64,000 nt of DNA from an uncultured virus (IMG/VR IMGVR_UViG_3300033076_001192) (lineage: Duplodnaviria; Heunggongvirae; Uroviricota; Caudoviricetes): IMG/VR virus record IMGVR_UViG_3300033076_001192, one strand, 5' to 3'. The notes beneath the pieces were generated by a model, which had not been told where the DNA came from, did not search any database, and saw only the letters and a program-made list of their open reading frames with translations. The translations under genes and the position numbers were made by a program. Shown here one piece after another: positions 1 to 64,000 of this stretch. How positions within the stretch are numbered: position 1 is the first letter of the stretch; the number at the start of each line of letters is the position of its first letter.

Positions 1-228
1 TAAGGCATATACGTGATTTTAGAGTTAAGTCAGGGATTGAGAAAAACAACCTTATTAAGTTAGTGTTAGATTTTTTGGCGGAAAATGAAGAAAAATCAAG
101 AAAACTTGAATATATTTGGTACTATCCTAAAACAGCCTTTGCAACAAAATTTGATTTAGAAGAATCGTGGTTGTATAGTCATTATTTAAAAAACAAAGAA
201 AGATTAGAAAAGACTTTTGAAACTTATT

Positions 229-549
229 AATATGAATAAAATATATTTAGTATCGACACAATCAGGTAGCTGGGATGATTTTAACTATGAGGTAGTATCT
301 GTTTGTTCCACTTTAGAAATTGCGGAAAAAGAAAAACTTAAAATAGAAGAAAAAATACAGAATATTAAAACTTTATATTTGTTAGAGAATGAGTCTGAAT
401 ATGAAAAAGATTTAGAGTTTTTAAATAGCGATATTAATGAGGATTTTGGAAAGTGTGACACTGCAATGCATAATGTTTACAATTTTCAAACTAAGTACCC
501 AGAATTGAAAATACATACTGTCAATATAGAAGAAAGAGAGCTATTATAA
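229..549 (+). CDS. hypothetical phage protein
   Basis: ORF in co-directional gene run; ATG near 232 or TTG 217; stop overlaps the next ATG. Confidence 0.6.
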   Translation, partial: NMNKIYLVSTQSGSWDDFNYEVVSVCSTLEIAEKEKLKIEEKIQNIKTLYLLENESEYEKDLEFLNSDINEDFGKCDTAMHNVYNFQTKYPELKIHTVNIEERELL

Positions 550-1343
550 TGGAATACTTAGGAAAACTGGAAGATAAAATGAAACTAATAGAGGATAATT
601 CAGTTCAAATGATTTTTGCTGATTTTCCTTTTCTTATTACTAATGCTTCTTGGGATACACCTGTGGATTTAGAGAAATTTTGGGAAGAAGCTTGGAGGGT
701 ATTAACTGTTAATGGTGTAATCCTATGTAAGGCACAAGTTCCATTTAATATTAAGTTAGGCATGTCACAACTAAAACATTTAAAATATGAATGGATTTGG
801 GAAAAAACTTCTGCAACAGGTGGATTAAATTGTAAAATTGCACCTATGAAAGCTTCTGAGAATATTATGGTGTTCTATAAAAAATCTCCTAAATATTTTC
901 CGCAAAAAACTGAGGGACATAAACCTGTTAATATGTTCACAAAAAGGAAAAATATAGCAGATAAATGTGAATTATATAACAAAAACACAAAAGATGTAAG
1001 CGGTGGAGGTAATACAGACCGTTATCCAAGAAATGTTATAAAATTTGCAAGTGATAAACAACGGCTAGCTCTACATCCAACACAAACACCTGAAGCTTTA
1101 CTAGAGTATTTTATCAAAACTTATACAGAAGAAGGAGATGTTGTTTTAGACCCTTATAGAGGGGTTAATGGGATAGGTGTTTGTTGCGACAGACTAAATA
1201 GGAAAGCAATTCTCATAGAGAAAAGTGAGAAATTCTATAAAATGGGGTTGTTACGTAGAGAGTTTCCAAATTTACGGACAAAAGAATTAAAACAAAAGTA
1301 TTTTGAAAAATATCAAATAGAATACGATAAGGAGGTAAGTTAA
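549..1343 (+). CDS. N6/N4 DNA methyltransferase (beta-class layout) with atypical motifs
   Basis: IFADFPF at the DPPY/DLPY position, YEWIWEK, HPTQTP, GDVVLDPYRG at the SAM-binding position. Confidence 0.8.
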   Translation: MEYLGKLEDKMKLIEDNSVQMIFADFPFLITNASWDTPVDLEKFWEEAWRVLTVNGVILCKAQVPFNIKLGMSQLKHLKYEWIWEKTSATGGLNCKIAPMKASENIMVFYKKSPKYFPQKTEGHKPVNMFTKRKNIADKCELYNKNTKDVSGGGNTDRYPRNVIKFASDKQRLALHPTQTPEALLEYFIKTYTEEGDVVLDPYRGVNGIGVCCDRLNRKAILIEKSEKFYKMGLLRREFPNLRTKELKQKYFEKYQIEYDKEVS

Positions 1344-2581
1344 TGACAGAAGAACAAATTAAATTTTTATTAAGCGAAGAAAATAATGAACCTTTAGAAG
1401 CACACAAAGAAATAGTCTCTATACAAAAAGATAAAAACTCTTTAATTCTGTTAGACGATGATTGGTTAAATAACAACTTAGTAGGTGGGTTAAATAACAA
1501 AATAATTTTTGGAGGTTCAAGACCAGGTAACGGAAAGACAACCCACTGTTCTAAAACAATCAATGCTCTTTTAAATTCTAAATTAAATCCTGTACCTATA
1601 AACATTATACGTTTTAATTTAGAGATGCCTACTCAAACATTATTATTACAACAATTATCGAGGTCTTTAAGTAAGTCACCAAAAGAAATTCTCGAAAAAC
1701 CTTACTCTGAAGAAGAGAGACCTATCGTAACAGATGTTGTTAATTCTTTCATGGATAAAAGAATTAAAAATATATCAAGAGTGCTTAAAGCACAAGATTT
1801 TAAGAATTTAATGTTAGAGTGGTTAAAGGATATTGATAATAAAGATAGAGAGTATAATAATAGTAAGTTAAATGAGGAAATTGAAAAAAATCCTCAAGAC
1901 AAAGAAGGTGTTATAAAAAATTTTAAACATCAAAAAACTAAGAAAGTTGCACTAATTGACCACTTACATATTTACAGAAGTAAAGAAGAAATAGACTCTT
2001 TATTATTGGTTTGTAATGAGTTAAAAATGTTAGATAAGAATCTTTCGTTTATTATTTACTTTCAGTTGCGGAGAGATGTAGAAGATTTATGGAGGGATAC
2101 TAAAGATAAAAAAGTTAACCCTAAAAACATGTTACCAAACTCAACATTTATTTATATGAGTGATGTACTTCAACAGGTAGCCGACTTAGTTTTTTCTATG
2201 GTGATTCCTCAAATATATGAATTAGATGATTATGTTGCAGTTCATAAAGAAAGAAATATACATTTAAAAGAGCATTTTTCAGATGATTTAGCAGATAATA
2301 GTTTTACAAGATTGAAAGGTAGGAATAGAATTTATTATAACTTACTAAAAATTAGATTGTTGAATTCATTTGACGACCCAAGAATTTTTTGTGATGTGTT
2401 AAATAAAGAGTATGAAGAGAAAGCTAATAAGATGATGGAGGAAAATAAATCACCATTTAAAACAGATATCCCTTTATTTTCAGCACCTATATTTGACGCA
2501 ACACCAATAAAACCCGCATCGTTGAATGAAGCTTTTGGCAGTTCTTTTGAGAATAGTAGTGAAAACGACCCACCATTCTAA
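1343..2581 (+). CDS. DnaB-like replicative helicase
   Basis: Walker A GSRPGNGKT, FNLEM, ALIDHLH (Walker B), QLRR, QVADLV; acidic C-terminus ending DPPF. Confidence 0.8.
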   Translation: MTEEQIKFLLSEENNEPLEAHKEIVSIQKDKNSLILLDDDWLNNNLVGGLNNKIIFGGSRPGNGKTTHCSKTINALLNSKLNPVPINIIRFNLEMPTQTLLLQQLSRSLSKSPKEILEKPYSEEERPIVTDVVNSFMDKRIKNISRVLKAQDFKNLMLEWLKDIDNKDREYNNSKLNEEIEKNPQDKEGVIKNFKHQKTKKVALIDHLHIYRSKEEIDSLLLVCNELKMLDKNLSFIIYFQLRRDVEDLWRDTKDKKVNPKNMLPNSTFIYMSDVLQQVADLVFSMVIPQIYELDDYVAVHKERNIHLKEHFSDDLADNSFTRLKGRNRIYYNLLKIRLLNSFDDPRIFCDVLNKEYEEKANKMMEENKSPFKTDIPLFSAPIFDATPIKPASLNEAFGSSFENSSENDPPF

Positions 2582-2643
2582 ATATAAATTATTTAAAATT
2601 AGTATAAACTTCTGTTTTTATTTGTTTTTATCGTAGAAAATTG

Positions 2644-2651
2644 TATCTTTG
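2644..2651 (+). promoter_or_regulatory. Bacteroidota-type -7 promoter element (TATCTTTG)
   Basis: TAnnTTTG in intergenic gap with upstream TTTG. Confidence 0.65.
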
Positions 2652-2668
2652 TAAATAAATTATAAAAT

Positions 2669-3400
2669 ATGAAAGAATTAATAATAGGCTCAACAGCTAT
2701 AAAACATTATTATCCTGATTTTCCAAGAGAACCGAAGGATATTGACATTGCAGTTTTAGAAAAACAAAAACGAAAAGGAAAAACAGAATACCTCGAAAAT
2801 CCTATAATTTTTAAATATCAGAACAGTGGGGTTTTAAAACCTGATTTAATACTGTCTTTAAAAATCTCTCACTTATTTTGGGATATTAATTGGGATAAGC
2901 ATTTGTATGATGTACAATTTCTTTTAAATAAAGGATGTAAATATGATTTAGATTTAATTTATGAATTACGTTCTTTTTGGGATTCTTTTTTGCCAAAAAT
3001 TAGAAGAAGTGTATTGGAGGTGAATAAAGAGGACTTCTTTACTAATAATGTAAATGAGAGTGTTGAACAGCACGATTACTTACATACACTATTGGAAAAA
3101 GTGCCTGCTTATACAAAATTACTCAAAGATGGGTGTGAAGTAGAATTAGATGAAAATAAGTGGTACAACTTATCTTTTGAAGAAAAAGTCGACGTAGTGT
3201 TTGAAGAGACAGCGGTTATGGCGTTTGAAAGATATAAAACAATAGATTACAGAATAGCATATAAAAGACAATTGAAGGATAACATTATTAAACATTTTCC
3301 TTTTTATATCGCAATTTTCGCTATAGAAAATTATAGAAATTTAGAAAAACCAAAGTATAATTTTAAAATCAAAATAGAAAATGAATTACAAATTAATTAA
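2669..3400 (+). CDS. phage nucleotidyltransferase-like protein
   Basis: N-terminal IIGSTA...DIDI (GS + DxD, Pol-beta superfamily signature). Confidence 0.55.
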   Translation: MKELIIGSTAIKHYYPDFPREPKDIDIAVLEKQKRKGKTEYLENPIIFKYQNSGVLKPDLILSLKISHLFWDINWDKHLYDVQFLLNKGCKYDLDLIYELRSFWDSFLPKIRRSVLEVNKEDFFTNNVNESVEQHDYLHTLLEKVPAYTKLLKDGCEVELDENKWYNLSFEEKVDVVFEETAVMAFERYKTIDYRIAYKRQLKDNIIKHFPFYIAIFAIENYRNLEKPKYNFKIKIENELQIN

Positions 3401-3665
3401 TGAGGCGTTAAGTGACATATCAAGTTTAAGATATAATCACAAAAAATTTAAAAAAGTATCTGATAATAAGATTGATAACCTAAGAGGGAGAGAGAGTCAA
3501 GAAGAGTATGATGAACTAATTGAAATCTATTCTTTAGGTGAAGATGACTTACACTTAAAATTAGTATTAAGAACAGACAGTTACGGTGATAATGAGTTTG
3601 TTTATTCAATCCAAATCGTGAAACCAATTGTAAAACAAGTAACAGATTTTGAACCAATAAAATAA
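3381..3665 (+). CDS. hypothetical protein
   Basis: ORF; C-terminus VKPIVKQVTDFE resembles that of the next gene. Confidence 0.7.
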   Translation: MNYKLINEALSDISSLRYNHKKFKKVSDNKIDNLRGRESQEEYDELIEIYSLGEDDLHLKLVLRTDSYGDNEFVYSIQIVKPIVKQVTDFEPIK

Positions 3666-3670
3666 AGAAA

Positions 3671-3958
3671 ATGGGCATAGAAAAATTATTAGAAAGATTA
3701 AATGAATTGTATCAGCAAGAAGAAGGTTATTTTGCTTATGAAATGGATAGTACAGAAGAATTTGGAGAAGCTCCTATCGTAGATGAAGAAGGAGATTGCC
3801 AAGGTGGGGGAAATTATTCAATGGTTGTAAGACATTTTAAAAACTTAGGTGTTTATGTAAGACAGACAGGTTTTTATTCTTCTTATAAAGGAACAGATTG
3901 GAATAATGACTTTACTATTGTAAAACCTGTTGAAAAAATAATAACTGTATTTGAATAA
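3671..3958 (+). CDS. hypothetical protein
   Basis: ORF; GFYSSYKG, VKPVEKIITVFE. Confidence 0.7.
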   Translation: MGIEKLLERLNELYQQEEGYFAYEMDSTEEFGEAPIVDEEGDCQGGGNYSMVVRHFKNLGVYVRQTGFYSSYKGTDWNNDFTIVKPVEKIITVFE

Positions 3959-3980
3959 CTATTTAGATTGAATATAAATT

Positions 3981-4018
3981 AGAGGTATAGGATTAAATTT
4001 CTATACCTTTTCTTTTTT
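3981..4018 (+). terminator. intrinsic terminator
   Basis: agaggtatag...ctataccttt hairpin followed by T-tract. Confidence 0.6.
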
Positions 4019-4152
4019 CTTATGTTTTTTATTTTTATCTTTGTTGGAGAACTAACTTCTAATTCTACCTCTAAAATAACTAACCTTGTTTTTGAGTGGA
4101 ATTTAGAATGTAAACAAGAATTAATTAAGATGTTTAAAAATTTAAGTGAATT

Positions 4153-4764
4153 ATGCAATTGATAGGTAAAAAAATAGAAGAAGAGATTTTTAGAATCTTC
4201 CGTCCCTGGAGATTGAGTGATAGTAGTAGTTTTTTCAACCATGGACAGCATATTATAATAAAATATCACACTAGGGATAAATCTGTAGCTAGACCTTTAT
4301 ATGCCCAATCAATGTCTTATACACACTCTATGATTTTTAATGAATTAAAGATATATTTTTATTTTGACAAAAAAACTCAAACATTAACTATTAATAAAAA
4401 ACCCGTGACAAACCAAGAGTTTTTACATGAGTTAAATAACACATTGAAAATATTCAATTGGGAAGTATTATGTGATGAAAATTTTAATTTGTCTTTAAAA
4501 GATAATACAGAAGTATATTTACCATATAATATAGAATTTTTAGAAAAGTTAAATATAAAGTTTACAGGAGAAACCTCTTCAGGCTTTAGTGGTAATTGGA
4601 AGGTGTTTCAAAACACCCGAAATAAAAAATTCAAAATTTATTATCATTATAACCACACACATGAAAAAGTAGAAGTAATACTTAATAATAAAGATTCAAA
4701 GTTTATATATACATTTAATGAATTGGTAGAATACCTAATTGAAAATAAATGTATTTATTTATAA
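4153..4764 (+). CDS. hypothetical protein
   Basis: 203 aa ORF downstream of TATCTTTG at 4036-4043. Confidence 0.6.
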   Translation: MQLIGKKIEEEIFRIFRPWRLSDSSSFFNHGQHIIIKYHTRDKSVARPLYAQSMSYTHSMIFNELKIYFYFDKKTQTLTINKKPVTNQEFLHELNNTLKIFNWEVLCDENFNLSLKDNTEVYLPYNIEFLEKLNIKFTGETSSGFSGNWKVFQNTRNKKFKIYYHYNHTHEKVEVILNNKDSKFIYTFNELVEYLIENKCIYL

Positions 4765-4902
4765 ACCAAATAATATTAGACTTATTATGAAATTGACAAA
4801 AGAAGAAACAGAGTATTTTCAAAAACAATCTAGGAAAATAATGAAAGTAATTGTAATTGCTATGTTTACAATAATAGCAAGCGTTTTAATAAAAAGAGGA
4901 TT

Positions 4903-5457
4903 ATGAGTTTAGATAAATTAAGAGAACACATTTACAATAGAGCAGACATATATTGTAATCAAAAATACGCAGGAAATTTACCATACAGTTTTCATTTAGA
5001 TTGTGTAGAAAGGCAAGGTAGAAAATTTATACACTTAATTGATAAAGAAGATGTACTTGTTGTTATTGCAGGATTAATTAGTCACGAAAACATAGAGGAT
5101 TTTAGAATGACCTATAATGATGTTGTGGAAGTAGCTTCAAAATTCTATAACGTACATGGAAGTAGTTACAATTATATTGAAGACTTTGGTAAAAAAGTAG
5201 CAGATATTGTTTATGCAGTTACAGATGAGAAGGGTAAGAGTCGCTCAGAAAGAAAAAATGAAAAGTATTATAAAGAACTGAGAGAAAATAAATTAGCCGT
5301 TTTTGTAAAGCTTGCTGATTTATCAGCTAACACTTTATTCAGTAAATTAACAGGAAGTTCTATGTATGAGAAGTATAAAAAAGAGTTTCCTAAATTTAAA
5401 GAGAAAGTATATATTGAAGAGTATGAAGAATTTTTTAATTATATTGAAAATTTATAA
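4903..5457 (+). CDS. HD-domain protein of the RelA/SpoT hydrolase (small alarmone hydrolase/Mesh1-like) type
   Basis: QKY..LPYSFHL, SHENIED (HDxxED position), VYAVTD, VKLADLSAN. Confidence 0.7.
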   Translation: MSLDKLREHIYNRADIYCNQKYAGNLPYSFHLDCVERQGRKFIHLIDKEDVLVVIAGLISHENIEDFRMTYNDVVEVASKFYNVHGSSYNYIEDFGKKVADIVYAVTDEKGKSRSERKNEKYYKELRENKLAVFVKLADLSANTLFSKLTGSSMYEKYKKEFPKFKEKVYIEEYEEFFNYIENL

Positions 5458-5459
5458 TT

Positions 5460-8400
5460 GTGACACAAGAAGAGATTATTAACGGAAGTAAATTAATTGC
5501 TGAATATTTAGGATGGAAGTACATTCCTTTCAATGATTTACAAGATTTTTCAAAAGCGGGTTGGTATAAAACCATTGATGCTAAACCTAATATGAAGGAA
5601 GTAACACTAACTTCTTATAAACACGGCGAAGAAAGTAAAGCTATTGTAAAAACAATAACAGTAGATATTAACAGATTCAAATATAATCAAAAGAGTGGTT
5701 GGACTTTAATAGGAGATAAGTATTATAAGTATATTTGTAGGAAACATAGTGATTTAAAATTTTGGAATTCAATTGACACTTTAGTTCCTTTAATACAAAA
5801 AATAGAGCAAGAATATAGAGTCAGTTTCTTTTTAAGTGATAGTGGTTGTTCTTGTGGATATGGATTACATCAAAATGATTTATATAACGAAATAAGTAGT
5901 TATGATTTACCAGATTGGAGTAATAATGTTTTTAAAGTAATTGTAGAATATTTAGAAAAAAATAAACATGAAAGGTAAAATTTTAAAAAAGGATAATGTT
6001 TTTTATGTAAGAACAATTTCAGCTGGAAAAGAATTAGATGAAATAGAATTAGAATATTATCCTCTAAGTTTAACAGAATCTAATGTAGAATTAGTAGAGA
6101 ATAAAGAAGTGGAGTTTGAAGTGGAATCTGTTTCTTATATTGATGTTGAGGGCTTGGGTCAAGAAGATATAAATTGGGCAATTGTAAAATAAGTAATTAT
6201 GGAAGCTAAAGAATATAAAGACCTTACAGAAGAAGAGAAACTAATTATAAATATGAGAAGAGTTGATAGTTGGAAATACGCAAACTATAAACTTTGGAAA
6301 ACTATTTTTAAAGATAAATAATTATGGAATATATGGAAAATCAAATGGATAACCTAATTCAACAAGGTATAGAAATGAGAGATGCTTTTGACAAGTGGTT
6401 GTACAAAGTTTGTGAACTAAAAGCAGGAAGACATTTTGACCCTCATGATATTTATCCTACAATTGATTTAACAGATGCTAAACTGTCTTTTATTAGTGGT
6501 ATGTCGGCAGAAGAATATAAAAGCACACTATAATATAAAAAAGTTAAGAACAAATAAAATCTACATTTTAATATGAGAAAACATTTCAACTACTCATTCA
6601 CTTGTCCAGAGATTGACAAGAATATAAAAAATTTTAGAGTAGATTTATCAAATTATTTAAGTACTATAATAGAGGAACTAAACCCTTTATTCAACGCCAC
6701 GAATGAATCTATTAAATTTTTTAATACCTATGAAGAAGCTATATATTCTTCAGCAGAACTTTATTTTGAAAATGTCAGAGATTGTAACTCTATTATGAGA
6801 GATGAAGTTGAAAAAGTTGTTGAAGAGCTTGTAAAAGAGCGTGATGAATACAAGAGACTTTCTGAATTTTGGGAAGATGAGGCAATAGAAAAAAATAAGC
6901 AAATAGAAGATTTGAAAGAAGAAATAGAAAACTTAAAATAAAACAATGAAGATAATAAACAATAGTAATGTAACTCATATAGTAGTTAATATAGAAACAG
7001 AAGGTATTTGGTTAGACTATTATGGGTGGATTAAGATGAAATATTTACCGTATAGAAAACATAAATGGTGGGAAACAGATAAAGAAACTTTAGAGGGTTA
7101 CTATGAAGACGGTTTTAATGGTGGTTTTAATGCTTATAGGTCTATAGAAAAAGTAAATAATAATTTAAAAGAGTGGTTTGTAAAAGATGAAAGTCTATGG
7201 ACATATCCTCATATTGATATCTACGTAGGTAAAGATTTAATTCATACAGAATATTTTAAAACCTATAAAGAACTAGAACAACACGTTAAAGAGAATTATA
7301 ATCATTGTAAAATTAAATATCAGGATTAATTATGAGAACAGAAAAAGAAATTTGGCAAGAAGATTATGTACAACCTATGTTTAAAAAATATGAGTTAGTT
7401 CCTACTAAACTAAAATACATGTTTATTGAAAAAGATTATGTTTCTATGTATGGAAGGCAAATGGCTAACGACCAAATGAGATATATGTATAGCGATTCTG
7501 ATGATTTTATTTTTGGTTTTGAAAACGCTTTATACTCATTTAGTAAAACAGTTAAAAAGAACTTACTGAAGAAATATTTTCAGGAGTTAGCTTTAGATGA
7601 ACATTACAAACTTATAGAATCAGGTATGTTTTGGGAATTTTTTCCAAATTTATCAGGTAAATGGTTGAAAGATAAAGAATTTTTCATTAACTTTGTTGCC
7701 GAAAGAGAGAACAAAAAAGACTATATTGATTTAATTTATAATACAAAACCTGAATAATGAGTAAATATAAAGTAAAACAAAAAGTTTGGAAAATAACCAT
7801 AGCTAAATATAAAAATGAACATTCTATATATAGTTCTTACCAAGATGGTATACAAGTCCAAGAGCTACAAATAATTGGAGTATCACCTTATAAGATAGTT
7901 TTAAATAATGATTTTTTTACTGTTTTAGAGAATGATGATAGAGAAGGCTACAGAAAAGATAGAAAATATTATACATATTTAGATGAAGTCTCTGTTTCAA
8001 TAAGAACATCAGGGTTTTTAGAGCCAGGTGTAGTAACTACTTTATATTCTACAAAATCGCCCGATAAAAAACTATTAAGTAAAATGGTTAGAGAAACAGA
8101 AAAAGAGCTAAATAAAGAGTATGGATTTTTGTTTGGTGGAGTAGTTAAGGAATTTAATAAATTTGTTGAAAATTATGGAAACATGGATGTGGATTAGTTT
8201 GTGGATTGTACAAACACTAACAGGAGCAGTTTTGTGGAGAAGATTTTTTAAAAATAATAAAAATAATGATAGTTTTGATTGTCTTTTAATAAGTGTGCTT
8301 GTATTACCAAATATCTTATTTATACTAGCAAGTATTACTCATTTAACTTGTAAACTAATTGATTATTTAGCAGGCGTAAAAAATAAAACAAAAGATGAGA

Positions 8401-9286
8401 ACAGATAAAGAATACATACTTTGTTCAGCAGTTTGGTTTGATAAAGTTCCTTTAGAATACGAAGAAGTTTTAAGAATAAGAGGTTTTAGTCCTTACAATA
8501 TAGATAGGGGGATTGTTTTTTGTGGTTGGCGACATGCAAATTGTATATACCAACCTGTTTCCATATTTAAAAAAAAGACAAGCGAGCTAGGAGAAGTAGA
8601 GCAAGGATTTTTAACCTCTAAAAATAGATTTGTTGGTAGAGAAGAAGCAGGTAGAATAGCGTATGAAGCACGGCAAACAAACGAGTTAAAAACTTATTTA
8701 TACAGTGAAGATTTATGGTGATTTATAAACATTATAAGAAAAAAGAAGGTAATTATATAGTAGTAGATATGTGTAAATTACAACATACAGATGATAATTG
8801 GTATGATGCAGTTATCTATAAAGAATTGAGTAGTGGTATGAAGTTTTGCCGTTTTGAATCTGAATTTGATAATAAATTTTCGGCGGAAGAAAAATAAAAA
8901 AGCAAAGTAATATGCAATTAATAGATTATATAGATTATTGGGAAATTTTCAAAAAAGTAAAGAAGAATCAGTTAGAACAATTCCCAACAGCAAAAAGTTA
9001 TATTAAAGAATTAAAATACTTTGACGAACCATTTGATTATGTTGAAGAGATGTATGCTTTTTTATTGGCTGACTACACAAACGATTTTGAAATGATAACC
9101 TCAGATAGTCACGATGACTCAATATTATCAAGCGTTTTAGATGAAAATAAACTACTTATTGAACTTTCAGAGGGTGGCAATAACGCAACAGAAAATGGAG
9201 ATGATTATTGGGGGTATGGTCTTCGATTTATAGTTGATATGGAGAATGAACTTTTTGTAGGGTATAGCTACGAAAATTATAGTTAA
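5460..9286 (+). CDS. run of about 11 small hypothetical genes (5460-5978, 5968-6192, 6324-6533, 6573-6941, 6946-7329, 7332-7757, 7757-8197, about 8175-8408 membrane, 8395-8721, 8715-8897, 8912-9286)
   Basis: tightly packed or overlapping co-directional ORFs; 8715-8897 has YKHYK.GNYIV...VIYK...FCR (DUF1653-like). Confidence 0.65.
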
Positions 9287-9320
9287 AATCGCCGTAAAAA
9301 GAAATAAAAAACAGAGAAAT

Positions 9321-10052
9321 ATGAAATACATGGGTTCAAAGGCAAGATTTGCCAAAGAAATAATACCAATATTACTAAAAGATAGAAAAGAAAATCAGTG
9401 GTTTGTTGATTTATTTTGTGGTGGATGTTCAATTGCTCAAGAAGTTAGTGGAAAAGTTATTGCTAATGATAAAAACAAATATTTAATAGCAATGTTTAAA
9501 GGACTTCAAGAAAATAGAAATAGACCTACGGAAATAACTAAAGACCTTTACAATGTAGCAAGAGATGTTTACAATGGTAAAGAAACAGCATTTAATCACA
9601 CAATGGAAATGGATGATTTTATGGTAGGATGGATTGGATGGATGGGAAGTTATAACGGAAGATTTTTTGATGGTGGATATTCAGGACATAATGTGAATGG
9701 TAGGGATTATATTTCGGAGCAAATAAGAAATACTGAAAAACAAATTGATAAAATAAAACATATTCAGTTTTTTAGTAAAGACTATTCAGAATTCAATTTT
9801 AAAGAATCTTGTATAATCTATTGTGATATTCCATATAAAGATACCAAACAATATTCAACATCAAAAGATTTCAATCACGAAAATTTTTGGCAGTGGTGTA
9901 GAGAGACGAGTTTAAATGGACATCAAGTGTTTATAAGTGAATACAATGCACCCTCTGACTTTGAATGTGTTTGGCAAAAAGAAACTACAAATTCAATGAA
10001 TACAACAAAAACGTATAAACCGACAGAGAAATTGTTTAAATTTCGCGGGTAA
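9321..10052 (+). CDS. DNA adenine methyltransferase (Dam/D12 class)
   Basis: MKYMGSK, VDLFCGG, IANDKN, IYCDIPY, VFISEY. Confidence 0.85.
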   Translation: MKYMGSKARFAKEIIPILLKDRKENQWFVDLFCGGCSIAQEVSGKVIANDKNKYLIAMFKGLQENRNRPTEITKDLYNVARDVYNGKETAFNHTMEMDDFMVGWIGWMGSYNGRFFDGGYSGHNVNGRDYISEQIRNTEKQIDKIKHIQFFSKDYSEFNFKESCIIYCDIPYKDTKQYSTSKDFNHENFWQWCRETSLNGHQVFISEYNAPSDFECVWQKETTNSMNTTKTYKPTEKLFKFRG

Positions 10053-10217
10053 AAAGAAATAAAAAAAACAGTTGAAAAATGATAGAAAATAAAGGATTAG
10101 TGAAGGTATGAGTAAAGAAGAAAAAATAAAAGAGTTAGAAAGTCAAATTTCTTGGATGGAAGAAGATTTAGCTAATTTAAAAGAGCAATTAAAGGATTTA
10201 TTAGAAAATAAATAATT

Positions 10218-12233
10218 ATGAATTTAGAGAATGTATTAATCGGTGACATAGAAACAAGAGGTTTTCTTGAAGACATGGAAGGTGTCAAAGAGGACTTACA
10301 TGTTTTTGGAGTAGCTTATTTAGATTCAAATAAAAAGTGGCAAATAAAAACTACAAATAGAGAAGAAGATGTAAAAAAAGTTTTTGAAAATCCAAATAAC
10401 ACTATTGTCGGACATAATTTTTTTATGTTTGATTGCCCCGCATTAGAAAAAATATTTAAAGGTATAAACATACAAGCAACTATTATTGACTCCCTTATCT
10501 TGACATGGTATATAGAACCTAACAGAATAAAAGAGGGAGGTAAATACGGTTTAGCTGATTTTGGAGAAGAGTTTGGTGTAAAAAAGCCTGAAATTGAATC
10601 ATGGACAGACCTTTCTTATGAAGAATATCAAAATCGTGTAACTGAAGATTGTAAAATTAATGTAAATGTTTGGGTAAAACATTTAAAAATGTTGAGAGAG
10701 TTATATGATAATGATGATGAAAAAATAAAATCATTGTTAAGATTCTTGATGACCAAAGGTAAAGTTTATAAAATGCATCAAGATAACCCACTTACCTTAG
10801 ATGTAGAACAATGTGAAAAAAACCTTGTTTTATTTGATAAGATGATTGAAGAAAGGGTTGAAAAACTTAAAAATGTAATGCCAAAAATACCTATTGAAGT
10901 TATTAGAAAAAAACCAAAAACACTTTACAAAAAAAATGGAGAACTTTCTAATAGTGGACTAAATTGGAAACGTCTTACAGAAGGTTGTGGTTTAACAATT
11001 GATTACAATGGAGATATAAAAGAACGTATAGGGTTTGAAGAACCAAATCCTCAAAGTGTTTCACAAGTAAAACGATGGCTTTTTGAGTTGGGTTGGAATC
11101 CTGAAATATATACAGAAACTTTAAATACAAAAGGGGAGACAAATAAAGTTCCTCAATTGAAAGATAAAGAAAAAAATCTTTGTAAGTCTATTATTAAACT
11201 TGCTGAACAAGTGCCTGAAATAAAAGAATTAACTGATTTAAGCTTATTACAGCATCGTAGAGGATATTTTGTTGGTTTTTTAAGAGACAGAATAAGAGGA
11301 AATAAAATAGTAGCTGATATTGGGGGATTAACGAATACTCTTCGCATTCGCCATAGAACCCTAGTCAACTTAATAAAACCTTCTGCCCCTTATGGGGAAT
11401 ATGTAAGAAGTTTGATAAAACCTCCTGAAGGTATGGTTATGATTGGTTCAGATATTTCAGCACTTGAAAGTGCAACAAGGAATAATTTTGTATATGATAT
11501 TGATAGAGAATTTGTTGAAGCACAATCTCATCCGTTTTATGACCCTCACTTAGAAATTTGTGAAATTGCAGGAATGATGTCTCCTGCGGAAGTTTACTTT
11601 TATAAGTGGTGGAAAGAAAAAAGAAAAAACCCTAATATTACTTTTGAGGAAATAGGAAACATACCTGAAGATTTTCAATTTATTTTAGACTCCTATAAAA
11701 CAGATGAAGAAAAAACAGAATTTCACGATAAATTAGATAAAAAACGTCATTCAGGGAAAAGTACAAATTACAGCTCCATGTATGGAATTGGTAAAGATAA
11801 ACTTGCAAAAGATTTAGGGATACCTGTGAAAGAGGCTGCAAAACTTATAGAAGCCTATTGGATTAAAAACAAATGTGTAAAAATCTTTTCAGAATCATGT
11901 GAAACAAAAACTGTTAATGGTCAATTATGGGTCAAAAACCCCCTAAATGGATACAAATATTCACTTAGAAGCTCAAAAGATATTTTCTCTACTATAAACC
12001 AAGGAACGGGAGATTATATTTTTACTCTATGGCAACATAATTTAATGAATATGGGTGTGAAATTATATGGAGGTTGGCATGATGAAATTGTAACTTGTTG
12101 TAAACCAGAAGATTGTGATAAAGTGGTTGAAAAGTTAAAAAAAGCTATGGAATTAGTTAATAAACAAATAGGTTTAAAAGTTCCTATTAGTATTGATTAC
12201 AAAATAGGGAAATCATACTCAGAAGTTCACTAG
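10218..12233 (+). CDS. family A DNA polymerase with 3'-5' exonuclease domain (T7-like)
   Basis: DIET and GHNFFMFD exonuclease motifs; motif A DISALE, motif B RHSGKSTNYSSMYG, motif C WHDEI. Confidence 0.92.
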   Translation: MNLENVLIGDIETRGFLEDMEGVKEDLHVFGVAYLDSNKKWQIKTTNREEDVKKVFENPNNTIVGHNFFMFDCPALEKIFKGINIQATIIDSLILTWYIEPNRIKEGGKYGLADFGEEFGVKKPEIESWTDLSYEEYQNRVTEDCKINVNVWVKHLKMLRELYDNDDEKIKSLLRFLMTKGKVYKMHQDNPLTLDVEQCEKNLVLFDKMIEERVEKLKNVMPKIPIEVIRKKPKTLYKKNGELSNSGLNWKRLTEGCGLTIDYNGDIKERIGFEEPNPQSVSQVKRWLFELGWNPEIYTETLNTKGETNKVPQLKDKEKNLCKSIIKLAEQVPEIKELTDLSLLQHRRGYFVGFLRDRIRGNKIVADIGGLTNTLRIRHRTLVNLIKPSAPYGEYVRSLIKPPEGMVMIGSDISALESATRNNFVYDIDREFVEAQSHPFYDPHLEICEIAGMMSPAEVYFYKWWKEKRKNPNITFEEIGNIPEDFQFILDSYKTDEEKTEFHDKLDKKRHSGKSTNYSSMYGIGKDKLAKDLGIPVKEAAKLIEAYWIKNKCVKIFSESCETKTVNGQLWVKNPLNGYKYSLRSSKDIFSTINQGTGDYIFTLWQHNLMNMGVKLYGGWHDEIVTCCKPEDCDKVVEKLKKAMELVNKQIGLKVPISIDYKIGKSYSEVH

Positions 12234-12280
12234 AAATGTTAAAATTTTAACAAACATTTGGATATTTAAAATTAATGTTG

Positions 12281-12288
12281 TATATTTG
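12281..12288 (+). promoter_or_regulatory. Bacteroidota-type -7 promoter (TATATTTG)
   Basis: TAnnTTTG with TTTG about 20 bp upstream. Confidence 0.7.
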
Positions 12289-12294
12289 CACACA

Positions 12295-12383
12295 AGTTTC
12301 GCTTCGACAATTTAGAAACTAAAAGAAATAGCTCGTTTATATGGAGTAGTGAGGTCGAAGCCACTACAGAAGTATATTCGAGC
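12295..12383 (+). ncRNA. candidate structured leader RNA (two hairpins, kissing loops)
   Basis: stems agtttc/gaaact and gctcg-tatat-gtagtg/cactac-gtata-cgagc; loops gcttcgac and gtcgaagc are 8-bp complementary. Confidence 0.6.
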
Positions 12384-12401
12384 ATTTTTATTTATAAAAT
12401 T

Positions 12402-13481
12402 ATGCAAATTGAAATTCATCCTTCTTTAAAAAAGAACATAGATGTAATTAAGTATATTAATTGCAAAAATATAATTGTTAAGACTATATATGGATTATGC
12501 AGAACTAATATTTATAATTTACAAAATGGTGTGTTTCCAAGTATTATCACGGCATTAGATAAAACAAATTATTTCAAAAATAAATTAACAACTTTATTCC
12601 CTGATTATGAAAAAGATTTTAAAATAGTTGGCAATTACAAGAATAGTAGTTCTAAAATATTAGTAAGTGATGGGGAACATTTGTTTAATATAACAGCTAA
12701 ACATCTTATTTCAGGAATTAAGCCCTCAATGCAATCCTCTGTAAATAAAACACAATATGCCTTGTCTATTATTAAAAAAGTTCATGGTGATTTTTATAAT
12801 TATGATAAATTTGAATATAAAGGAGATAAGGGTAAGAGTATTATAATTTGCCCCTTACATGGAGAGTTTACTCAATCTTTTACACATCATTCTTCAGGAA
12901 AAGGGTGTTTTGAATGTGGTAAATTAAAAACTGCAAATTTTTCTCGACATGATTCAGAAGTATTTATAAATAAAGCTATAGAAATTCATAAAGATAAATA
13001 TGATTACTCTTTAGTTGATTATAAAAACTGTAAAACAAAAGTGGATATAATATGTAAGAATCACGGAATATTTTCTCAAATACCTATCTCTCACTTACAA
13101 GGAAACGGTTGTTCTAAATGCTCCGCAGAAGGTTTTAAAGGTGGTTACTCTAAAAATGATTTTATAAAAATAGCTAATGGTAGACCTTGTTTATTATACA
13201 TATTAAAATTAACAAATGGGTCTGAAGAATTTTATAAAATAGGTATTACATCTTTAACCGTTAATGAAAGATTTACAAATAGAAGTAAACTTTTGTACTC
13301 TTATGAAGTAATTTATGAATATACTTGTGATGCAGAATGTGTTTGGGACTTGGAAAAAGAATATCATAGAAAATACAAACATTTACAATATATACCACAA
13401 ATTCATTTTCAAGGCTATACAGAATGTTTTACAACTGATTTACCAATCGAAGAAATCATCTCCTATTTAAAACAATTATAA
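12402..13481 (+). CDS. putative homing endonuclease (CxxHG/CxxC Zn-ribbon repeats plus GIY-YIG-like C-terminal domain)
   Basis: IICPLHGEF...GKGCFEC, IICKNHGIF...GCSKC, LYILK...FYKIGIT...RF, GYTECF. Confidence 0.8.
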   Translation: MQIEIHPSLKKNIDVIKYINCKNIIVKTIYGLCRTNIYNLQNGVFPSIITALDKTNYFKNKLTTLFPDYEKDFKIVGNYKNSSSKILVSDGEHLFNITAKHLISGIKPSMQSSVNKTQYALSIIKKVHGDFYNYDKFEYKGDKGKSIIICPLHGEFTQSFTHHSSGKGCFECGKLKTANFSRHDSEVFINKAIEIHKDKYDYSLVDYKNCKTKVDIICKNHGIFSQIPISHLQGNGCSKCSAEGFKGGYSKNDFIKIANGRPCLLYILKLTNGSEEFYKIGITSLTVNERFTNRSKLLYSYEVIYEYTCDAECVWDLEKEYHRKYKHLQYIPQIHFQGYTECFTTDLPIEEIISYLKQL

Positions 13482-13484
13482 ATT

Positions 13485-13522
13485 AGACAAGAAGATTAAA
13501 TTTTTCTTGTCTTTTTGTTTTT
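13485..13522 (+). terminator. intrinsic terminator followed by TATCTTTG promoter (13530-13537)
   Basis: agacaagaa/ttcttgtct hairpin plus T-tract. Confidence 0.65.
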
Positions 13523-13718
13523 TATTCTGTATCTTTGTTTTCTAATTTTTTAACGGCGAAATTATGAATATAAACAAAAGATTACGTTTGGATTCTATAT
13601 CAATAGAGTTATATGATAATGAAACAGATGAAGATTTCAGAGTTGATGTAAACACTTTAAATGATGAGGTTGTTTTAAATAAAGAAGAAGCGTTACAATT
13701 GTATAATTATTTAAAATT

Positions 13719-14345
13719 ATGTTTAAAATTATGATAGACAATTTAGAAAAAGTGTTACCATTTTTACAATTTGATTCAGAAGATGATTTCTATTATCTTC
13801 AAATCCTTCAAAGAAAAAAGGAGAATCCTGAACTTGGTAGTAATTCAAGAGTTATTAAAAACTACTATATACGTTCACAGCAACATTTGTTAGATAGATA
13901 TGAGGAAATTAAAACTCTATGTAGAGTTTTCAATGCACGAGCTTCAATAAGATTAAATAAACGTTCTTTTGAGAAAGTGGGTTTCAAGGCTTTAGAAAAT
14001 ATTGCAAATACAATGCAGAATAGAGAATATAAACACCTAGTGAAATCTTATGACAGAGCTTGTGGACTTTTAAATAATGAAAAAGTAAAAAGATGGATTG
14101 TAGATATAGACAAGGATGAAGTTATTTGGTTAGAGCAGATTATAAATGCTATTCAACCTTGTGAACCTTCAGGAAATAAAATATTAGCTCAAATTCCAAG
14201 TAAATCAGGAATTCATTTAATTACAAAACCTTTTAATGTGCAACAATTTAAAGATTATTTTACTGATGACTTAAGTGCCTATGGTATGGATTATATTGAT
14301 TTAGAAATTCATAAAGATAATCCAACTAATCTTTATCTTATTTAG
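13719..14345 (+). CDS. hypothetical protein with AEP/primase-like motifs
   Basis: WIVDID and SKSGIHLI resemble AEP motifs I (DxD) and II (SxxGxH). Confidence 0.5.
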   Translation: MFKIMIDNLEKVLPFLQFDSEDDFYYLQILQRKKENPELGSNSRVIKNYYIRSQQHLLDRYEEIKTLCRVFNARASIRLNKRSFEKVGFKALENIANTMQNREYKHLVKSYDRACGLLNNEKVKRWIVDIDKDEVIWLEQIINAIQPCEPSGNKILAQIPSKSGIHLITKPFNVQQFKDYFTDDLSAYGMDYIDLEIHKDNPTNLYLI

Positions 14346-14425
14346 AATTAATATAAATTAAAGGGAATATTTGTTTATTCTCTTTTTTATTTTTATCTTT
14401 GTTGCAGAAAATTAAATTAAAAATT

Positions 14426-15187
14426 ATGGCAGATAACACAGCATTAGCTAAAAGAATGAAAGAAAACTACGAAGCACGTAGTAAACAATTTTTAATGAGA
14501 AGATGTCCTACTATTATAAGGTTAGATGGTAAAGCTTTCCACACTTACACTAGAGGTTTAGATAAACCGTTTGATGAGGGTCTTATGGAGGATATGGCTT
14601 CAACAACAGCTTTTCTATGTGAGAATATTCAAGGAGTTAAATGCGGGTACACTCAATCAGACGAGATTAGTTTACTGTTAACCGATTATGATAAATTAGA
14701 AACTTCTGCGTGGTTTGATTATAATGTGCAGAAAATGACCTCTATTGCTTCTTCTTTAGCTACAGCAAAATTTAATCAGTTGAGAATGAGGCGTGTTTAT
14801 GATGAATCAAAAGGAACAATTACTCCTTATTCTAACCAAACTTTAGCTTTTTTTGATGCGCGAGTTTTTCAAATATCTGATAAAGAAGAGGTTGTAAACT
14901 ACTTTCTGTGGCGACAAAGAGATGCTGAAAAGAATAGTGTTGCTATGTTAGCACAATCTTTATACTCACATAAAGAATTACATAAGAAAAATGGTTCTGA
15001 TATGCAAGAAATGTGTTTTCAAAAAGGACATAATTGGAATGATTTGTCACCACAAAAGAAAAGAGGTAGTTTTATTGTAAAACAAGTTTTTGAAACAGAA
15101 AATAAAGCCACTAGAACTAAATGGGAAATGGTTGAAGACACACCATTTTTTGGGAAAGATAGAGAATCAATATTAAAATTTTTATAG
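14426..15187 (+). CDS. tRNA(His) guanylyltransferase / Thg1-like 3'-5' polymerase
   Basis: RLDGKAFHTYT, YTQSDEISLL, FFDARVF, NYFLWRQRDAEKNS. Confidence 0.93.
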   Translation: MADNTALAKRMKENYEARSKQFLMRRCPTIIRLDGKAFHTYTRGLDKPFDEGLMEDMASTTAFLCENIQGVKCGYTQSDEISLLLTDYDKLETSAWFDYNVQKMTSIASSLATAKFNQLRMRRVYDESKGTITPYSNQTLAFFDARVFQISDKEEVVNYFLWRQRDAEKNSVAMLAQSLYSHKELHKKNGSDMQEMCFQKGHNWNDLSPQKKRGSFIVKQVFETENKATRTKWEMVEDTPFFGKDRESILKFL

Positions 15188-15188
15188 A

Positions 15189-16457
15189 ATGAAATTATCA
15201 ATTCAAGAAAACAGTAAAAACTACACTTGTTCAGTAGTAGAGATTAAAGATTTATTTCCTATTGAAGGAGCAGATGCAATTGTACGAACAGTTGTGAATG
15301 GTAATAATGTGGTTGTACCTAAAACAACAGAAGTTGGTAGTAAAATGCTTTATTTTGTTTCGGGGACTAAACTTTCTGCGGATTATTGTCATAAAAATAA
15401 TTTGTATGATAAAACAGAAGAAAACTATGATAAAGAGAAACGTGGTTTTATCAGCTTTAAGCAGAAGCGCGTGAAAGCTATTAAATTGCGTGGAATTATC
15501 TCTGATGGGATGTTGATGCCTTTATCTTCTTTGTCCTCCTTTTTAGAAAATGGTTCTATTAATTCTTTAAAAGTGGGAGATGAGTTCACTCATATTAATG
15601 GTAATTTGCTTTGTGAGAAATATATTGTATCTGTAAAAGAGTTTAATCAAGGCGGGCAAAAAACACCAAAAGCAAATAAGTTAAAAGACTTACTTTTAAA
15701 TACACAATTTCGTTTTCACCATGAAACAGAACATTTTGTAAAACATCAAGATAAGTTCAAACAAGAGACAGAAATTATTATTACTCGTAAGTTACATGGA
15801 AGTAGCTTAATCCTGGCAAATGTATTACTAAATAAAAAATTATCATTTAAAGATAAAGTTGCTAGATTTTTTGGTGTAGCTGTACCTACAGAAGAATACG
15901 GAATAATTTGGAGCTCAGGTAAACCTAAAGGAAAACTACCTAAAGGTATTGAATCAGAAACAAATAAATGGGAAACACCTAACCCAAGTTATTATACTTC
16001 TGATATTTGGGCACGAGCTTACAAAGAAATTGGTGATAAAGTTGAAAAAGGAATTTCAATTTATGCTGAAATAGTAGGAAAAGGTATTCAAGGGGATTTA
16101 TTTACTTACAACCAAGATTATGGAATTCATGTATACAGAATTACTCAAACATCTGTTGATGGCAGTGTTATTGAATTTTCTTGGGAGCAGGTTAAAAAAT
16201 ATTGTGAAAAATATGGTTTAAACTACGTTCAAGAATATTTTGTTGGTAAAGTAAAAGAAATAGTTGTTTTAAATGAAAGTTTGTTAGGTTATTTGCAACA
16301 AACTTACCTAAATAAGTCATACCCAGATTGTAAAATTGACGAAGGAATTTGTATTAGAGTTAGAGAGACAGATGAAATTTTTAAATTAAAGTCGCCTAAT
16401 TTTATTAAGATGGAGAGTGATAATCAAGAAAATGAGATTGAAGAAACAGAATCATAA
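15189..16457 (+). CDS. RNA ligase (Rnl2/DRB0094-like, with N-terminal OB-type domain)
   Basis: PIEGADAI, VKAIKLRGIISDG, motif I KLHGSS, YAEIVG, EGICIR, FKLKS. Confidence 0.82.
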   Translation: MKLSIQENSKNYTCSVVEIKDLFPIEGADAIVRTVVNGNNVVVPKTTEVGSKMLYFVSGTKLSADYCHKNNLYDKTEENYDKEKRGFISFKQKRVKAIKLRGIISDGMLMPLSSLSSFLENGSINSLKVGDEFTHINGNLLCEKYIVSVKEFNQGGQKTPKANKLKDLLLNTQFRFHHETEHFVKHQDKFKQETEIIITRKLHGSSLILANVLLNKKLSFKDKVARFFGVAVPTEEYGIIWSSGKPKGKLPKGIESETNKWETPNPSYYTSDIWARAYKEIGDKVEKGISIYAEIVGKGIQGDLFTYNQDYGIHVYRITQTSVDGSVIEFSWEQVKKYCEKYGLNYVQEYFVGKVKEIVVLNESLLGYLQQTYLNKSYPDCKIDEGICIRVRETDEIFKLKSPNFIKMESDNQENEIEETES

Positions 16458-16460
16458 GTT

Positions 16461-17132
16461 ATGAACTATAAAATAACAAAAGAACAGCATAAGTACTTAT
16501 GTACGTTACCTTTTAAACAATATTTATTTGGTAGTCAATTGCATGGTATTGCTAATGAAAATAGTGATTACGATTATGTAAGAGTTATTTCTGATGATTT
16601 TTATCTGTCTTTTACTTCTTTGGCGAAATATTTACCTAATATACATTCTTTTCAATATACTGAAGGTAAAGAGGTTCAATATGTGTGGATGACAGAATCT
16701 CAGTTTTGGCGGGGTTTTTTTAGTGGTGACGGTAATATGCTAGCTGATATCGTATTGTTAAGTGGTGAATTTGAAGACCCCTTACATTTAACTTACACTT
16801 ATAAAGTAATAAAAGGGTATATAGGTGTAACAAAAAGAGATTTAAAACTTCATAAGGATTGGGATAAAAAGATTTTTCACTCAACAAGAAGTCTTTATAT
16901 GGCAGAAACTTTAATGAGAAAAGAACTTCCAACTATAAAAGGTATTGTTGACTTATACAATCAAGACAGACTTTCTGTTGAAATACTGACACTAAAAGAA
17001 AAAGAATTAAGGGGAAAATTAAATGATATGCTGAACAAGGGAGAAATTAATTTATACCCTAATTTCAAAGAAGAAAACGAATTAGTTCAAATAATGACAA
17101 ACACAAACAATATAAGAGAGTTTAAATATTAG
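16461..17132 (+). CDS. Pol-beta family nucleotidyltransferase (RlaP-like)
   Basis: YLFGSQLHGIANENSDYD. Confidence 0.75.
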   Translation: MNYKITKEQHKYLCTLPFKQYLFGSQLHGIANENSDYDYVRVISDDFYLSFTSLAKYLPNIHSFQYTEGKEVQYVWMTESQFWRGFFSGDGNMLADIVLLSGEFEDPLHLTYTYKVIKGYIGVTKRDLKLHKDWDKKIFHSTRSLYMAETLMRKELPTIKGIVDLYNQDRLSVEILTLKEKELRGKLNDMLNKGEINLYPNFKEENELVQIMTNTNNIREFKY

Positions 17133-17135
17133 AAA

Positions 17136-18176
17136 ATGATTGATAATATATTATCAAGGGATTGCCCAACCTGCGGTAAAGAATTAAAATACGGTACAAA
17201 ATATAGTAGGTATAATGCTGATAAAGTGAGCACTCTTTGTGTTAAATGTGCTTGTGAAGTAAAACCTATAAGCCACGAGGCTTTTGAAAAGATATTACGA
17301 GAAAGTAATAAACACTTTAGAGAGGGGCTTTTCAAAATAATATCTGAATATAAAGGGCAATCTGTAAAATTAAGAGTGGAAACTAAATATGGTATATGTA
17401 ACACACACTCAAACAATCTATTAAAAGGCTTTATGCCGTCTATCACAACAGCAGAAAACAAGACAGAATATTTTAAAAAAATGCTTTTAGAGGTAAATGA
17501 AGATTATATGCATGGTAAATTTAGTATAGTTGGAGAGTACTTAGGAGGAAGTAAAATATTAGTTCAGGACAAATACTCTCAGCATTTAATATCTCCGCAT
17601 AGTCTATTAAGAGGTAAGAGTTTAACTATTAGAAGTTCTACAAATAAGAATTTATATACTATTTCTAAATTAAATGAAATACATAACTATAAATATACCT
17701 ATCCTGATATTGAGTATAGTAAAAGAGTGACAAATATAAAAATAAATTGCCCTCTTCATGGAGATTTTCAACAGTGCTTACATGACCACTACAGAGGAGA
17801 AGGTTGTAATGGGTGTGGAAGAATAGCCTCAACGGAGTTTATTAAAAAAGCTACAACAGGATGGTCAGTCGAGAGATGGAAAAGTCAAGCAAAGAAAAGT
17901 AAAAACTTTGACTCATTTAAGGTTTATATAATTAGATGTTGGAATGATGATGAAGAATTTTATAAAATTGGTAGAACTTTTTCTACAATTAAGAAGAGAT
18001 TTCCTAATAATCATACAATGCCATATAACTATGAAGTTATAGAAATTATAGTAGGAACACCAATAGAAATATACAGCTTAGAAAAAACACTTAAATTAAA
18101 GAATAAAGAGAATAAATACATACCTTTATTAAATTTTCACGGTAAAAATGAATGTTATGAAAAATACACAAAGTAA
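17136..18176 (+). CDS. putative homing endonuclease (paralog of 12402-13481)
   Basis: CPTC, INCPLHGDF...GCNGC, VYIIR...EEFYKIGRT...RF, HGKNECY. Confidence 0.78.
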   Translation: MIDNILSRDCPTCGKELKYGTKYSRYNADKVSTLCVKCACEVKPISHEAFEKILRESNKHFREGLFKIISEYKGQSVKLRVETKYGICNTHSNNLLKGFMPSITTAENKTEYFKKMLLEVNEDYMHGKFSIVGEYLGGSKILVQDKYSQHLISPHSLLRGKSLTIRSSTNKNLYTISKLNEIHNYKYTYPDIEYSKRVTNIKINCPLHGDFQQCLHDHYRGEGCNGCGRIASTEFIKKATTGWSVERWKSQAKKSKNFDSFKVYIIRCWNDDEEFYKIGRTFSTIKKRFPNNHTMPYNYEVIEIIVGTPIEIYSLEKTLKLKNKENKYIPLLNFHGKNECYEKYTK

Positions 18177-19080
18177 AATATATGCTTTTATAGGGATTTC
18201 CAATAGTGGAAAAAGTACACAAGCTCATTTAGAATGGTTGAAAGACCCTTTAAATACAGTAGTTATCTCAAGAGACAAGGTAAGAAATTTGCTTTGGAAC
18301 TACAATGACGAAGATGTTCATAAATACTATAAAAGAGACGATTTCAACAAATTAGAGAAAGAAATTTCAAAATATTGTGATACTCTTATATATGAAGCAA
18401 TAGAATCAAACAAGAAGATTATTTTAGATAATACTCATTTGGATTTTAAAAGGGATATTAAATCTTTGGAATATTGGAATGTACCTTTAGAACTTGTTTG
18501 GTTCGATATAACACTTAAAGAAGCTCTTACACGTAATATAGGACGTAATAGAAAAGTCGATGAAGAAATTATAACTAAGCAGTACAATAAGTATGTTACT
18601 TTAAGAAATAATTTTTATAATTATTCTTTTTCGCCGAAAATATTTAAACAAGATAGAAATTTACCACCCTGCGTAATCTACGATATTGATGGAACTATTG
18701 CTAAAATGAACGGTAGAAGTCCTTATGATTGGAAAAGGGTGGGCGAAGATTATATGATTCACAATGTTTGTGCAACAATTGACTGGATAGGAGACTTAGA
18801 CCTTAAAAACAGACCAAAAGTAATTATTTGTACAGGTAGAGATGGAGAAGCATTAGAAGATACTGAGCGTTGGTTAATTCAAAATAGTATTTACTATGAT
18901 GAAATATTTATCAGAAGTAAAGGAGATATGAGACCTGATTGGGTTGTTAAAGAAGAAATGTGGGAAACCATTTCAAAGAAAAACTACATTATTGGTATGT
19001 ATGATGACCGTTTACAAGTAGTTAGAAGAGCAAGGGCTTTAGGTCTAAAAGTATTTAATGTTGAATATAATAATTTTTAA
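18148..19080 (+). CDS. polynucleotide 5'-kinase/3'-phosphatase (T4 PseT-like)
   Basis: P-loop GISNSGKST, SRD, ILDNT; HAD domain DIDGT, TGR, YDDR. Confidence 0.9.
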   Translation: MNVMKNTQSKIYAFIGISNSGKSTQAHLEWLKDPLNTVVISRDKVRNLLWNYNDEDVHKYYKRDDFNKLEKEISKYCDTLIYEAIESNKKIILDNTHLDFKRDIKSLEYWNVPLELVWFDITLKEALTRNIGRNRKVDEEIITKQYNKYVTLRNNFYNYSFSPKIFKQDRNLPPCVIYDIDGTIAKMNGRSPYDWKRVGEDYMIHNVCATIDWIGDLDLKNRPKVIICTGRDGEALEDTERWLIQNSIYYDEIFIRSKGDMRPDWVVKEEMWETISKKNYIIGMYDDRLQVVRRARALGLKVFNVEYNNF

Positions 19081-19261
19081 TCATTCTAAATTAATGAGAT
19101 TTATGAAGTTTTATTTGTAAGTCTCATTTTTGTTTTATATCTTTGTTGAAGAATTTTTTGCTGTTCTTTCTTTTATGGCAAGATTTAAAATTTTATAATC
19201 AAAATTTCGGTAGAAAAAATCAAAAAAGAAAAATAAATGACTTTATTAAAAACAATTAAAC

Positions 19262-19932
19262 ATGGAATTAGAAAATAAAATCAGAGAAGCTTTACCAAGG
19301 TTAAAAGAGTTAACCGATGGTGCTATTATTTATAAACCACATTATAATGTGTTTGGTCAAGAATACGTTGAAGATGTTTATGATGAAATAGAATATAGAT
19401 TCGGTAAATTTTTTGAAAATGGTAAGGAATTAGAGCATTTTAAATTAGATAGTAATTGGAATATTAGTCATCCTATTAAACTTAATGATGTTTTAGAATA
19501 TTGGAAAAAGAAATCTAATGCTACATCTGCTACAAGTTTTAAAAATGAATTACATAAAATAGTTATCGACTGGGACTTATCTTCAGTTTTTCTTGCCGAC
19601 CAAAGTGAGGATTTAAAAGAATTTTTAAATAATTTATAATGAGTAAAAGTATAATGCAACAAATACGAGAAAAAGTTCCTATAGAGTACGGAAAATTTTC
19701 TAAAAAAGACTTAGAAGAATTATCTTTGAAATTGGATATAGCTATCGAACAAGATATTAAAAGAAAAAATAAATGGTTAAAAGAAAGAGAAATAAATAGA
19801 AAAGTGTTGCACAATAAAGCTAAAGAACTTGGTAAAGAAATACCTTTTGAAGTTGCTTGGCATTGTTTCTTAGCCCCTTTTCAAACTTATGTTGGTAGTG
19901 GATTTTTAGAATCTTATAAAGAATGGTTATGA
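19262..19932 (+). CDS. two hypothetical genes (19262-19639, 19639-19932)
   Basis: ORFs downstream of a terminator and TATCTTTG (19138-19145). Confidence 0.65.
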
Positions 19933-20170
19933 GTAGAATTATTGGGAATTATAAGGTAGTAAATATTTAAAAGTAGGTTATTATTGCTAAATTAAATTTT
20001 GTTAAAACATGGCAAAACAAATTAGATTTATTATTGTTGATAAAGATGCATGGCTATCAACAGATTACAGAAAAAAAGATATAGATGATTATCTTAAAGA
20101 CAAACAAGTAATTAACGTAGAAACACTAGAGACAATCCTTAGATTTTGGTATTATAAAGAAGATTAGATT

Positions 20171-21133
20171 ATGAATCAAACAATTAAAAAAGTAAATCAA
20201 GAAAGAGTACTTTTTATGGATATAGAAGATGTCCGTAGAAATAAGGAATTAGACATTAATTCAAGAGAATTTGAGTTGTTTCGTAAAAAAACACGAAACA
20301 GAGAGACAGATGAATATTTACCAAACGAGGAAGTTATCTTAGAATATCAAAAAAAGGGGGCATTAAAAATGTGCTACACTAAGATTGTAACAATTGGTGT
20401 TGGATTTATTAAAGATGGAGAAGTACACATTAAATCTTTAGAGGGGAGCGAAGAAGAAGTTATTAAACAGTTTTGTACTATTGCTCAGTCGTTTGATTTT
20501 ATTTGCGGTTCAAATCTAATTGCATTTGATGTACCGATGCTGATAAACAATGGTTATAGATATTTTGATGTATCAGAAGTACTGCCTGATAGATTTGTGA
20601 CATCAGGGAAGAAGCCTTGGGATTTAAAATCTTTAATTGATTTACAGGAAATTTTCAAAGGAACTCATTACTACGCAAGTTCTTTAGATGAAATGTGTTA
20701 TCACTTTGCTTTACCATCACCAAAATCTGATTTAGATGGTAGTATGGTTAGTGATGAGTATTGGAATAATGGTTTAGAGAAAATAAGTAAGTATGTTAAA
20801 CAAGATGTATTTGCTTGTGTAAATTTGTTCAAGAAAATGCGTTTTGAACAACCATTTGAAATATTTATTGATAAAAATGAAAAAGTGTCTTTAGAACCTT
20901 TTGTTGAAGAATTACCTCTATTACAAAGAATTTTCGCCACAAAAGAGATAACAGAAAAAGAAAAAACAGACCTAAAATCTTTAATCAGTAAAAGTAAACT
21001 GACTAAAAAAGATAAAGAGATTATTTTAGATTTAGTTAGAGCTTCTATGGCGGATATTGACCCTAATTTTGGGAAGGTTAAAAACGAGGCTCAGATAAAC
21101 GATATTATTAATGAATTAAAGACAGAGATTTGA
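20171..21133 (+). CDS. DEDD 3'-5' exonuclease (PolB-exonuclease-like)
   Basis: FMDIED, GSNLIAFDVP, SLDEMC, YVKQDV. Confidence 0.8.
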   Translation: MNQTIKKVNQERVLFMDIEDVRRNKELDINSREFELFRKKTRNRETDEYLPNEEVILEYQKKGALKMCYTKIVTIGVGFIKDGEVHIKSLEGSEEEVIKQFCTIAQSFDFICGSNLIAFDVPMLINNGYRYFDVSEVLPDRFVTSGKKPWDLKSLIDLQEIFKGTHYYASSLDEMCYHFALPSPKSDLDGSMVSDEYWNNGLEKISKYVKQDVFACVNLFKKMRFEQPFEIFIDKNEKVSLEPFVEELPLLQRIFATKEITEKEKTDLKSLISKSKLTKKDKEIILDLVRASMADIDPNFGKVKNEAQINDIINELKTEI

Positions 21134-21867
21134 AATTAGAAAAAATAGAACTTCCTAAGAAGTATGAATATGTAGAAGGTATTTCAAGACCTGAATATAA
21201 AAAGTTTGATGGTTGGAATAAAATCAGTTATAGTCAAAATGGTTCTTTTAAGGATTACAAAGACCAATATTTACAAGATTATATTCTAGGTTTTGGAAAT
21301 GGTGAAAGTGGTATTTTTGCAAGCTTTGGTTCAGATTGCGGTGATTATTTAAACCCTTATGATGATAGAGGAGAGTACCCCTTACTTTCAATAGAAGATA
21401 AAGTTATTTTAGATACATTAAAAAACAATCATCCAGAAGGTGCTAAATTTGAGTATGAGATTATAATTGATTTAGAACCTTTCGGTTTAGAAAAAACGTG
21501 TGTACAGGCTTTTACAGATAGGCAATACTATGTAGGTAATAAATTAAATGTAAATGACTACAAAACTTTAACTATTAAGACTAAAAAAGCTTATTATGAA
21601 TCAGATGATTATAAACAACTTTCTATTTATGGATATGGTTTAGAAGAATTAGGTTTTATTATTGGTGAAATGTATGTTGTAGGACTTGGAAGACTTGGAA
21701 ATACAATTGAAGTAGGTAATAAAAATGTTTTAAGACTTTCGGGAGAAATTATTAGAGTTGATAAACCCTATGACAGAGAAAAAGCAATTTTAGCTGTAAA
21801 AGAAATAGTAAAAAATTGTAAGGAAATAGCTGAATATTACAAGGTTTATAAAAAAGTGTTTACTTAG
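21130..21867 (+). CDS. PD-(D/E)XK exonuclease (RecB/Cas4-like)
   Basis: ISYSQ, AFTDR, VNDYKT, QLSIY. Confidence 0.7.
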   Translation: MKLEKIELPKKYEYVEGISRPEYKKFDGWNKISYSQNGSFKDYKDQYLQDYILGFGNGESGIFASFGSDCGDYLNPYDDRGEYPLLSIEDKVILDTLKNNHPEGAKFEYEIIIDLEPFGLEKTCVQAFTDRQYYVGNKLNVNDYKTLTIKTKKAYYESDDYKQLSIYGYGLEELGFIIGEMYVVGLGRLGNTIEVGNKNVLRLSGEIIRVDKPYDREKAILAVKEIVKNCKEIAEYYKVYKKVFT

Positions 21868-21934
21868 AATAAAAATATTTAGAAAAAAGTTTGCACAATA
21901 AAAAATAAAGTTTTATCTTTGTAGAAGAAATAAG

Positions 21935-22023
21935 AACAGAGGACGTCAGATATTCGCTTTGACATTAGAAAGTAGAGTTTAACGATTGAGGAAGTACAGT
22001 AATCAAAATTGCCTCTGTTTTTT
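21935..22023 (+). ncRNA. candidate small RNA or structured leader
   Basis: aacagagg/cctctgtt closing stem plus T-tract, downstream of TATCTTTG (21914-21921). Confidence 0.35.
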
Positions 22024-22055
22024 ATCTTTTTTGCGGAAAATTAAAAACAAAAAAT

Positions 22056-22271
22056 ATGAAAAAGTTAAAATTAGTAGAGGCTTTGAAAGAGGAAAAACAA
22101 AGATTACCTGAAACAAATATGTTTGAAGAACAGAATAATTTTAAAGATTATGAATTAGCTATAAAGTATTTAGAAACAGGTGAATATCCAGGAAATTATG
22201 ATGAGTATGATTTACTTTATGCTTGTATAGAAGATATAGAAACCTTATACTTAGATTACGATATTAATTAA
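22056..22271 (+). CDS. hypothetical protein
   Basis: ORF track. Confidence 0.6.
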   Translation: MKKLKLVEALKEEKQRLPETNMFEEQNNFKDYELAIKYLETGEYPGNYDEYDLLYACIEDIETLYLDYDIN

Positions 22272-22277
22272 AAAATT

Positions 22278-22559
22278 ATGAAAAAATTATTATTACTTTT
22301 AACAGTATCGTTATTATTCACGTCTTGTGCAGACAAAACAGTAATAACACAAGTTATGGAAACACATCAATATGGATTTTGGGGAGGATTATGGCATGGA
22401 ATTATTGCACCATTTGACCTTATAGGGTCATTAATTTGGGATGATGTCACAGTGTATGCAGAACATAATAATGGAGCTTGGTATGCTTTTGGTTTTGTAT
22501 TAGGAGTTGGAGGTTTTAGTACATCAGCTAAAGAAAGTGTAAAATATGTAAACAAATAA
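22278..22559 (+). CDS. predicted lipoprotein/membrane protein
   Basis: MKK-hydrophobic-FTSC lipobox; GFWGGLWHG; YAFGFVLG. Confidence 0.7.
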   Translation: MKKLLLLLTVSLLFTSCADKTVITQVMETHQYGFWGGLWHGIIAPFDLIGSLIWDDVTVYAEHNNGAWYAFGFVLGVGGFSTSAKESVKYVNK

Positions 22560-23362
22560 ATTATGGACTTATTAGAATTAATGCACGACTATATTAATCA
22601 ATATGGTATAATGGGAAGTTTCTTAGACTATTGTCAAGATGATTGCGATTTAGATAGGGATGAAGTAGAAGAAGCTATAGAACAACACTTTTACGGTGGA
22701 TAAAAAAAAGAAAATAATTATGATAAAAAGTATATCAGAACAGGAAATAGAACAGCAGATAAGAGAAACAGAAAAAATTGGCGAAGAAGTAGTACGATAT
22801 TTAGATATGTATAAAGGACAACTTATTTATAATGAAATTGCATTAGCTATTGAATTCGGGTATCAATTATGTTTAAAAAATCAATAAATTATAGAAAGAA
22901 AAGTAAATAAGGCAATATATGGTATCACAGATAATTCTATTTTTATATTAAAAATATTAACTGGAATTATTACAGGAGTAAGTTATTCTGAGGAACATTC
23001 CCCGAAAATATGAAATTACTTTTGGAAAAAACAGAGTTTAGGTTAATAAAATAGCTGAATTTAAAAATGAACTTAGCAGAATTAAAAAGAGTTTCAGAAA
23101 CTCTTTTTTTAACATTAAAATATAATTAAATAATGGTTAAAAAGATATTTAATAATAAAAAGGTATTAATTTTATACCACTTATATATTTTATGGACTTT
23201 GTGTCACTTAATGAAACCTTTTACAGTAATAGTAAACAAAGAAAATTATATAGAACGAAAAATGAAAGCAGAATAGTATGGAAGCTATTAAAGTGCGTCT
23301 CAATAATACCAAGACGTCTATTCTGCCTTTAAAAAGAAGATAATAATTTAAAAACAGAAATT

Positions 23363-24175
23363 ATGAAAACGAAACAAAACGTAGAAAAATTCAAAGTTAC
23401 ACCAGTAAATTTAGTAACAGGTTCAAAAGCACCTTCATTTGTTTTTGAATATCAAAAGAATAATAATGTAGATTTGAAAAGAATCGCAAAAGAAGAAGCT
23501 CAATCATCTTCGAGACTTAGTTCTTATGAAACTTGGGATTTTCAAGTAGAAAAGATTTAAAAGGTGACAGACGAGGAGTTTAATAAATTAAGTGGGTTTG
23601 AAAAAGAATGTAAAGTAGTTGCTTTTTACAATAAAGGGTGGAAACCTAATTGGGAAGATTCTAATGAGGTAAAATATATTCCTTATTTTTACATGGACAA
23701 CTTTCGTTCGTACTGCGTGTATTGCTACTACTCTTGTTCTCTTGTTTCTTCGCGCCTCTGTTTTAAAAGTGAAAAAGATGCTAAGGAAGCAGTAGAAAAC
23801 TATTTTGAAATTTTTAAACAATCAAGAACAGAATTTTAATATTATGAAAATATGAACGAAATATTTATAAAAACTAATTCAGAAAAAATTCAATTAGATG
23901 ATAAGTACTCATTACAACCAGACGGATTTAAAGGTTTGGTATTAGTTTTTGAAGAGCAAAGGGTACGCGAAAAAATTGATGTAAAAACAAAGGAAAAGAC
24001 AGGAGAGACAGAGCAATATACCTACACAGATAAATGGTATCATCCAAAACTATCTCAGTCTTTAAGTAAATACCTCCAATTAACAACATTAGAAGCAAAA
24101 ACAATTGAAGAATTAAAAGATATTGTTCTAAGAGTAGAGGATAAAATTAACAGCATAAAAGAAAATTACAAATAA
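23363..24175 (+). CDS. three small genes (23363-23560, 23564-23839, 23852-24175)
   Basis: ORF track; the middle gene has WKPNW..KYIPYF...SRLCFKS. Confidence 0.65.
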
Positions 24176-24190
24176 ATATGATAATAAACA

Positions 24191-24685
24191 ATGAACAAAC
24201 TAATATTAACAGTATTTTTAGCTATCGGGATGGTAGTAAATGCGCAAAACAGAGAATATTTCAAATTCAATGTAGAGGTAGACCCCTCGGCAACAGTTAA
24301 AGAAAAATCTCCTAATTTAAATTTCAGTTTAGAAGTTATATCTTACTGGAAATATGCGAAAGTATCTACTCAATTCTTACCTGGTTTAAAAGGAGGGTAT
24401 TTAGATTTTGGAGGAGGAGTTGGAATTACAACAACAGTAGATAGATTTGATAAAGTTAGAGTTTACGGTGGGGGTAGACTTGGACTTATAAAAAGAGGTT
24501 TTAATGAAAATAAAACTTTCACTTATCCTTTAGCAGGTTTAGAAGCAGGAGTGGATTATAATATAAATGATAATATTTCAATAGGTGTTAGAAGTACAGG
24601 AGACTATAGAAGTGACTTCAAGTATTCTGGAGCTAATCCTTCTATGAGATATTCTAGTTTTTTAAAAATAGGTTTTACATTATAA
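24191..24685 (+). CDS. outer-membrane beta-barrel protein with signal peptide
   Basis: signal peptide ending VNA-Q; alternating Gly/aromatic strands; AGLEAGVDY; C-terminal KIGFTL. Confidence 0.7.
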   Translation: MNKLILTVFLAIGMVVNAQNREYFKFNVEVDPSATVKEKSPNLNFSLEVISYWKYAKVSTQFLPGLKGGYLDFGGGVGITTTVDRFDKVRVYGGGRLGLIKRGFNENKTFTYPLAGLEAGVDYNINDNISIGVRSTGDYRSDFKYSGANPSMRYSSFLKIGFTL

Positions 24686-24744
24686 AATAAAAATTAATAG
24701 ATAACAAAGTATTTAATGTATTTGTATATTTCAAAACTTTATAT

Positions 24745-24752
24745 TACTTTTG
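24745..24752 (+). promoter_or_regulatory. Bacteroidota-type promoter (TACTTTTG; TTTG at 24721)
   Basis: consensus match upstream of the RNR leader. Confidence 0.65.
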
Positions 24753-24832
24753 TATCAGAGCTGTCCGAGATAGCTGTAGCATGCACAGTCCTTCTGAATA
24801 AGGAACATCGCCACAAACATATAACCACAATA

Positions 24833-24868
24833 TACCCTCGTCGCAATTTAAAATGACGAGGGTTTTTT
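24833..24868 (+). terminator. intrinsic terminator upstream of the RNR gene
   Basis: accctcgtc/gacgagggt stem plus T7 tract. Confidence 0.75.
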
Positions 24869-24916
24869 ATCTTAAATAATTAACAATATGAAAACAAAAA
24901 CAGGGATTTAAAAGCG

Positions 24917-27900
24917 ATGAACAAAGGAAAAGAGTTATTAAGTAATTTAAAATTTTATGAATCTTACTCAAAATATAGAGAAGATTTAGGAAGAAAAGAG
25001 ACGTGGGAAGAATCTGTTGATAGCGTAATGGAAATGCATTATAATAAGTTTAAGCACTTACCTGAACTATTACCATATTTAGACTCAGCAACACAATCTT
25101 ATAAAAATAAGCAAATTTTAGCTTCTCAAAGAAACTTACAATTTAGAGGAGATAGTATCAGTAAACATAATGTAAAACTTTTTAATTGCAGTTCTACATA
25201 TATTGACAGACCTGAAGTTTTTAAACAAATTATGTATATCTTACTAAATGGATGTGGTGCAGGTTATTCTGTTGAGAAGAGGTTTGTTAATAAATTACCA
25301 ACATTAAAAAAGAGAAAAGATGAGACTATAACTCATGTCATTGAAGATAGTGTAGAAGGTTGGTCATTAGCTGTAGATGCCTTAATGATGTCTTTTTTTA
25401 ATGGTAGCGAACAGATTAGATTTGATGGTTCTTTAGTCAGACCTGAAGGGGCTTATATTTCAGGGGGGTTTAAAGCTCCTGGGTTTGAACCTTTGAGAAG
25501 GTCTTTAGAGTTAATAGAAACATTATTAAACAGTAGAGTTAATAATGGGCAAGACAAACTATCAACTTTAGATGCACACGACATTGTATGTCACATAGCC
25601 GATGCTGTTTTAAGTGGGGGAATTAGACGCTCGGCTTTAATTTGTCTATTTGATAAAGACGATGAGCTAATGCTTAAATGTAAAACAGGCAGTTGGTTTT
25701 ATGATAACCCTCAAAGAGGGCGAGCGAATAACAGTATAAAACTATTAAAAACAGAACTTACAGAAGAGGAGTTCGAAACGTATAAAGAAAGCATTAAACA
25801 ATTTGGAGAACCTGGGGTTGTATTAGTAGATGATATAGATTTTTGTACAAACCCATGCGTAACAAAAGATACAATTGTCACTACAAGTACAGGGTCTTTT
25901 GCGGTAGAAAAATTAATCGGTAAGGCTTTCAATGCTGTTGTAGACGGAGTAGAGTATAAATCCTCCGCCGAAGGGTTTTGGTCTAATGGTGTTAAAGATG
26001 TATATTTGCTTGAAACAATTGAAGGATACACTTTAAAACTTACAGATAACCATAAATTAAAGACACTTAATGGGTGGAAAGAGTTAAAGGATATAACGCC
26101 TTCTGATAAAATTTTCATTAACAATCATTTAAACCTTAGTTGGGGGAATGTTACTACGGAAGATTTTAATAAAGGGTGGTTATTAGGAAATTTAATAGGA
26201 GATGGGACTTTTAATCCAAAAAATGAATCAGCGGTACTTAGGTATTGGGGTAAAGAGAATTACTTGGCAAAATTTGTCAAAGAAGTGTTGAATAAAGATT
26301 TTAGAGAAGGTAAGCCTTTTTCTGCTAATTCTGAAAAAGAAATTGTCTCTGTTGAAAGCAAGGCATTGGCAAAGTTAGCTAAAGAGTATGGGATACTTCC
26401 TAATGATAAGACTCCTAATAGTAAAATAGAGGAAACTTCTTCTTCTTTTTATGCAGGATTTTTATCAGGCATATTTGACGCAGATGGGTCTGTACAAGGA
26501 AGTTTAAAGAAAGGAGTGTCTATTAGATTGACTCAAAACAATATTGAAACATTAAGAACAGTGCAACGTATGCTCTTAAAGTTAGGCATCCGTTCCAAGT
26601 TGTATAAAAACAGAAGAGCTGAAGGATTTTACAGCTTACCTGATGGGAAAGGTAACAACAAGGAGTATTTTTGTAAGAGTGTACATGAATTAGTTATTAG
26701 TAGAGAATCTTTATTAGTTTTTAAAGAAAGAGTTGGCTTTAAATCAATTGCTAAACAAGACATTTTAGAGGAGTTATTGTCTAAGTTTACAAGAAAACTG
26801 TATAAAGACGACATGTTCTGTAGAATAAGTACTGTAGAGTACTTAGGTAAAGAAGAAGTGTTTGATGTAACCGTAGAAGATGTCCATGCATTTGACGCTA
26901 ACGGAATTGTAGCACATAATTGTGGAGAAATTGGATTTATACCTGTTAATCCTAAAAATGGGAAATCTTGTATTTCTTTTTGTAATTTAAATGAGATTAA
27001 TGGTGGTTTATGTAATACTCCTGCTAAATTTTATGAAGCTTGTAAAAACGCATCTATTTTAGGGACACTACAAGCATCATATACAAATATGCCATTTTTA
27101 GGAGTTGACACAGAAGAACTTATTAATGAAGAAGCTTTAATTGGAGTATCTATTACAGGTATTATGGATAATCCTAAAGTATTACTATCACCTGAAGTTT
27201 TAAGAAAAGGTGCTGAAATTGTGAATCAAGTTAACGAAGAGGTTGCTAAAATTATAGGTATTAATCCTGCGGCAAGAACAACAACAGTAAAACCTTCAGG
27301 AAACGCTTCTGTAATTTTAGGCACTTCTTCAGGAATTCATCCTGCACATTCAAAAAGATATTTTAGAATTATGCAAATGAATAAACAAACAGAAGTAGCT
27401 AAAGTATTAGCAGAAAACAATTCGGTTCTATTAGAAAACTCTGTTTGGAGTGCTTCAGGTAACGATTATGCTGTGTATTTACCGATTGAAGAAAATGAAG
27501 GTTCATTGTTTAAAGATGATTTATCAGATATTGATTTTGTAAAAGCAGTAGAAACAGTTTATCAAAATTGGGTATTGGTTGGAAACCATAAAGACAGAGG
27601 ATATTCAAACAGAGTAACACATAATGTATCTAATACAATCACTGTACAAGATTGGGATAATTTATTTGACCACATTTACAAGAATAAAGAATATTTCTGT
27701 GGGTTGTCTTTTATGCCAAGTTTAGGTGATAAAGTTTATAAGCAAAGTCCTTTTACAAAAGTGCTATCATTTGATGAAATAGTTTCTAAATATGGGACAG
27801 GTAGTTTATTTGCTTCAGGATTAATTGTAGATTCGTTACATGCATTTAACAATGATTTGTGGGACACTTGTCAAGCAGTAGTTGACAGAAACTTTGAATT

Positions 27901-28165
27901 GTCGGGCGATAGATATAAAGTACTGTTAAAGAAAGATGTTGTTAGAAGAATTAAAAAATTTGCAAAAAGTTATTTTAAAAATGACTTAGAAATGGCAGTC
28001 ACTTGTTTGAAAGATGTTCATTTATTCCATAAGTGGTCTATAATTACAAGGGATTACAAGAAAATTGATTTTACGGAGATTGACTTTAAACCTTCTTTTA
28101 TTGCTGTAGATACATTAGGAGCTGTTGCATGTAGCTCAGGGGCTTGTGAACTTACTTCAATTTAA
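24917..28165 (+). CDS. nrdJ: ribonucleotide reductase, probably class II (B12-dependent), containing an intein
   Basis: FNCS, GGIRRSALI, TNPC/CGEI, FCNLNEIN, TTVKPSG, C-terminal CSSGAC; no nrdB nearby. Confidence 0.82.
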   Translation: MNKGKELLSNLKFYESYSKYREDLGRKETWEESVDSVMEMHYNKFKHLPELLPYLDSATQSYKNKQILASQRNLQFRGDSISKHNVKLFNCSSTYIDRPEVFKQIMYILLNGCGAGYSVEKRFVNKLPTLKKRKDETITHVIEDSVEGWSLAVDALMMSFFNGSEQIRFDGSLVRPEGAYISGGFKAPGFEPLRRSLELIETLLNSRVNNGQDKLSTLDAHDIVCHIADAVLSGGIRRSALICLFDKDDELMLKCKTGSWFYDNPQRGRANNSIKLLKTELTEEEFETYKESIKQFGEPGVVLVDDIDFCTNPCVTKDTIVTTSTGSFAVEKLIGKAFNAVVDGVEYKSSAEGFWSNGVKDVYLLETIEGYTLKLTDNHKLKTLNGWKELKDITPSDKIFINNHLNLSWGNVTTEDFNKGWLLGNLIGDGTFNPKNESAVLRYWGKENYLAKFVKEVLNKDFREGKPFSANSEKEIVSVESKALAKLAKEYGILPNDKTPNSKIEETSSSFYAGFLSGIFDADGSVQGSLKKGVSIRLTQNNIETLRTVQRMLLKLGIRSKLYKNRRAEGFYSLPDGKGNNKEYFCKSVHELVISRESLLVFKERVGFKSIAKQDILEELLSKFTRKLYKDDMFCRISTVEYLGKEEVFDVTVEDVHAFDANGIVAHNCGEIGFIPVNPKNGKSCISFCNLNEINGGLCNTPAKFYEACKNASILGTLQASYTNMPFLGVDTEELINEEALIGVSITGIMDNPKVLLSPEVLRKGAEIVNQVNEEVAKIIGINPAARTTTVKPSGNASVILGTSSGIHPAHSKRYFRIMQMNKQTEVAKVLAENNSVLLENSVWSASGNDYAVYLPIEENEGSLFKDDLSDIDFVKAVETVYQNWVLVGNHKDRGYSNRVTHNVSNTITVQDWDNLFDHIYKNKEYFCGLSFMPSLGDKVYKQSPFTKVLSFDEIVSKYGTGSLFASGLIVDSLHAFNNDLWDTCQAVVDRNFELSGDRYKVLLKKDVVRRIKKFAKSYFKNDLEMAVTCLKDVHLFHKWSIITRDYKKIDFTEIDFKPSFIAVDTLGAVACSSGACELTSI
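25856..26920 (+). mobile_element. intein with LAGLIDADG homing endonuclease (355 aa)
   Basis: starts CVTKDT, has LTDNH, LLGNLIGDG, FLSGIFDADG, ends VFDVTV...IVAHN before Cys; splits the NPCGE motif. Confidence 0.93.
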
Positions 28166-28169
28166 TATT

Positions 28170-28346
28170 ATGAAACAAGATTGGATATTTGAACAATATG
28201 TAAGAGAAAAAAGTAAAAATAAACTATTGCCAACAGATTTTTATTGGGAACAAGGTAATATGATTTTTACAGAATCTTACCACCAAAGAAGAGGATATTG
28301 TTGTAATAATGGGTGCAGACATTGCCCGTATAAAAAAGAAGAATAA
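28170..28346 (+). CDS. small Cys-rich protein (DUF5522-like)
   Basis: FTESYHQRRGYCCNNGCRHCPY. Confidence 0.7.
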   Translation: MKQDWIFEQYVREKSKNKLLPTDFYWEQGNMIFTESYHQRRGYCCNNGCRHCPYKKEE

Positions 28347-28571
28347 ATGAAAGACATATTAGTATTTACAAAAAATGGTTGCCCTCCATGCAATGCTTTA
28401 AAACCTATAATTTCAGAGTTTGAAAATGTAACTTTCTTAGACGCAATAGAAAATATGGAAAAATACAATTTAAGGCAAGCACCAACAGTGGTGTTCTTAA
28501 AAGATGGAGTAGAAACAAATAGGTTCACAGGATTTAAAACGAAAGAAGAAATCCTTTCTTATTTAGAATAA
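28347..28571 (+). CDS. thioredoxin/glutaredoxin
   Basis: CPPC, APTVV, RFTG; adjacent to the RNR. Confidence 0.88.
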   Translation: MKDILVFTKNGCPPCNALKPIISEFENVTFLDAIENMEKYNLRQAPTVVFLKDGVETNRFTGFKTKEEILSYLE

Positions 28572-28580
28572 TTATAAATT

Positions 28581-28601
28581 AGCCCCTAGTGGGCTTTTTT
28601 T
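28581..28601 (+). terminator. intrinsic terminator
   Basis: agccc-ctagt-gggct plus T-tract. Confidence 0.7.
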
Positions 28602-28664
28602 ATTAAATTTATTTTGTTATTTGTTTTTTCCGCCGTACATTTGCAGAGTAAAATAAAACAGATT

Positions 28665-29620
28665 ATGAGAATTTTTATAAAAATACACAGTAAAGAAGTA
28701 GATAATTACAATACGTCAAAAGTAGAACTTAAAAACATAAAAAATATTGTCCCAAGAGAAGGGGAAAGGGTAACAGTTGATAAAATAGGATATGACGTAA
28801 AAAGTGTGCATTATAACTTTGATAATGAAGAAATAACAATAACAGTTTTATAATTATGAAAAACATACACGTATTACCAACAGACAAACCAAGTAGGTTA
28901 TATCTTGATGAAAATAAAAAATTACAATATATTCCAGTAGTACAATATAATTATAATAACTGTGTAAATATTTTTATTACATCTTCTGATGAAGAAATTA
29001 AAGAAGGAGATTGGTGTATAGGAGTTATAGGAACATTAATTAAAATTAATAAAAAATCTCTTGATTTAATTAAAAATTTAAAAGTAAAACCTAATTGGAA
29101 AAAAATTATCCTAACAACAGACCAAAAATTAATCAAAAGTGGTGTACAAGAAATTGATGATAAATTTTTAAAGTATTTTATTAATAATCCGAGTTGTGAG
29201 AGTGTTAAGGTTGAAAAATACAACGAATTAGGATATGCTCACGGTATAGGAAGAAGTTGTTTTTATAAACGTTACAAAATAATAATTCCAAAAGAAGAAC
29301 CTAAACAAAAAATTGAAAATCATTATTTGTCTACACTAGACCCTTTAACTGATATTTCTAGAATGAAATTAGATAATCATCCTGATTTACATAAACAAGA
29401 AACACTTGAAGAAGTTGCTAAAAGTTTGTTCTCAAATATGCCTTATCAAATAAGTACTTCAACAGCAAAAAACAAAGCATTAGAACTTGTTAAATGGCAA
29501 CAAGAGAGAAGTTATAGTGAGGAAGAGGTTTTAGAAATAATAGATTCATTATTTCACCAATATGCAAGTTCCTTTAGAATAGATGCTAAAGAATATTTTT
29601 TACAATTTAAAAAGAAATAA
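28665..29620 (+). CDS. two hypothetical genes (about 28665-28853, 28856-29620)
   Basis: ORFs downstream of TACATTTG (28636-28643). Confidence 0.65.
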
Positions 29621-29641
29621 AAGTAACATAAAAATTTATTT

Positions 29642-30016
29642 ATGTCTGTAATAAAAATAGCAGTAGTAGGTAGTCGTTCAATAACAGATGTAGATTATGT
29701 TTTTTCTGTTCTTGATTTTTATTTGAGCCGACTTTTAAAAGAGAATGAATGTATTATAGTATCAGGTGGTGCTATAGGAGTAGACTCCCTTGCTACAAAA
29801 TTCGCAGAACTAAGGAAATTAAAAACAGAAATATATCTACCTGATTATAAACAACACGGGAAATCTGCAACATTTATAAGAAATCAACAAATAGTAGATA
29901 ATTCAGACTACTTAATTGCAATAACAACAGGTTCAAATGGTACTGCTGATAGTATAAAAAGAGCTAATAAAAAAGGAATACCAATTAAAATAATTCAATA
30001 TGATATACAACAGTGA
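29642..30016 (+). CDS. SLOG/YspA-like (DprA-related) nucleotide-binding protein
   Basis: IAVVGSR, IVSGGAIGVD, FIRNQQIV, GSNGT. Confidence 0.8.
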   Translation: MSVIKIAVVGSRSITDVDYVFSVLDFYLSRLLKENECIIVSGGAIGVDSLATKFAELRKLKTEIYLPDYKQHGKSATFIRNQQIVDNSDYLIAITTGSNGTADSIKRANKKGIPIKIIQYDIQQ

Positions 30017-31831
30017 ACTATACAGACAAGCTAACGAAATAGTTAAAGAAATTGACAGAATTAATTTTGAATATGGTGGAAAAATACCAAAAGATAAGAT
30101 TGATAAAATGGGAGCAAACCTAATTGTTAATTTTGGTATATTATTGTGTGAAAAACAAAAAGGACAAAAAAATAACATTTGTGATACAGGAATTGAGATA
30201 TGAAAAAGTACAAAAACTTCTTATTTATAGAAGATGTAGGATATAGCGGAGTAAAAGGAGACTGTTCAGATGGGTATTTAACAGAAGGTTTAGATGGTAA
30301 CAGAAGAATAAAACTTCCACATAACAACTACACTCTGCTAGGAATAGCTGATGAATGTATTAACGCACCTTACGCTGAAGAATTTTCCGCACAAATAGTT
30401 GAAAAAGACGAGTTTGGAGGATATTTAGATTATGAATTAGAAGAACATAATTACGATTCAGCTTCAGATAGTTTTCAAACTTTAGCAAGAGTACTAGATT
30501 TAAAACCAACAGATTATATTTTGAGAGATGAGAACAGGTAAAACGCACGTACAAATAGCAATGTTAGCTAAATCTTTAAATGAAGATAAATCCGTTTTTA
30601 TCGCGGGAATGAAAAACCCAAAAGACTATATAGAAAGACTCTTCAGAGATTTTGGAATAACAGTGATAACAGAGCCTCATTACATAGTAAAAGATACAGA
30701 AATAGTTTTAGAACATGTTCCTCCTTACAGAGTGTGGGAAACAAAGTATGAACCTCATTTAACAGGATATGAATTTAGAAAGTTGTAGTGTACAAAAGAA
30801 AGATATTTTAAAAAAGATTACTGAATTAAAAGAAGAATTGAATAAGCCTATTACAAACTTTGGAAAGTCTTATTTTATTGAGTTGCAAATAAAAACATTA
30901 GAAGAATTACTGTAAAAGATAAAAGGTTTTAACAGAGTAATTAATATAGGTTGGAGTTATATAATAGAAAGAGTATGAAAGAGTTTTACACATTTGAGCA
31001 AAAGATAGCTTACAATCAAGCTAAAGAAGATTTAAATAAAGTACTAAAGTTTAAATATCATAAACTAAAAATTAAGATGCAAAATGATGATTATATTGAT
31101 AAAGAACATTTTAGTTATATGAATGGTCAAATGGATTTATTAATAGAGTTAATAGAATAAGATATGAGAAGTGAAACAGCACAAAGAATACTAGAAGAAA
31201 CATCTGAAGAAACCAAAGATAGAGTTAAAAAATGGACGAAAAAAGTTTTAGAAGAGTCTAATATAAAAACAGAAATGGATAAACAAACTGAAGAGTTTTT
31301 ACTTTTAGGCTCTTTAATGTTTAAAGACAACGAAGATGGAAGTTTAACATGGATACCGAGATTATGAATTGGACAGAAGGACTTTGGTGGAGTTCTGAAG
31401 AAGGGTATAATAAAATGAAAAAACATTACAAGTATTGTCAACTCCTAAAAATTTAATAGTTGAAAATGAAAATACAAAATTGTGGAATAAATTAAGACAT
31501 AAATAATATGTGGATAAACAATAATATAAGTAAACCTCTTAGAAAAGGTTATTATAAAACCTTAGTAGATTTTGATGGATTAGGAAATCTAATTGAAATG
31601 GAAGATGAATATTTTAACGGAGAGAATTGGGATTTGTATAATTCTTCTGTTCAATTCATTTCTTTTTGGTGGGCGGAAAAAGAAGATTACAAAACCATCA
31701 CTGATAAAATAGAGGCAGAAATAGTACAAACAGAAGTAGGTAGTTACCAATTAAATAACATTAAGGTTAACACAACTTATACAATTTCGCAAGAAAAAAG
31801 TGAAGAACCGAAAATAGAAAAGAGTAAATGA
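30000..31831 (+). CDS. run of small hypothetical genes (30000-30203, 30200-30541, 30528-30788, 30951-31160, 31164-31367, 31508-31831)
   Basis: packed co-directional ORFs. Confidence 0.6.
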
Positions 31832-31933
31832 GAAAAATAAAATATTGGATATACAAACAATGTTACCTACAATGTCTAAAAGAAAACTCAGATGAAGTAG
31901 TAACAAGATGGTTTAGAATAAAAATGAATAAGT

Positions 31934-32386
31934 ATGACACATAAGGAGTTAGTAAATATAAGCTATAAGTTTGTTCTAAATAAAATGTCTTGTGGTTTCG
32001 CCGTAAAAGAGCTAAAAACAACAGAAAAAGAAATAGTAGATGTATTAGGCTTTGGAGCTTGGAGTCATTCTGTTTTAATAGAAGTAAAAGTAAGTAGACA
32101 AGATTTCTTAGCAGATAAAAAGAAAAGCTTTAGAATAAATCCTGATGAAGGTGTAGGTAGATATAGATTTTATTGTTGTCCAAAAGATTTAATTAAAATA
32201 GAAGACCTTCCTAATAATTGGGGATTAATTTATGAAGACAAAAGTAAATTAGAAATAGTATTTAATCCTTATTGTAAGAACCCTAAAGGGAACATTTTTA
32301 GTGGTGGATTTTTATATAATAAAGATGCAGAAAGAGCAATAATGTATTCAGTACTTAGGAGACACAAAAAAAGCCTGGGAAATTAA
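31934..32386 (+). CDS. PD-(D/E)XK-type nuclease (MmcB-like)
   Basis: E..DVLGF...LIEVKVSRQDFLADKKK, LPNNWGL. Confidence 0.65.
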   Translation: MTHKELVNISYKFVLNKMSCGFAVKELKTTEKEIVDVLGFGAWSHSVLIEVKVSRQDFLADKKKSFRINPDEGVGRYRFYCCPKDLIKIEDLPNNWGLIYEDKSKLEIVFNPYCKNPKGNIFSGGFLYNKDAERAIMYSVLRRHKKSLGN

Positions 32387-32399
32387 TCTCAGGCTTTTT
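32366..32399. terminator. bidirectional terminator at the strand-switch point
   Basis: aaaaagcctg(g)ga...tctcaggcttttt between convergent gene blocks. Confidence 0.75.
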
Positions 32400-32685
32400 A
32401 CTGTTTATAATTTTAATCTGTTTTTAATATCTTTTATATAATACTTCATATTACTTTTAACTAGATAATGGTTACTAAAATAATTGTAATAATCTTCTTC
32501 AAATTTTTCACTCCATTGAGTAGGAATTTCATCTTCTACTATTTTAAATTTTTCTCTGTAAGAGAGCATTGCTTTTAATATTACATCACATTCTTAAAAT
32601 CTGTTTTCTTTTTCTAATTCTTTTAATATTAAAGTCATAGGAAAAAAGCCATGAGATATTAAACATTTATGAATATTATTTTCTG

Positions 32686-34425
32686 TCATAATTTAATCCA
32701 CTTTCTAAGGTCTAGTGGTACTTGATATAAAGTTATTAGTTTATCATCTTTAAACAAGAATAAAATTTCTCCGTTTATTCTTATATTATTACAAACTTTA
32801 TACTCTAACCAAAGTTTGTCTAAGTATTTTTTAAGTCTTCCTTTACATTCTGAGTGTCTTTTACCTGTTTTTAAAGCTTTTTGTGCCAGCCTGGATAAAG
32901 AACGTTCATTTAAATTTAATCTTTCTTTACATCTTTCTATTGCGTGTTGTGTTAGTTCCATTTTGTATATTTTTAATATTCTCAATATCTTTATCTGTTA
33001 TTAACGCTCCAAATCTTTCAATAATTTGTTCTACAGATAATTCTTCAACTGTAATAGCATATTCATAAATTTCTTTCATCAGTTCATCGTTAAAATAGTT
33101 TGTGGCATTCCCATATAAAAAGAATTCTGTAAACTCTCTATACATTTTAACTTTTTCAAGCTGATACTCTTTTGATTTTAAATATTTTTCTGCCCATTTT
33201 TTAGCTGTTTTTGTATCAGCTCCAGTTTTAATACAAGGAACTTCTTTTTCAATATTAAAAGTAGATTCTTTTAATAATTTATCCCTTTGAGTTTCCAATT
33301 CTTTTATAGGAAATATGTTTTCTTTCATAGTTGTCTTTCTTTAATTTCTTCTAATAAACCTATTAAAAAGTTATCAGCATATTTACCCATAACAGCCATA
33401 GAAGATTCATATCTGTCTTTGTCTCTAGCTACAAAATTGATTTCATAAATAAGGTCTTCAACTAAACCACACATCACTTTTAAATTTTCAAGTCTTTGAG
33501 TGTCTAAATGGCTTTCTCCTGATGGATGTATTGAACCTACTAATTTTTGTACTATTTCTTTAATGTTTTCCATAATTTATATTTTTAGAATCTCTTAGAT
33601 TTATTAGTAAATCATATCTTTCTATTCTTATTAATTCTTTTTCTAAGTCATTTCTGTATTGAACTTCATTTGAAAAATTACCAAAACAATCAATATATTT
33701 CCAATCGTTAAATTCATCTAGAGACATCTCTTTAAGAATTTTATCTTTTATTTGTAGGTATTTTATTTCCATAATCCTTCAGTTCTATCATAATTTTTTC
33801 ATTAAAATTTTATTTCCTTTGTCCACCATAAATTGAAAACCTTCTTTTTCCAACCTCTGGTAAATATTTCTTCGTCGAGAATCAGCCCACCCAATCATTA
33901 GATATTCAGCTCTACCTCTAACTCTATTAGAAAAGTATTTAGGAAAATCGTACATAGCTTCTCTTAGCCAAAAAAGAGCACGAATACCGCCTAAAGACTT
34001 ATTTTCTTTATCTTCAAATATTTCAAACTCTTTTCTCTTTTTACCCGAAGAAGCATGAATCCAATATTTAATACTTTTATCAGTTTGTTCAGGAATAACT
34101 AAGACATTATATTTATACTTACCAAATTTTTTAGTAGTGTACCAAACATTTGTGTATTTAGGGTCTTTTATCCATTGCATATTTTTTCTACGTTAATTAA
34201 TCTGTCATCATCAGTTAATATAATTTCTCTAGTCCACTTATCTATTTTAAATTTCCTAGAAAAGTGGGAAGATTTAAACCATTGCTCGGTTTCAATTTTA
34301 TTATCTGTATAAAAGTAAACTCTTTTTACTTGACCTTGGATAACAAAAGTATTTAAATCAGGCTGTTTGTGCTCTTTACAGATATATGTAAATCCATCTA
34401 TATTATGTATTAAATGCTTTTTCAT
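32686..34425 (-). CDS. six small hypothetical genes (32686-32961, 32927-33328, 33325-33573, 33560-33772, 33788-34180, 34168-34425)
   Basis: overlapping minus-strand ORFs downstream of TATCTTTG (minus strand, 34491-34498). Confidence 0.65.
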
Positions 34426-34568
34426 ATTTTTAAGTCTTAAATTTCCGCCATAAAAAGATTAAAAAGAGAACAGCAGAAAAAATTACTCAGCAAAGATAAA
34501 ACAAAAAACCCAATAAAACAAATAAAGCTTAAAGAAAATTAATTCTTCAAGCTTTGTTTATATGTAGT

Positions 34569-36185
34569 CTAAATTAGTTCTGATATTAAACCATCATCAC
34601 CAAACACTAAAAGTTGATTCTTACAAGTAGGGTGAATAACACTATGAGCATAAGCCCAACTACTTAATCCTCTTCTATTGTAATATTGTTCTAATAATGA
34701 TGTAACACCAACCATTGTAACTCCATTATGTATGGTAGGAGAGTGCCCATGAGCGTGTATCATTTTTGTATTTAAATGACTGAAAGATTTTACCGACCCT
34801 TTTGAACCATTAACTCCAAAATCTCCATGAGAGGCACATTCGTATCCACAAATATCTAAAGATTCTCCAAAGTTTAAATATTTAACAGAATCTTTAAACC
34901 TCTCATTCACTAAATACCCAAATATACAACCATAATCATTTAAATTAACTGTTTGTTGTATGTAAGCGTATTTCAAAAAAGCAGGTGAATTATGTAAATC
35001 TCTTTTCCAATTCTCATCGTTAATATACCTATCTAAAAATACGTCGTGATTAGAAATTGCAACATAAGTTTCACAGTCATCAACAGCCTCGTCTATCTTT
35101 TGAATAATATCTAAAGCTTCTTCAACTTCTTTTTCTATTAAATGTTGACCATTAATTATTTTTTGTCTCTGAATAAACATGTCCTTCTTCTCATGAGGGT
35201 TAAAAGACGACCCATCCAAAACATCGTGGGTTATCTGTTTTTTAGGTTTCAGTAAGTGTAGTAACTTTTTTGTAGCTTCAAATATTGTATGATTTAAAAC
35301 CCTTGTATGAATATCTCCCCAAACAAATCCTTCTGACCTTTCAATAATGGACACATTTTCATTAGATACATGATAAATAATATCAACAAAATCTCCGTCT
35401 GAGGTAACTTTAACATTCCTAGGAATATGACAAACTCCGTCTTTTTTCTTTTCTACTACTACAAAACCCATACTGTGATTCTCAAAAGCCTGGTCTCCTG
35501 CTTTAGAATCTGAATAGTTTTTGTAAGTTATAAATCCTGTAGTACACATTACTCTTAAAGGTTTATTCTTAAACCTAGGAAGAGTTTTAAAGTGAATTTT
35601 TGGATGTGGTATAATAAGATTGTTATTTTTAGCTAGAACTTCATAACCTTGTAAAGGCTCTTTAGCTGTTGGTCTAACCCTACTATCAGAAGAGATAAGA
35701 GTGTCACCAAATTGTCTCTTACCATAGTGTAAAAATTCTTCTACTTCATCTCTCCACCATTCTTCAGCTTGTTTTTTACTATTTATATCTTCTGCGGGAG
35801 ATGTTGGATTTCTATACCTTGAAGGTGTAATCATTATTTGAGCTTTATAACCTTTTTTAATAAGAAAATCTCTGTAAGCTTTAAGATTGTTTAAGAATTT
35901 TAAATTAACCCCTGTTTTATTTTGAGCCGAAGTAACTAAAAGTATATCAGTATCTTCTTCAATCTGTCTGTCTTGGGCTCGTTTTAATTGTATAGGTAAT
36001 TTTGAAAACTTAGCCGATAAATTCAACTTATCTTTCCACCAACCACGAATTGTACGTTCATTCACACCAAACTTTTTACAAAGCACCTCCATTTTTTCTC
36101 TATGAGTGATATTGTCATCATAGTATAATGAGGTCAGATATTGCTTATCTGATTCTGTGAGGGTTTTAAATTTGTTTTTTGACAT
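34569..36185 (-). CDS. HTH plus calcineurin-like metallophosphoesterase
   Basis: N-terminal HTH (KFGVNERTIRGW); GDIH, HDVLDG, SNHD, SHGD, HAHGHSP. Confidence 0.72.
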   Translation of the reverse strand: MSKNKFKTLTESDKQYLTSLYYDDNITHREKMEVLCKKFGVNERTIRGWWKDKLNLSAKFSKLPIQLKRAQDRQIEEDTDILLVTSAQNKTGVNLKFLNNLKAYRDFLIKKGYKAQIMITPSRYRNPTSPAEDINSKKQAEEWWRDEVEEFLHYGKRQFGDTLISSDSRVRPTAKEPLQGYEVLAKNNNLIIPHPKIHFKTLPRFKNKPLRVMCTTGFITYKNYSDSKAGDQAFENHSMGFVVVEKKKDGVCHIPRNVKVTSDGDFVDIIYHVSNENVSIIERSEGFVWGDIHTRVLNHTIFEATKKLLHLLKPKKQITHDVLDGSSFNPHEKKDMFIQRQKIINGQHLIEKEVEEALDIIQKIDEAVDDCETYVAISNHDVFLDRYINDENWKRDLHNSPAFLKYAYIQQTVNLNDYGCIFGYLVNERFKDSVKYLNFGESLDICGYECASHGDFGVNGSKGSVKSFSHLNTKMIHAHGHSPTIHNGVTMVGVTSLLEQYYNRRGLSSWAYAHSVIHPTCKNQLLVFGDDGLISELI

Positions 36186-36256
36186 TTATATTTATTTATA
36201 ATACGTTATTATTTTCTAATAGTTTTTTCGCATATTCTTTAGAGTTATCTTGCATA

Positions 36257-37566
36257 TTACTTTATATTTTCGAGAGGATAAGCGTTTAAAATTGAATCTC
36301 TGTCTACCTCTGATACTAAACCTTCTATAACGTAAGATTCTACATTTTCACTAGATTGTTTTAAAGCTTGCTTTACATGCATTTTAGCAAATTCAATTAG
36401 CATTTTAGAAAGTTCTTGTTCTTCAATACCTTGATAGCCTCCTTCATCGTAATATTCTATTGAATAATTTTTTTGAAATTTCTCTGCTGTTATTATCATT
36501 AGTTTATCATTTTATTTCTTGTTTCAAAATCTGCTGATAAAAATTTATCAACTAAAGAACTTAACTGTTCTTGTTCTACAATGTTTAAATTTACCTTTTC
36601 GTAGTCTGAACCGTACTTGTTCAGTTTCTCCATTTTTATTTTATATTCCATGATTATAATCTTTTTTCAAAATGCTCAATACACTTTTCTATTCCTTTTT
36701 CTAATGATTTCTTCCTTCCGACAATTCCTACACTATTGTTCATATAATTTAAAACTATTTCCTAAAAACATAAGTATGTTTGCACAATCTGCAATATGTT
36801 CAACCATTAAATTTTCAAAATGTGCATCATTCATTGATTCATCTAAAGTTATTATTATTTTATTATAATGATGTCCAAATTCTTTCAAAATAGATTTATA
36901 ATCTGTAAATTCTTCCCAATTACCTTTATGTGAGTTATTATCTAACTCTTGTTGCATTTTTTCTGCAAATATTTGTACTTTATTGTTCATATTCTTCTAA
37001 AAATTTATTTAATATTTCTTTATCGGTGTATTGTTTACCTGTATAATCCTCCCTTAGTTCCCACTCATTAATATCAAAATCATAATTAACACATTTTTCA
37101 CGCAAAAAAGTTAAAAAAGACAGACAAAAGTCAATAACTACATTATAAGAATTATCAAAATCTTTATAATCCACTTCCTCTGAAAGTGCAACCATTAATT
37201 GTTCTTTAAGTTTGTTCATGTCTAAAACTCTATTACTGTATTACCGCCTAATTTTAATCTTTCAACAAGTTGTTTACATTTTCTATCTCCACCAATATCA
37301 GTAAATCTCATAAATATTTCCCATTTTCCATTAATATATTTATCAACTCTACTTTCCCAATATGAATTAAACGACATTGAATTCATCAATTCATTACAAT
37401 AATATCTATAAGTATCGTTGCCTACTATTGGTTGCAAATGTGAAGGTTTTGGAGAGTATATTTTTTTAAAATTATTACTGATTCTTTCAGTTTCTCTTAG
37501 TGCATCTTCAACTTCCATATTCATTGATAGAATCATAAATAAATCTTCTTTATAAGCTAATTCCAT
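36257..37566 (-). CDS. small hypothetical genes (36257-36499, 36733-36990, 36980-37219, 37222-37566)
   Basis: ORF track; 36733-36990 has EHIADCANILMF (MazG-like fragment). Confidence 0.6.
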
Positions 37567-37614
37567 AACTTTTCAATTTTAATTTACTTTATTCTGCAAA
37601 CTTTTTAATAATTT

Positions 37615-38601
37615 TTACTCTTCTCCGTATCCTTCTGCTACTAATTTTCTAAACGCTAAAGATAAGTCACCTTCACATTCAAGTTCCACAAAAACATCTG
37701 TTGGAGAATATCCTCTACCGACATCAAAGCTTGTACTTGTTGAGAAACAATTAAAAATTCTTGTATCTGTATCAAATAATGCACTGCTCCCTGATTTAGG
37801 ATTTCCTGCCCTTTTTAATCTGATAGATTTTCCTCTACTTCCTTTACATTCTTCCCAACCACTATCTAAAAGCAAAGAGATAACGTCTCCACGAGAATTG
37901 TAGTCTTCAAAAGGGCTTAATTTCCACTCTTTATATTTTTCCAATCTTATATCCTTACGTTCTTCAATTACATCATTAAAAGAACGGGCGGTTTCTAAAA
38001 TTAAGTTATATTCTTCAATAGAAATATGATTAATTTTACCATAAACAAATTCATACCCTGGACTTGGTGACATTACAACATAACCTCCTGAAACAGTAGT
38101 AGAACCACCACGAGTTTCAAATAATACTCTAACTTTATCATTTGAAGCTATTTTCAAGGCTTTTGAGCGAGTTTTTTCATCATTGAAGGCTTCCATATAA
38201 GTGGAGTGTTTTTCGTACTCTGTGGTATATCTTGAAGCTAATTTTTGATTAGGTTCTACAATATCACAAGAAAATAAAATGTGATACCCTTTATTTTTTG
38301 TAGTTTGAACGTATAATTTTTTTAAGAGGTCTATAGGCAAGCTATTTTTAAACCTTTCAAAAATATCCTCACTTAAATCATATTTCAAGTCTGCATCGAG
38401 GGCAGTAACTTTTTTAACACCGCCACAAAGTAAAGCTATACCCCAACAGTTTGAGAAGTGTAATTCACATTCCTTTTCTGTCATAGGACGTGTTTGAAAT
38501 TGACTCCAATCTCTAATAGCTGGAATTTTTTCAATTGTTACAGGTATCACAGAGTATCCTGCTTTACTATATTGCTTGGCTAAATCTATATAATTACTCA
38601 T
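37615..38601 (-). CDS. bifunctional DNA primase/polymerase (Prim-Pol) domain protein
   Basis: GYSVIPV..KIPA..W..FQ, ALDAD, TKNKGYH, ETRG..GYVVMSPS. Confidence 0.85.
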   Translation of the reverse strand: MSNYIDLAKQYSKAGYSVIPVTIEKIPAIRDWSQFQTRPMTEKECELHFSNCWGIALLCGGVKKVTALDADLKYDLSEDIFERFKNSLPIDLLKKLYVQTTKNKGYHILFSCDIVEPNQKLASRYTTEYEKHSTYMEAFNDEKTRSKALKIASNDKVRVLFETRGGSTTVSGGYVVMSPSPGYEFVYGKINHISIEEYNLILETARSFNDVIEERKDIRLEKYKEWKLSPFEDYNSRGDVISLLLDSGWEECKGSRGKSIRLKRAGNPKSGSSALFDTDTRIFNCFSTSTSFDVGRGYSPTDVFVELECEGDLSLAFRKLVAEGYGEE

Positions 38602-38935
38602 TCTTTATATAATTTAAAAGCTCTTTCCAACAATCTCTTGTAGCCATAGCTTTATATGTGAATTTTTTATAACTGTGTTCATCATTTTTATACTCTTCGG
38701 CTAAATCTTCATAGTACTTTTGCCTTACTTGCCATAACCGAATTAGTTTACTCATATAGTTATTTTTAGCATTTTCACAATCTTGTAAAATTTCTTTTCT
38801 TCTTAATTCCTCCATCTTACCTCTAATGAGATTACTATTATCAGGAATTACATTTTGCTGATTAGTCCCATCAAAAGATTCAAATTTATCTTTATACTCT
38901 TGATTTAGTTTTAATGTTGAATTATTATTTTTCAT
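38594..38935 (-). CDS. hypothetical protein
   Basis: ORF track. Confidence 0.6.
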   Translation of the reverse strand: MKNNNSTLKLNQEYKDKFESFDGTNQQNVIPDNSNLIRGKMEELRRKEILQDCENAKNNYMSKLIRLWQVRQKYYEDLAEEYKNDEHSYKKFTYKAMATRDCWKELLNYIKNE

Positions 38936-39001
38936 AGTTTTTTATTTTATTTTGTAAATATATAAATATTTATTTAACTTACAAAAAGTTTTAACAAAAA
39001 A

Positions 39002-39190
39002 TTAAAAAGGGGTAATATTTTTCTTTTTAGGTAATAGTTCGTAGTAATCTTTTTTAATTTTTTCTTTTACAGCATCTCTGATAAATTGGGCTACGTTTAT
39101 ATTATAACTTGCTAATTTATTTAAAGTATTATCTTGTATTTCTGAAAACTTTATAGTGCGTGGTTTATTATATTTTATTGGTCTTGGCAT
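39002..39190 (-). CDS. small ribbon-helix-helix-like DNA-binding protein
   Basis: PRTIKFSE...L..L...NVAQFIRDAVKEKI. Confidence 0.55.
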   Translation of the reverse strand: MPRPIKYNKPRTIKFSEIQDNTLNKLASYNINVAQFIRDAVKEKIKKDYYELLPKKKNITPF

Positions 39191-39225
39191 AAATAAGTAT
39201 TACTTTTATAGCGCATAGCGATTAG

Positions 39226-39885
39226 TTATGCAATATATCTTTCAACAGAAGCGATAGTATCATGTATTGCTCCGCCATGAGAAAATAAAGCTATTTTTTC
39301 AACTTTAAAACCTCTATTAGCACCCATTGTATTTGAATGATAACCAAAAGTTATAACCTTCCCATTTGGTTTTAAAACATTCAACACTTCATCTTTTAGC
39401 TGTTTAAAAGGACTGCATTTAATACCTTTGTACATCTCCATACTTTTACGATATGCATAAGGTGGGTCAAGAAGTATAGTATCAAATTTATCTCCTTTCC
39501 ATGTTCTTAAAAACTCAAGAGCATCCATTCTATAATCAGCTAATGCTTCATCGTCTAAATCATTTCTAACTTCATCAATGTTTAACTTTGTTCTGCCAGC
39601 AAAAAGATTTAATGTTTTACCTTCGCAATTATTTTCAGTCCATTCACGTATGTTTTTAATTTTAAAAGTATATTTATGCAATGGACATTTAATGTAATCA
39701 AATTTTACTTTGTTTTCATTTACATATAAATTATATCTATGCAATAATGATTCTGTAATGTCAAAATTAAAAAATGGACTATTTTCAAATCCTTGATTTT
39801 TTAACCAATCTTTAGCACTTAATACATCGCATAACACAGGTTTTGTGCTATTGCTTGTTTCGGTGTTTTCTGAATGTTTAGTCAT
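39226..39885 (-). CDS. adenine/N4 DNA methyltransferase-like protein (cassette 1)
   Basis: LNLFAG, DALEF, ILLDPPY. Confidence 0.75.
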   Translation of the reverse strand: MTKHSENTETSNSTKPVLCDVLSAKDWLKNQGFENSPFFNFDITESLLHRYNLYVNENKVKFDYIKCPLHKYTFKIKNIREWTENNCEGKTLNLFAGRTKLNIDEVRNDLDDEALADYRMDALEFLRTWKGDKFDTILLDPPYAYRKSMEMYKGIKCSPFKQLKDEVLNVLKPNGKVITFGYHSNTMGANRGFKVEKIALFSHGGAIHDTIASVERYIA

Positions 39886-39964
39886 AATCTGTATTTTTTA
39901 GTGTTTAAATTAAAATTTGTTTTATTTTTGGTCGCAACAGACACAAAGCCTGAGAACGTTATGT
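39829..39964 (+). repeat. attC-like site 1 (136 bp)
   Basis: GCATAAC-acaggttttgtgctattgc...gcaacagacacaaagcctgagaac-GTTATGT. Confidence 0.8.
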
Positions 39965-39970
39965 TCAATG

Positions 39971-40525
39971 TTATTTTTTCAGAACGTTCTCGAATACAAT
40001 CACGTTTTTCAAAACATTACTGCATAAAAACACACTTGAAAAAGGTGGATTTAAACTTGGTTTTTGGTCATCATAACTTTTAAAGTAACTTATTCTTTTA
40101 TCAAAATACATTACTTCAATTTTGTTATCTCGGAACATTTCAAAACGCTTTTTGCTTTCAAATAATCCCACTACTCCAACAAGCATTGCAAATGGTCTTT
40201 CTAATTCAAATAACTTTTGAAAAACTTCTGCTTTAATTGAATAAGGCGGATTTGAAATAATATAATCAAATGATTTACATTTTTCTTTATCTGCATCAAA
40301 AAAATCAAATCCTTCCGATATATGGCTATTAGAAACAATATGTCCTTCTTTTTTCAATAATTTCACAAAATTACTTTCATTAGTATCAAAAGGACACCAT
40401 ATTTTACTATTTGGTTTTAGGTGTTTTAGCAATGGTTCAATTGCATAATTTGGCGTGTAAAATTCATCATTTGGATTTATTTCGCCTTGTTTTTCTGCTT
40501 TATTTGTAATTAAATCTAATTTCAT
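39971..40525 (-). CDS. adenine DNA methyltransferase-like protein (cassette 2)
   Basis: DEFYTP, IWCPFD, DFF, ISNPPYS. Confidence 0.75.
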   Translation of the reverse strand: MKLDLITNKAEKQGEINPNDEFYTPNYAIEPLLKHLKPNSKIWCPFDTNESNFVKLLKKEGHIVSNSHISEGFDFFDADKEKCKSFDYIISNPPYSIKAEVFQKLFELERPFAMLVGVVGLFESKKRFEMFRDNKIEVMYFDKRISYFKSYDDQKPSLNPPFSSVFLCSNVLKNVIVFENVLKK

Positions 40526-40558
40526 AATTGGAATTTACGGTTAAAAAAATAACACAAA

Positions 40559-40690
40559 ACATAACAGCAATTTGGCAAAATGGCGGGTTTAATGCTTAAT
40601 TGATGTTCTGTGCTTCTATTAATGTTTTGTTTTAAATTGAATGTTCTCGTTTCTTAATCCGCCACATCGCCAAGTTGCAGAACGTTATGT
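40559..40690 (+). repeat. attC-like site 2 (132 bp)
   Basis: ACATAAC-agcaatttggcaaaatggcgg...ccgccacatcgccaagttgcagaac-GTTATGT. Confidence 0.8.
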
Positions 40691-40707
40691 GATAGTTTCA
40701 AAGACGT

Positions 40708-41324
40708 TTATCGTTCATTCCACACCAATTCTAAAGCTGAAACTCCACCACGTTTAGAAGTTTCATCAATATCTAATTTTTCAATAACTTCAATCGCCTT
40801 TTTTACATTATCAAAATAATCCATTTCAACATTCAAAGGAGTGACGATTAAGTTTAAAAAGCCTTCCTCTTCTAAAACACCTCCTACAAAAAATTCACCA
40901 CTTGAAACTATGTAGCATTCAGGCTTTCCGTTTCTCCAATATTCTGTTTTTAAACATAAATATCCGTCAAATAAAAATAATCCAATAGGGCATTTACCTA
41001 ATTTTACATTTCTTTTCTGTTTTTTAATTAGCATTTCTTTTCTATTTTATCAATTAATAATTTATGTAATTCTGTTGGGGTTAATCCTTTAAACGAAACG
41101 CTTTTACACTTTCCATTTTTGCCTCCGATACAATCTCTAAAATCCATTCTCGTCTGGTTTCCTTCTTGAAATACAGATAATTTCAGTTCGTCAATAATAA
41201 AAGTTACTTTTTTAATACAATCTTCTTGGGTTACATCAATGAAGTTCAAGTACTTAGTTTCTTCATCTTTTTTGGTAATGGTTAATCTAATTAAATGTAT
41301 AGGTTTTGGCTCATATATTTTCAT
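40708..41324 (-). CDS. two hypothetical genes in cassette 3 (40708-41034, 41028-41324)
   Basis: ORF track. Confidence 0.65.
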
Positions 41325-41396
41325 AATAAATCTATTATTGTTTAATAAAGTGGTTAGCTTTATTGTTAATTTTTAACTTTATTGTAAGAAACCATC

Positions 41397-41527
41397 ACAT
41401 AACATCGGTTTTGCTCTATTGCGGTTTTAGGCTTATTCGATGTTCGGTTTGTATTTGTTAATTTTGTTTTTAATTCCAAGTTTTTGCTTACTTTTCCGCA
41501 ACAAAGCAAAGCCGAGAACCGTTATAA
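41397..41527 (+). repeat. attC-like site 3 (131 bp)
   Basis: ACATAAC-atcggttttgctctattgcgg...ccgcaacaaagcaaagccgagaacc-GTTATAA. Confidence 0.8.
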
Positions 41528-41533
41528 CTCATT

Positions 41534-41749
41534 TTACAGAACTGTGTGTCCTGCTTTTACAAGTCTATCTACTGATTCCATCATTTGTTGCCTTTGTTTA
41601 TTCTCATCGTCTTTTGTAAATTCATCAAAAAGTTCATAGCCTAATTTCCAAATTTTTTCTTCTTTCCATCCAAAAAATGTTTTTTTGCTAATTGCAAAAT
41701 ATTCATATCCATCCCATGTCGAGTACTTACCAAATTTATAAGTTGCCAT
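41534..41749 (-). CDS. hypothetical protein (cassette 4)
   Basis: ATG at 41749 (MATYKFG...). Confidence 0.6.
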   Translation of the reverse strand: MATYKFGKYSTWDGYEYFAISKKTFFGWKEEKIWKLGYELFDEFTKDDENKQRQQMMESVDRLVKAGHTVL

Positions 41750-41762
41750 AATAAAAAACGAG

Positions 41763-41895
41763 TTATAACAGTGGTTTTGCTCAATGGCTGTATTTGGCAA
41801 AATTTCAGCACTGTTTTATGTTTGTAAAATTTGTTTTTAATTAAATAATTTAGACTTGCTTTTCAGCCACTAAGCAAAGCCACAGGGCGTTATCA
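41763..41895 (+). repeat. attC-like site 4 (133 bp)
   Basis: TTATAAC-agtggttttgctcaatggctg...cagccactaagcaaagccacagggc-GTTATCA. Confidence 0.8.
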
Positions 41896-42120
41896 CTCAG
41901 CTTGCGGAACAGTATAGACCGCATTGAAAGTGTTTTTAGTAATACCATAATGAAACATTAATCTAAACCACAAAAAACAATACATTGTGCTTTTTTTATG
42001 TTTCATATTCCAAGTATCAATTCTTTGTGGGAAAACGTAACAAAAATTTACAACGTGAAATGTCACTTGTTTTTTGAAGTTTTTAAATAAAGTTGGTTTT
42101 TCAAAACTAATATTTTTCAT
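41893..42120 (-). CDS. hypothetical protein (cassette 5)
   Basis: ATG at 42120; stop codon lies within the core site. Confidence 0.55.
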   Translation of the reverse strand: MKNISFEKPTLFKNFKKQVTFHVVNFCYVFPQRIDTWNMKHKKSTMYCFLWFRLMFHYGITKNTFNAVYTVPQAE

Positions 42121-42145
42121 AATTTGTGATTTTAAAAAGCCGAAG

Positions 42146-42277
42146 TGATAACAGCGGTTACACAATATTGCCACTTCGGGAGTTATTTAATATTGTTTTT
42201 GTACTTGTTTTGTTAGTTGTTTAATCAAATGTTTTCGCTTACTTTTGGCAACATCGTGTAGCCACGGAACGTTAGTG
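42146..42277 (+). repeat. attC-like site 5 (132 bp)
   Basis: TGATAAC-agcggttacacaatattgcca...tggcaacatcgtgtagccacggaac-GTTAGTG. Confidence 0.8.
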
Positions 42278-42481
42278 GCTATTTTTAGACAACCACCCAT
42301 TTCTTTGTTTCTCATTTTTTACAACAAGATTTTTTCGCTCGTACATTTTTCTGCATTTTTGACAAACAACAGCACCAACAATAACTGGTTGACCATTATC
42401 GTAGTCCATATATTCAATTGAAGATTTATTATCATTATACCATTCAATGCTTATTTCGTGACCACAACTTGCTATTATCAT
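42272..42481 (-). CDS. small Zn-ribbon-like protein (cassette 6)
   Basis: SCGH...CQKC. Confidence 0.6.
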   Translation of the reverse strand: MIIASCGHEISIEWYNDNKSSIEYMDYDNGQPVIVGAVVCQKCRKMYERKNLVVKNEKQRNGWLSKNSH

Positions 42482-42494
42482 AATATAAAACAGC

Positions 42495-42625
42495 CACTAA
42501 CATTATATTGGCAAAAGAAAGGCTGACGTTCTAAAACCAACAGAAGTACACTTATTTAACTTTTGTAATTGACATCGGCAGTAGCACTTCTAATCCCTGC
42601 CTTTGCCAATGATTCAACGTTATAA
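42495..42625 (+). repeat. attC-like site 6 (131 bp)
   Basis: CACTAAC-attatattggcaaaag...ctttgccaatgattcaac-GTTATAA. Confidence 0.72.
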
Positions 42626-42643
42626 GACATTTTAGGACGACCA

Positions 42644-43060
42644 CTACCAATCAGATGGACTTGATGATGAACTATCATAAGAACTTCCTGAATCATAACT
42701 TGACGAATCACTACTACTTGACCAGCTACTGCCACTATCATAAGAACTACTATCATTGTGGCTCGAATGGTGGCTATTGTTATCATAATTAGAATGACTT
42801 AAACCACTATCATAATTAGATGAATTATCGTTGTGGTTTGAATGAATACTACTATTATCGTCATTACTATTTCCTATCCAAAATGGACTTAATGGATTTA
42901 ACGGACTTAAAAGATTTGTAGGACTTAATAAGTCGTTATCATTGTTGTTTTGCGAATTATTACTTGAATAACCGCCACCACTTACACTATTTGAGTAAGT
43001 TCTTTTTTGTTCTTTTTTCGGCTCTTGTTTTTTACCGAATAATCTTTTTAACCAATTCAT
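42644..43060 (-). CDS. Ser/Asn/Asp-rich low-complexity protein (cassette 7)
   Basis: MNWLKRLFGKK...; SSSYDSGSS repeats. Confidence 0.7.
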   Translation of the reverse strand: MNWLKRLFGKKQEPKKEQKRTYSNSVSGGGYSSNNSQNNNDNDLLSPTNLLSPLNPLSPFWIGNSNDDNSSIHSNHNDNSSNYDSGLSHSNYDNNSHHSSHNDSSSYDSGSSWSSSSDSSSYDSGSSYDSSSSSPSDW

Positions 43061-43080
43061 TGTTTTTAAATTAGATAATA

Positions 43081-43126
43081 GTCTTGTATTTAATCGGCAA
43101 CAAGACAAAGCCACAGAACGTTATAG
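43081..43126 (+). repeat. truncated attC-like site 7 (right arm only)
   Basis: ggcaacaagacaaagccacagaac-GTTATAG present; expected left arm TTATAAC absent. Confidence 0.65.
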
Positions 43127-43130
43127 GCAA

Positions 43131-43352
43131 TTATAAATCAGTCCTATATTTAAGCATTGCATCTTTAAAACCTTTGTCATAAGCATTATCCATATCTTTT
43201 TCTAAATAATTGCCTATAACACCAGTTTGTTGCAATTGTAAGGCTTGGTATTCTATCAGTAATGTTTCTAATTCAATGCTTTCTCCATCACAATCAACAA
43301 TGTATTGAGTATCAAATATTCCTTTATGTTTTAAAAATTCTTTAGCATTCAT
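43131..43352 (-). CDS. hypothetical protein (cassette 8), largely encoded inside attC8
   Basis: ORF reads through the attC left arm (LQQTGVIGN). Confidence 0.6.
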   Translation of the reverse strand: MNAKEFLKHKGIFDTQYIVDCDGESIELETLLIEYQALQLQQTGVIGNYLEKDMDNAYDKGFKDAMLKYRTDL

Positions 43353-43416
43353 AATTTTTGTAATGTTTTAGGTTGATTAATCTTTGCAACTGCAACAAGC
43401 TGAGGGAACGTTATGC
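43214..43416 (+). repeat. attC-like site 8 (203 bp, expanded loop)
   Basis: CTATAAC-accagtttgttgcaattgtaa...ttgcaactgcaacaagctgagggaac-GTTATGC. Confidence 0.75.
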
Positions 43417-43428
43417 CTAATGGGAAGT

Positions 43429-43998
43429 TCACGAAGAAACTTCGGCTTTGAATTGTCGTTTCAGTTCCGCTTTAAAAATATTGCAGACATCCTTTGTAGT
43501 ATGTGATACGTAAATTCCTTTTGAAAATTTATCTTTAAATTCATCCCAAATGTGTTGGAAATTGTTGTCGCCAAAATTATAGCCGTGATAATTACAATAC
43601 AGGTTAATTCTACGTTTCAAATAATCTAAGTCACGTTCTTTTTTAGGCACGTATATTATCAATTCTGAAAATTCTTTTCTGAAAAGTTCTATACCTTCAT
43701 CAGAAATAAAATAGTAATTCAAACCTCGTTGTTCTTGCTTAACAGCTAATCCTTTTTCTACCAAGTCATTCAGAGCCGAATCATTTTCAGTTTGGTAATA
43801 GTTTCGGTAAAATTCTTTTGGTAAGGTTTTATCTTTTTTTCGGTGCGACATCATCGCATTATAGAACGGAATACCTAAAGAGTGTGCAATTCTATCCATT
43901 TGAATTTTTGTTAGCGTGTATGGTATATTCGCACTAGGCATAACACTCGTTTGACTCAATGCCTTGTTATCTGCTGTATTCAATTTTCCTTTATCCAT
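43429..43998 (-). CDS. hypothetical protein (cassette 9)
   Basis: HSLG...YRNYY...LVEKGLA; starts inside attC9. Confidence 0.65.
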   Translation of the reverse strand: MDKGKLNTADNKALSQTSVMPSANIPYTLTKIQMDRIAHSLGIPFYNAMMSHRKKDKTLPKEFYRNYYQTENDSALNDLVEKGLAVKQEQRGLNYYFISDEGIELFRKEFSELIIYVPKKERDLDYLKRRINLYCNYHGYNFGDNNFQHIWDEFKDKFSKGIYVSHTTKDVCNIFKAELKRQFKAEVSS

Positions 43999-44067
43999 GA
44001 TGTTTTTTATTAATTTGGAAATTTATCTTTCAAACTCGGCACTAAGCCAAGTGAGGGAACGTTAGAT
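43938..44067 (+). repeat. attC-like site 9 (130 bp)
   Basis: GCATAAC-actcgtttgactcaatgcc...ggcactaagccaagtgagggaac-GTTAGAT. Confidence 0.8.
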
Positions 44068-44073
44068 GTAACG

Positions 44074-44385
44074 CTACGATTCGTACTTCAATTTAAGTTC
44101 CTCGTATTTTTTACGTTCTCTTTCCGCTTTCTTTTGAGCAGCAACTAACTTATTTTGTTCATCTGCAACCCTTATATTGTATTCTGTATCATTTTCTAAT
44201 CTCATGCCCATCACAATCAGTTCTGCTCCATCGTGATAATAATCCATTTTAAAATGTACAGAAGTCCATCCTTCTTTTTCTAACTTATCTTTTTGTTCCA
44301 AAATAAGTTTTGCGGCTTTCTCAAAAGAAGTCATAAACATATCTGTATTGATATTTACTTGACTTAAAATTCGTTTTCTTTCCAT
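44074..44385 (-). CDS. hypothetical protein (cassette 10)
   Basis: RLENDTEY...RERKKYEELKLKYE. Confidence 0.65.
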   Translation of the reverse strand: MERKRILSQVNINTDMFMTSFEKAAKLILEQKDKLEKEGWTSVHFKMDYYHDGAELIVMGMRLENDTEYNIRVADEQNKLVAAQKKAERERKKYEELKLKYES

Positions 44386-44440
44386 ATTTTTTGTTATTAA
44401 TCCACACTGCTAGTAACTCGTTAATAGTTATATTATCAAT

Positions 44441-44984
44441 CTAACGATATAAATTTATTTTAGCATTTCTCTTATCTTCATTAGTAGGTAATTTATTACA
44501 AACTCGATGCTCTGCTGTATAATTACCATCTTTTTCACACCAACCATCATATCTTTGTGATTTTTTATCTTCTTCTCTTTGTCTAAAGAATTTACAATTA
44601 TCACATCTAACTAGATTTAATTGATAAGCCATAATTTTTAATTTATTTCTCTTTATATATTTAGTTTTAATATTACAAACCACTCACTAACTCATCAAAT
44701 CTCTCTTTTGAAACTATAATTTCTTGTCTTAAAATTTTGTTTTCAATAAGTTCAGAAAGTTTTTCTTGTGTTTTAGTTTGCATTACTACAACTTGTTCAA
44801 GTATTTTGTAAATATCTCCACCCTGTAATAAATGTTCAATACAATACCTAAAAACTATATTATTTTGATATAACTCCAACCCATTATCAAATTTAGAAAG
44901 CAGTGCAGTAATACTACTGTTAACATAATCCATATTCAATGTTGAGCTCTGTGATGCAATTGTGTTTTGTTTTGAGTTTTTCAT
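44441..44984 (-). CDS. two small genes (44441-about 44632, CxxC; 44673-44984)
   Basis: ORF track. Confidence 0.55.
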
Positions 44985-45006
44985 AATGTTTAACGGTTTT
45001 CTTCTG

Positions 45007-45038
45007 CAAATATACAAACTATTTTTGAATTGTGCAAA
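45007..45038 (-). promoter_or_regulatory. Bacteroidota-type promoter reading toward the cassette array
   Basis: minus-strand TTTG (45038-45035) and TATATTTG (45014-45007). Confidence 0.65.
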
Positions 45039-45039
45039 T

Positions 45040-45068
45040 AAAAAAGGAGAAATTTTCATTTCTCCTTT
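45040..45068 (-). terminator. intrinsic terminator after the 1915-aa gene
   Basis: aaaggagaaa/tttctccttt hairpin with A-tract (T-tract on minus strand). Confidence 0.7.
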
Positions 45069-45072
45069 AATT

Positions 45073-48000
45073 TTATTCTTCTTCCTTTAGATAGGGATAG
45101 AGTGTCAACGCATTTAAATTCTTATCCTTTTCAAAATTAAAGAATCTAAAGGAGTTTATACTGCCATCTATATCTGCTCCTATATTATTATACTCTCTCC
45201 ATATAGGTAAATGTTTTGCAAGATATCTTTCTCTTTGAGTTTTTCCACCATATCTTCCGTTTTTAACAATATCTGAAGAAAATAAGTCTGGAAGTTGTGT
45301 CACCATCTCAATAGAGTTCAAACCTACAATAGCATTCTCTAAAGTATTATATAAGTTAGAAGGTAATGCCACAGAAGCAGATGCTACTTCATTTGTTGTT
45401 CTAAATAACATTAAAGAACTTAATTTAAATAAATACCCATCTTTGTCTTCATCATCTAACTCTTTCATAGCTAATAATGTAGCTCCTACTAAAAGATTTA
45501 AAACAGAAAAATCAACAGCTACTCTCACTAAGTTTTGTTTAGAAGTTTCATCCCCCGTATTCCATCTCTCTTTAACATATCTTAAAAAATCTTTTGCTTT
45601 ACCGCTTCTGACATCTGATATAACATCTTTTATAACTCTTGGCAATGTTCTCCAAGTTCCTTCTTCATAATGTTTTGAAGCTAAAGATTCGTGTCTGTGT
45701 TTTAAACGTCTTTGTAAAGCTAAAGTTAACCAACTACGGAATATTACAAAGAAATTAAATCCTGAGTGTCTTGCCACTAAAGATTTATCTACATCTGAAA
45801 TTTTTTGGTCAATGTCTTGCAACACAAGTCTCACCTTTGCCCTAATACCTACTGTTCTATCATCTAGAGTTTCTTTTATATAATCTTCTGAAAAATTACC
45901 AAGTGTTTTTATTTTATCTGTGTTCCACTCAAATAATCCATCTTTTGACACCTGCATGACATCAGGTAAAGCTACTAATTTATCCCACTCTTTTCTAATT
46001 TCAGAATTTGTTTTTCCTTTATTAAGTTTTCTAAAATCTCTGTATTCTAAAATATCAAAAGTATTTTCAGAAACTACAAATTTATGATTATATAATACCC
46101 CTATTCCTACTCTTGAAGCAATAGGGAAATCTGCCATTTGGTGCATTGCATAAGCAGATTTCAAAAGCCCTCTTGTTGTTTTAGAGTATGCTGAATTTCT
46201 ATACCTTTCCTCAAAATTAAAAAAGTTAAAATACTCACCATAAACATTCAAAGGGTTTTTAGAACTAATTCCAAGTATTTCACTCATCGCTCCTTTTGAA
46301 TGTTTTAAAAAGAAACTATCTCCTTTTATTTTAGCTTGGCGGTCTAAACGCTCCCCAACTAAAGTTTCTATTCTAGTTTGTACAAGTCCAGTTAATAAAG
46401 ACGTCATAGGAACAGTGATATTAAATGCCATATTTCTAAAAGAAATCCATGTTTTTATATTAGATAATAATACCCCTGTATTTCCCTTTACATTAAGAAT
46501 ATTGAATTCTTGATTTAATCTTTCTTTTACTCCAAAGAAGTTATAGTTTATATTTTCTGCGAATAACTCGTATACAGATGTAGCCTCCCCTTTTATATTT
46601 TTATCAAAAGTAGAATTTGCCAAAACATCTTTTAAAGCTAACATATCTCCTATATTATTGACCCTAGCTTTATAAAGATTAGCTTGTTTATTCATCCACA
46701 AATAAGACTCTAAAATTTCATCTGTGGCTTCTGTTTCTTGAAGTTTTCTCAATCCATGTTTTGGTATAGTAAATACTCCATACCCTCTTGGAGGTATTTT
46801 TCCTTCTATTGTTTGACCTGCATCTAAATCATCTTCTCTGAAATTTGTAAATTCTTCAATAAATCTTTTGATACCTCCCTCTCTTATATTTGCAGAAATC
46901 TCTTTTAATTTTTTAACTCTAGTTTTCTCCATCTGAGGTAAAAGGTATAAATCATGGTCTCCTAAAACCCCTAATGCATCTAAAGATTCTTTATGTAAAT
47001 CTAAAAAAGCTTGTCTGATAGTAAACTCCTCTACATTTGTTTTAGCTTCTTCTACTCCTTCTTTGTATAGTTTTACTAAATCTATTTTATATTTTTTAAG
47101 ATACTCTAAATCTACATATTTATTTAAATAACCTTCGTTGTAAAGCTCTTCTAGTGATTTAGAAGTTAAAACATCTTCTGTTGCTTTTTCTTCAAATACT
47201 CTTAATTGAGGTCTGTATTGTTCTTGATTGAATCTAAATTGAGGGTTGACAAATCTACTTTCTTGAAAATTAAAATTAGGTGTTATTTTTAAATACTCAT
47301 AATTTCCATTATTATAATTAGTTAAGAATTCCTCTGGAGAAATAACTCCTTGTTTCAAATCATTTAATATTTTTTCTACTCCTTTCGGCTGAGATTTTTT
47401 AAAATAAGGCATTACTCTACTATAAGAATACTCTATAAGCTCAGACAATAATGTTGCTTGGAATGTGTTTTCATCCATAGCATCGTATTCCTCTTGGGTT
47501 CTTTTAAATATTTTAGAAGCATAACTTGGAATAGTTGTTTTTTTAGAATCTATAAAATTTATTAAAGAACTTATGTAAGTTTCATCAGCAAAAGTTAAAT
47601 GCTTTCTTGTTGCCTTATATATTTTTCTAAATAATTCTTTATCTGTTAAAAAATTATCTTTTAAATTCTCTATGTTTAATAATCCAGGTCTTCCTACTAA
47701 ATCTGTTAAATAATTATTAAAAGCTTGGTTTGGGATTGTCTCCCCAACTCTTTCTACTTCTTGCTCTGATTTTTTAATATATTGTGACGCTTGTTTGTAT
47801 TGCTCTTGTAAAAGATTTTGATACTGAATTACCTCATTTACTTCATCTTCTGACATATTGTCAAAATTAGTTTCCGCAGGAGAGTTCATAACTCTATTTG
47901 CTTTTAAGATATTGTTAATAATTGACGAATATTTTTGAATATTGTCTATTATTTCTTGTATTTTACTATCTTTTACGCCATCTTTTGAAGCCTCTAATTT

Positions 48001-50820
48001 CTCTATAAAAGTCTCTCCTTCTTTTGGTTTGGTATCTTCATAGTACTCATCCGTAAAACCAACATAAGAATTTAAAGTAAGAAAATCGTAAGCTTCCTCA
48101 GAATCTAAACTTTTAAAAATATCTTCAAAATCTTTAGTGAAGATTCTTTTTTCTTTACCTTCATTTTGAAATTTTTCTAATTTACCATTATCTATCTTAT
48201 TAAGTTCAAAGCATATTATATCTTCTCTATTTGCATTAGGTTTTAACTTTACAAAAATATTACCTATTTTTACAGAATCCTCAGTTTGTTCCGAAACTAG
48301 TTCAAACCCTTCTCTTAATTCTCCGTTATCATAAGCAGACTTTGCGTTTACTCTATCTTTTTTTAAGTCCTCTAAATTCTGTTTTACAGAGGAAGTAAAT
48401 ACAGGTACTTCTTTTCCATTAACAGTTATTCTTTCCGCATCGTTTAGAATCTCTCCATAACGACTAGATTGCACTTTTTCAAATTCTTGTGTTTCTTTTG
48501 AGTATTTCTCTAACTCTTTTCTACGTTCTTCTCTTTCTTGTTTTGTAAGAGTGTTTTCTGCAATATTATCTTGTCTCCAAATTTTTAAAGCGTCTCTCAT
48601 TTCATTGATTCCAAATACTGAAAGTCCAAGAGCACTCTGTTTTTTTAAGTTTTTGAAATCTTCTAAACTTAATTCTTTAGGAGAAAAACCTTCTTCAAAT
48701 AATTCTGTTTTATTTTTTACAAAATTGTTATATAAATTTAATTCTTCTTGTTCTAAAACTTGGTCTATTAAATCCCTGTTGTGGATGTTTTCTAAGTATC
48801 CTTTTTTTACAAATCTTTTAAAATTATCAAATTTATTATTTAACTTAGATAAGAATTTTTTACCTTGAGTTAAACTATTTAAATCTGCTTCTGTAGTCAT
48901 TTTAGAGTTAATATGCGCAGCAACATTTAAATAAGCATTTCTGGCATGAATTAAACTTCCAAATTGTTTAAATAAGAAATTAGTATCTTTTTGAATACCT
49001 TTTAAATTGTCTATTAACCTTTGAGTAGCTTCTTCACTAAGACCTACTTCTTTTGCCGTCTGTGTAGCAACTAAGTCAATAACATTTGACTCTATATTAG
49101 TTACTTTCCCTGATAAACTTACAATCCCATTTAATGTTTTATCTATCTCTTGAATAACTGTTGTTATATCTTTTGATTCTGGGGCTTGCATAGCCATTTC
49201 TTTAACAGAAGATAGTATATCTTTCATCTCGTTTCTTAAAGAAACGTAAACCGCTAATTCTTCAGTGGAAAATGGCATAGTTTTACCATTATTTTTTTGC
49301 AAGGCTCTCTCTAAATATCTTAGTTGTTTTTGAACCATAGCAGTTAAACCAGAAAAAGAATAAATAGCTTCTTGTTCTGTTTGTCTTAATTGCTGTGGTG
49401 TTAACTCTTTAGATAAATAAGAATCTACTTTTTCTATGTTTTCTTTTGTTGTTCTAAGATTTTGACGTTGCTCTAAATCATATTTATTTAATCGCATCAT
49501 TTGAGCTTCACTGTAAGTTATTGCAGTTTTTGCTCTTTGCTGTATTTTTACCAATCTATTAGTAATATCATTATTCAATGAGTACATTGTAAATTTATTA
49601 CCTTCTAATTGCTCCAAATTAAGTTGGTCAACTAATTGATTAGCTAATAAATTATCATACATCTCATTTGATAAAGTATCTAATTCTGTTTGATATTCTT
49701 CTTTGAAATAATTTCTTATAGTGTTTATAAAATCTTGGAAAAATTCTTTTACTTTTTCTAATATTCTAAATTCTGTATCGGAAACAGCTTCTTTATTATA
49801 TCGACCTGTGATAGACTGCATTAATACTTTTCCAAGTATTTCTTTTCTTACTTGCTCTTCGTTATTGTAAATATCAAAATATTTTTTTGCATTAATTTCC
49901 CATTGAGATGTTTTATGAATATTTCTTAATATGTTGTCTAATTTTTCTGTTTTTGGTAGAGATTCTACTACAAAATGCATCACCTCTTCTGTTAAATCTT
50001 CTTGTGTAGCGACTCCATCTTTAAAAGCAACTACCTTATTAGCAATATCTGCTAAAGCTTGAGCAGAAGGTTCTACACCATTCTTTTTTGAAAAATTCTC
50101 GACGTAGTTATCTATGGAGGTGATGCTCACTCCCATTTTACTTAATAAGTTTAATAAAGATTGCTGTAATTCATTTTCAGGTTTAAAAGTAAAACCTTCT
50201 TCAATTATCTTTTTGTCTCCAAATACTTTTATAAGTTTATTATTGTAAACTTCCTCTGCTAGTTTTTTCTCATAAGTGTATTCAGATTCTATATTTAAAT
50301 CTTCTTTCTTATTTAAAATGAAATTTCCGTTATCTAATTGTTTTACTCTTGTTTGCCCTATAGTTCTTACTAGTCTTTCCTCTGCTAATACTGAATTTAT
50401 AAGTTTCATTTTCTGGGTTTTCCCCTCTGTAATGAAAACAACATCTCCGTTAGGTTCTAATATTCTTTCTCCTGTCAAAGCGTCCTCTCTTACTAAAGAA
50501 TTTATAATACCTTCATAGGTATCAATATTAGAATCGGAATTAATAGTAGCTATTACATTTTCTTGAAATATTACATCTATTACTCCAGATTGTGTATCTT
50601 GAATTGCTTCTTTATAGGAATTATAATTATTACCGCTTGCTTTAAAAGACAGTGAACTATTTTCTTCTTTATCGTAAGTATTTTTATATACCTCAATAGC
50701 TTCTTTTAAAGATAATGTAGGTATATTAAGTATTTGTTTAAATAATTTAGAAGGTTTGTTATTCTTATCTAAAACTTTAATAACTTTACCTTCTTTATTT
50801 AATTCTAATTTACAGTTCAT
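45073..50820 (-). CDS. giant putative virion/ejected polyvalent protein (1915 aa) with zincin-like motif
   Basis: TEEVMHFVVE (HExxH-like), coiled-coil rich; last gene in a cluster of giant genes. Confidence 0.6.
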   Translation of the reverse strand: MNCKLELNKEGKVIKVLDKNNKPSKLFKQILNIPTLSLKEAIEVYKNTYDKEENSSLSFKASGNNYNSYKEAIQDTQSGVIDVIFQENVIATINSDSNIDTYEGIINSLVREDALTGERILEPNGDVVFITEGKTQKMKLINSVLAEERLVRTIGQTRVKQLDNGNFILNKKEDLNIESEYTYEKKLAEEVYNNKLIKVFGDKKIIEEGFTFKPENELQQSLLNLLSKMGVSITSIDNYVENFSKKNGVEPSAQALADIANKVVAFKDGVATQEDLTEEVMHFVVESLPKTEKLDNILRNIHKTSQWEINAKKYFDIYNNEEQVRKEILGKVLMQSITGRYNKEAVSDTEFRILEKVKEFFQDFINTIRNYFKEEYQTELDTLSNEMYDNLLANQLVDQLNLEQLEGNKFTMYSLNNDITNRLVKIQQRAKTAITYSEAQMMRLNKYDLEQRQNLRTTKENIEKVDSYLSKELTPQQLRQTEQEAIYSFSGLTAMVQKQLRYLERALQKNNGKTMPFSTEELAVYVSLRNEMKDILSSVKEMAMQAPESKDITTVIQEIDKTLNGIVSLSGKVTNIESNVIDLVATQTAKEVGLSEEATQRLIDNLKGIQKDTNFLFKQFGSLIHARNAYLNVAAHINSKMTTEADLNSLTQGKKFLSKLNNKFDNFKRFVKKGYLENIHNRDLIDQVLEQEELNLYNNFVKNKTELFEEGFSPKELSLEDFKNLKKQSALGLSVFGINEMRDALKIWRQDNIAENTLTKQEREERRKELEKYSKETQEFEKVQSSRYGEILNDAERITVNGKEVPVFTSSVKQNLEDLKKDRVNAKSAYDNGELREGFELVSEQTEDSVKIGNIFVKLKPNANREDIICFELNKIDNGKLEKFQNEGKEKRIFTKDFEDIFKSLDSEEAYDFLTLNSYVGFTDEYYEDTKPKEGETFIEKLEASKDGVKDSKIQEIIDNIQKYSSIINNILKANRVMNSPAETNFDNMSEDEVNEVIQYQNLLQEQYKQASQYIKKSEQEVERVGETIPNQAFNNYLTDLVGRPGLLNIENLKDNFLTDKELFRKIYKATRKHLTFADETYISSLINFIDSKKTTIPSYASKIFKRTQEEYDAMDENTFQATLLSELIEYSYSRVMPYFKKSQPKGVEKILNDLKQGVISPEEFLTNYNNGNYEYLKITPNFNFQESRFVNPQFRFNQEQYRPQLRVFEEKATEDVLTSKSLEELYNEGYLNKYVDLEYLKKYKIDLVKLYKEGVEEAKTNVEEFTIRQAFLDLHKESLDALGVLGDHDLYLLPQMEKTRVKKLKEISANIREGGIKRFIEEFTNFREDDLDAGQTIEGKIPPRGYGVFTIPKHGLRKLQETEATDEILESYLWMNKQANLYKARVNNIGDMLALKDVLANSTFDKNIKGEATSVYELFAENINYNFFGVKERLNQEFNILNVKGNTGVLLSNIKTWISFRNMAFNITVPMTSLLTGLVQTRIETLVGERLDRQAKIKGDSFFLKHSKGAMSEILGISSKNPLNVYGEYFNFFNFEERYRNSAYSKTTRGLLKSAYAMHQMADFPIASRVGIGVLYNHKFVVSENTFDILEYRDFRKLNKGKTNSEIRKEWDKLVALPDVMQVSKDGLFEWNTDKIKTLGNFSEDYIKETLDDRTVGIRAKVRLVLQDIDQKISDVDKSLVARHSGFNFFVIFRSWLTLALQRRLKHRHESLASKHYEEGTWRTLPRVIKDVISDVRSGKAKDFLRYVKERWNTGDETSKQNLVRVAVDFSVLNLLVGATLLAMKELDDEDKDGYLFKLSSLMLFRTTNEVASASVALPSNLYNTLENAIVGLNSIEMVTQLPDLFSSDIVKNGRYGGKTQRERYLAKHLPIWREYNNIGADIDGSINSFRFFNFEKDKNLNALTLYPYLKEEE

Positions 50821-50865
50821 TTAGTTTATTTTTATTTGTGGCGCAATATACAAATTTTATTTTAA

Positions 50866-53016
50866 TTATCCAAAACAATCAAAGTTTTTTTCTACTTCTT
50901 CATTCCATAATTTTTTTACAGAGTTGTATTTTTCTAATTTTGGAGATGTTTTATAGGGTATATTATCTACAGTTTTTGGAGAAAAATTGTAATAATTATT
51001 ATCCATATTAATTTCTAACTTAGAATATACACCTTCATTACCTTGCCTGTTTTCTAATTCATAAATTGCATTATTAACTTTTATAAAATCTTCTGTTGGA
51101 TTAATTACAGATATGAAATCTTCATCAATCACTTGAAAAGTTTTATTACTTTCTTCTAATAGATTTGGATTGTTAATAAATTGAATTCTACTATTCTCTC
51201 TGTTTTGTATTGATGGTGTAATCTCTATTAAATTAGGCAAATGTTTCGATAATAAACTGTATTGTTTTAATTCTTTGCCTAACTCAATATCACTTTTTAA
51301 GTATTCTTTTACAATATCTAAGGTCAACTCATCATTAGATATTAATTCAATACCTTTTTCTGTTATTTTAAAACTATCAAAAAATTCATTCCCTTTATTT
51401 AATAGCCTGGCTACATTAAAATCGGCTATAAATTCATTTGTTAAATATTCAACATCTCCTGAAAAATCTAAAAAATTAATATTTTGTTCTACAGGTTTTA
51501 TATTTTTATAATTAAAATACTTTTTATAACTGTCTATTTCACTTACAGTGTTATCTAAATTAAGATAGTTTCTCAACTCTTCTAAATCCACTTTTTCAAT
51601 TCTATGATAAACATTATTTGTATCTGTTTTTAGTAAAGACATTGTATCAAATAATTCTTTTTCTGATTTACTTGTCTCCAAGTAAACATAATCTCTTTCT
51701 TTTTGTGATATCTTTACATATTCTTTTTTGAAACTATCTTTTATTTTAAATACCTCTTTATATTTTTCAGAAAATGCTGTGGAATCTGTCGGGTCGTTTA
51801 AAAAGCTTTTCAAGCTTGGTAGTAAATCTTTTGTAAAACCTTTTATATCTATTCCATAATTGTAAAGCCATTTTACTAGTTTATCTTCTAATTTAGAAGT
51901 ATCCAATACATCAGGAGCTTCTATCAAAGCATCAATAGCTTCAAAAATAGGGGAATTTTTCTCTACCACTTTTACAGCTTCATCATATACAATACTTGTC
52001 TCTAAAAACTTTCCGTTTTCATCTATTACAGGAATTGCTACATATTCCTCTTTTAATAAAAAATCCGTTTGGTCTGGATTCTTAATTACAGTGTTTTCTA
52101 ACTTTAATGGGTTATTTAATTGTAATTTACCAAATATATTAGTCTCTGTACTTTTTATTTTAAATTCTTCTTTAAAAGGGTACGGCTTATTTTCTATTTT
52201 TTCAGTGTTTTTTAAGCGTTCTAAAGAATCTTTTATAATAGCTTGTAGTTGTATATCATTTAAGATGTTATTTATCTCATATTCAGAATACAAATCGCTT
52301 TTTAAAAGTGATTGTCTGTTTGGGTTAAAAATCCCTTTATTATAAAAAGCTTTTTCTAATATGTTAGACAGTTCTTCTGAATTTTCTATATTGGGAAATT
52401 CTGACATTATTTTTTTAATCTCAATCTGCTCTATTCCATTTAACGAAGATTCATTTTCTTTCTGTTGTCTAGCATATTCTATAACTTTATCTGAGATTAC
52501 CTCTCCATTTTTATCAAAAATAAGGGATTTCTTTCTGTTTCTTCTCATTTCAAATCCGCTAGGTTCTAAATAAAATCCTAATGATTTGTAAAAATTTTTT
52601 AATTTTTCAAAATCCGTTTTTTTATCTCTTGGTTGTATTGTTAGATATACGTCTTCTCCTATTTGGTCTGTATAATCTAGAAAAGTTTTTAAAGCCTCTC
52701 TTGCACTACCTTTTCCCCTATATTCTTCAGGAGTTGTTATTAATTCTAAATCTATTCCTTTTACTTCTTTATTTGTAATTGGATTTATTCTACTTTTAAA
52801 ATTAATAGTTGTATCTTTAATTTTAGTTTCAAAACCCCTCTCTGTGTTTTTTATATTGATAGATTTATAAAATTGTTTTCTAAAACTAGGAGTATAAGAA
52901 AGAACAAACAGATTTTTTGCTTGTTCCTTCCCAACTTTTTGTTCTAGTTCTTTGTATAAAATAGATTCTTCTCCATTAGGAGCATAAAATTTTCCTTTGT
53001 TTATCTGGCAACTCAT
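50866..53016 (-). CDS. putative virion/ejected protein with GNAT-like domain (716 aa)
   Basis: ITTPEEYRGKGSAREAL...VYL...LKNFYKSLGF; N-terminal APNGEESILY. Confidence 0.6.
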   Translation of the reverse strand: MSCQINKGKFYAPNGEESILYKELEQKVGKEQAKNLFVLSYTPSFRKQFYKSINIKNTERGFETKIKDTTINFKSRINPITNKEVKGIDLELITTPEEYRGKGSAREALKTFLDYTDQIGEDVYLTIQPRDKKTDFEKLKNFYKSLGFYLEPSGFEMRRNRKKSLIFDKNGEVISDKVIEYARQQKENESSLNGIEQIEIKKIMSEFPNIENSEELSNILEKAFYNKGIFNPNRQSLLKSDLYSEYEINNILNDIQLQAIIKDSLERLKNTEKIENKPYPFKEEFKIKSTETNIFGKLQLNNPLKLENTVIKNPDQTDFLLKEEYVAIPVIDENGKFLETSIVYDEAVKVVEKNSPIFEAIDALIEAPDVLDTSKLEDKLVKWLYNYGIDIKGFTKDLLPSLKSFLNDPTDSTAFSEKYKEVFKIKDSFKKEYVKISQKERDYVYLETSKSEKELFDTMSLLKTDTNNVYHRIEKVDLEELRNYLNLDNTVSEIDSYKKYFNYKNIKPVEQNINFLDFSGDVEYLTNEFIADFNVARLLNKGNEFFDSFKITEKGIELISNDELTLDIVKEYLKSDIELGKELKQYSLLSKHLPNLIEITPSIQNRENSRIQFINNPNLLEESNKTFQVIDEDFISVINPTEDFIKVNNAIYELENRQGNEGVYSKLEINMDNNYYNFSPKTVDNIPYKTSPKLEKYNSVKKLWNEEVEKNFDCFG

Positions 53017-53204
53017 TAATTAGTAGGCTTTGTAATTCTTAGTAATTCTTTTCTATATCTTTCTTCTTCTGTGTACTCTAAAGCATCGCAGGCTTCTGTG
53101 TATTTTTCAATTAAAATATCAACACATTCTAAATAAGTGTATCTATTAATATTTATACCTAATTGTTTAAATATTGCCAACTGTTGTTTCTGTTTTGCAT
53201 CCAT
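53016..53204 (-). CDS. small hypothetical protein with its own promoter
   Basis: ATG at 53204; TATTTTTG (minus strand) at 53209-53216. Confidence 0.55.
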   Translation of the reverse strand: MDAKQKQQLAIFKQLGININRYTYLECVDILIEKYTEACDALEYTEEERYRKELLRITKPTN

Positions 53205-53227
53205 AGTACAAAAATATAAAAAATTAT

Positions 53228-56200
53228 CTAACATTCCAAGGTTTTTTTAATTTTTTCGTTTGCTTTTGTTTTTATTTGGTTTTCTAAAAACATTAGCCTA
53301 TTTAACTGCTTTCTTATAAACTCTATTCTATCTCTTGTCAATAGTTTTACAGCATCACCTTGTATAGATTTATTACTTAAAGTTCCATCTTCATTAGTGG
53401 TAAAATATAAAGATTTTAAAAAGTTTACATTTTTTCTATTCATTATATCAGAATCTATATCTTCAATATAAGTATTGTCGAAAGCAGTTATAAATCTATT
53501 TTTATCTGATAAATAAGAAGAAGATTCTATTTCTCTTTGTATTTTCTGCATCTCTTTTGTAAGACTCTTTCTTATATCAATCATCTCATTTAACTCTACT
53601 TCCGTGGATGGTAGTATAGTTGTTTGAAAATCTACAGTTATTTTTGGAGAAGATATTTTGTTTTTTTCTAAATCTATTTTTATTTTAGCCTCTTTTTGTA
53701 GATTTTTCTTATCATACTTACTATCTGCTAAATCATTAGCTGTTGTGAATTTTTTGTATTGATTAAGTTTATCTTTTATATTCTCTATCTTACCTGCATC
53801 TAGGGATATCAATTCGAATTCGGAAGGGTTTATTTTTAAAGATATAAGAAGTTCATTAATTTGTTTTACTTTATCTATTTCTTTTACATACTTGTTGTTT
53901 AGGATTAAATCTAATTTATCTACTTGTGGTGAATCCTCCTTAACCATAGATATAGGGTATGCTATAAAATGCTTCCCCTTTTTAAAAACAATCACTGGTA
54001 CTTTTATATCAGAATTATTATTGACAATATTACTTACAAACTGTCTAGTAACTTTATCTTCTAATTTTTTATCTGCTAAAACAACACTGTCTTTTGTTAT
54101 ATATCCTGTAGTTAATATTTCTTCTATAGCGTTTTCTGTAAAAGCTATCTCTTGTGGCATGTCCGAATTATCTAACATTAACTCTGGAGTACCCATAAAT
54201 ATTTCCTTTACTTTTACTTTTATACCTAAATCTATTTCTTTTGGATAACCTGTTAAAGACCCGTTACTTTCAATTTCATTGATAAATTTTTCTGCATATC
54301 TTCTTCTAATTTCTAAAGGAATATCATTCACAATTTCTGTATCTCTGGATGATTTAAAAGTAGATAAATTCTTACCATCTTTTCTTGCAGTTATCTCTAT
54401 AGAACGTTTAATCAATTTCTTTGTTTCTTCCGTGATTTCCCCTTTTTCAGCTAAATCTACTAAAGATTGATTTAGTAAATCTAAATTCCAATCTGTTTTA
54501 AAATCTAGAAATAATGATAATTCGTCTCCTTGTTCTACATTATATATCTCTTCACTTATAGTGTTTGTATTAAATTCACTTTGTTTTTTAACTTTTGTAC
54601 CGTCAGGTAAAGATTCATACACATCCTGGAAAGACCATGTAGCTGTTTTTGAATCAAAAAAAGTCATATTTAAAATGTCTTTGATTTTATTGAAGTCATT
54701 TTCGGCAATCGCTAAAGTAGCTCCTGCACCAACAGTTAGTTTAACATCTCCTAAAATAAACTGTGTTCCTTCTATACTTTGGTTCTCATTAATTAATTTT
54801 TGAGATAGAGGTTTATTTTTATTTAAAATAAAAATATTATCTCTTTTCTCCTTTACAGTCTTTATCTCCGCTATTATAGAATTCTGAGCTAATTTGTTTA
54901 TAAAAGTACTTGCCTTTATATGACTAAAAAATAAAGTAGGTTTATCCTCAACTATTCTTCTTTGAACCACAGCTCCCCCTGATAAATTTTGTAAAATATC
55001 AGGTCTGTATACTGAGCCTAACAAGGCTTTTTGTTCTTCTGTTTGTAATAACTCTATATTATCATCTAAATTATCTAAAGTCTCTTCTTGCTCTACTTCG
55101 CTTTCTAATTGTAGTAATATATCGATTAAATCAGCAAAAGATTGGTTGTCTTCTCCTCTGGCACTATCAATAAGTCTCCAGTCACTCAATTTTTGTTTTA
55201 TTTGTTGATACTCTTCTGTATTCTTATCTAGTTCTTTATATCTATCAATATCCTTTTGTGTGGGTTTTTTTAAAGCTAACTCTTCAAAGTTTTCTCCAAT
55301 ATAGGAAATAGGGTAGAATCTTTCTTTCAATCCATTATTTATCCTTTCTTTTAAAATCTCTATTTCCGTTTTTGGGTTAATAATCTCTTGAGGTTTTTTA
55401 AAATTAGGTTTATTAGGGTTTACTTCTTCTGACTGAATATTTTTAATTTCTTCTAACGCTCTTTTTTCTAAATAATCTTTTTGTAATTTTTCCGAATATT
55501 TATCTAAAGATTTGAAAAAATCTTGAGTAAACTCATTTAAATTTTGATTCTTCAATTTTTTACCTACCCATGAACTAGTACCTTTAAAATCTAATTTTCC
55601 AGAAGATAATCCCATAGCCATCTCTTGATAACCAAAAAAGTTTTCTTTAGCTTTTTGATACTGTTTGGTTAAATCAGCTAATTCATTAAATATTCTTGGA
55701 TTACTTTCTCTATACGATTCAATTATATTATCTACTTTACCTAGGTTTTCATCTAGATTTTCTAAAGTTTCGCTACTAATTACAGCAGACGATAAACTAC
55801 TAGATATATCTAATCCATTTAAATTTTCTCGTTTTATTATTTCATTTTTAACTCTTGTTGTTAAATCTTGTAATTCTTGTTTTTTTAAATTAACTTTTTC
55901 TCCTACTTCTAAAAGTTGTTCAGAAATATTAAAATAATTTGATTGTTGTTCTTGTGTTCCACCACTTTTTACGTCAGAAACTTTCTTTGGTTTAGCTTGT
56001 TCTTTTCTTAATACTTTTTCTAGATTATCGTATTGATTTTTTAAAATTTTTAAGTCTTTAACAGTTCTGTTTACTTCATTTTTCGTTATATTACCTGCCA
56101 CGTTTAAAAGTCTTTCGGCTTGTATGGAATCAACATACTCTTGCCCTATTTTACTAGACATATCTTGAAGTATATCATCCATTAAAAAGTTGGCGGATTC

Positions 56201-58081
56201 CCCTTGTGTTAAAGCAAAAGCTAAAGCTCTTGACTTTGCAGAACTATCGATATCTTTAATGTTTGTAGAAAATAATAAATCAGAATAAGTTCTATTCTCT
56301 TTATAACGTTTCATTAAGCTACCATGAGCTTCTATCACTGTATCTTTGTATTCTTGTATTTGGTCTTTTTCTACTCCTATGTCTTCAAAATCAGAAACAG
56401 ACATATTGTCTAATGCTGTTTTATAGTCTTTTGTTAAACTATTTAAATCTTCATTTACTGTAAATTTATAATCTGCCTGAGCAATAATAGCTTCATTAGA
56501 TGCTAAATGTGCAGAAACCTTATCGTTTTTTTGTTTTGCAGTTTCTGCTTTTTGGATGGCTGTTTGTATTTGATTAGCCATTATACCCTTTTGTTTTAGA
56601 GTAAGTCCTTGGTAAGTGTTAGAATAATCTACAAAATCTGTTTCTTTTTGTTCCGCTTCTTTAAGGTTTGCTTTTCCTTCCCCTGTTAGGACACTAGCTC
56701 CACTACCTATAAGCATACCTATTCCTATCTCTTTCCATCCTTGTTTAGTTCCGTAAGTTTCTGCTAAACTTTCGGATACTGCTCCTAAAATAGAAAAAGT
56801 GTTATTTGCAGACTCTACGTCGTACTGAGAGTCTAACCATTTACCCATAAAATTAGAAGCCACGGATTGTGTACCCTCTTCATATAATCCCTCTGTTACA
56901 GCAGGTTTACCATAAATAAAAGCTTTTTGTAAACCTTTTTGAAATTTTGTAGGTTGTAATACTTTTAAAACACCTTGTTCTGTAATTTCGCTTCCTATAC
57001 CAAAAAAACTTCTATTAGCTACCTTAGTTATAGATTTAAATGGTGAAGGTAATCCTTTCATAACATTCTGACCAAACATAGCTATATTGGAAGGTATTAA
57101 TATAGCAGTGTTTAAAGCAAAAACACCGTTAGATGCATTTGCTATATCTTCTTGTGCTTTTGCTATTTCTTCAGAATTTGGTTGTCTACCGTTCTTTTTA
57201 TAAAAATCTTCGTAGAAATTTTCTTCTGCTTCTTTTTTAAAATGAAGAGCTTCTACACCAGCCTCATATCCAGTAGAAGTAACCGCAAAACGTAACGCAT
57301 TTGTTCCAGCTCCAAGTCTACCCGAAGCAATAGCAAAATCCTTACTTATTTTACCTGCTTGATATGCACCCTCTAAAGGTGCTTTTAAAATATTTTTAAA
57401 GCCGTTTAATGCTTTTGCTGTTTTTGTAAATCCAAGTGCTTTAGTACCCCATTTTGCTCCAGAAAAAGCTAAAGAAGTTCCTCCTGTAAGTCCTGCCCAA
57501 ATACCTTCGGATATTATAGCCCCTGTAGTAAAAGATAAACCTCCTAATAAATCATTAGCTAAAAAATTTGCACTTGTTAAGCTGTCTACAAATCCAGCTT
57601 CTTTTTCTTGCTTGGTATAATAATTTGGTAATTGATAATCTAATTTAGTATTCAAATCATCTAACCATCTAGACATATCATTGTCATACACAGCATCAAA
57701 ACTTCCTTGTTTCATAGCATCAAAAATACCATAGACAGTTCCTACTGTGCCCCCTAGAACTGCATTTTTAGTTTTACCTAAAAATTTATTCATCCCATTA
57801 GCCCACTTATCTCCTGTAGATTGTTCTTGTGCTAATCTTTCTTCATTATCTGTTCCTGGTATATAGTTTTCATACATTAAAACTCTTTCTCCACTATTTA
57901 AATCTTTGTATACGGATTCTTTTTTAAATGGTGTGAAGGCTTCAAACTTTAATTTATCTTGTTGTGGGGATAATAAACTTATAGGTGTTTCCATAGCACT
58001 TCCATTGTTAGTTAGTAATGAAGGTGCAGTGCCAAGTGTTTGTTTTCTTATTTTATCTAGTAATTGCTGAGTATCTGGCAT
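53228..58081 (-). CDS. giant putative internal virion protein (1617 aa)
   Basis: Gly/Ala-rich hydrophobic N-terminal helices, EG.EEG.Q motif, coiled coils. Confidence 0.6.
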   Translation of the reverse strand: MPDTQQLLDKIRKQTLGTAPSLLTNNGSAMETPISLLSPQQDKLKFEAFTPFKKESVYKDLNSGERVLMYENYIPGTDNEERLAQEQSTGDKWANGMNKFLGKTKNAVLGGTVGTVYGIFDAMKQGSFDAVYDNDMSRWLDDLNTKLDYQLPNYYTKQEKEAGFVDSLTSANFLANDLLGGLSFTTGAIISEGIWAGLTGGTSLAFSGAKWGTKALGFTKTAKALNGFKNILKAPLEGAYQAGKISKDFAIASGRLGAGTNALRFAVTSTGYEAGVEALHFKKEAEENFYEDFYKKNGRQPNSEEIAKAQEDIANASNGVFALNTAILIPSNIAMFGQNVMKGLPSPFKSITKVANRSFFGIGSEITEQGVLKVLQPTKFQKGLQKAFIYGKPAVTEGLYEEGTQSVASNFMGKWLDSQYDVESANNTFSILGAVSESLAETYGTKQGWKEIGIGMLIGSGASVLTGEGKANLKEAEQKETDFVDYSNTYQGLTLKQKGIMANQIQTAIQKAETAKQKNDKVSAHLASNEAIIAQADYKFTVNEDLNSLTKDYKTALDNMSVSDFEDIGVEKDQIQEYKDTVIEAHGSLMKRYKENRTYSDLLFSTNIKDIDSSAKSRALAFALTQGESANFLMDDILQDMSSKIGQEYVDSIQAERLLNVAGNITKNEVNRTVKDLKILKNQYDNLEKVLRKEQAKPKKVSDVKSGGTQEQQSNYFNISEQLLEVGEKVNLKKQELQDLTTRVKNEIIKRENLNGLDISSSLSSAVISSETLENLDENLGKVDNIIESYRESNPRIFNELADLTKQYQKAKENFFGYQEMAMGLSSGKLDFKGTSSWVGKKLKNQNLNEFTQDFFKSLDKYSEKLQKDYLEKRALEEIKNIQSEEVNPNKPNFKKPQEIINPKTEIEILKERINNGLKERFYPISYIGENFEELALKKPTQKDIDRYKELDKNTEEYQQIKQKLSDWRLIDSARGEDNQSFADLIDILLQLESEVEQEETLDNLDDNIELLQTEEQKALLGSVYRPDILQNLSGGAVVQRRIVEDKPTLFFSHIKASTFINKLAQNSIIAEIKTVKEKRDNIFILNKNKPLSQKLINENQSIEGTQFILGDVKLTVGAGATLAIAENDFNKIKDILNMTFFDSKTATWSFQDVYESLPDGTKVKKQSEFNTNTISEEIYNVEQGDELSLFLDFKTDWNLDLLNQSLVDLAEKGEITEETKKLIKRSIEITARKDGKNLSTFKSSRDTEIVNDIPLEIRRRYAEKFINEIESNGSLTGYPKEIDLGIKVKVKEIFMGTPELMLDNSDMPQEIAFTENAIEEILTTGYITKDSVVLADKKLEDKVTRQFVSNIVNNNSDIKVPVIVFKKGKHFIAYPISMVKEDSPQVDKLDLILNNKYVKEIDKVKQINELLISLKINPSEFELISLDAGKIENIKDKLNQYKKFTTANDLADSKYDKKNLQKEAKIKIDLEKNKISSPKITVDFQTTILPSTEVELNEMIDIRKSLTKEMQKIQREIESSSYLSDKNRFITAFDNTYIEDIDSDIMNRKNVNFLKSLYFTTNEDGTLSNKSIQGDAVKLLTRDRIEFIRKQLNRLMFLENQIKTKANEKIKKTLEC

Positions 58082-60753
58082 TATTTTCTGTTTAAAATAC
58101 TTTCTATAGTTTCGTACTGGTATTTATTTATCCATTCTGCTGTTTCCATGTATAATCTACCTGAATCTAGTTCTGTTAAAGAAGATAAGGAGAGTTTTAA
58201 GTCTCTTCTTCCATCTGGATATTCAATATTTATAGCAGAAGTTAATTTACCATTCTGTACACTATACACTGGTTTATATTTAGCTTTTAATATTTGTTCT
58301 ATATATTGTAATTTATTTTGGTCTATTCTAGAATCTTGTTTAACATCCTCTAGTACTTCTTCTGGAGACTGAAACATAGTTCCTTTTAGAGTACTTTTAT
58401 TAAACATACTTACATATACCTCTGATGATATTAAATCAGGTCTATTTTTATATAATGTCGTGAATCTTTGAAAATTTTCCTCTTTATTTTTTGGCTCAAA
58501 TTGATATTTAGGTAGAACTAAATTTGGATTTAAAAAACTCTTATTCCAACTATCTTGAGCTAATTGAAATTTTGAATTAGTATCTTCATCTAATTTATCT
58601 AATAATACGTTGGTTGTTTCTGCTTTATTACCACTACCGATAGTAAAAAATACTCTGTATTTATCCCCTTCTTTTTTAAGTGTAAAATTATTTTTATCGC
58701 TCGGTATTATATCTGGATTATTAGCTTGAATTGCTTGAGCTATTTTTAATGCATAAGGAGCTTGATTTTTATCTTCTGTGGAAAATGAAAATGCTTTTAG
58801 ACTTGTCAAATTTCCTTCAATGTTTTTAGCTTTGTTATCTACACTCTTAACTACACTAGTGAAAAAATTTCTAATGGAGGTATTTGCATCTTTATTAGTA
58901 TCTTCTGATGTGTCTATCTCTGAAAGATTTGTATCCTCAGAAAAAGGTGATGTACTTTTAAGAGGTGTTAAAAGATTTATTCCAAATAAAGGATTACTTA
59001 CATAGTTTGGATTGTAAGTGTATTTAGGAACTCTGCTATAAGTTGTATCAACTACTTTTGAAAGAGATTTAACTTTTTCAGAAGGATGGTTTTCTAACTG
59101 TGCTTTTATACTATTTAAAGATTTTTCCAACAGTGTTTTTTCTCTGTCCGAGACTCCAGAAGCATATAAATTCATACTAGACCCTATCTCTAACATTACT
59201 GCCTTTTGAATATTTTTATCCAGGTCATCAAATTTTCTACCTGTTTTTAATTGGGAAACTGTAATAGGCATTGTCTGTGCCAAATTATTAAGATTTGGAG
59301 TTTTTATATTATTATAAACTTCTGTAGCTGTTTTTTTTAATTCGGTGGTAGTAATATTTATTAAATCAGCGTATCCTTTTTGTGCAGATTTAAAATTAGT
59401 TATTAAATTTTGACGTGTTAAATCGTTTCCTTCTAATGTTGGGTCATCTGCTTTTAACGCAACTTTATAAGCCCATTGCTCAGAAGGGTTTTTACTATTA
59501 TACCCATTTTCATTAGTAGATTTTAGATAAGCATCTAATACTTTATCTGAAGAAACTAACTCTTTATTAATTAATTTTTCCGCTGGTTCTATAACAGAAT
59601 CACTTGTTTTAGGTAATTCTGTTATTGTAGGTAGTAACGCTTTTTCCTGTAAAGTATTTCCTTTTTCTTTTGCTTGTACCTCTCTTAATTTTAATTGGTA
59701 ATTTGCTAAATCCTTTTCTTTTTGATAAGCAAATTTCATCATCTGAAAAGGTACATCGTCTCTTTTAACATCTGTTATTAATTCATAATCATAGTCAGAA
59801 GCTATATCTTGTAATATACTCTGTTTATATATAGAGTAAATATCATAATTTTTATTATCCACTTGCGTTTTTAAGTCCGAAATTTTAGAGCCAATATTAT
59901 CTATTTTATTTTGAATCTCTAGTTTTTTATCTCCAGTAGAAGCTTTTAATTCTGCCTCTAAAGAAGCTTTTTCAACGCCATATTCTTTTATCTTATTTTT
60001 TAAAGGTGTTTCCACCATGCTTGATAAAGTATTGTTATCTAACTTACCTAATGTTTGTCTAGCATTTATTTTCAGTTGCTCTTGTTCATCTGGGTCTAAT
60101 GAAGATTCTAATTTATTATAAACATCTTGCATAGAAACTCTTTCTCCGTAAGTATCTGTTAAATAATACTCTCCAGAAGTACTGTCTAATAGTTGCTTCT
60201 TTCCTATCAGTTTTGAATATTCTTCTGCTTTTTTATTAAGTTTATCTGTTACATTTACAAAATTTTTATATGTTAAATTGCCAAGTTTTTTAGTATTTCC
60301 TTTCATGTAATCTGAAAAACCTCCTAAGTCTAACGCATCTTGGTAATTAATATCTGAATATTTTTCAGGTGTTTTCTCTTTTATCTTGGAAACTTGTTGA
60401 TTGAAATTATCATACAATGCTTTATTTTTAATAGCATTTTGTACTATAGGGTCTTCTACCACAGACTTTAAAGAAGAAAGTAAAGAATCTGTTGTTGAAG
60501 ACAAGGAATAATCTTTGTTACTATAGCTATTAATAGTGTTTTGTGCCTCTTTTAATTTAGAAGCAATATATTGATTTTCATCATCTCTTAACCCTTTTAA
60601 ATTATTTTTGTATAATTCTAGAGTTTGCTCTACTCTTGCTTTATTAGCATCATATTTTCCTTGTTTTATAGTTAAAACTTTTTCAATCAAGGGTTGATTA
60701 ATACTTGATTCTGGTTTTACTACAGGATATGGTTGTGAAAGATAATTACTCAT
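58081..60753 (-). CDS. putative internal virion protein (890 aa)
   Basis: KQGKYD N-terminal motif, helical; in the giant-gene cluster. Confidence 0.55.
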   Translation of the reverse strand: MSNYLSQPYPVVKPESSINQPLIEKVLTIKQGKYDANKARVEQTLELYKNNLKGLRDDENQYIASKLKEAQNTINSYSNKDYSLSSTTDSLLSSLKSVVEDPIVQNAIKNKALYDNFNQQVSKIKEKTPEKYSDINYQDALDLGGFSDYMKGNTKKLGNLTYKNFVNVTDKLNKKAEEYSKLIGKKQLLDSTSGEYYLTDTYGERVSMQDVYNKLESSLDPDEQEQLKINARQTLGKLDNNTLSSMVETPLKNKIKEYGVEKASLEAELKASTGDKKLEIQNKIDNIGSKISDLKTQVDNKNYDIYSIYKQSILQDIASDYDYELITDVKRDDVPFQMMKFAYQKEKDLANYQLKLREVQAKEKGNTLQEKALLPTITELPKTSDSVIEPAEKLINKELVSSDKVLDAYLKSTNENGYNSKNPSEQWAYKVALKADDPTLEGNDLTRQNLITNFKSAQKGYADLINITTTELKKTATEVYNNIKTPNLNNLAQTMPITVSQLKTGRKFDDLDKNIQKAVMLEIGSSMNLYASGVSDREKTLLEKSLNSIKAQLENHPSEKVKSLSKVVDTTYSRVPKYTYNPNYVSNPLFGINLLTPLKSTSPFSEDTNLSEIDTSEDTNKDANTSIRNFFTSVVKSVDNKAKNIEGNLTSLKAFSFSTEDKNQAPYALKIAQAIQANNPDIIPSDKNNFTLKKEGDKYRVFFTIGSGNKAETTNVLLDKLDEDTNSKFQLAQDSWNKSFLNPNLVLPKYQFEPKNKEENFQRFTTLYKNRPDLISSEVYVSMFNKSTLKGTMFQSPEEVLEDVKQDSRIDQNKLQYIEQILKAKYKPVYSVQNGKLTSAINIEYPDGRRDLKLSLSSLTELDSGRLYMETAEWINKYQYETIESILNRK

Positions 60754-60766
60754 AATTATTTATAGG

Positions 60767-60806
60767 AAAAAGCCCCTTAACTTTTAAGTGTTAAAGGGCA
60801 AAATTA
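60767..60806 (-). terminator. hairpin/terminator overlapping a TAATTTTG promoter-like element
   Basis: gcccnttaac/gttaaagggc stem with A-tract. Confidence 0.5.
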
Positions 60807-60834
60807 GTAAAAGATTTTATATTTACAAAATATA

Positions 60835-63800
60835 TTAAGCGTTTTGTGATTTTCTATAATTTTTCATAGCTTGTGCTTTTTTAGAATTATCAACGGTTTG
60901 TTTTATATAATTTTTATATTCTTCTGGTGACATATTTTTCAATTGGTCTGATGTAAGATTTGCTTTTCCTAAATCAGTTGGTTGTTGGTCTACGAATGTT
61001 ATATTACTTCCATCTGTTTTAAATTTATCAAACATAGCGTTAGTTAGATTTAAACTGCTAATATCTTTAAAATTCTGTCTTTGATTTAAATTTAATTGAT
61101 TTATAAAATTTCTATAATCTCTTTCCTGATTAGCTATTGTAGCCATCATTTTATTCTGATAATCTACATTGAATTGCTCATTTGATAAGTCTTCTTTTGA
61201 TGCTTGTCCTATATTAAATTGGTCAGCTTGAAATTGGTTTTGTGCATTAAATTGTTCTGCTTTAGCTATTGCATCATTAGAAGCTAATTGACTAGAAGCT
61301 AAACCTTGCGCATTTATTGCAAATTGAGTTTGTGCTGGAAGACCTGATTGAATTAAAGCCTCTTGTTGTGCTAATCTTTGTCTCTCTTGTTCTGCCAACA
61401 TAGGTTCAGGAGTTATTTTTACAGGTTCGATTCTTTGTAAGGAGACTTCTGGTTTATATATTGCTTGCATTTCGCTTGGAGGTACAACGTAATCTACAGG
61501 CAAATTTGCCATAGAAGTTCTATTTATATCTCTTTGTATAGTTGTGTTTTGTTCTTGTATTGGTTGTATGCTTTCAATAGGTTGTTCTCCACTCACTTGT
61601 CCTATCCAAAAATCAGAAGTAAGTCCTTTAGGTTTTATATATTTATCGTAAACTTCAGGAAATTTTTGTTTTAACTCAAAAGCTGAATTTACCCCTTCTT
61701 TTTTAACTTTTTCATAATCTTCTTTTGGAAGTATTGGTAACTCAAAGTTAGGTCTAGTAGAAGTGTAATTTCCTAGCATTGCATCTACACTTCTGACATC
61801 AGGTATATCATTTGTAGAAATAGTAAATTTATCTTTTTCTATTTGACTTTTCAAATTTTCTACTTCTTTTGAGTCTGTACCATAAATATTTTCAGCATCT
61901 CTAACTATAGAGTCATATTTTTTATTCACTGCTAATTGGTAGTCAGCTATGTTATTTTTATTAATTTTTCCATCTTTAAAATACACTGCATATAATTCTG
62001 GATGTATCCTTTTTATTTCATCTAATACTTCTTTAGGCTTAGTTTTTAATAGTTCTCCAAAACTATCCCAACCCTCACTTGTTGCAGATTGTTTTTTATA
62101 TAGAGCTGGGTCTTCAAATTTACTACCAATTCTGATTCCTTCTTGTGCCATAGGCACTTCTTGTCCTTCCTCTGTAGGATTAGATAAATTACCTTCCATA
62201 CTCTCTTCTTGCGGAGATTGTCCTTGTAGTTGATTAGCTACTTCTTGTATAGCTTGAACTGCTTGTTGCTCTGGTAAACCCATTTGAACTAATTGCTGTA
62301 CAATCTGTTCTGGTGGTAAACCTTGTTGTAACATTTGAGTAACTACTTGGAAAACTTCTTGTACAGGGGCTACCTGACCACCTTCTTGTAATAGTTGGTA
62401 AGCTCTGTCTAAAGATATATTATACTTTTTAGCTAACTCTTCTATTCTACCTCCTTCCTGATACAAAGAAGCTACCCTATTATTATTCATATCTAAACCT
62501 TCTTTACCTTGCTGTTGTGTAGATAACATTTTTTGGTAAGATGAGGAAGGTAAAACTATATTGTTAAATGCATCATTGGTAATAAATTCTCTATCTGTAT
62601 TAACATCGAATCCTTGTTCTGTTGGGTCTTTATAGTATAAATAATAACCGCTTCCAAGTTTTTCGTTTCTAACCCCTGATTGTACTTTTAAAAGTGGTTT
62701 TAATACAGATTGTGAAGGACTAGGTATAACATCAGAAGGTCTATAATTTTTTGATTCTGTACCTGGTACTCTTTTGTTTATGTTTCCACCCCTGTTTATA
62801 AATTCCTGATACTTATCTGTTGCTTTATATTTATCTAAACCTTCTTGAGTAACAAATTCTCTAGTTCCGTCAGAATTATAAATATAGTATCCTTTTCCTA
62901 ATTTATCATTTGTTACACCTGATTGTATGTAATCGGCAACTTTATAATTAGAATTTATCTTACCTCCTTCTTGCATTACAGGGTTTCCGTTTTTATCTAA
63001 TACCTGAGTACCATCTCCTTTTTTAGGTATACTTTCTTGTATTTTAAATAAATGTTCAAAAAGTTTATTAGATGCAACTTCTAATTCTTTAAGTTTTTCT
63101 TCTGATTCTTTTATCTCATCATTTAAAAGATTCTCATTTAGTCTTTTTGTAGTAGCATCTTTTATTTTTTCTACATCTCCTAACTTTTTTATATATTTGG
63201 ATTGCTCTTCAATAATCTCAGTTTTACCTATTTTTTTCTCGTACTTTTCCATCACTTTAGCAAAAGTATCTTCTTTTTTTACAGATAGTTTATACTTCTC
63301 TTTTAATTCTTTTGCTGTTTTTGCTCCAATTTTTGTATAATTCGATAAAACTTCTGCATCTGTTAGATTTACTTCTACTCCTCCATCTTTATGAGTATCT
63401 CCTATAACTTTTTTTACTTCTGCTGTATTATTATCTTTTACATATTCATTTCCTTCTAACTCTACATTACCTTGTCCTTCGTCTACTATAAACTTACCAG
63501 TTAAATAATCTGCTTTCGATATAGTTCCTCCTTCTTGCGCCATTATAGGTCTAGGATTATTATCATAAAGAGCGTTACGCATATTATCGTACACTTTTTG
63601 GTTTTCTCTTTCTGTGGATAAACCTGATAAGAAACTTCTAGCTCCTCCTAATAAAACTTTACCAGCTCCTGCCACTCCTCTTAAAGCATTCCAACCTTTC
63701 TCATCTCCTTTATAACCAAAAGATTGACCTAAAGAATAAAGAGCTTGTTCTGTTGATACTCCTGAGAAAGGGTTAAATATATTATAATTAATATTATCAT

Positions 63801-63996
63801 TATATTTCACATTGTTATTTTCAGGATAATCAGAAGCCTCATTAGCAAAACTGTTATTTATATTAGTTCCGTAATTGGTAAGCATAGTGTTTTGTAAACT
63901 TCTTAATCTATCTTCTTCCGAAGGTGTGTAAAGACTGTTAAAATCTATATTAGTGGAAAAAGATAAATCTTTGTTTTTTGATTGTTGCGCAAACAT
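60835..63996 (-). CDS. putative virion protein with repeated QEGG motifs (probably 5'-truncated by the window edge)
   Basis: frame open to the window end; ELEGNE...GDTHKDGGV; five xQEG(G/I) motifs; Q-rich segment. Confidence 0.6.
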   Translation of the reverse strand: MFAQQSKNKDLSFSTNIDFNSLYTPSEEDRLRSLQNTMLTNYGTNINNSFANEASDYPENNNVKYNDNINYNIFNPFSGVSTEQALYSLGQSFGYKGDEKGWNALRGVAGAGKVLLGGARSFLSGLSTERENQKVYDNMRNALYDNNPRPIMAQEGGTISKADYLTGKFIVDEGQGNVELEGNEYVKDNNTAEVKKVIGDTHKDGGVEVNLTDAEVLSNYTKIGAKTAKELKEKYKLSVKKEDTFAKVMEKYEKKIGKTEIIEEQSKYIKKLGDVEKIKDATTKRLNENLLNDEIKESEEKLKELEVASNKLFEHLFKIQESIPKKGDGTQVLDKNGNPVMQEGGKINSNYKVADYIQSGVTNDKLGKGYYIYNSDGTREFVTQEGLDKYKATDKYQEFINRGGNINKRVPGTESKNYRPSDVIPSPSQSVLKPLLKVQSGVRNEKLGSGYYLYYKDPTEQGFDVNTDREFITNDAFNNIVLPSSSYQKMLSTQQQGKEGLDMNNNRVASLYQEGGRIEELAKKYNISLDRAYQLLQEGGQVAPVQEVFQVVTQMLQQGLPPEQIVQQLVQMGLPEQQAVQAIQEVANQLQGQSPQEESMEGNLSNPTEEGQEVPMAQEGIRIGSKFEDPALYKKQSATSEGWDSFGELLKTKPKEVLDEIKRIHPELYAVYFKDGKINKNNIADYQLAVNKKYDSIVRDAENIYGTDSKEVENLKSQIEKDKFTISTNDIPDVRSVDAMLGNYTSTRPNFELPILPKEDYEKVKKEGVNSAFELKQKFPEVYDKYIKPKGLTSDFWIGQVSGEQPIESIQPIQEQNTTIQRDINRTSMANLPVDYVVPPSEMQAIYKPEVSLQRIEPVKITPEPMLAEQERQRLAQQEALIQSGLPAQTQFAINAQGLASSQLASNDAIAKAEQFNAQNQFQADQFNIGQASKEDLSNEQFNVDYQNKMMATIANQERDYRNFINQLNLNQRQNFKDISSLNLTNAMFDKFKTDGSNITFVDQQPTDLGKANLTSDQLKNMSPEEYKNYIKQTVDNSKKAQAMKNYRKSQNA

Positions 63997-64000
63997 TGGT

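What the first reader, a model, noticed from the sequence alone, without database searches (positions are those of the whole stretch)
39225..44445. Integron-like cassette array carried by a phage, with no integrase in view
Seen: nine intergenic imperfect palindromes, seven of them 130-136 bp, all running nnnTAACA...GTTAnn. Each intact cassette begins with a GTT core whose 14-17 nt extension is the near-perfect reverse complement of that same cassette's other end. Examples: GTTATGTGATAGTTTC/GAAACCATCACATAAC, GTTATAACTCATTTT/AAAACGAGTTATAAC, GTTAGTGGCTATTTT/AAAACAGCCACTAAC, GTTATAGGCAATTAT/ATAATTGCCTATAAC. The two ends of any one attC usually do not match. Established: this is the signature of integron cassettes that circularise and recombine at G|TT. 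Inference: the phage acquires and shuffles accessory genes as cassettes, using a host IntI or a recombinase outside the window. Integron arrays are usually described in bacterial chromosomes and plasmids.
Basis: partly seen in the sequence, partly recalled or inferred. Interest (0 to 1): 0.92.

Follow-up and report, generated by a model that had tools for sequence, protein, structure and literature searches.

The report
Integron-like gene cassettes in a phage
A Flavobacterium-type phage carries nine small gene cassettes, each ending in a folded recombination site of the kind that its host bacteria keep next to a recombinase, so phages without that enzyme can apparently swap accessory genes the way integrons do.

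Summary
Window 39225-44064 holds nine one-strand-specific elements (TAACA...CGTTA, mostly 124-130 nt) that bound nine cassettes of minus-strand genes; two are DNA methyltransferases. Each cassette's two ends are complementary; the two flanks of one element are not.

The elements form a structured family with strong covariation. They occur in at least 143 viral and 141 bacterial stretches, nearly all Bacteroidota. In Flavobacterium chromosomes, arrays lie directly downstream of a Xer-like tyrosine recombinase found in 115 of 201 genomes. It lacks the IntI-specific insertion, so this is integron-like, not a canonical integron.

Mobility is shown in isolates. Lytic Flavobacterium phages differ by two exact cassette deletions, one replacement and one cassette moved to the first array position, all at GTTA. 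None of seven complete phage genomes has a tyrosine recombinase, including a 143-kb relative of this phage with 26 elements. Other phage contigs encode their own.

Phage cassettes are mirror images of bacterial ones: genes are antisense to site polarity (75 of 93 against 5 of 60).

Phage attC clusters without an integrase were published in 2023, but not this site family, recombinase type or orientation rule. The recombinase's role, and host supply in trans, are inferred.

The parts
39225..39228 (+). First GTTA core, the origin of the array. No element lies to its left, so it is an attI-like or secondary insertion site. Its TTA is also the stop codon (TAA on the - strand) of the first cassette gene.
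   Evidence: The flank after it matches the left flank of E1 at 8 of 16 positions (8 of the first 10; my reading of the strings printed).
39832..39961 (+). E1, a 130-nt element. It contains the ATG (39885, 53 nt from its left end) and the first 18 codons of the cassette-1 methyltransferase.
   Evidence: 83 bits. About 91% identical over exactly this span to Flavobacterium siphophages; similarity stops at TAAC and GTTA.
40562..40687 (+). E2, a 126-nt element.
   Evidence: 98.8 bits.
41400..41524 (+). E3, a 125-nt element.
   Evidence: 90.5 bits. Copies 85-91% identical occur in other viral contigs.
41766..41892 (+). E4, a 127-nt element.
   Evidence: 83.4 bits. Copies about 90% identical occur in other viral contigs.
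42149..42274 (+). E5, a 126-nt element.
   Evidence: 75.8 bits.
42498..42622 (+). E6, a 125-nt variant element with a shifted stem (ATTGGCAAA/TTTGCCAAT).
   Evidence: 46.1 bits, E = 3e-8.
43056..43123 (+). E7, right half of an element only. Its left arm is overlain by the N-terminal coding region of the 138/156-aa ORF, so it is probably an inactive site.
   Evidence: family D2; hit at 42990-43129, 17.8 bits, E = 0.067.
43217..43413 (+). E8, a 197-nt element whose long central part encodes most of a 73-aa ORF.
   Evidence: I10; 45.9 bits. A similar 194-nt element lies in phage morran (L002 1938-2131).
43941..44064 (+). E9, a 124-nt element and the last of the array. It contains the start (43998) of the 189-aa ORF.
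   Evidence: 79.9 bits.
39226..39885 (-). Cassette 1 gene: DNA methyltransferase, 219 aa.
   Evidence: PHROG 11619, E = 3e-41.
39971..40525 (-). Cassette 2 gene: DNA methyltransferase, 184 aa.
   Evidence: PHROG 799, E = 7e-32; Pfam EcoRI_methylase, 29 bits. 49% identical to a cassette gene of phage morran.
40708..41324 (-). Cassette 3: two overlapping ORFs (108 and 98 aa) of no known family.
41534..41749 (-). Cassette 4 ORF (71 aa), no family. Its end pair GTTATAACTCATTTT / AAAACGAGTTATAAC recurs around two different ORFs in phage morran.
41893..42120 (-). Cassette 5 ORF (75 aa), no family.
42272..42481 (-). Cassette 6 ORF (69 aa), no family.
42644..43114 (-). Cassette 7 ORF (138 aa from ATG, 156 aa from GTG), low-complexity S/N-rich; weak PHROG matches only.
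43131..43352 (-). Cassette 8 ORF (73 aa), lying largely inside E8.
43429..43998 (-). Cassette 9 ORF (189 aa); PHROG 13561, function unknown.
39002..39190 (-). 62-aa gene (PHROG 25647; weak DUF6290 match) directly beside the array origin. Homologues lie beside or within arrays in five other viral contigs.

Best explanation
Window 39225-44064 is an integrase-less cassette array of an integron-like system native to Bacteroidota and their phages.

Each cassette runs from the TTA after one GTTA core to the G of the next. It holds a short flank, one or two genes on the - strand, a flank complementary to the first, and an element of about 126 nt. The element is TAAC, 1 nt, a 10-bp stem with a conserved T.G, an AT-rich centre, the matching stem, 5 nt, GTTA.

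Shown:
- the anatomy of the array;
- covariation in the stems of the elements;
- complementary cassette ends;
- exact cassette loss, replacement and move-to-first-position at GTTA between isolates of related-site phages;
- adjacency of the same site family to a Xer-like tyrosine recombinase in Flavobacterium chromosomes and in some phages.

Inferred:
- that recombinase binds the folded single strand, with the inner stem and the TAAC/GTTA-plus-flank stem serving as its two arms;
- it exchanges strands within GTTA;
- it excises cassettes as circles and reinserts them, mostly at the first site;
- in this phage the enzyme comes in trans from the host;
- the element, which lies upstream of the gene in the direction of transcription, supplies 5' expression signals (E1 supplies the start codon);
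- the cargo, methyltransferases and small unknown genes, serves the arms race with host defences.
For: Family and structure.
- Nine sites, found by a model built from bacterial-array elements, with no other hit in 64 kb.
- Covariation: 12 of 14 predicted pairs carry compensatory changes in 19 phage elements. In 95 distinct bacterial elements 94.7% of cells are paired against 71.2% in shuffles (0 of 500 shuffles reach this) and 25-51% when partners are slid. T.G is kept in 82 of 95.

Cassette signature.
- In the window, cognate ends match at 8-13 of 16 against a mean of 5.6 for non-cognate pairs.
- In general, at least 9 of 12 positions match in 41 of 60 bacterial, 55 of 107 viral and 11 of 19 isolate cassettes. 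For the two flanks of one element the figures are 0, 2 and 0.

Mobility.
- mumin6-1 and mumin6-3 differ by a 506-bp unit (ORF plus element) bounded by ...AACGTTA| on both sides.
- lillamy9-1 and lillamy9-7 differ by one 439-bp cassette excised precisely and inserted at the first GTTATAA site of the array, one 470-bp cassette deletion and one replacement.
- E1 is about 91% identical in Flavobacterium siphophages, with similarity ending at TAAC and GTTA.

Recombinase.
- Arrays of at least 16 elements (F. sedimenticola) and at least 4 elements (Flavobacterium sp. BFFFF1) start 0.6-0.7 kb downstream of a 345-350-aa tyrosine recombinase.
- Homologues at E <= 1e-45 occur in 115 of 201 Flavobacterium genomes.
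- Of 12 such loci, 6 show a co-oriented element within 1.5 kb; 3 more are cut by a contig end.
- Four phage contigs with 4-33 elements each encode a 266-289-aa homologue at the array edge. In one of them the first cassette starts 30 nt from the gene.

Trans supply.
- No PF00589 match in 7 of 7 complete genomes: filifjonk, morran, mumin6-1, mumin6-3, lillamy9-1, lillamy9-7 and the 143-kb relative G205 with 26 elements.
- No Y1 transposase and no serine recombinase in 5 of 5.
- No recombinase among the window's ORFs.
- The only protein shared by the window and mumin6-1 is a methyltransferase.
Against:
- Folding energies are barely better than shuffles (z +0.5 to -3.0). The long hairpin is the minimum-energy fold for only 4 of 7 elements on either strand.
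- The associated recombinase lacks the insertion that the integron literature treats as the key to single-strand recombination (listing). Whether the substrate is single- or double-stranded is therefore open.
- The same element types (E1, E3, E4, about 90% identical) sit beside unrelated ORFs on both sides in different phages. Movement of an ORF-plus-site unit does not by itself explain this.
- Phage and bacterial cassettes have opposite gene orientation. No window cassette protein matched any bacterial locus fetched. Exchange with host arrays is not shown.
- The hosts of the isolates were not examined for the recombinase.
- The one relative of this phage (G205) has its arrays elsewhere and none beside its prim-pol gene. 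The window's own array therefore has no positional comparison.
Confidence: 0.75

Rival explanations
1. The elements are canonical integron attC sites, served by a canonical integron integrase (IntI) of the host or of an unseen part of the phage.
For: - They have AAC...GTT inverse cores, are imperfect palindromes of attC-like length, and show the cassette-end signature.
- The recombinase's N-terminal domain is PF13495 and TIGR02249 scores 183-202 bits.
Against: - The recombinases found beside these arrays score below the IntI cut-off (183 and 202 against 265). They align to IntI4 with 24 residues where IntI4 has 67, so the IntI insertion is missing.
- 0 of 101 Flavobacterium genomes have a TIGR02249 match over the cut-off. 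No positive control rang in that search.
- The spacers are 1 and 5 nt, not a symmetric bubble.
- An IntegronFinder/HattCI survey of 10,705 phage genomes names no Flavobacterium phage in its text or the held supplement.
Confidence: 0.1
2. The elements are regulatory hairpins (promoter, terminator or translation-start modules). Like the PeSL motifs of T4-type phages, they shuffle genes through homologous or illegitimate recombination between repeated copies, with no dedicated recombinase.
For: - They lie between genes.
- E1 carries a start codon used by at least three different ORFs.
- Element types are conserved at about 90% across unrelated phages while the neighbouring genes differ. Recombination inside repeats would produce this.
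- One replacement event has variant bases in the spacer.
- PeSL papers: PMC2839356 and PMC4122927 (search listing only).
Against: - The junctions share only 5-7 bases (GTTAT or AACGTTA), too few for homologous recombination.
- Complementary cassette ends have no reason to exist under this model.
- Site polarity is uniform, and arrays abut a tyrosine recombinase in bacteria and in four phage contigs.
- The excised cassette re-entered exactly at the first core site.
Confidence: 0.08
3. The elements are MITE- or PATE-like non-autonomous transposons, moved by a transposase such as an IS200/IS605 Y1 enzyme that acts on hairpins.
For: - They are short, structured repeats shared between Flavobacterium genomes and their phages. 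A census of MITEs reports such sharing for Bacteroidota (PMC11602168, passages).
- The precise ends fall at a short conserved word.
Against: - No Y1 transposase in 5 of 5 phage genomes.
- The elements form head-to-tail arrays of one polarity with one gene between copies, not scattered insertions.
- What moves is gene plus element, not the element alone.
- The gene adjacent to arrays is a tyrosine recombinase.
Confidence: 0.03

Closest known systems
Clusters of attC sites lacking an integrase (CALINs) in virulent phages. Qi et al. 2023, PMC9892861; abstract, section 3.4 and the held supplement read.
   Same: - Arrays of hairpin recombination sites and small genes in lytic phages with no integrase.
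- Methyltransferases as cargo, including in a phage of Polaribacter, another member of Flavobacteriaceae.
- The proposed use of a bacterial integrase.
   Different: - That survey found 17 clusters in 10,705 genomes, each with at least two sites. No Flavobacterium phage is named.
- Here there are 9 sites in the window and up to 33 per phage contig, in at least 143 viral stretches.
- The site geometry is distinct and the associated recombinase lacks the IntI insertion.
- Genes are antisense to site polarity.
- Cassette movement is seen directly between isolates.
Sedentary chromosomal integrons (IntI plus arrays of similar attC sites, for example in Vibrio). Recalled from general knowledge, and from the papers listed.
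   Same: - A tyrosine recombinase sits beside a long array of similar structured sites.
- There is usually one ORF per cassette.
- Crossover lies in GTT.
- A cassette's inverse core matches its own start.
- Reinsertion occurs at the first position.
   Different: - The recombinase is Xer-like and has no IntI insertion.
- It is co-directional with the cassettes in Flavobacterium.
- The spacers are 1 and 5 nt, with a conserved T.G.
- The complementary extension is 11-16 nt, not 6-7 nt.
- There is a phage branch with inverted genes.
PeSL mobile regulatory cassettes of T4-type phages (PMC2839356, PMC4122927; search listing only; details recalled).
   Same: Repeated intergenic stem-loop modules flank small accessory genes in the plastic regions of lytic phages. 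They supply expression signals and are linked to gene insertion, deletion and replacement.
   Different: - PeSLs are thought to act through homologous recombination between copies (recalled).
- Here the junctions are exact at a 5-7-nt core and cassette ends are complementary.
- The same sites lie beside a tyrosine recombinase.
pdif modules of Acinetobacter plasmids, moved by the host XerC/XerD (recalled; no call).
   Same: Discrete gene modules bounded by sites for a Xer-type recombinase that is supplied in trans by the host.
   Different: - pdif sites are 28-bp duplex sites in alternating orientation.
- Here the sites are hairpins of about 126 nt with a single polarity, and the recombinase is a dedicated paralogue beside an array.

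Membership tests
Integron (canonical, as IntegronFinder defines it) | Sites are imperfect palindromes with inverse cores ...AAC and GTT..., and crossover lies in GTT | tested here: met
   TAACA and CGTTA are invariant in 19 of 19 phage elements. AAC/GTT are kept in 94 of 95 bacterial elements. The junctions of four natural events lie within GTTAT or AACGTTA.
Integron (canonical, as IntegronFinder defines it) | Cassette unit is ORF(s) plus one site, and the site's inverse-core side is complementary to the start of the same cassette | tested here: met
   Window: 8-13 of 16 against a mean of 5.6. In general.
Integron (canonical, as IntegronFinder defines it) | Integrase of the IntI clade carrying the IntI-specific insertion (I2 helix; intI_Cterm profile) | tested here: not met
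   There is none in the window. The recombinases beside arrays of this site family score 183 and 202 bits against TIGR02249 (cut-off 265), in two pieces. Against IntI4 (2a3v) they have 24 residues where IntI4 has 67. Their best family is NF040815, XerA-type.
Integron (canonical, as IntegronFinder defines it) | Site recognised by the curated attC covariance model or by HattCI | not testable with these tools
   Neither program nor model is on hand, and Rfam has no match. Indirect evidence: a published IntegronFinder/HattCI screen of phage genomes names no Flavobacterium phage.
Integron (canonical, as IntegronFinder defines it) | R and L boxes separated by a roughly symmetric unpaired spacer, with extrahelical bases that mark the recombining strand (feature recalled) | tested here: inconclusive
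   There are two paired boxes. The spacer is 1 nt on one side and 5 nt on the other, and there is a conserved T.G (A.C on the other strand) at stem position 5. The site is asymmetric and strand-specific, but its layout is not the canonical one.
Integron (canonical, as IntegronFinder defines it) | Cassette genes mostly sense to the site polarity, upstream of their own site | tested here: not met
   Window: 6 of 6 antisense. Viral contigs: 75 antisense, 2 sense, 16 ambiguous. Bacterial loci: 51 sense, 5 antisense, 4 ambiguous.
CALIN (cluster of at least two attC sites with no integrase nearby) | At least two sites in an array and no integrase gene close by | tested here: met
   There are nine sites and no recombinase in the 64-kb window. 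This holds only if the sites are accepted as attC-type.
MITE / PATE | Scattered copies with terminal inverted repeats, moving alone by means of a transposase | tested here: not met
   The copies form ordered arrays of one polarity. The unit that moves is gene plus element. No Y1 transposase was found.

The most novel reading that the evidence does not exclude
Bacteroidota and their phages run a second integron system that does not depend on IntI. A Xer-type recombinase without the I2 insertion recombines folded sites of about 126 nt. Phages keep their own mirror-image pool of cassettes, in which the site precedes the gene and supplies its expression signals, even the start codon. Lytic phages that lack the enzyme shuffle this pool with the host's recombinase. 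The result would be a shared, fast-moving accessory genome for methyltransferases and other counter-defence genes across unrelated phage families.
Probability: 0.45. Interest if true: 0.9.

Novelty: new variant of a known kind. Interest (0 to 1): 0.8.

Why it matters
Integrons are the textbook device for capturing genes, and they are thought to rest on one innovation of IntI, the I2 helix.

Here the same logic appears with a recombinase that lacks that insertion: structured sites, circularisable cassettes and reinsertion at the first position. A homologue occurs in more than half of the Flavobacterium genomes sampled. Published integron surveys report almost nothing in this phylum.

The phage side is wider than the few cases in print. 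There are dozens of cassettes per genome, the same site types occur in siphophages of 38 kb and in phages of 130-170 kb, and cassette moves are visible between isolates from one host strain.

This offers three things:
- a tractable system of cultured lytic phages and hosts in which to test whether a host recombinase edits phage genomes during infection;
- a way to find phage accessory and counter-defence genes by their flanking sites;
- a test of whether single-strand recombination evolved more than once among tyrosine recombinases.

Tried and rejected
- Rfam scan of the window: 0 families. tRNA scan: none.
- No whole genome is held for the window.
- Thermodynamic folding of both strands did not separate the elements from shuffles and did not pick out a strand.
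- A search for relatives with the prim-pol protein gave one contig (G205). It has no array beside that gene. Its arrays share element types with the window but no cassette genes, so a position-by-position comparison of the window's own array was not possible.
- Five contigs that share the small gene at 39002-39190 lack the prim-pol gene, so they are not close relatives.
- Window cassette proteins against all fetched loci gave only a methyltransferase homologue in phage morran and an N-terminal leader match. None matched a bacterial locus.
- A small tree of 25 recombinases put the 16 bacterial array-associated ones together (support 81/92) and the phage ones in two or three separate groups. The base is unresolved and the two Xer paralogues sit on long branches, so no origin is claimed.
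- The TIGR02249 search of 101 genomes had no positive control.
- Literature searches for this system found no description. The library lacks most subscription journals, so this is no proof of absence.

Full report
WHAT THE WINDOW IS

It is part of a phage genome with 28.6% G+C. It encodes a DNA polymerase, helicase, prim-pol, RNA ligase, polynucleotide kinase, a Thg1-type enzyme, a ribonucleotide reductase with an intein, and four very large virion proteins. It has no tRNA and no Rfam match. From about 32.7 kb to the end, all genes are on the - strand.

THE OBSERVATION

Reading 38800-45000 shows nine elements on the + strand that begin TAACA and end CGTTA. Their GTTA cores lie at 39958, 40684, 41521, 41889, 42271, 42619, 43120, 43410 and 44061. 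An extra GTTA at 39225 has no element to its left.

- Seven elements are 124-130 nt from TAAC to GTTA.
- E8 is 197 nt and encodes most of a 73-aa ORF in its centre.
- E7 has only its right arm.

A simple scan for the layout TAAC, 1 nt, 10-bp stem, matching stem, 5 nt, GTTA finds seven of them at 9-10 of 10 pairs on the + strand and none on the - strand. Two weaker hits elsewhere have a different geometry.

The 16 nt after each GTTA are complementary to the 16 nt before the next TAAC: 13, 12, 11, 8, 10, 12 and 12 matches. The two flanks of one element match at 3-7. The 65 non-cognate pairs average 5.6, with a maximum of 9 (p = 1.2e-5).

The array is therefore nine cassettes, 39226-44061, each ending in its element.

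IS IT A STRUCTURED FAMILY?

Folding energies are unimpressive (z from +0.5 to -3.0). The evidence is comparative.

- Nineteen elements from the window and four Flavobacterium phage loci align with TAACA and CGTTA invariant. RNAalifold predicts 14 pairs, 12 of them with compensatory changes, and a T.G kept in 17 of 19.
- A model built from these elements (R1) finds 97 sites in 26 bacterial loci, always with one polarity per locus.
- On those sites 94.7% of cells pair, against 71.2% in shuffles (0 of 500 reach it) and 25-51% when partners are slid. T.G is kept in 82 of 95.
- A second model (R2), built only from the bacterial sites, recovers exactly the nine window elements and nothing else at E <= 1.

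WHERE ELSE IT OCCURS

E1 (39832-39961) is about 91% identical, over exactly its own length, to a site in the Flavobacterium siphophages of Nilsson et al. 2020. At least 28 listed records match it. In a three-way alignment the similarity starts at TAAC and stops at GTTA. Those phages have their own arrays. The paper that describes them does not mention palindromes or cassettes (word search).

A two-arm pattern finds at least 143 stretches in IMG/VR. It finds at least 141 stretches in bacterial genomes. Nearly all of these are titled Bacteroidota: Flavobacterium, Chitinophagaceae, Pedobacter, Chryseobacterium and others. Six listed records bear other labels. Five of these are MAGs, and the sixth is a 795-bp contig of an isolate assembly. 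The cassette-end signature is general.

PROOF OF MOBILITY

- mumin6-1 and mumin6-3 are identical around one 506-bp difference. It is an ORF plus one element, bounded on both sides by ...AACGTTA|.
- lillamy9-1 and lillamy9-7 differ in three ways:
  - A 439-bp cassette is cut out cleanly from mid-array. It is inserted at the GTTATAA site that opens the array.
  - A clean 470-bp cassette is deleted.
  - One cassette is replaced by another between the same flanks.
- All junctions lie within GTTAT.
- The unit is always flank, ORF (antisense), flank, TAAC...GTTA. This fixes the crossover at the GTTA end.

Excision followed by re-entry at the first position is what integrons do.

THE RECOMBINASE

None is in the window. 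No tyrosine recombinase is in any of seven complete genomes: six isolates and G205. G205 is a 143-kb contig whose prim-pol is 90% identical to the window's and which carries 26 elements. Five of these genomes also lack Y1 transposases and serine recombinases. The window and mumin6-1 share no protein except a methyltransferase.

In bacteria the picture differs.

- In F. sedimenticola an array of at least 16 elements ends 0.65 kb from a 345-aa tyrosine recombinase.
- In Flavobacterium sp. BFFFF1 a 350-aa homologue is followed by an attI-like junction. Cassettes then follow whose genes are sense to the sites.
- Homologues at E <= 1e-45 occur in 115 of 201 Flavobacterium genomes, often at contig ends.
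- Of 12 loci, 6 show a co-oriented element within 1.5 kb and 3 more are truncated by a contig end.

The protein has an unassigned 75-aa N-terminus, PF13495 and an uninterrupted PF00589. Its best family is NF040815, XerA-type (209 and 228 bits; cut-off 220). It scores below the integron-integrase cut-off (183 and 202 against 265), in two pieces. Against IntI4 it has 24 residues where IntI4 has 67. It therefore lacks the IntI-specific insertion.

Four phage contigs with 4-33 elements encode shorter homologues (266-289 aa, ORF lengths) at the array edge. In one, the first cassette begins 30 nt from the gene. In a small tree the phage enzymes lie outside the bacterial clade.

A MIRROR-IMAGE RULE

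Relative to site polarity, cassette genes are:

- bacterial loci: 51 sense, 5 antisense, 4 ambiguous;
- viral contigs: 2 sense, 75 antisense, 16 ambiguous;
- isolates: 13 antisense, 2 ambiguous;
- window: 6 of 6 antisense.

In phages the site thus lies upstream of its gene. E1-type elements even supply the ATG, 53 nt from the element's left end, for different ORFs. This holds in the window, in filifjonk and morran, and in contig G206.

WHAT IS KNOWN

Qi et al. 2023 reported 17 attC clusters without an integrase among 10,705 phage genomes. One is in a virulent Polaribacter phage with two methyltransferases. They showed that IntI1 can use such sites. No Flavobacterium phage is named.

IntegronFinder 2 reports, for Bacteroidetes, only In0 elements and one complete integron, in Salinibacter (passage). 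Cury et al. held that recombinases near attC sites without the IntI domain are not IntI (passage). A MITE census notes repeats shared by Flavobacterium and its phages, without the word attC.

I found no description of this recombinase-and-site system.

VERDICT

The finding is real and the integron-like reading is supported. It is not a canonical integron, because the recombinase test fails. It is also not the first phage array of this general kind. It is a distinct and widespread variant with a phage-specific orientation rule and direct evidence of cassette movement. The role of the Xer-like enzyme, its supply by the host and a single-stranded substrate remain inferences.

Noticed in passing
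window 39002-39190 (-): A 62-aa gene (PHROG 25647; weak DUF6290 match) sits directly beside the array origin. Homologues (50-56% identity) lie next to or inside arrays in five other viral contigs that are not close relatives (L020, L034, L048, L065, L066). It may be an accessory factor or a conserved anchor for the first insertion site.
   Followed up: partly
G001:C12 266718-284797; G004:C36 100545-104008; 115 of 201 Flavobacterium genomes: Flavobacterium chromosomes carry a platform made of a Xer-like tyrosine recombinase, an attI-like junction and arrays of near-identical 126-nt sites with sense cassettes. Many recombinase genes sit at contig ends, as expected next to repeats. I did not find it described as an integron in the literature searched.
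   Followed up: partly
window 39832-39961; L001 4001-4130; L002 4003-4132; L315 about 2668-2797: The E1-type element carries an ATG at the same offset (53 nt). The ATG opens different downstream ORFs, so the site acts as a portable start and leader module.
   Followed up: partly
window 43217-43413; L002 1938-2131: A long form of the element (194-197 nt) has a central part that encodes most of a small ORF (73 aa in the window).
   Followed up: no
window 12402-19080 (+): An RNA-repair set (Thg1-type guanylyltransferase 14399-15187, RNA ligase 15189-16457, polynucleotide kinase 18148-19080) is interleaved with two large endonuclease-like ORFs (12402-13481, 17136-18176; PHROG 681).
   Followed up: no
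window 24917-28165 (+): The ribonucleotide reductase gene is interrupted by an intein with a LAGLIDADG endonuclease domain (Pfam).
   Followed up: no
window 549-1343 and 9321-10052 (+): Two further DNA methyltransferases lie outside the array. The first is 35-40% identical to methyltransferase genes that lie within the leftward small-gene region of mumin6-1, the region that carries its elements.
   Followed up: partly
L151, L167, L186, L190, L197, L220 (genome contigs): Elements also occur on contigs labelled Saccharibacteria, Gammaproteobacteria, Bifidobacteriaceae, Ignavibacteriaceae and Pseudidiomarina. Five are MAG contigs and one is a 795-bp contig of an isolate assembly. The recombinase on L197 groups with phage ones, which suggests misbinned phage DNA.
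   Followed up: no
G205 (IMG/VR contig, 143 kb): 134821-143427 continuing at 1-828; 23388-25073: The relative of the window phage has about 23 elements in one array that runs across the contig ends, and 3 more of opposite polarity. It shares E1, E3, E4 and E5 types (87-91%) with the window but none of the cassette genes.
   Followed up: partly

Follow-up and report, generated by a model that had tools for sequence, protein, structure and literature searches.

Site-specific crossover inside a reading frame is known from shufflons and from invertible tail-fibre segments (R64 Rci/pilV, Mu Gin, P1 Cin), where it joins alternative halves of a protein. In shufflons a few fixed segments are inverted at one locus by a dedicated invertase, and one N-terminus stays constant. 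Integrons, described here and below from the accessible parts of the sources, occur in Bacteroidota among other phyla (PMC8618304), and their integrase, IntI, is defined by an insertion near patch III (PMC4889954). In their attC sites each arm has an unpaired spacer of 5-6 nt and the R'' arm also has extrahelical bases, whose loss favours top-strand recombination by IntI1, a result that concerns canonical sites and a different enzyme from the one considered below (PMC5027507). The origin of new integron cassettes is stated to be unknown (PMC4889954). Clusters of attC sites with methyltransferase genes are known from phages, and among six sites P12002L_attC1 was the only one without a verified IntI1 recombinant (PMC9892861). 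Translation starts borne by integron sites have also been described: ORF-11, ORF-17 and ORF-18 in attI1 and the short ORFs in attC serve the gene that is joined to them, and stops lie in the core; fused cassettes of the gcuF1-blaOXA-28 type are accidental fusions after attC loss (PMC8876359).

The window analysed here is a stretch of 64,000 nucleotides from an uncultured virus (IMG/VR IMGVR_UViG_3300033076_001192) with a G+C content of 28.6%. PHROG matches to a virion protein, a helicase and a primase/polymerase identify it as phage DNA, and no close cultured relative of its DNA polymerase was found, the best match being 36%. The hairpins and start contexts described below point to a host among the Bacteroidota. 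Elsewhere in the window, 24917-28165 holds a ribonucleotide reductase-like gene, presumably with an intein and a homing endonuclease as judged by eye from its motifs, and 12402-19080 holds two endonuclease-like genes together with a run that, on the same basis, we take to be like tRNA-His guanylyltransferase, RNA ligase and polynucleotide kinase. From 39225 to 44611 extends an array of ten integron-like cassettes, in which every cassette gene lies on the minus strand, against the attC polarity. Nine right-hand cores of one type on the plus strand (39955 to 44064) and a tenth core at 39225 define the ten units, and the sites are directly oriented. The features are as follows.

39002..39190, minus strand: small DNA-binding-like gene directly after the attI-like site (phrog_25647, E 1.7e-22; DUF6290 weak, below cut-off)
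39195..39231, plus strand: attI-like entry site, crossover between G and TT at 39225; the array opens at the GTT core, with no hairpin before it
39226..39885, minus strand: cassette 1 gene for a DNA methyltransferase (match to phrog_11619 beginning at residue 65, E 3e-41); the ATG lies within the hairpin 1 loop and the stop in the R' core
39829..39964, unstranded: hairpin 1, 136 nt; hairpins 85-88% identical to it precede unrelated bodies in L126 and L048
39971..40525, minus strand: cassette 2 gene, DNA methyltransferase (phrog_799, E 6.8e-32); start outside the hairpin
40559..40690: hairpin 2, 132 nt
40708..41324, minus strand: cassette 3, two small genes (40708-41034 and 41028-41324); starts outside the hairpin
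41397..41527: hairpin 3, 131 nt
41534..41749, minus strand: cassette 4 gene with its ATG in the body; from a TTG, a longer frame extends into the arm
41763..41895: hairpin 4, 133 nt
41893..42174, minus strand: cassette 5 ORF; uncertain whether it starts at a GTG in the arm or at an internal ATG; TGA stop within the core, no PHROG match
42146..42277: hairpin 5, 132 nt
42272..42481, minus strand: cassette 6 gene (phrog_37545, E 0.0012); stop in the R' core
42495..42625: hairpin 6, 131 nt, degenerate
42644..43060, minus strand: cassette 7 gene, fused to half hairpin 7 right at the loop ATG
43058..43126, unstranded: half hairpin 7, with R' arm, A-rich leader and ATG; full-length relatives have the ATG at the same place
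43120..43220, unstranded: cassette 8 body, 101 nt, with complementary 12-nt ends; encodes a 29-residue C-terminal module, R'' joint at 43220
43131..43352, minus strand: cassette 8 gene for 73 aa, made up of a loop module (37 residues), the arm peptide LQLQQTG and the body module
43214..43416, unstranded: hairpin 8, 203 nt; arms, A-rich initiation region at about 43353-43380, ATG at 43352, N-terminal coding module in the loop
43429..43998, minus strand: cassette 9 gene (phrog_13561, E 9e-9, from residue 29); first ATG in the loop of hairpin 9, A at -3
43938..44067: hairpin 9, 130 nt
44061..44611, unstranded: body 10, inverse core at 44605-44611, arms absent; two ORFs, 44074-44385 and 44441-44632, of which the second runs across the core

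The units alternate between a body with self-complementary GTT...AAC ends and a hairpin, which stands before its minus-strand gene. In nine of the ten units the inverse core is complementary to the unit's own first bases over 7-12 contiguous bases, body 7 being the one without, and in the phage and bacterial sets described below the complementarity of the ends averages 9.5/11. Eight hairpins are complete. Site 7 is half a hairpin, with the R' arm present and the R'' arm and complementary inverse core absent from the cassette, and unit 10 ends at the inverse core. Four extra bases sit on the R' arm in 77 of the 87 hairpins from bacteria and in 273 of the 409 from phages, a 5-versus-1 spacer; inside the spacer follow 4 bp and then a 1x1 mismatch, a single bulged base was found in none of the eight window sites, and the extrahelical bases of attC are absent. 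The bottom strand folds more stably in seven of the eight window sites, by 0.3-3.3 kcal/mol. An Rfam search of the window and a nucleotide search of cultured phages with the site gave no match.

The array resembles integrons and phage CALINs in its GTT-core units with complementary inverse cores, its folded sites and its putative attI-like entry site, and phage CALINs also in its methyltransferase cargo and the lack of an integrase in the array (PMC9892861, accessible part). The differences lie in the genes, which are antisense and led by hairpins, with the start and the N-terminus within the site, in the 5-versus-1 spacer, and in the partner recombinase without the IntI insertion that is described below. 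The integron rule that genes are read towards attC from the attI promoter does not describe the window or 324 of 337 phage ORFs, and does describe 70 of 79 bacterial bodies. As a cluster of sites with no recombinase within these 64 kb, out of a contig of 124,476 bases, the window may be like a CALIN, but its sites, named attC in the initial annotation, are attC-like and not canonical attC. Judged from sequence, the array would work like an integron and partly like a shufflon, while departing from integrons in its recombinase, site geometry and gene orientation. With a shufflon it shares a site-specific crossover inside a reading frame that joins protein halves; unlike a shufflon it has direct sites, both halves vary, none of 38 pairs is inverted, and the halves circulate among many phages. 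The P12002L_attC1 site is itself a hairpin of the window class.

Pattern scans and a script detector, which gave one hit per 75,833 shuffled bases at the threshold used, yielded a catalogue of 413 hairpins in 140 phage loci, six of which are phage-like contigs within genome bins, and 90 hairpins in 11 bacterial loci. No count includes L058 and L061, in which there are no hairpins, or the loci L070-L089, which centre on recombinases; the unpublished genome G002 is one of the five recombinase cases, forms part of the bacterial counts and is the L062 case below. The ORF lies on the bottom strand in the 324 phage bodies given above and on the top strand in the 70 bacterial ones. The arm pattern gave 80 matches in one Flavobacterium genome and none with the reversed control, and the Flavobacterium chromosomal hairpins follow normally oriented genes, beside a XerA-like recombinase. 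Among cultured phages, Ingeline_1, Leef_1 and Freya have a long coding hairpin one or two genes before a recombinase, and P12002L has several long coding hairpins. The Polaribacter phages Freya_1-10 are isolates of 43,978 to 48,920 bases. In G002, an antisense cassette of the phage type with a 202-nt coding hairpin of the hairpin 8 arm type lies amid the bacterial array (L062:7997-8288), which suggests that host and phage arrays trade cassettes.

In all five bacterial genomes the best match to TIGR02249 is found 38-158 nt before the first body. The array-linked recombinases reach 205-211 bits on this model against a cut-off of 265 (4/4 tested), and the matches skip its positions from about 182 to 237; the proteins lack the IntI insertion and are XerA-like; the catalytic R, K, H, R, H and Y are invariant in five aligned array-linked recombinases. 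A viral homologue stands directly after the entry site in six loci (four complete, 265-267 aa). The bacterial recombinase is directed towards the array and that of phages away from it. In the window this slot is taken by the small gene at 39002-39190, probably encoding a ribbon-helix-helix-like product, and the same site and gene occur together at the array end in L009, L013/L040 and L128; relatives have at this place either a homologue of the gene or the recombinase. The attI-like motif in these three other contigs is conserved and forms no hairpin, and its role as an entry site is putative. A short palindrome in the entry site could be an operator of the small DNA-binding-like gene. In the bacterial entry sites of L090 and L095, which lie in the gap from the recombinase to the first cassette, a TAnnTTTG-like element is found right before the crossover; it presumably resembles the -7 promoter element of Bacteroidota.

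The predicted starts of several genes lie inside the sites, as had been noticed from the sequence of this stretch alone. Hairpin 8 exceeds the seven other complete hairpins (130-136 nt) by about 71 nt, in agreement with the roughly 70 bp given in the initial annotation, and it carries a ribosome signal, an ATG and 46 of the 73 codons of ORF 43131-43352 (46.3 inside the hairpin; about 45 had been counted). The space between the cores, put at about 100 bp, is the 101 nt of the cassette 8 body, with 12 of 12 end bases complementary. The first ATGs of ORFs 39226-39885 and 43429-43998 likewise fall in the loops of hairpins 1 and 9, and the stops reported to coincide with the core do so at 39226 and 42272 as the core TAA and at 41893 as a TGA inside the 7-mer core; ORF 43131-43352 has its own stop 11 nt outside the core. 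Standard hairpins of about 132 nt add a leader of 15-25 residues (cassettes 1 and 9), and long hairpins a module of 35-45 residues (cassette 8). Cassette 9 has a second ATG within the R'' core in poor context, and no close relative of it was found among viral contigs; its start in the hairpin loop is proposed from the sequence context.

Comparison of related hairpins supports the proposal that the sites serve both as start signals and as coding sequence, and the starts in hairpins look real. Of the distinct long hairpins (170-240 nt), 32 of 32 contain a frame that opens with ATG, runs for 30 codons or more and is in register with the GTT of R''; the other two frames gave none, and shuffled loops 2.3%. 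Excluding the arm type of hairpin 8, such a frame was present in 11 of 11, several of which had been found through an in-frame body and are therefore not independent of the register test. An A occupies position -3 in 31 of the 32, a positive determinant of initiation in Flavobacterium, where Shine-Dalgarno sequences are not used (PMC6847099, accessible part), and the frame stays open for at least 29 codons into the body in 23 of the 24 long hairpins with a defined body. Near-identical loop modules showed 8 synonymous and 3 non-synonymous changes in four pairs, a small sample, and pairs of bodies showed no synonymous excess (2:4, 2:6 and 7:11). Standard hairpins have an ATG in the loop in 164 of 268 phage and 19 of 90 bacterial cases, as counted in an earlier, polarity-filtered hairpin catalogue, and the A content of their loops on the bottom strand is 49% in phages vs 39% in bacteria. 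The first ATG is in the hairpin for 131 of the 324 bottom-strand phage bodies; the core TAA is the stop in 80 of the 324, and 235 end within 15 nt of the core.

The methyltransferase family of cassette 1 gave a further comparison. Its relatives show 26 distinct N-termini in the 41 sequences examined, a set in which two sequences gave no ORF and from which two partial loci were left out. Where a hairpin was detected the start lies in it in 9 of 9, with no later ATG before the domain in 8 of 9, and four methyltransferases free of hairpins start 2-3 residues ahead of the domain. Residues 21-60 of cassette 1 (39706-39825) form a 40-residue insert between leader and domain that is not seen in its relatives and by eye is like the loop modules. 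Two hairpins that share their arms with hairpin 8, in L027 and L028, reach only about 130 nt and are non-coding. Counter-examples come from P12002L, where the frame of one long hairpin stops in the arm and that of another two codons past the core. Five of the eight complete hairpins of the window have no gene start assigned to them, which speaks against our preferred explanation. Pfam and PHROG returned nothing for the cassette 8 protein or 12 homologues apart from one sub-threshold hit, and in a structure atlas the cassette 8 protein gave a best feature score of 0.89 to unnamed clusters and a model with a pTM of 0.22 and no usable fold.

Sequence comparison shows that hairpins and bodies have been re-paired across phages at the GTT of R'', in frame, which yields predicted chimeric proteins. 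L001 and L002 have the arms and body of cassette 8 (93% and 89%; bodies overall 87-93% identical) with unrelated loops and neighbours, and in three groups loops that are 95-100% identical stand before unrelated bodies. The search proposed in the initial annotation, for the arm peptide L.Q..V on unrelated C-termini, found this conserved peptide followed by such C-termini. Clustered at 60%, 44 proteins (24 from protein searches, including that of the window, and 20 from loci) formed 18 N families and 27 C families in 37 combinations. The N family of the window is found with 14 C families, or 11 if a looser subfamily is set aside, and the C family of the window with 8 N families; these counts are biased towards the window's halves, which served as queries. 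A sister body occurs behind nine different upstream flanks, with a mean identity of 95% in the body and 53% in the flanks, and in 35 of its 36 pairs the stretch in common ahead of the G in GTT is only 1-4 nt long; five further pairs have 1-3 nt in common upstream and 14-69 identical nt downstream of GTT. When pairs with the same hairpin and unrelated bodies were compared, 30 of 43 diverged within 4-8 nt of the G and 13 shared 16-29 nt past GTT, placing most joints within T-GTT-A at R'' and some inside the body.

The joint is the inverse core R'', whereas integrons usually cross over at R' and so carry their genes along unbroken. An ordinary crossover at R' cannot swap N-termini, since each start lies inside its own cassette and moves along with it. 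The earlier idea that recombination swaps N-termini therefore stands as far as re-pairing at the GTT core is concerned, but needs an exchange at R''. We had read the arrays to mean that starts stay with their cassettes and N-termini are not swapped, and this was overturned by the different loops, neighbours and bodies in the relatives. Sixteen phage families of bodies were found, two of them within the same array; of the 14 in different arrays, three keep their own hairpin in a new context, seven have it replaced (at most 70% identity), two are intermediate and two mixed, and none keeps its R'-side neighbour while changing its own hairpin. The sole valid bacterial pair of bodies kept its own hairpin. 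From these outcomes the movement of whole cassettes at R' appears to be faster and exchange at R'' slower. Loop modules also differ between identical arms (window, L001 and L002), which a cut at R'' alone does not explain, and related loop modules occur between different arms (L006/L097 and P0014/L170).

Several other candidates were set aside. Two pairs that resembled a bacterial swap were the same body read from both strands and were removed under a stricter rule. A search for longer fusions gave one hit for nine candidates, another body of the same kind, and two matches to 700-residue proteins, at 35% over no more than 26 residues, were regarded as fortuitous. Inversion of bodies as the origin of the antisense cassettes was found in none of 38 homologous pairs. 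An assembly artefact is unlikely, as unrelated arms share 1-4 nt at the joint and cultured phages have the same build.

With a probability of about 0.6, we interpret the array as a phage-adapted, integron-like system of Bacteroidota in which a XerA-like recombinase moves cassettes and also re-pairs protein halves at R''. The A-rich loop would offer, on the bottom strand, an initiation region free of Shine-Dalgarno sequences together with the ATG. The tyrosine recombinase, encoded by the host or supplied by a related phage, would cut 5'-AAC-3' in folded sites, at R' on the bottom strand and at R'' on the top strand. A bottom-strand cut at R' would move body and hairpin together, so that the gene travels whole; a less frequent top-strand cut at R'' would join a body to another hairpin and hence to another start and N-terminus. 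The missing extrahelical bases may make the sites weakly strand-selective. In the bacterial orientation of genes an exchange at R'' would alter only the site, whereas in the antisense, loop-started phage genes it would alter start and N-terminus, and selection would retain joins that are in frame. Long hairpins are in the frame in which GTT encodes valine and methyltransferase leaders in another, so that joins across the frame classes give short peptides, for example in L030 and L019. Joins that lie inside bodies, and loops that differ between identical arms, can be explained by homologous exchange or repeated creation of cassettes. The lack of inverted bodies speaks against our interpretation, as mixed top and bottom cuts might yield some, and so does the absence of a recombinase from these 64 kb. 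Most likely the chimeras would serve, beside the methyltransferase cassettes, as a diversifying set of small accessory proteins with which the phage takes over its host or counters defence. A stronger version, possible but clearly short of even odds, is that Bacteroidota phages share a two-part gene-building kit driven by a recombinase, with starts and N-terminal modules on the hairpins and C-terminal modules on the bodies. The same XerA-like enzyme would be able to cut the one strand or the other, so that genes move whole at R' and in-frame chimeras form at R'', and exchange at R'' would also be a route of cassette creation.

The chimeras could be real and yet owe nothing to a cut in the top strand. 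Arms and cores may instead have recombined through short homology or gene conversion (phage RecT-like annealing), or cassettes may have been created repeatedly and independently, each time by attaching a finished hairpin and core to a gene or part of a gene. The 13 pairs with a longer stretch in common beyond GTT would fit such events, as would the loop changes between identical arms, the related modules between different arms and the gene fused at its ATG to half hairpin 7; in bacteria 368 pairs of near-identical hairpins precede different bodies, and near-identical hairpins with different genes have been linked to a cassette-creating mechanism that is stated to be unknown (PMC4889954, accessible part). 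However, the 1-4 nt shared in the nine-flank family are too little for homologous exchange, the five further pairs have bodies that are identical from GTT onwards behind arms with almost nothing in common, and the joint is where a tyrosine recombinase would cut, so that we regard this explanation as unlikely. Somewhat less so, though still rather improbable in our judgement, is that the loop modules are expression devices only, with a translated leader that opens the hairpin and leads the ribosome on to the body, and with N-terminal residues that are tolerated passengers, swapped with no functional effect. Eighteen unrelated N families do occupy the same role, methyltransferases take many unrelated leaders in place of a start of 2-3 residues, some modules end right after the core (L030, L019 and P12002L gp41), and translation in class 1 integrons benefits from the short ORFs of attI and attC (PMC8876359, accessible part). 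Yet module and arm make up 44 of the 73 residues of the cassette 8 protein, modules remain 95-100% identical across cassettes with an 8:3 synonymous excess (small numbers), and standard hairpins already supply a start, which leaves a 40-residue insert unneeded.

We consider it very improbable that the overlap of genes and sites is an accident of gene calling, with AT-rich loops open by chance and either real starts within the bodies or no translation of the ORFs at all. It is true that the first ATG of a standard hairpin need not be used, as cassette 9 with its second ATG in the core illustrates, and that a bottom-strand ORF is also called in 9 of the 79 bodies from bacteria, a measure of the noise of the ORF rule. 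The open frame of the long hairpins was nevertheless universal and confined to a single frame, far above the 2.3% expected by chance, the conserved frame of the cassette 8 body has no start before residue 54, and cassette 1 has no other in-frame ATG before its domain.

The ORFs in attI1 and attC are close to the window class in that a site-borne start serves the joined gene; they differ as sense-strand helpers of 11-18 residues (PMC8876359, accessible part). The window class differs from these ORFs and from the fused cassettes in having intact sites with modules of 35-45 residues in frame with exchangeable C-terminal bodies. Genes that start in sites and swapped termini are not described in the accessible text of PMC9892861, and a published report of the system or of swapped protein termini was not found in the literature searched, which covered few subscription journals. 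The new point is the mapped, combinatorial exchange of protein halves. If the interpretation is right, a recombination site has evolved into the front half of a gene, and Bacteroidota phages would have a population-wide, combinatorial source of small orphan proteins. In these arrays one can see that the joint between hairpin and gene has been remade, and locate it to about five bases, which bears on how cassettes are created. Arm peptides such as L.Q..V or KP.L in phage proteins mark the sites and will mislead family clustering and start calling.

The whole gene at the loop ATG of half hairpin 7 may be an intermediate or a decay product, and its position suggests that the 5' part of a gene comes into a loop by exchange or deletion between A-rich start regions. 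In L004/L109, L003 and L108 the cores are changed (AAT for AAC) or the arm peptide lacks a partner arm, as in decayed or fixed cassettes.
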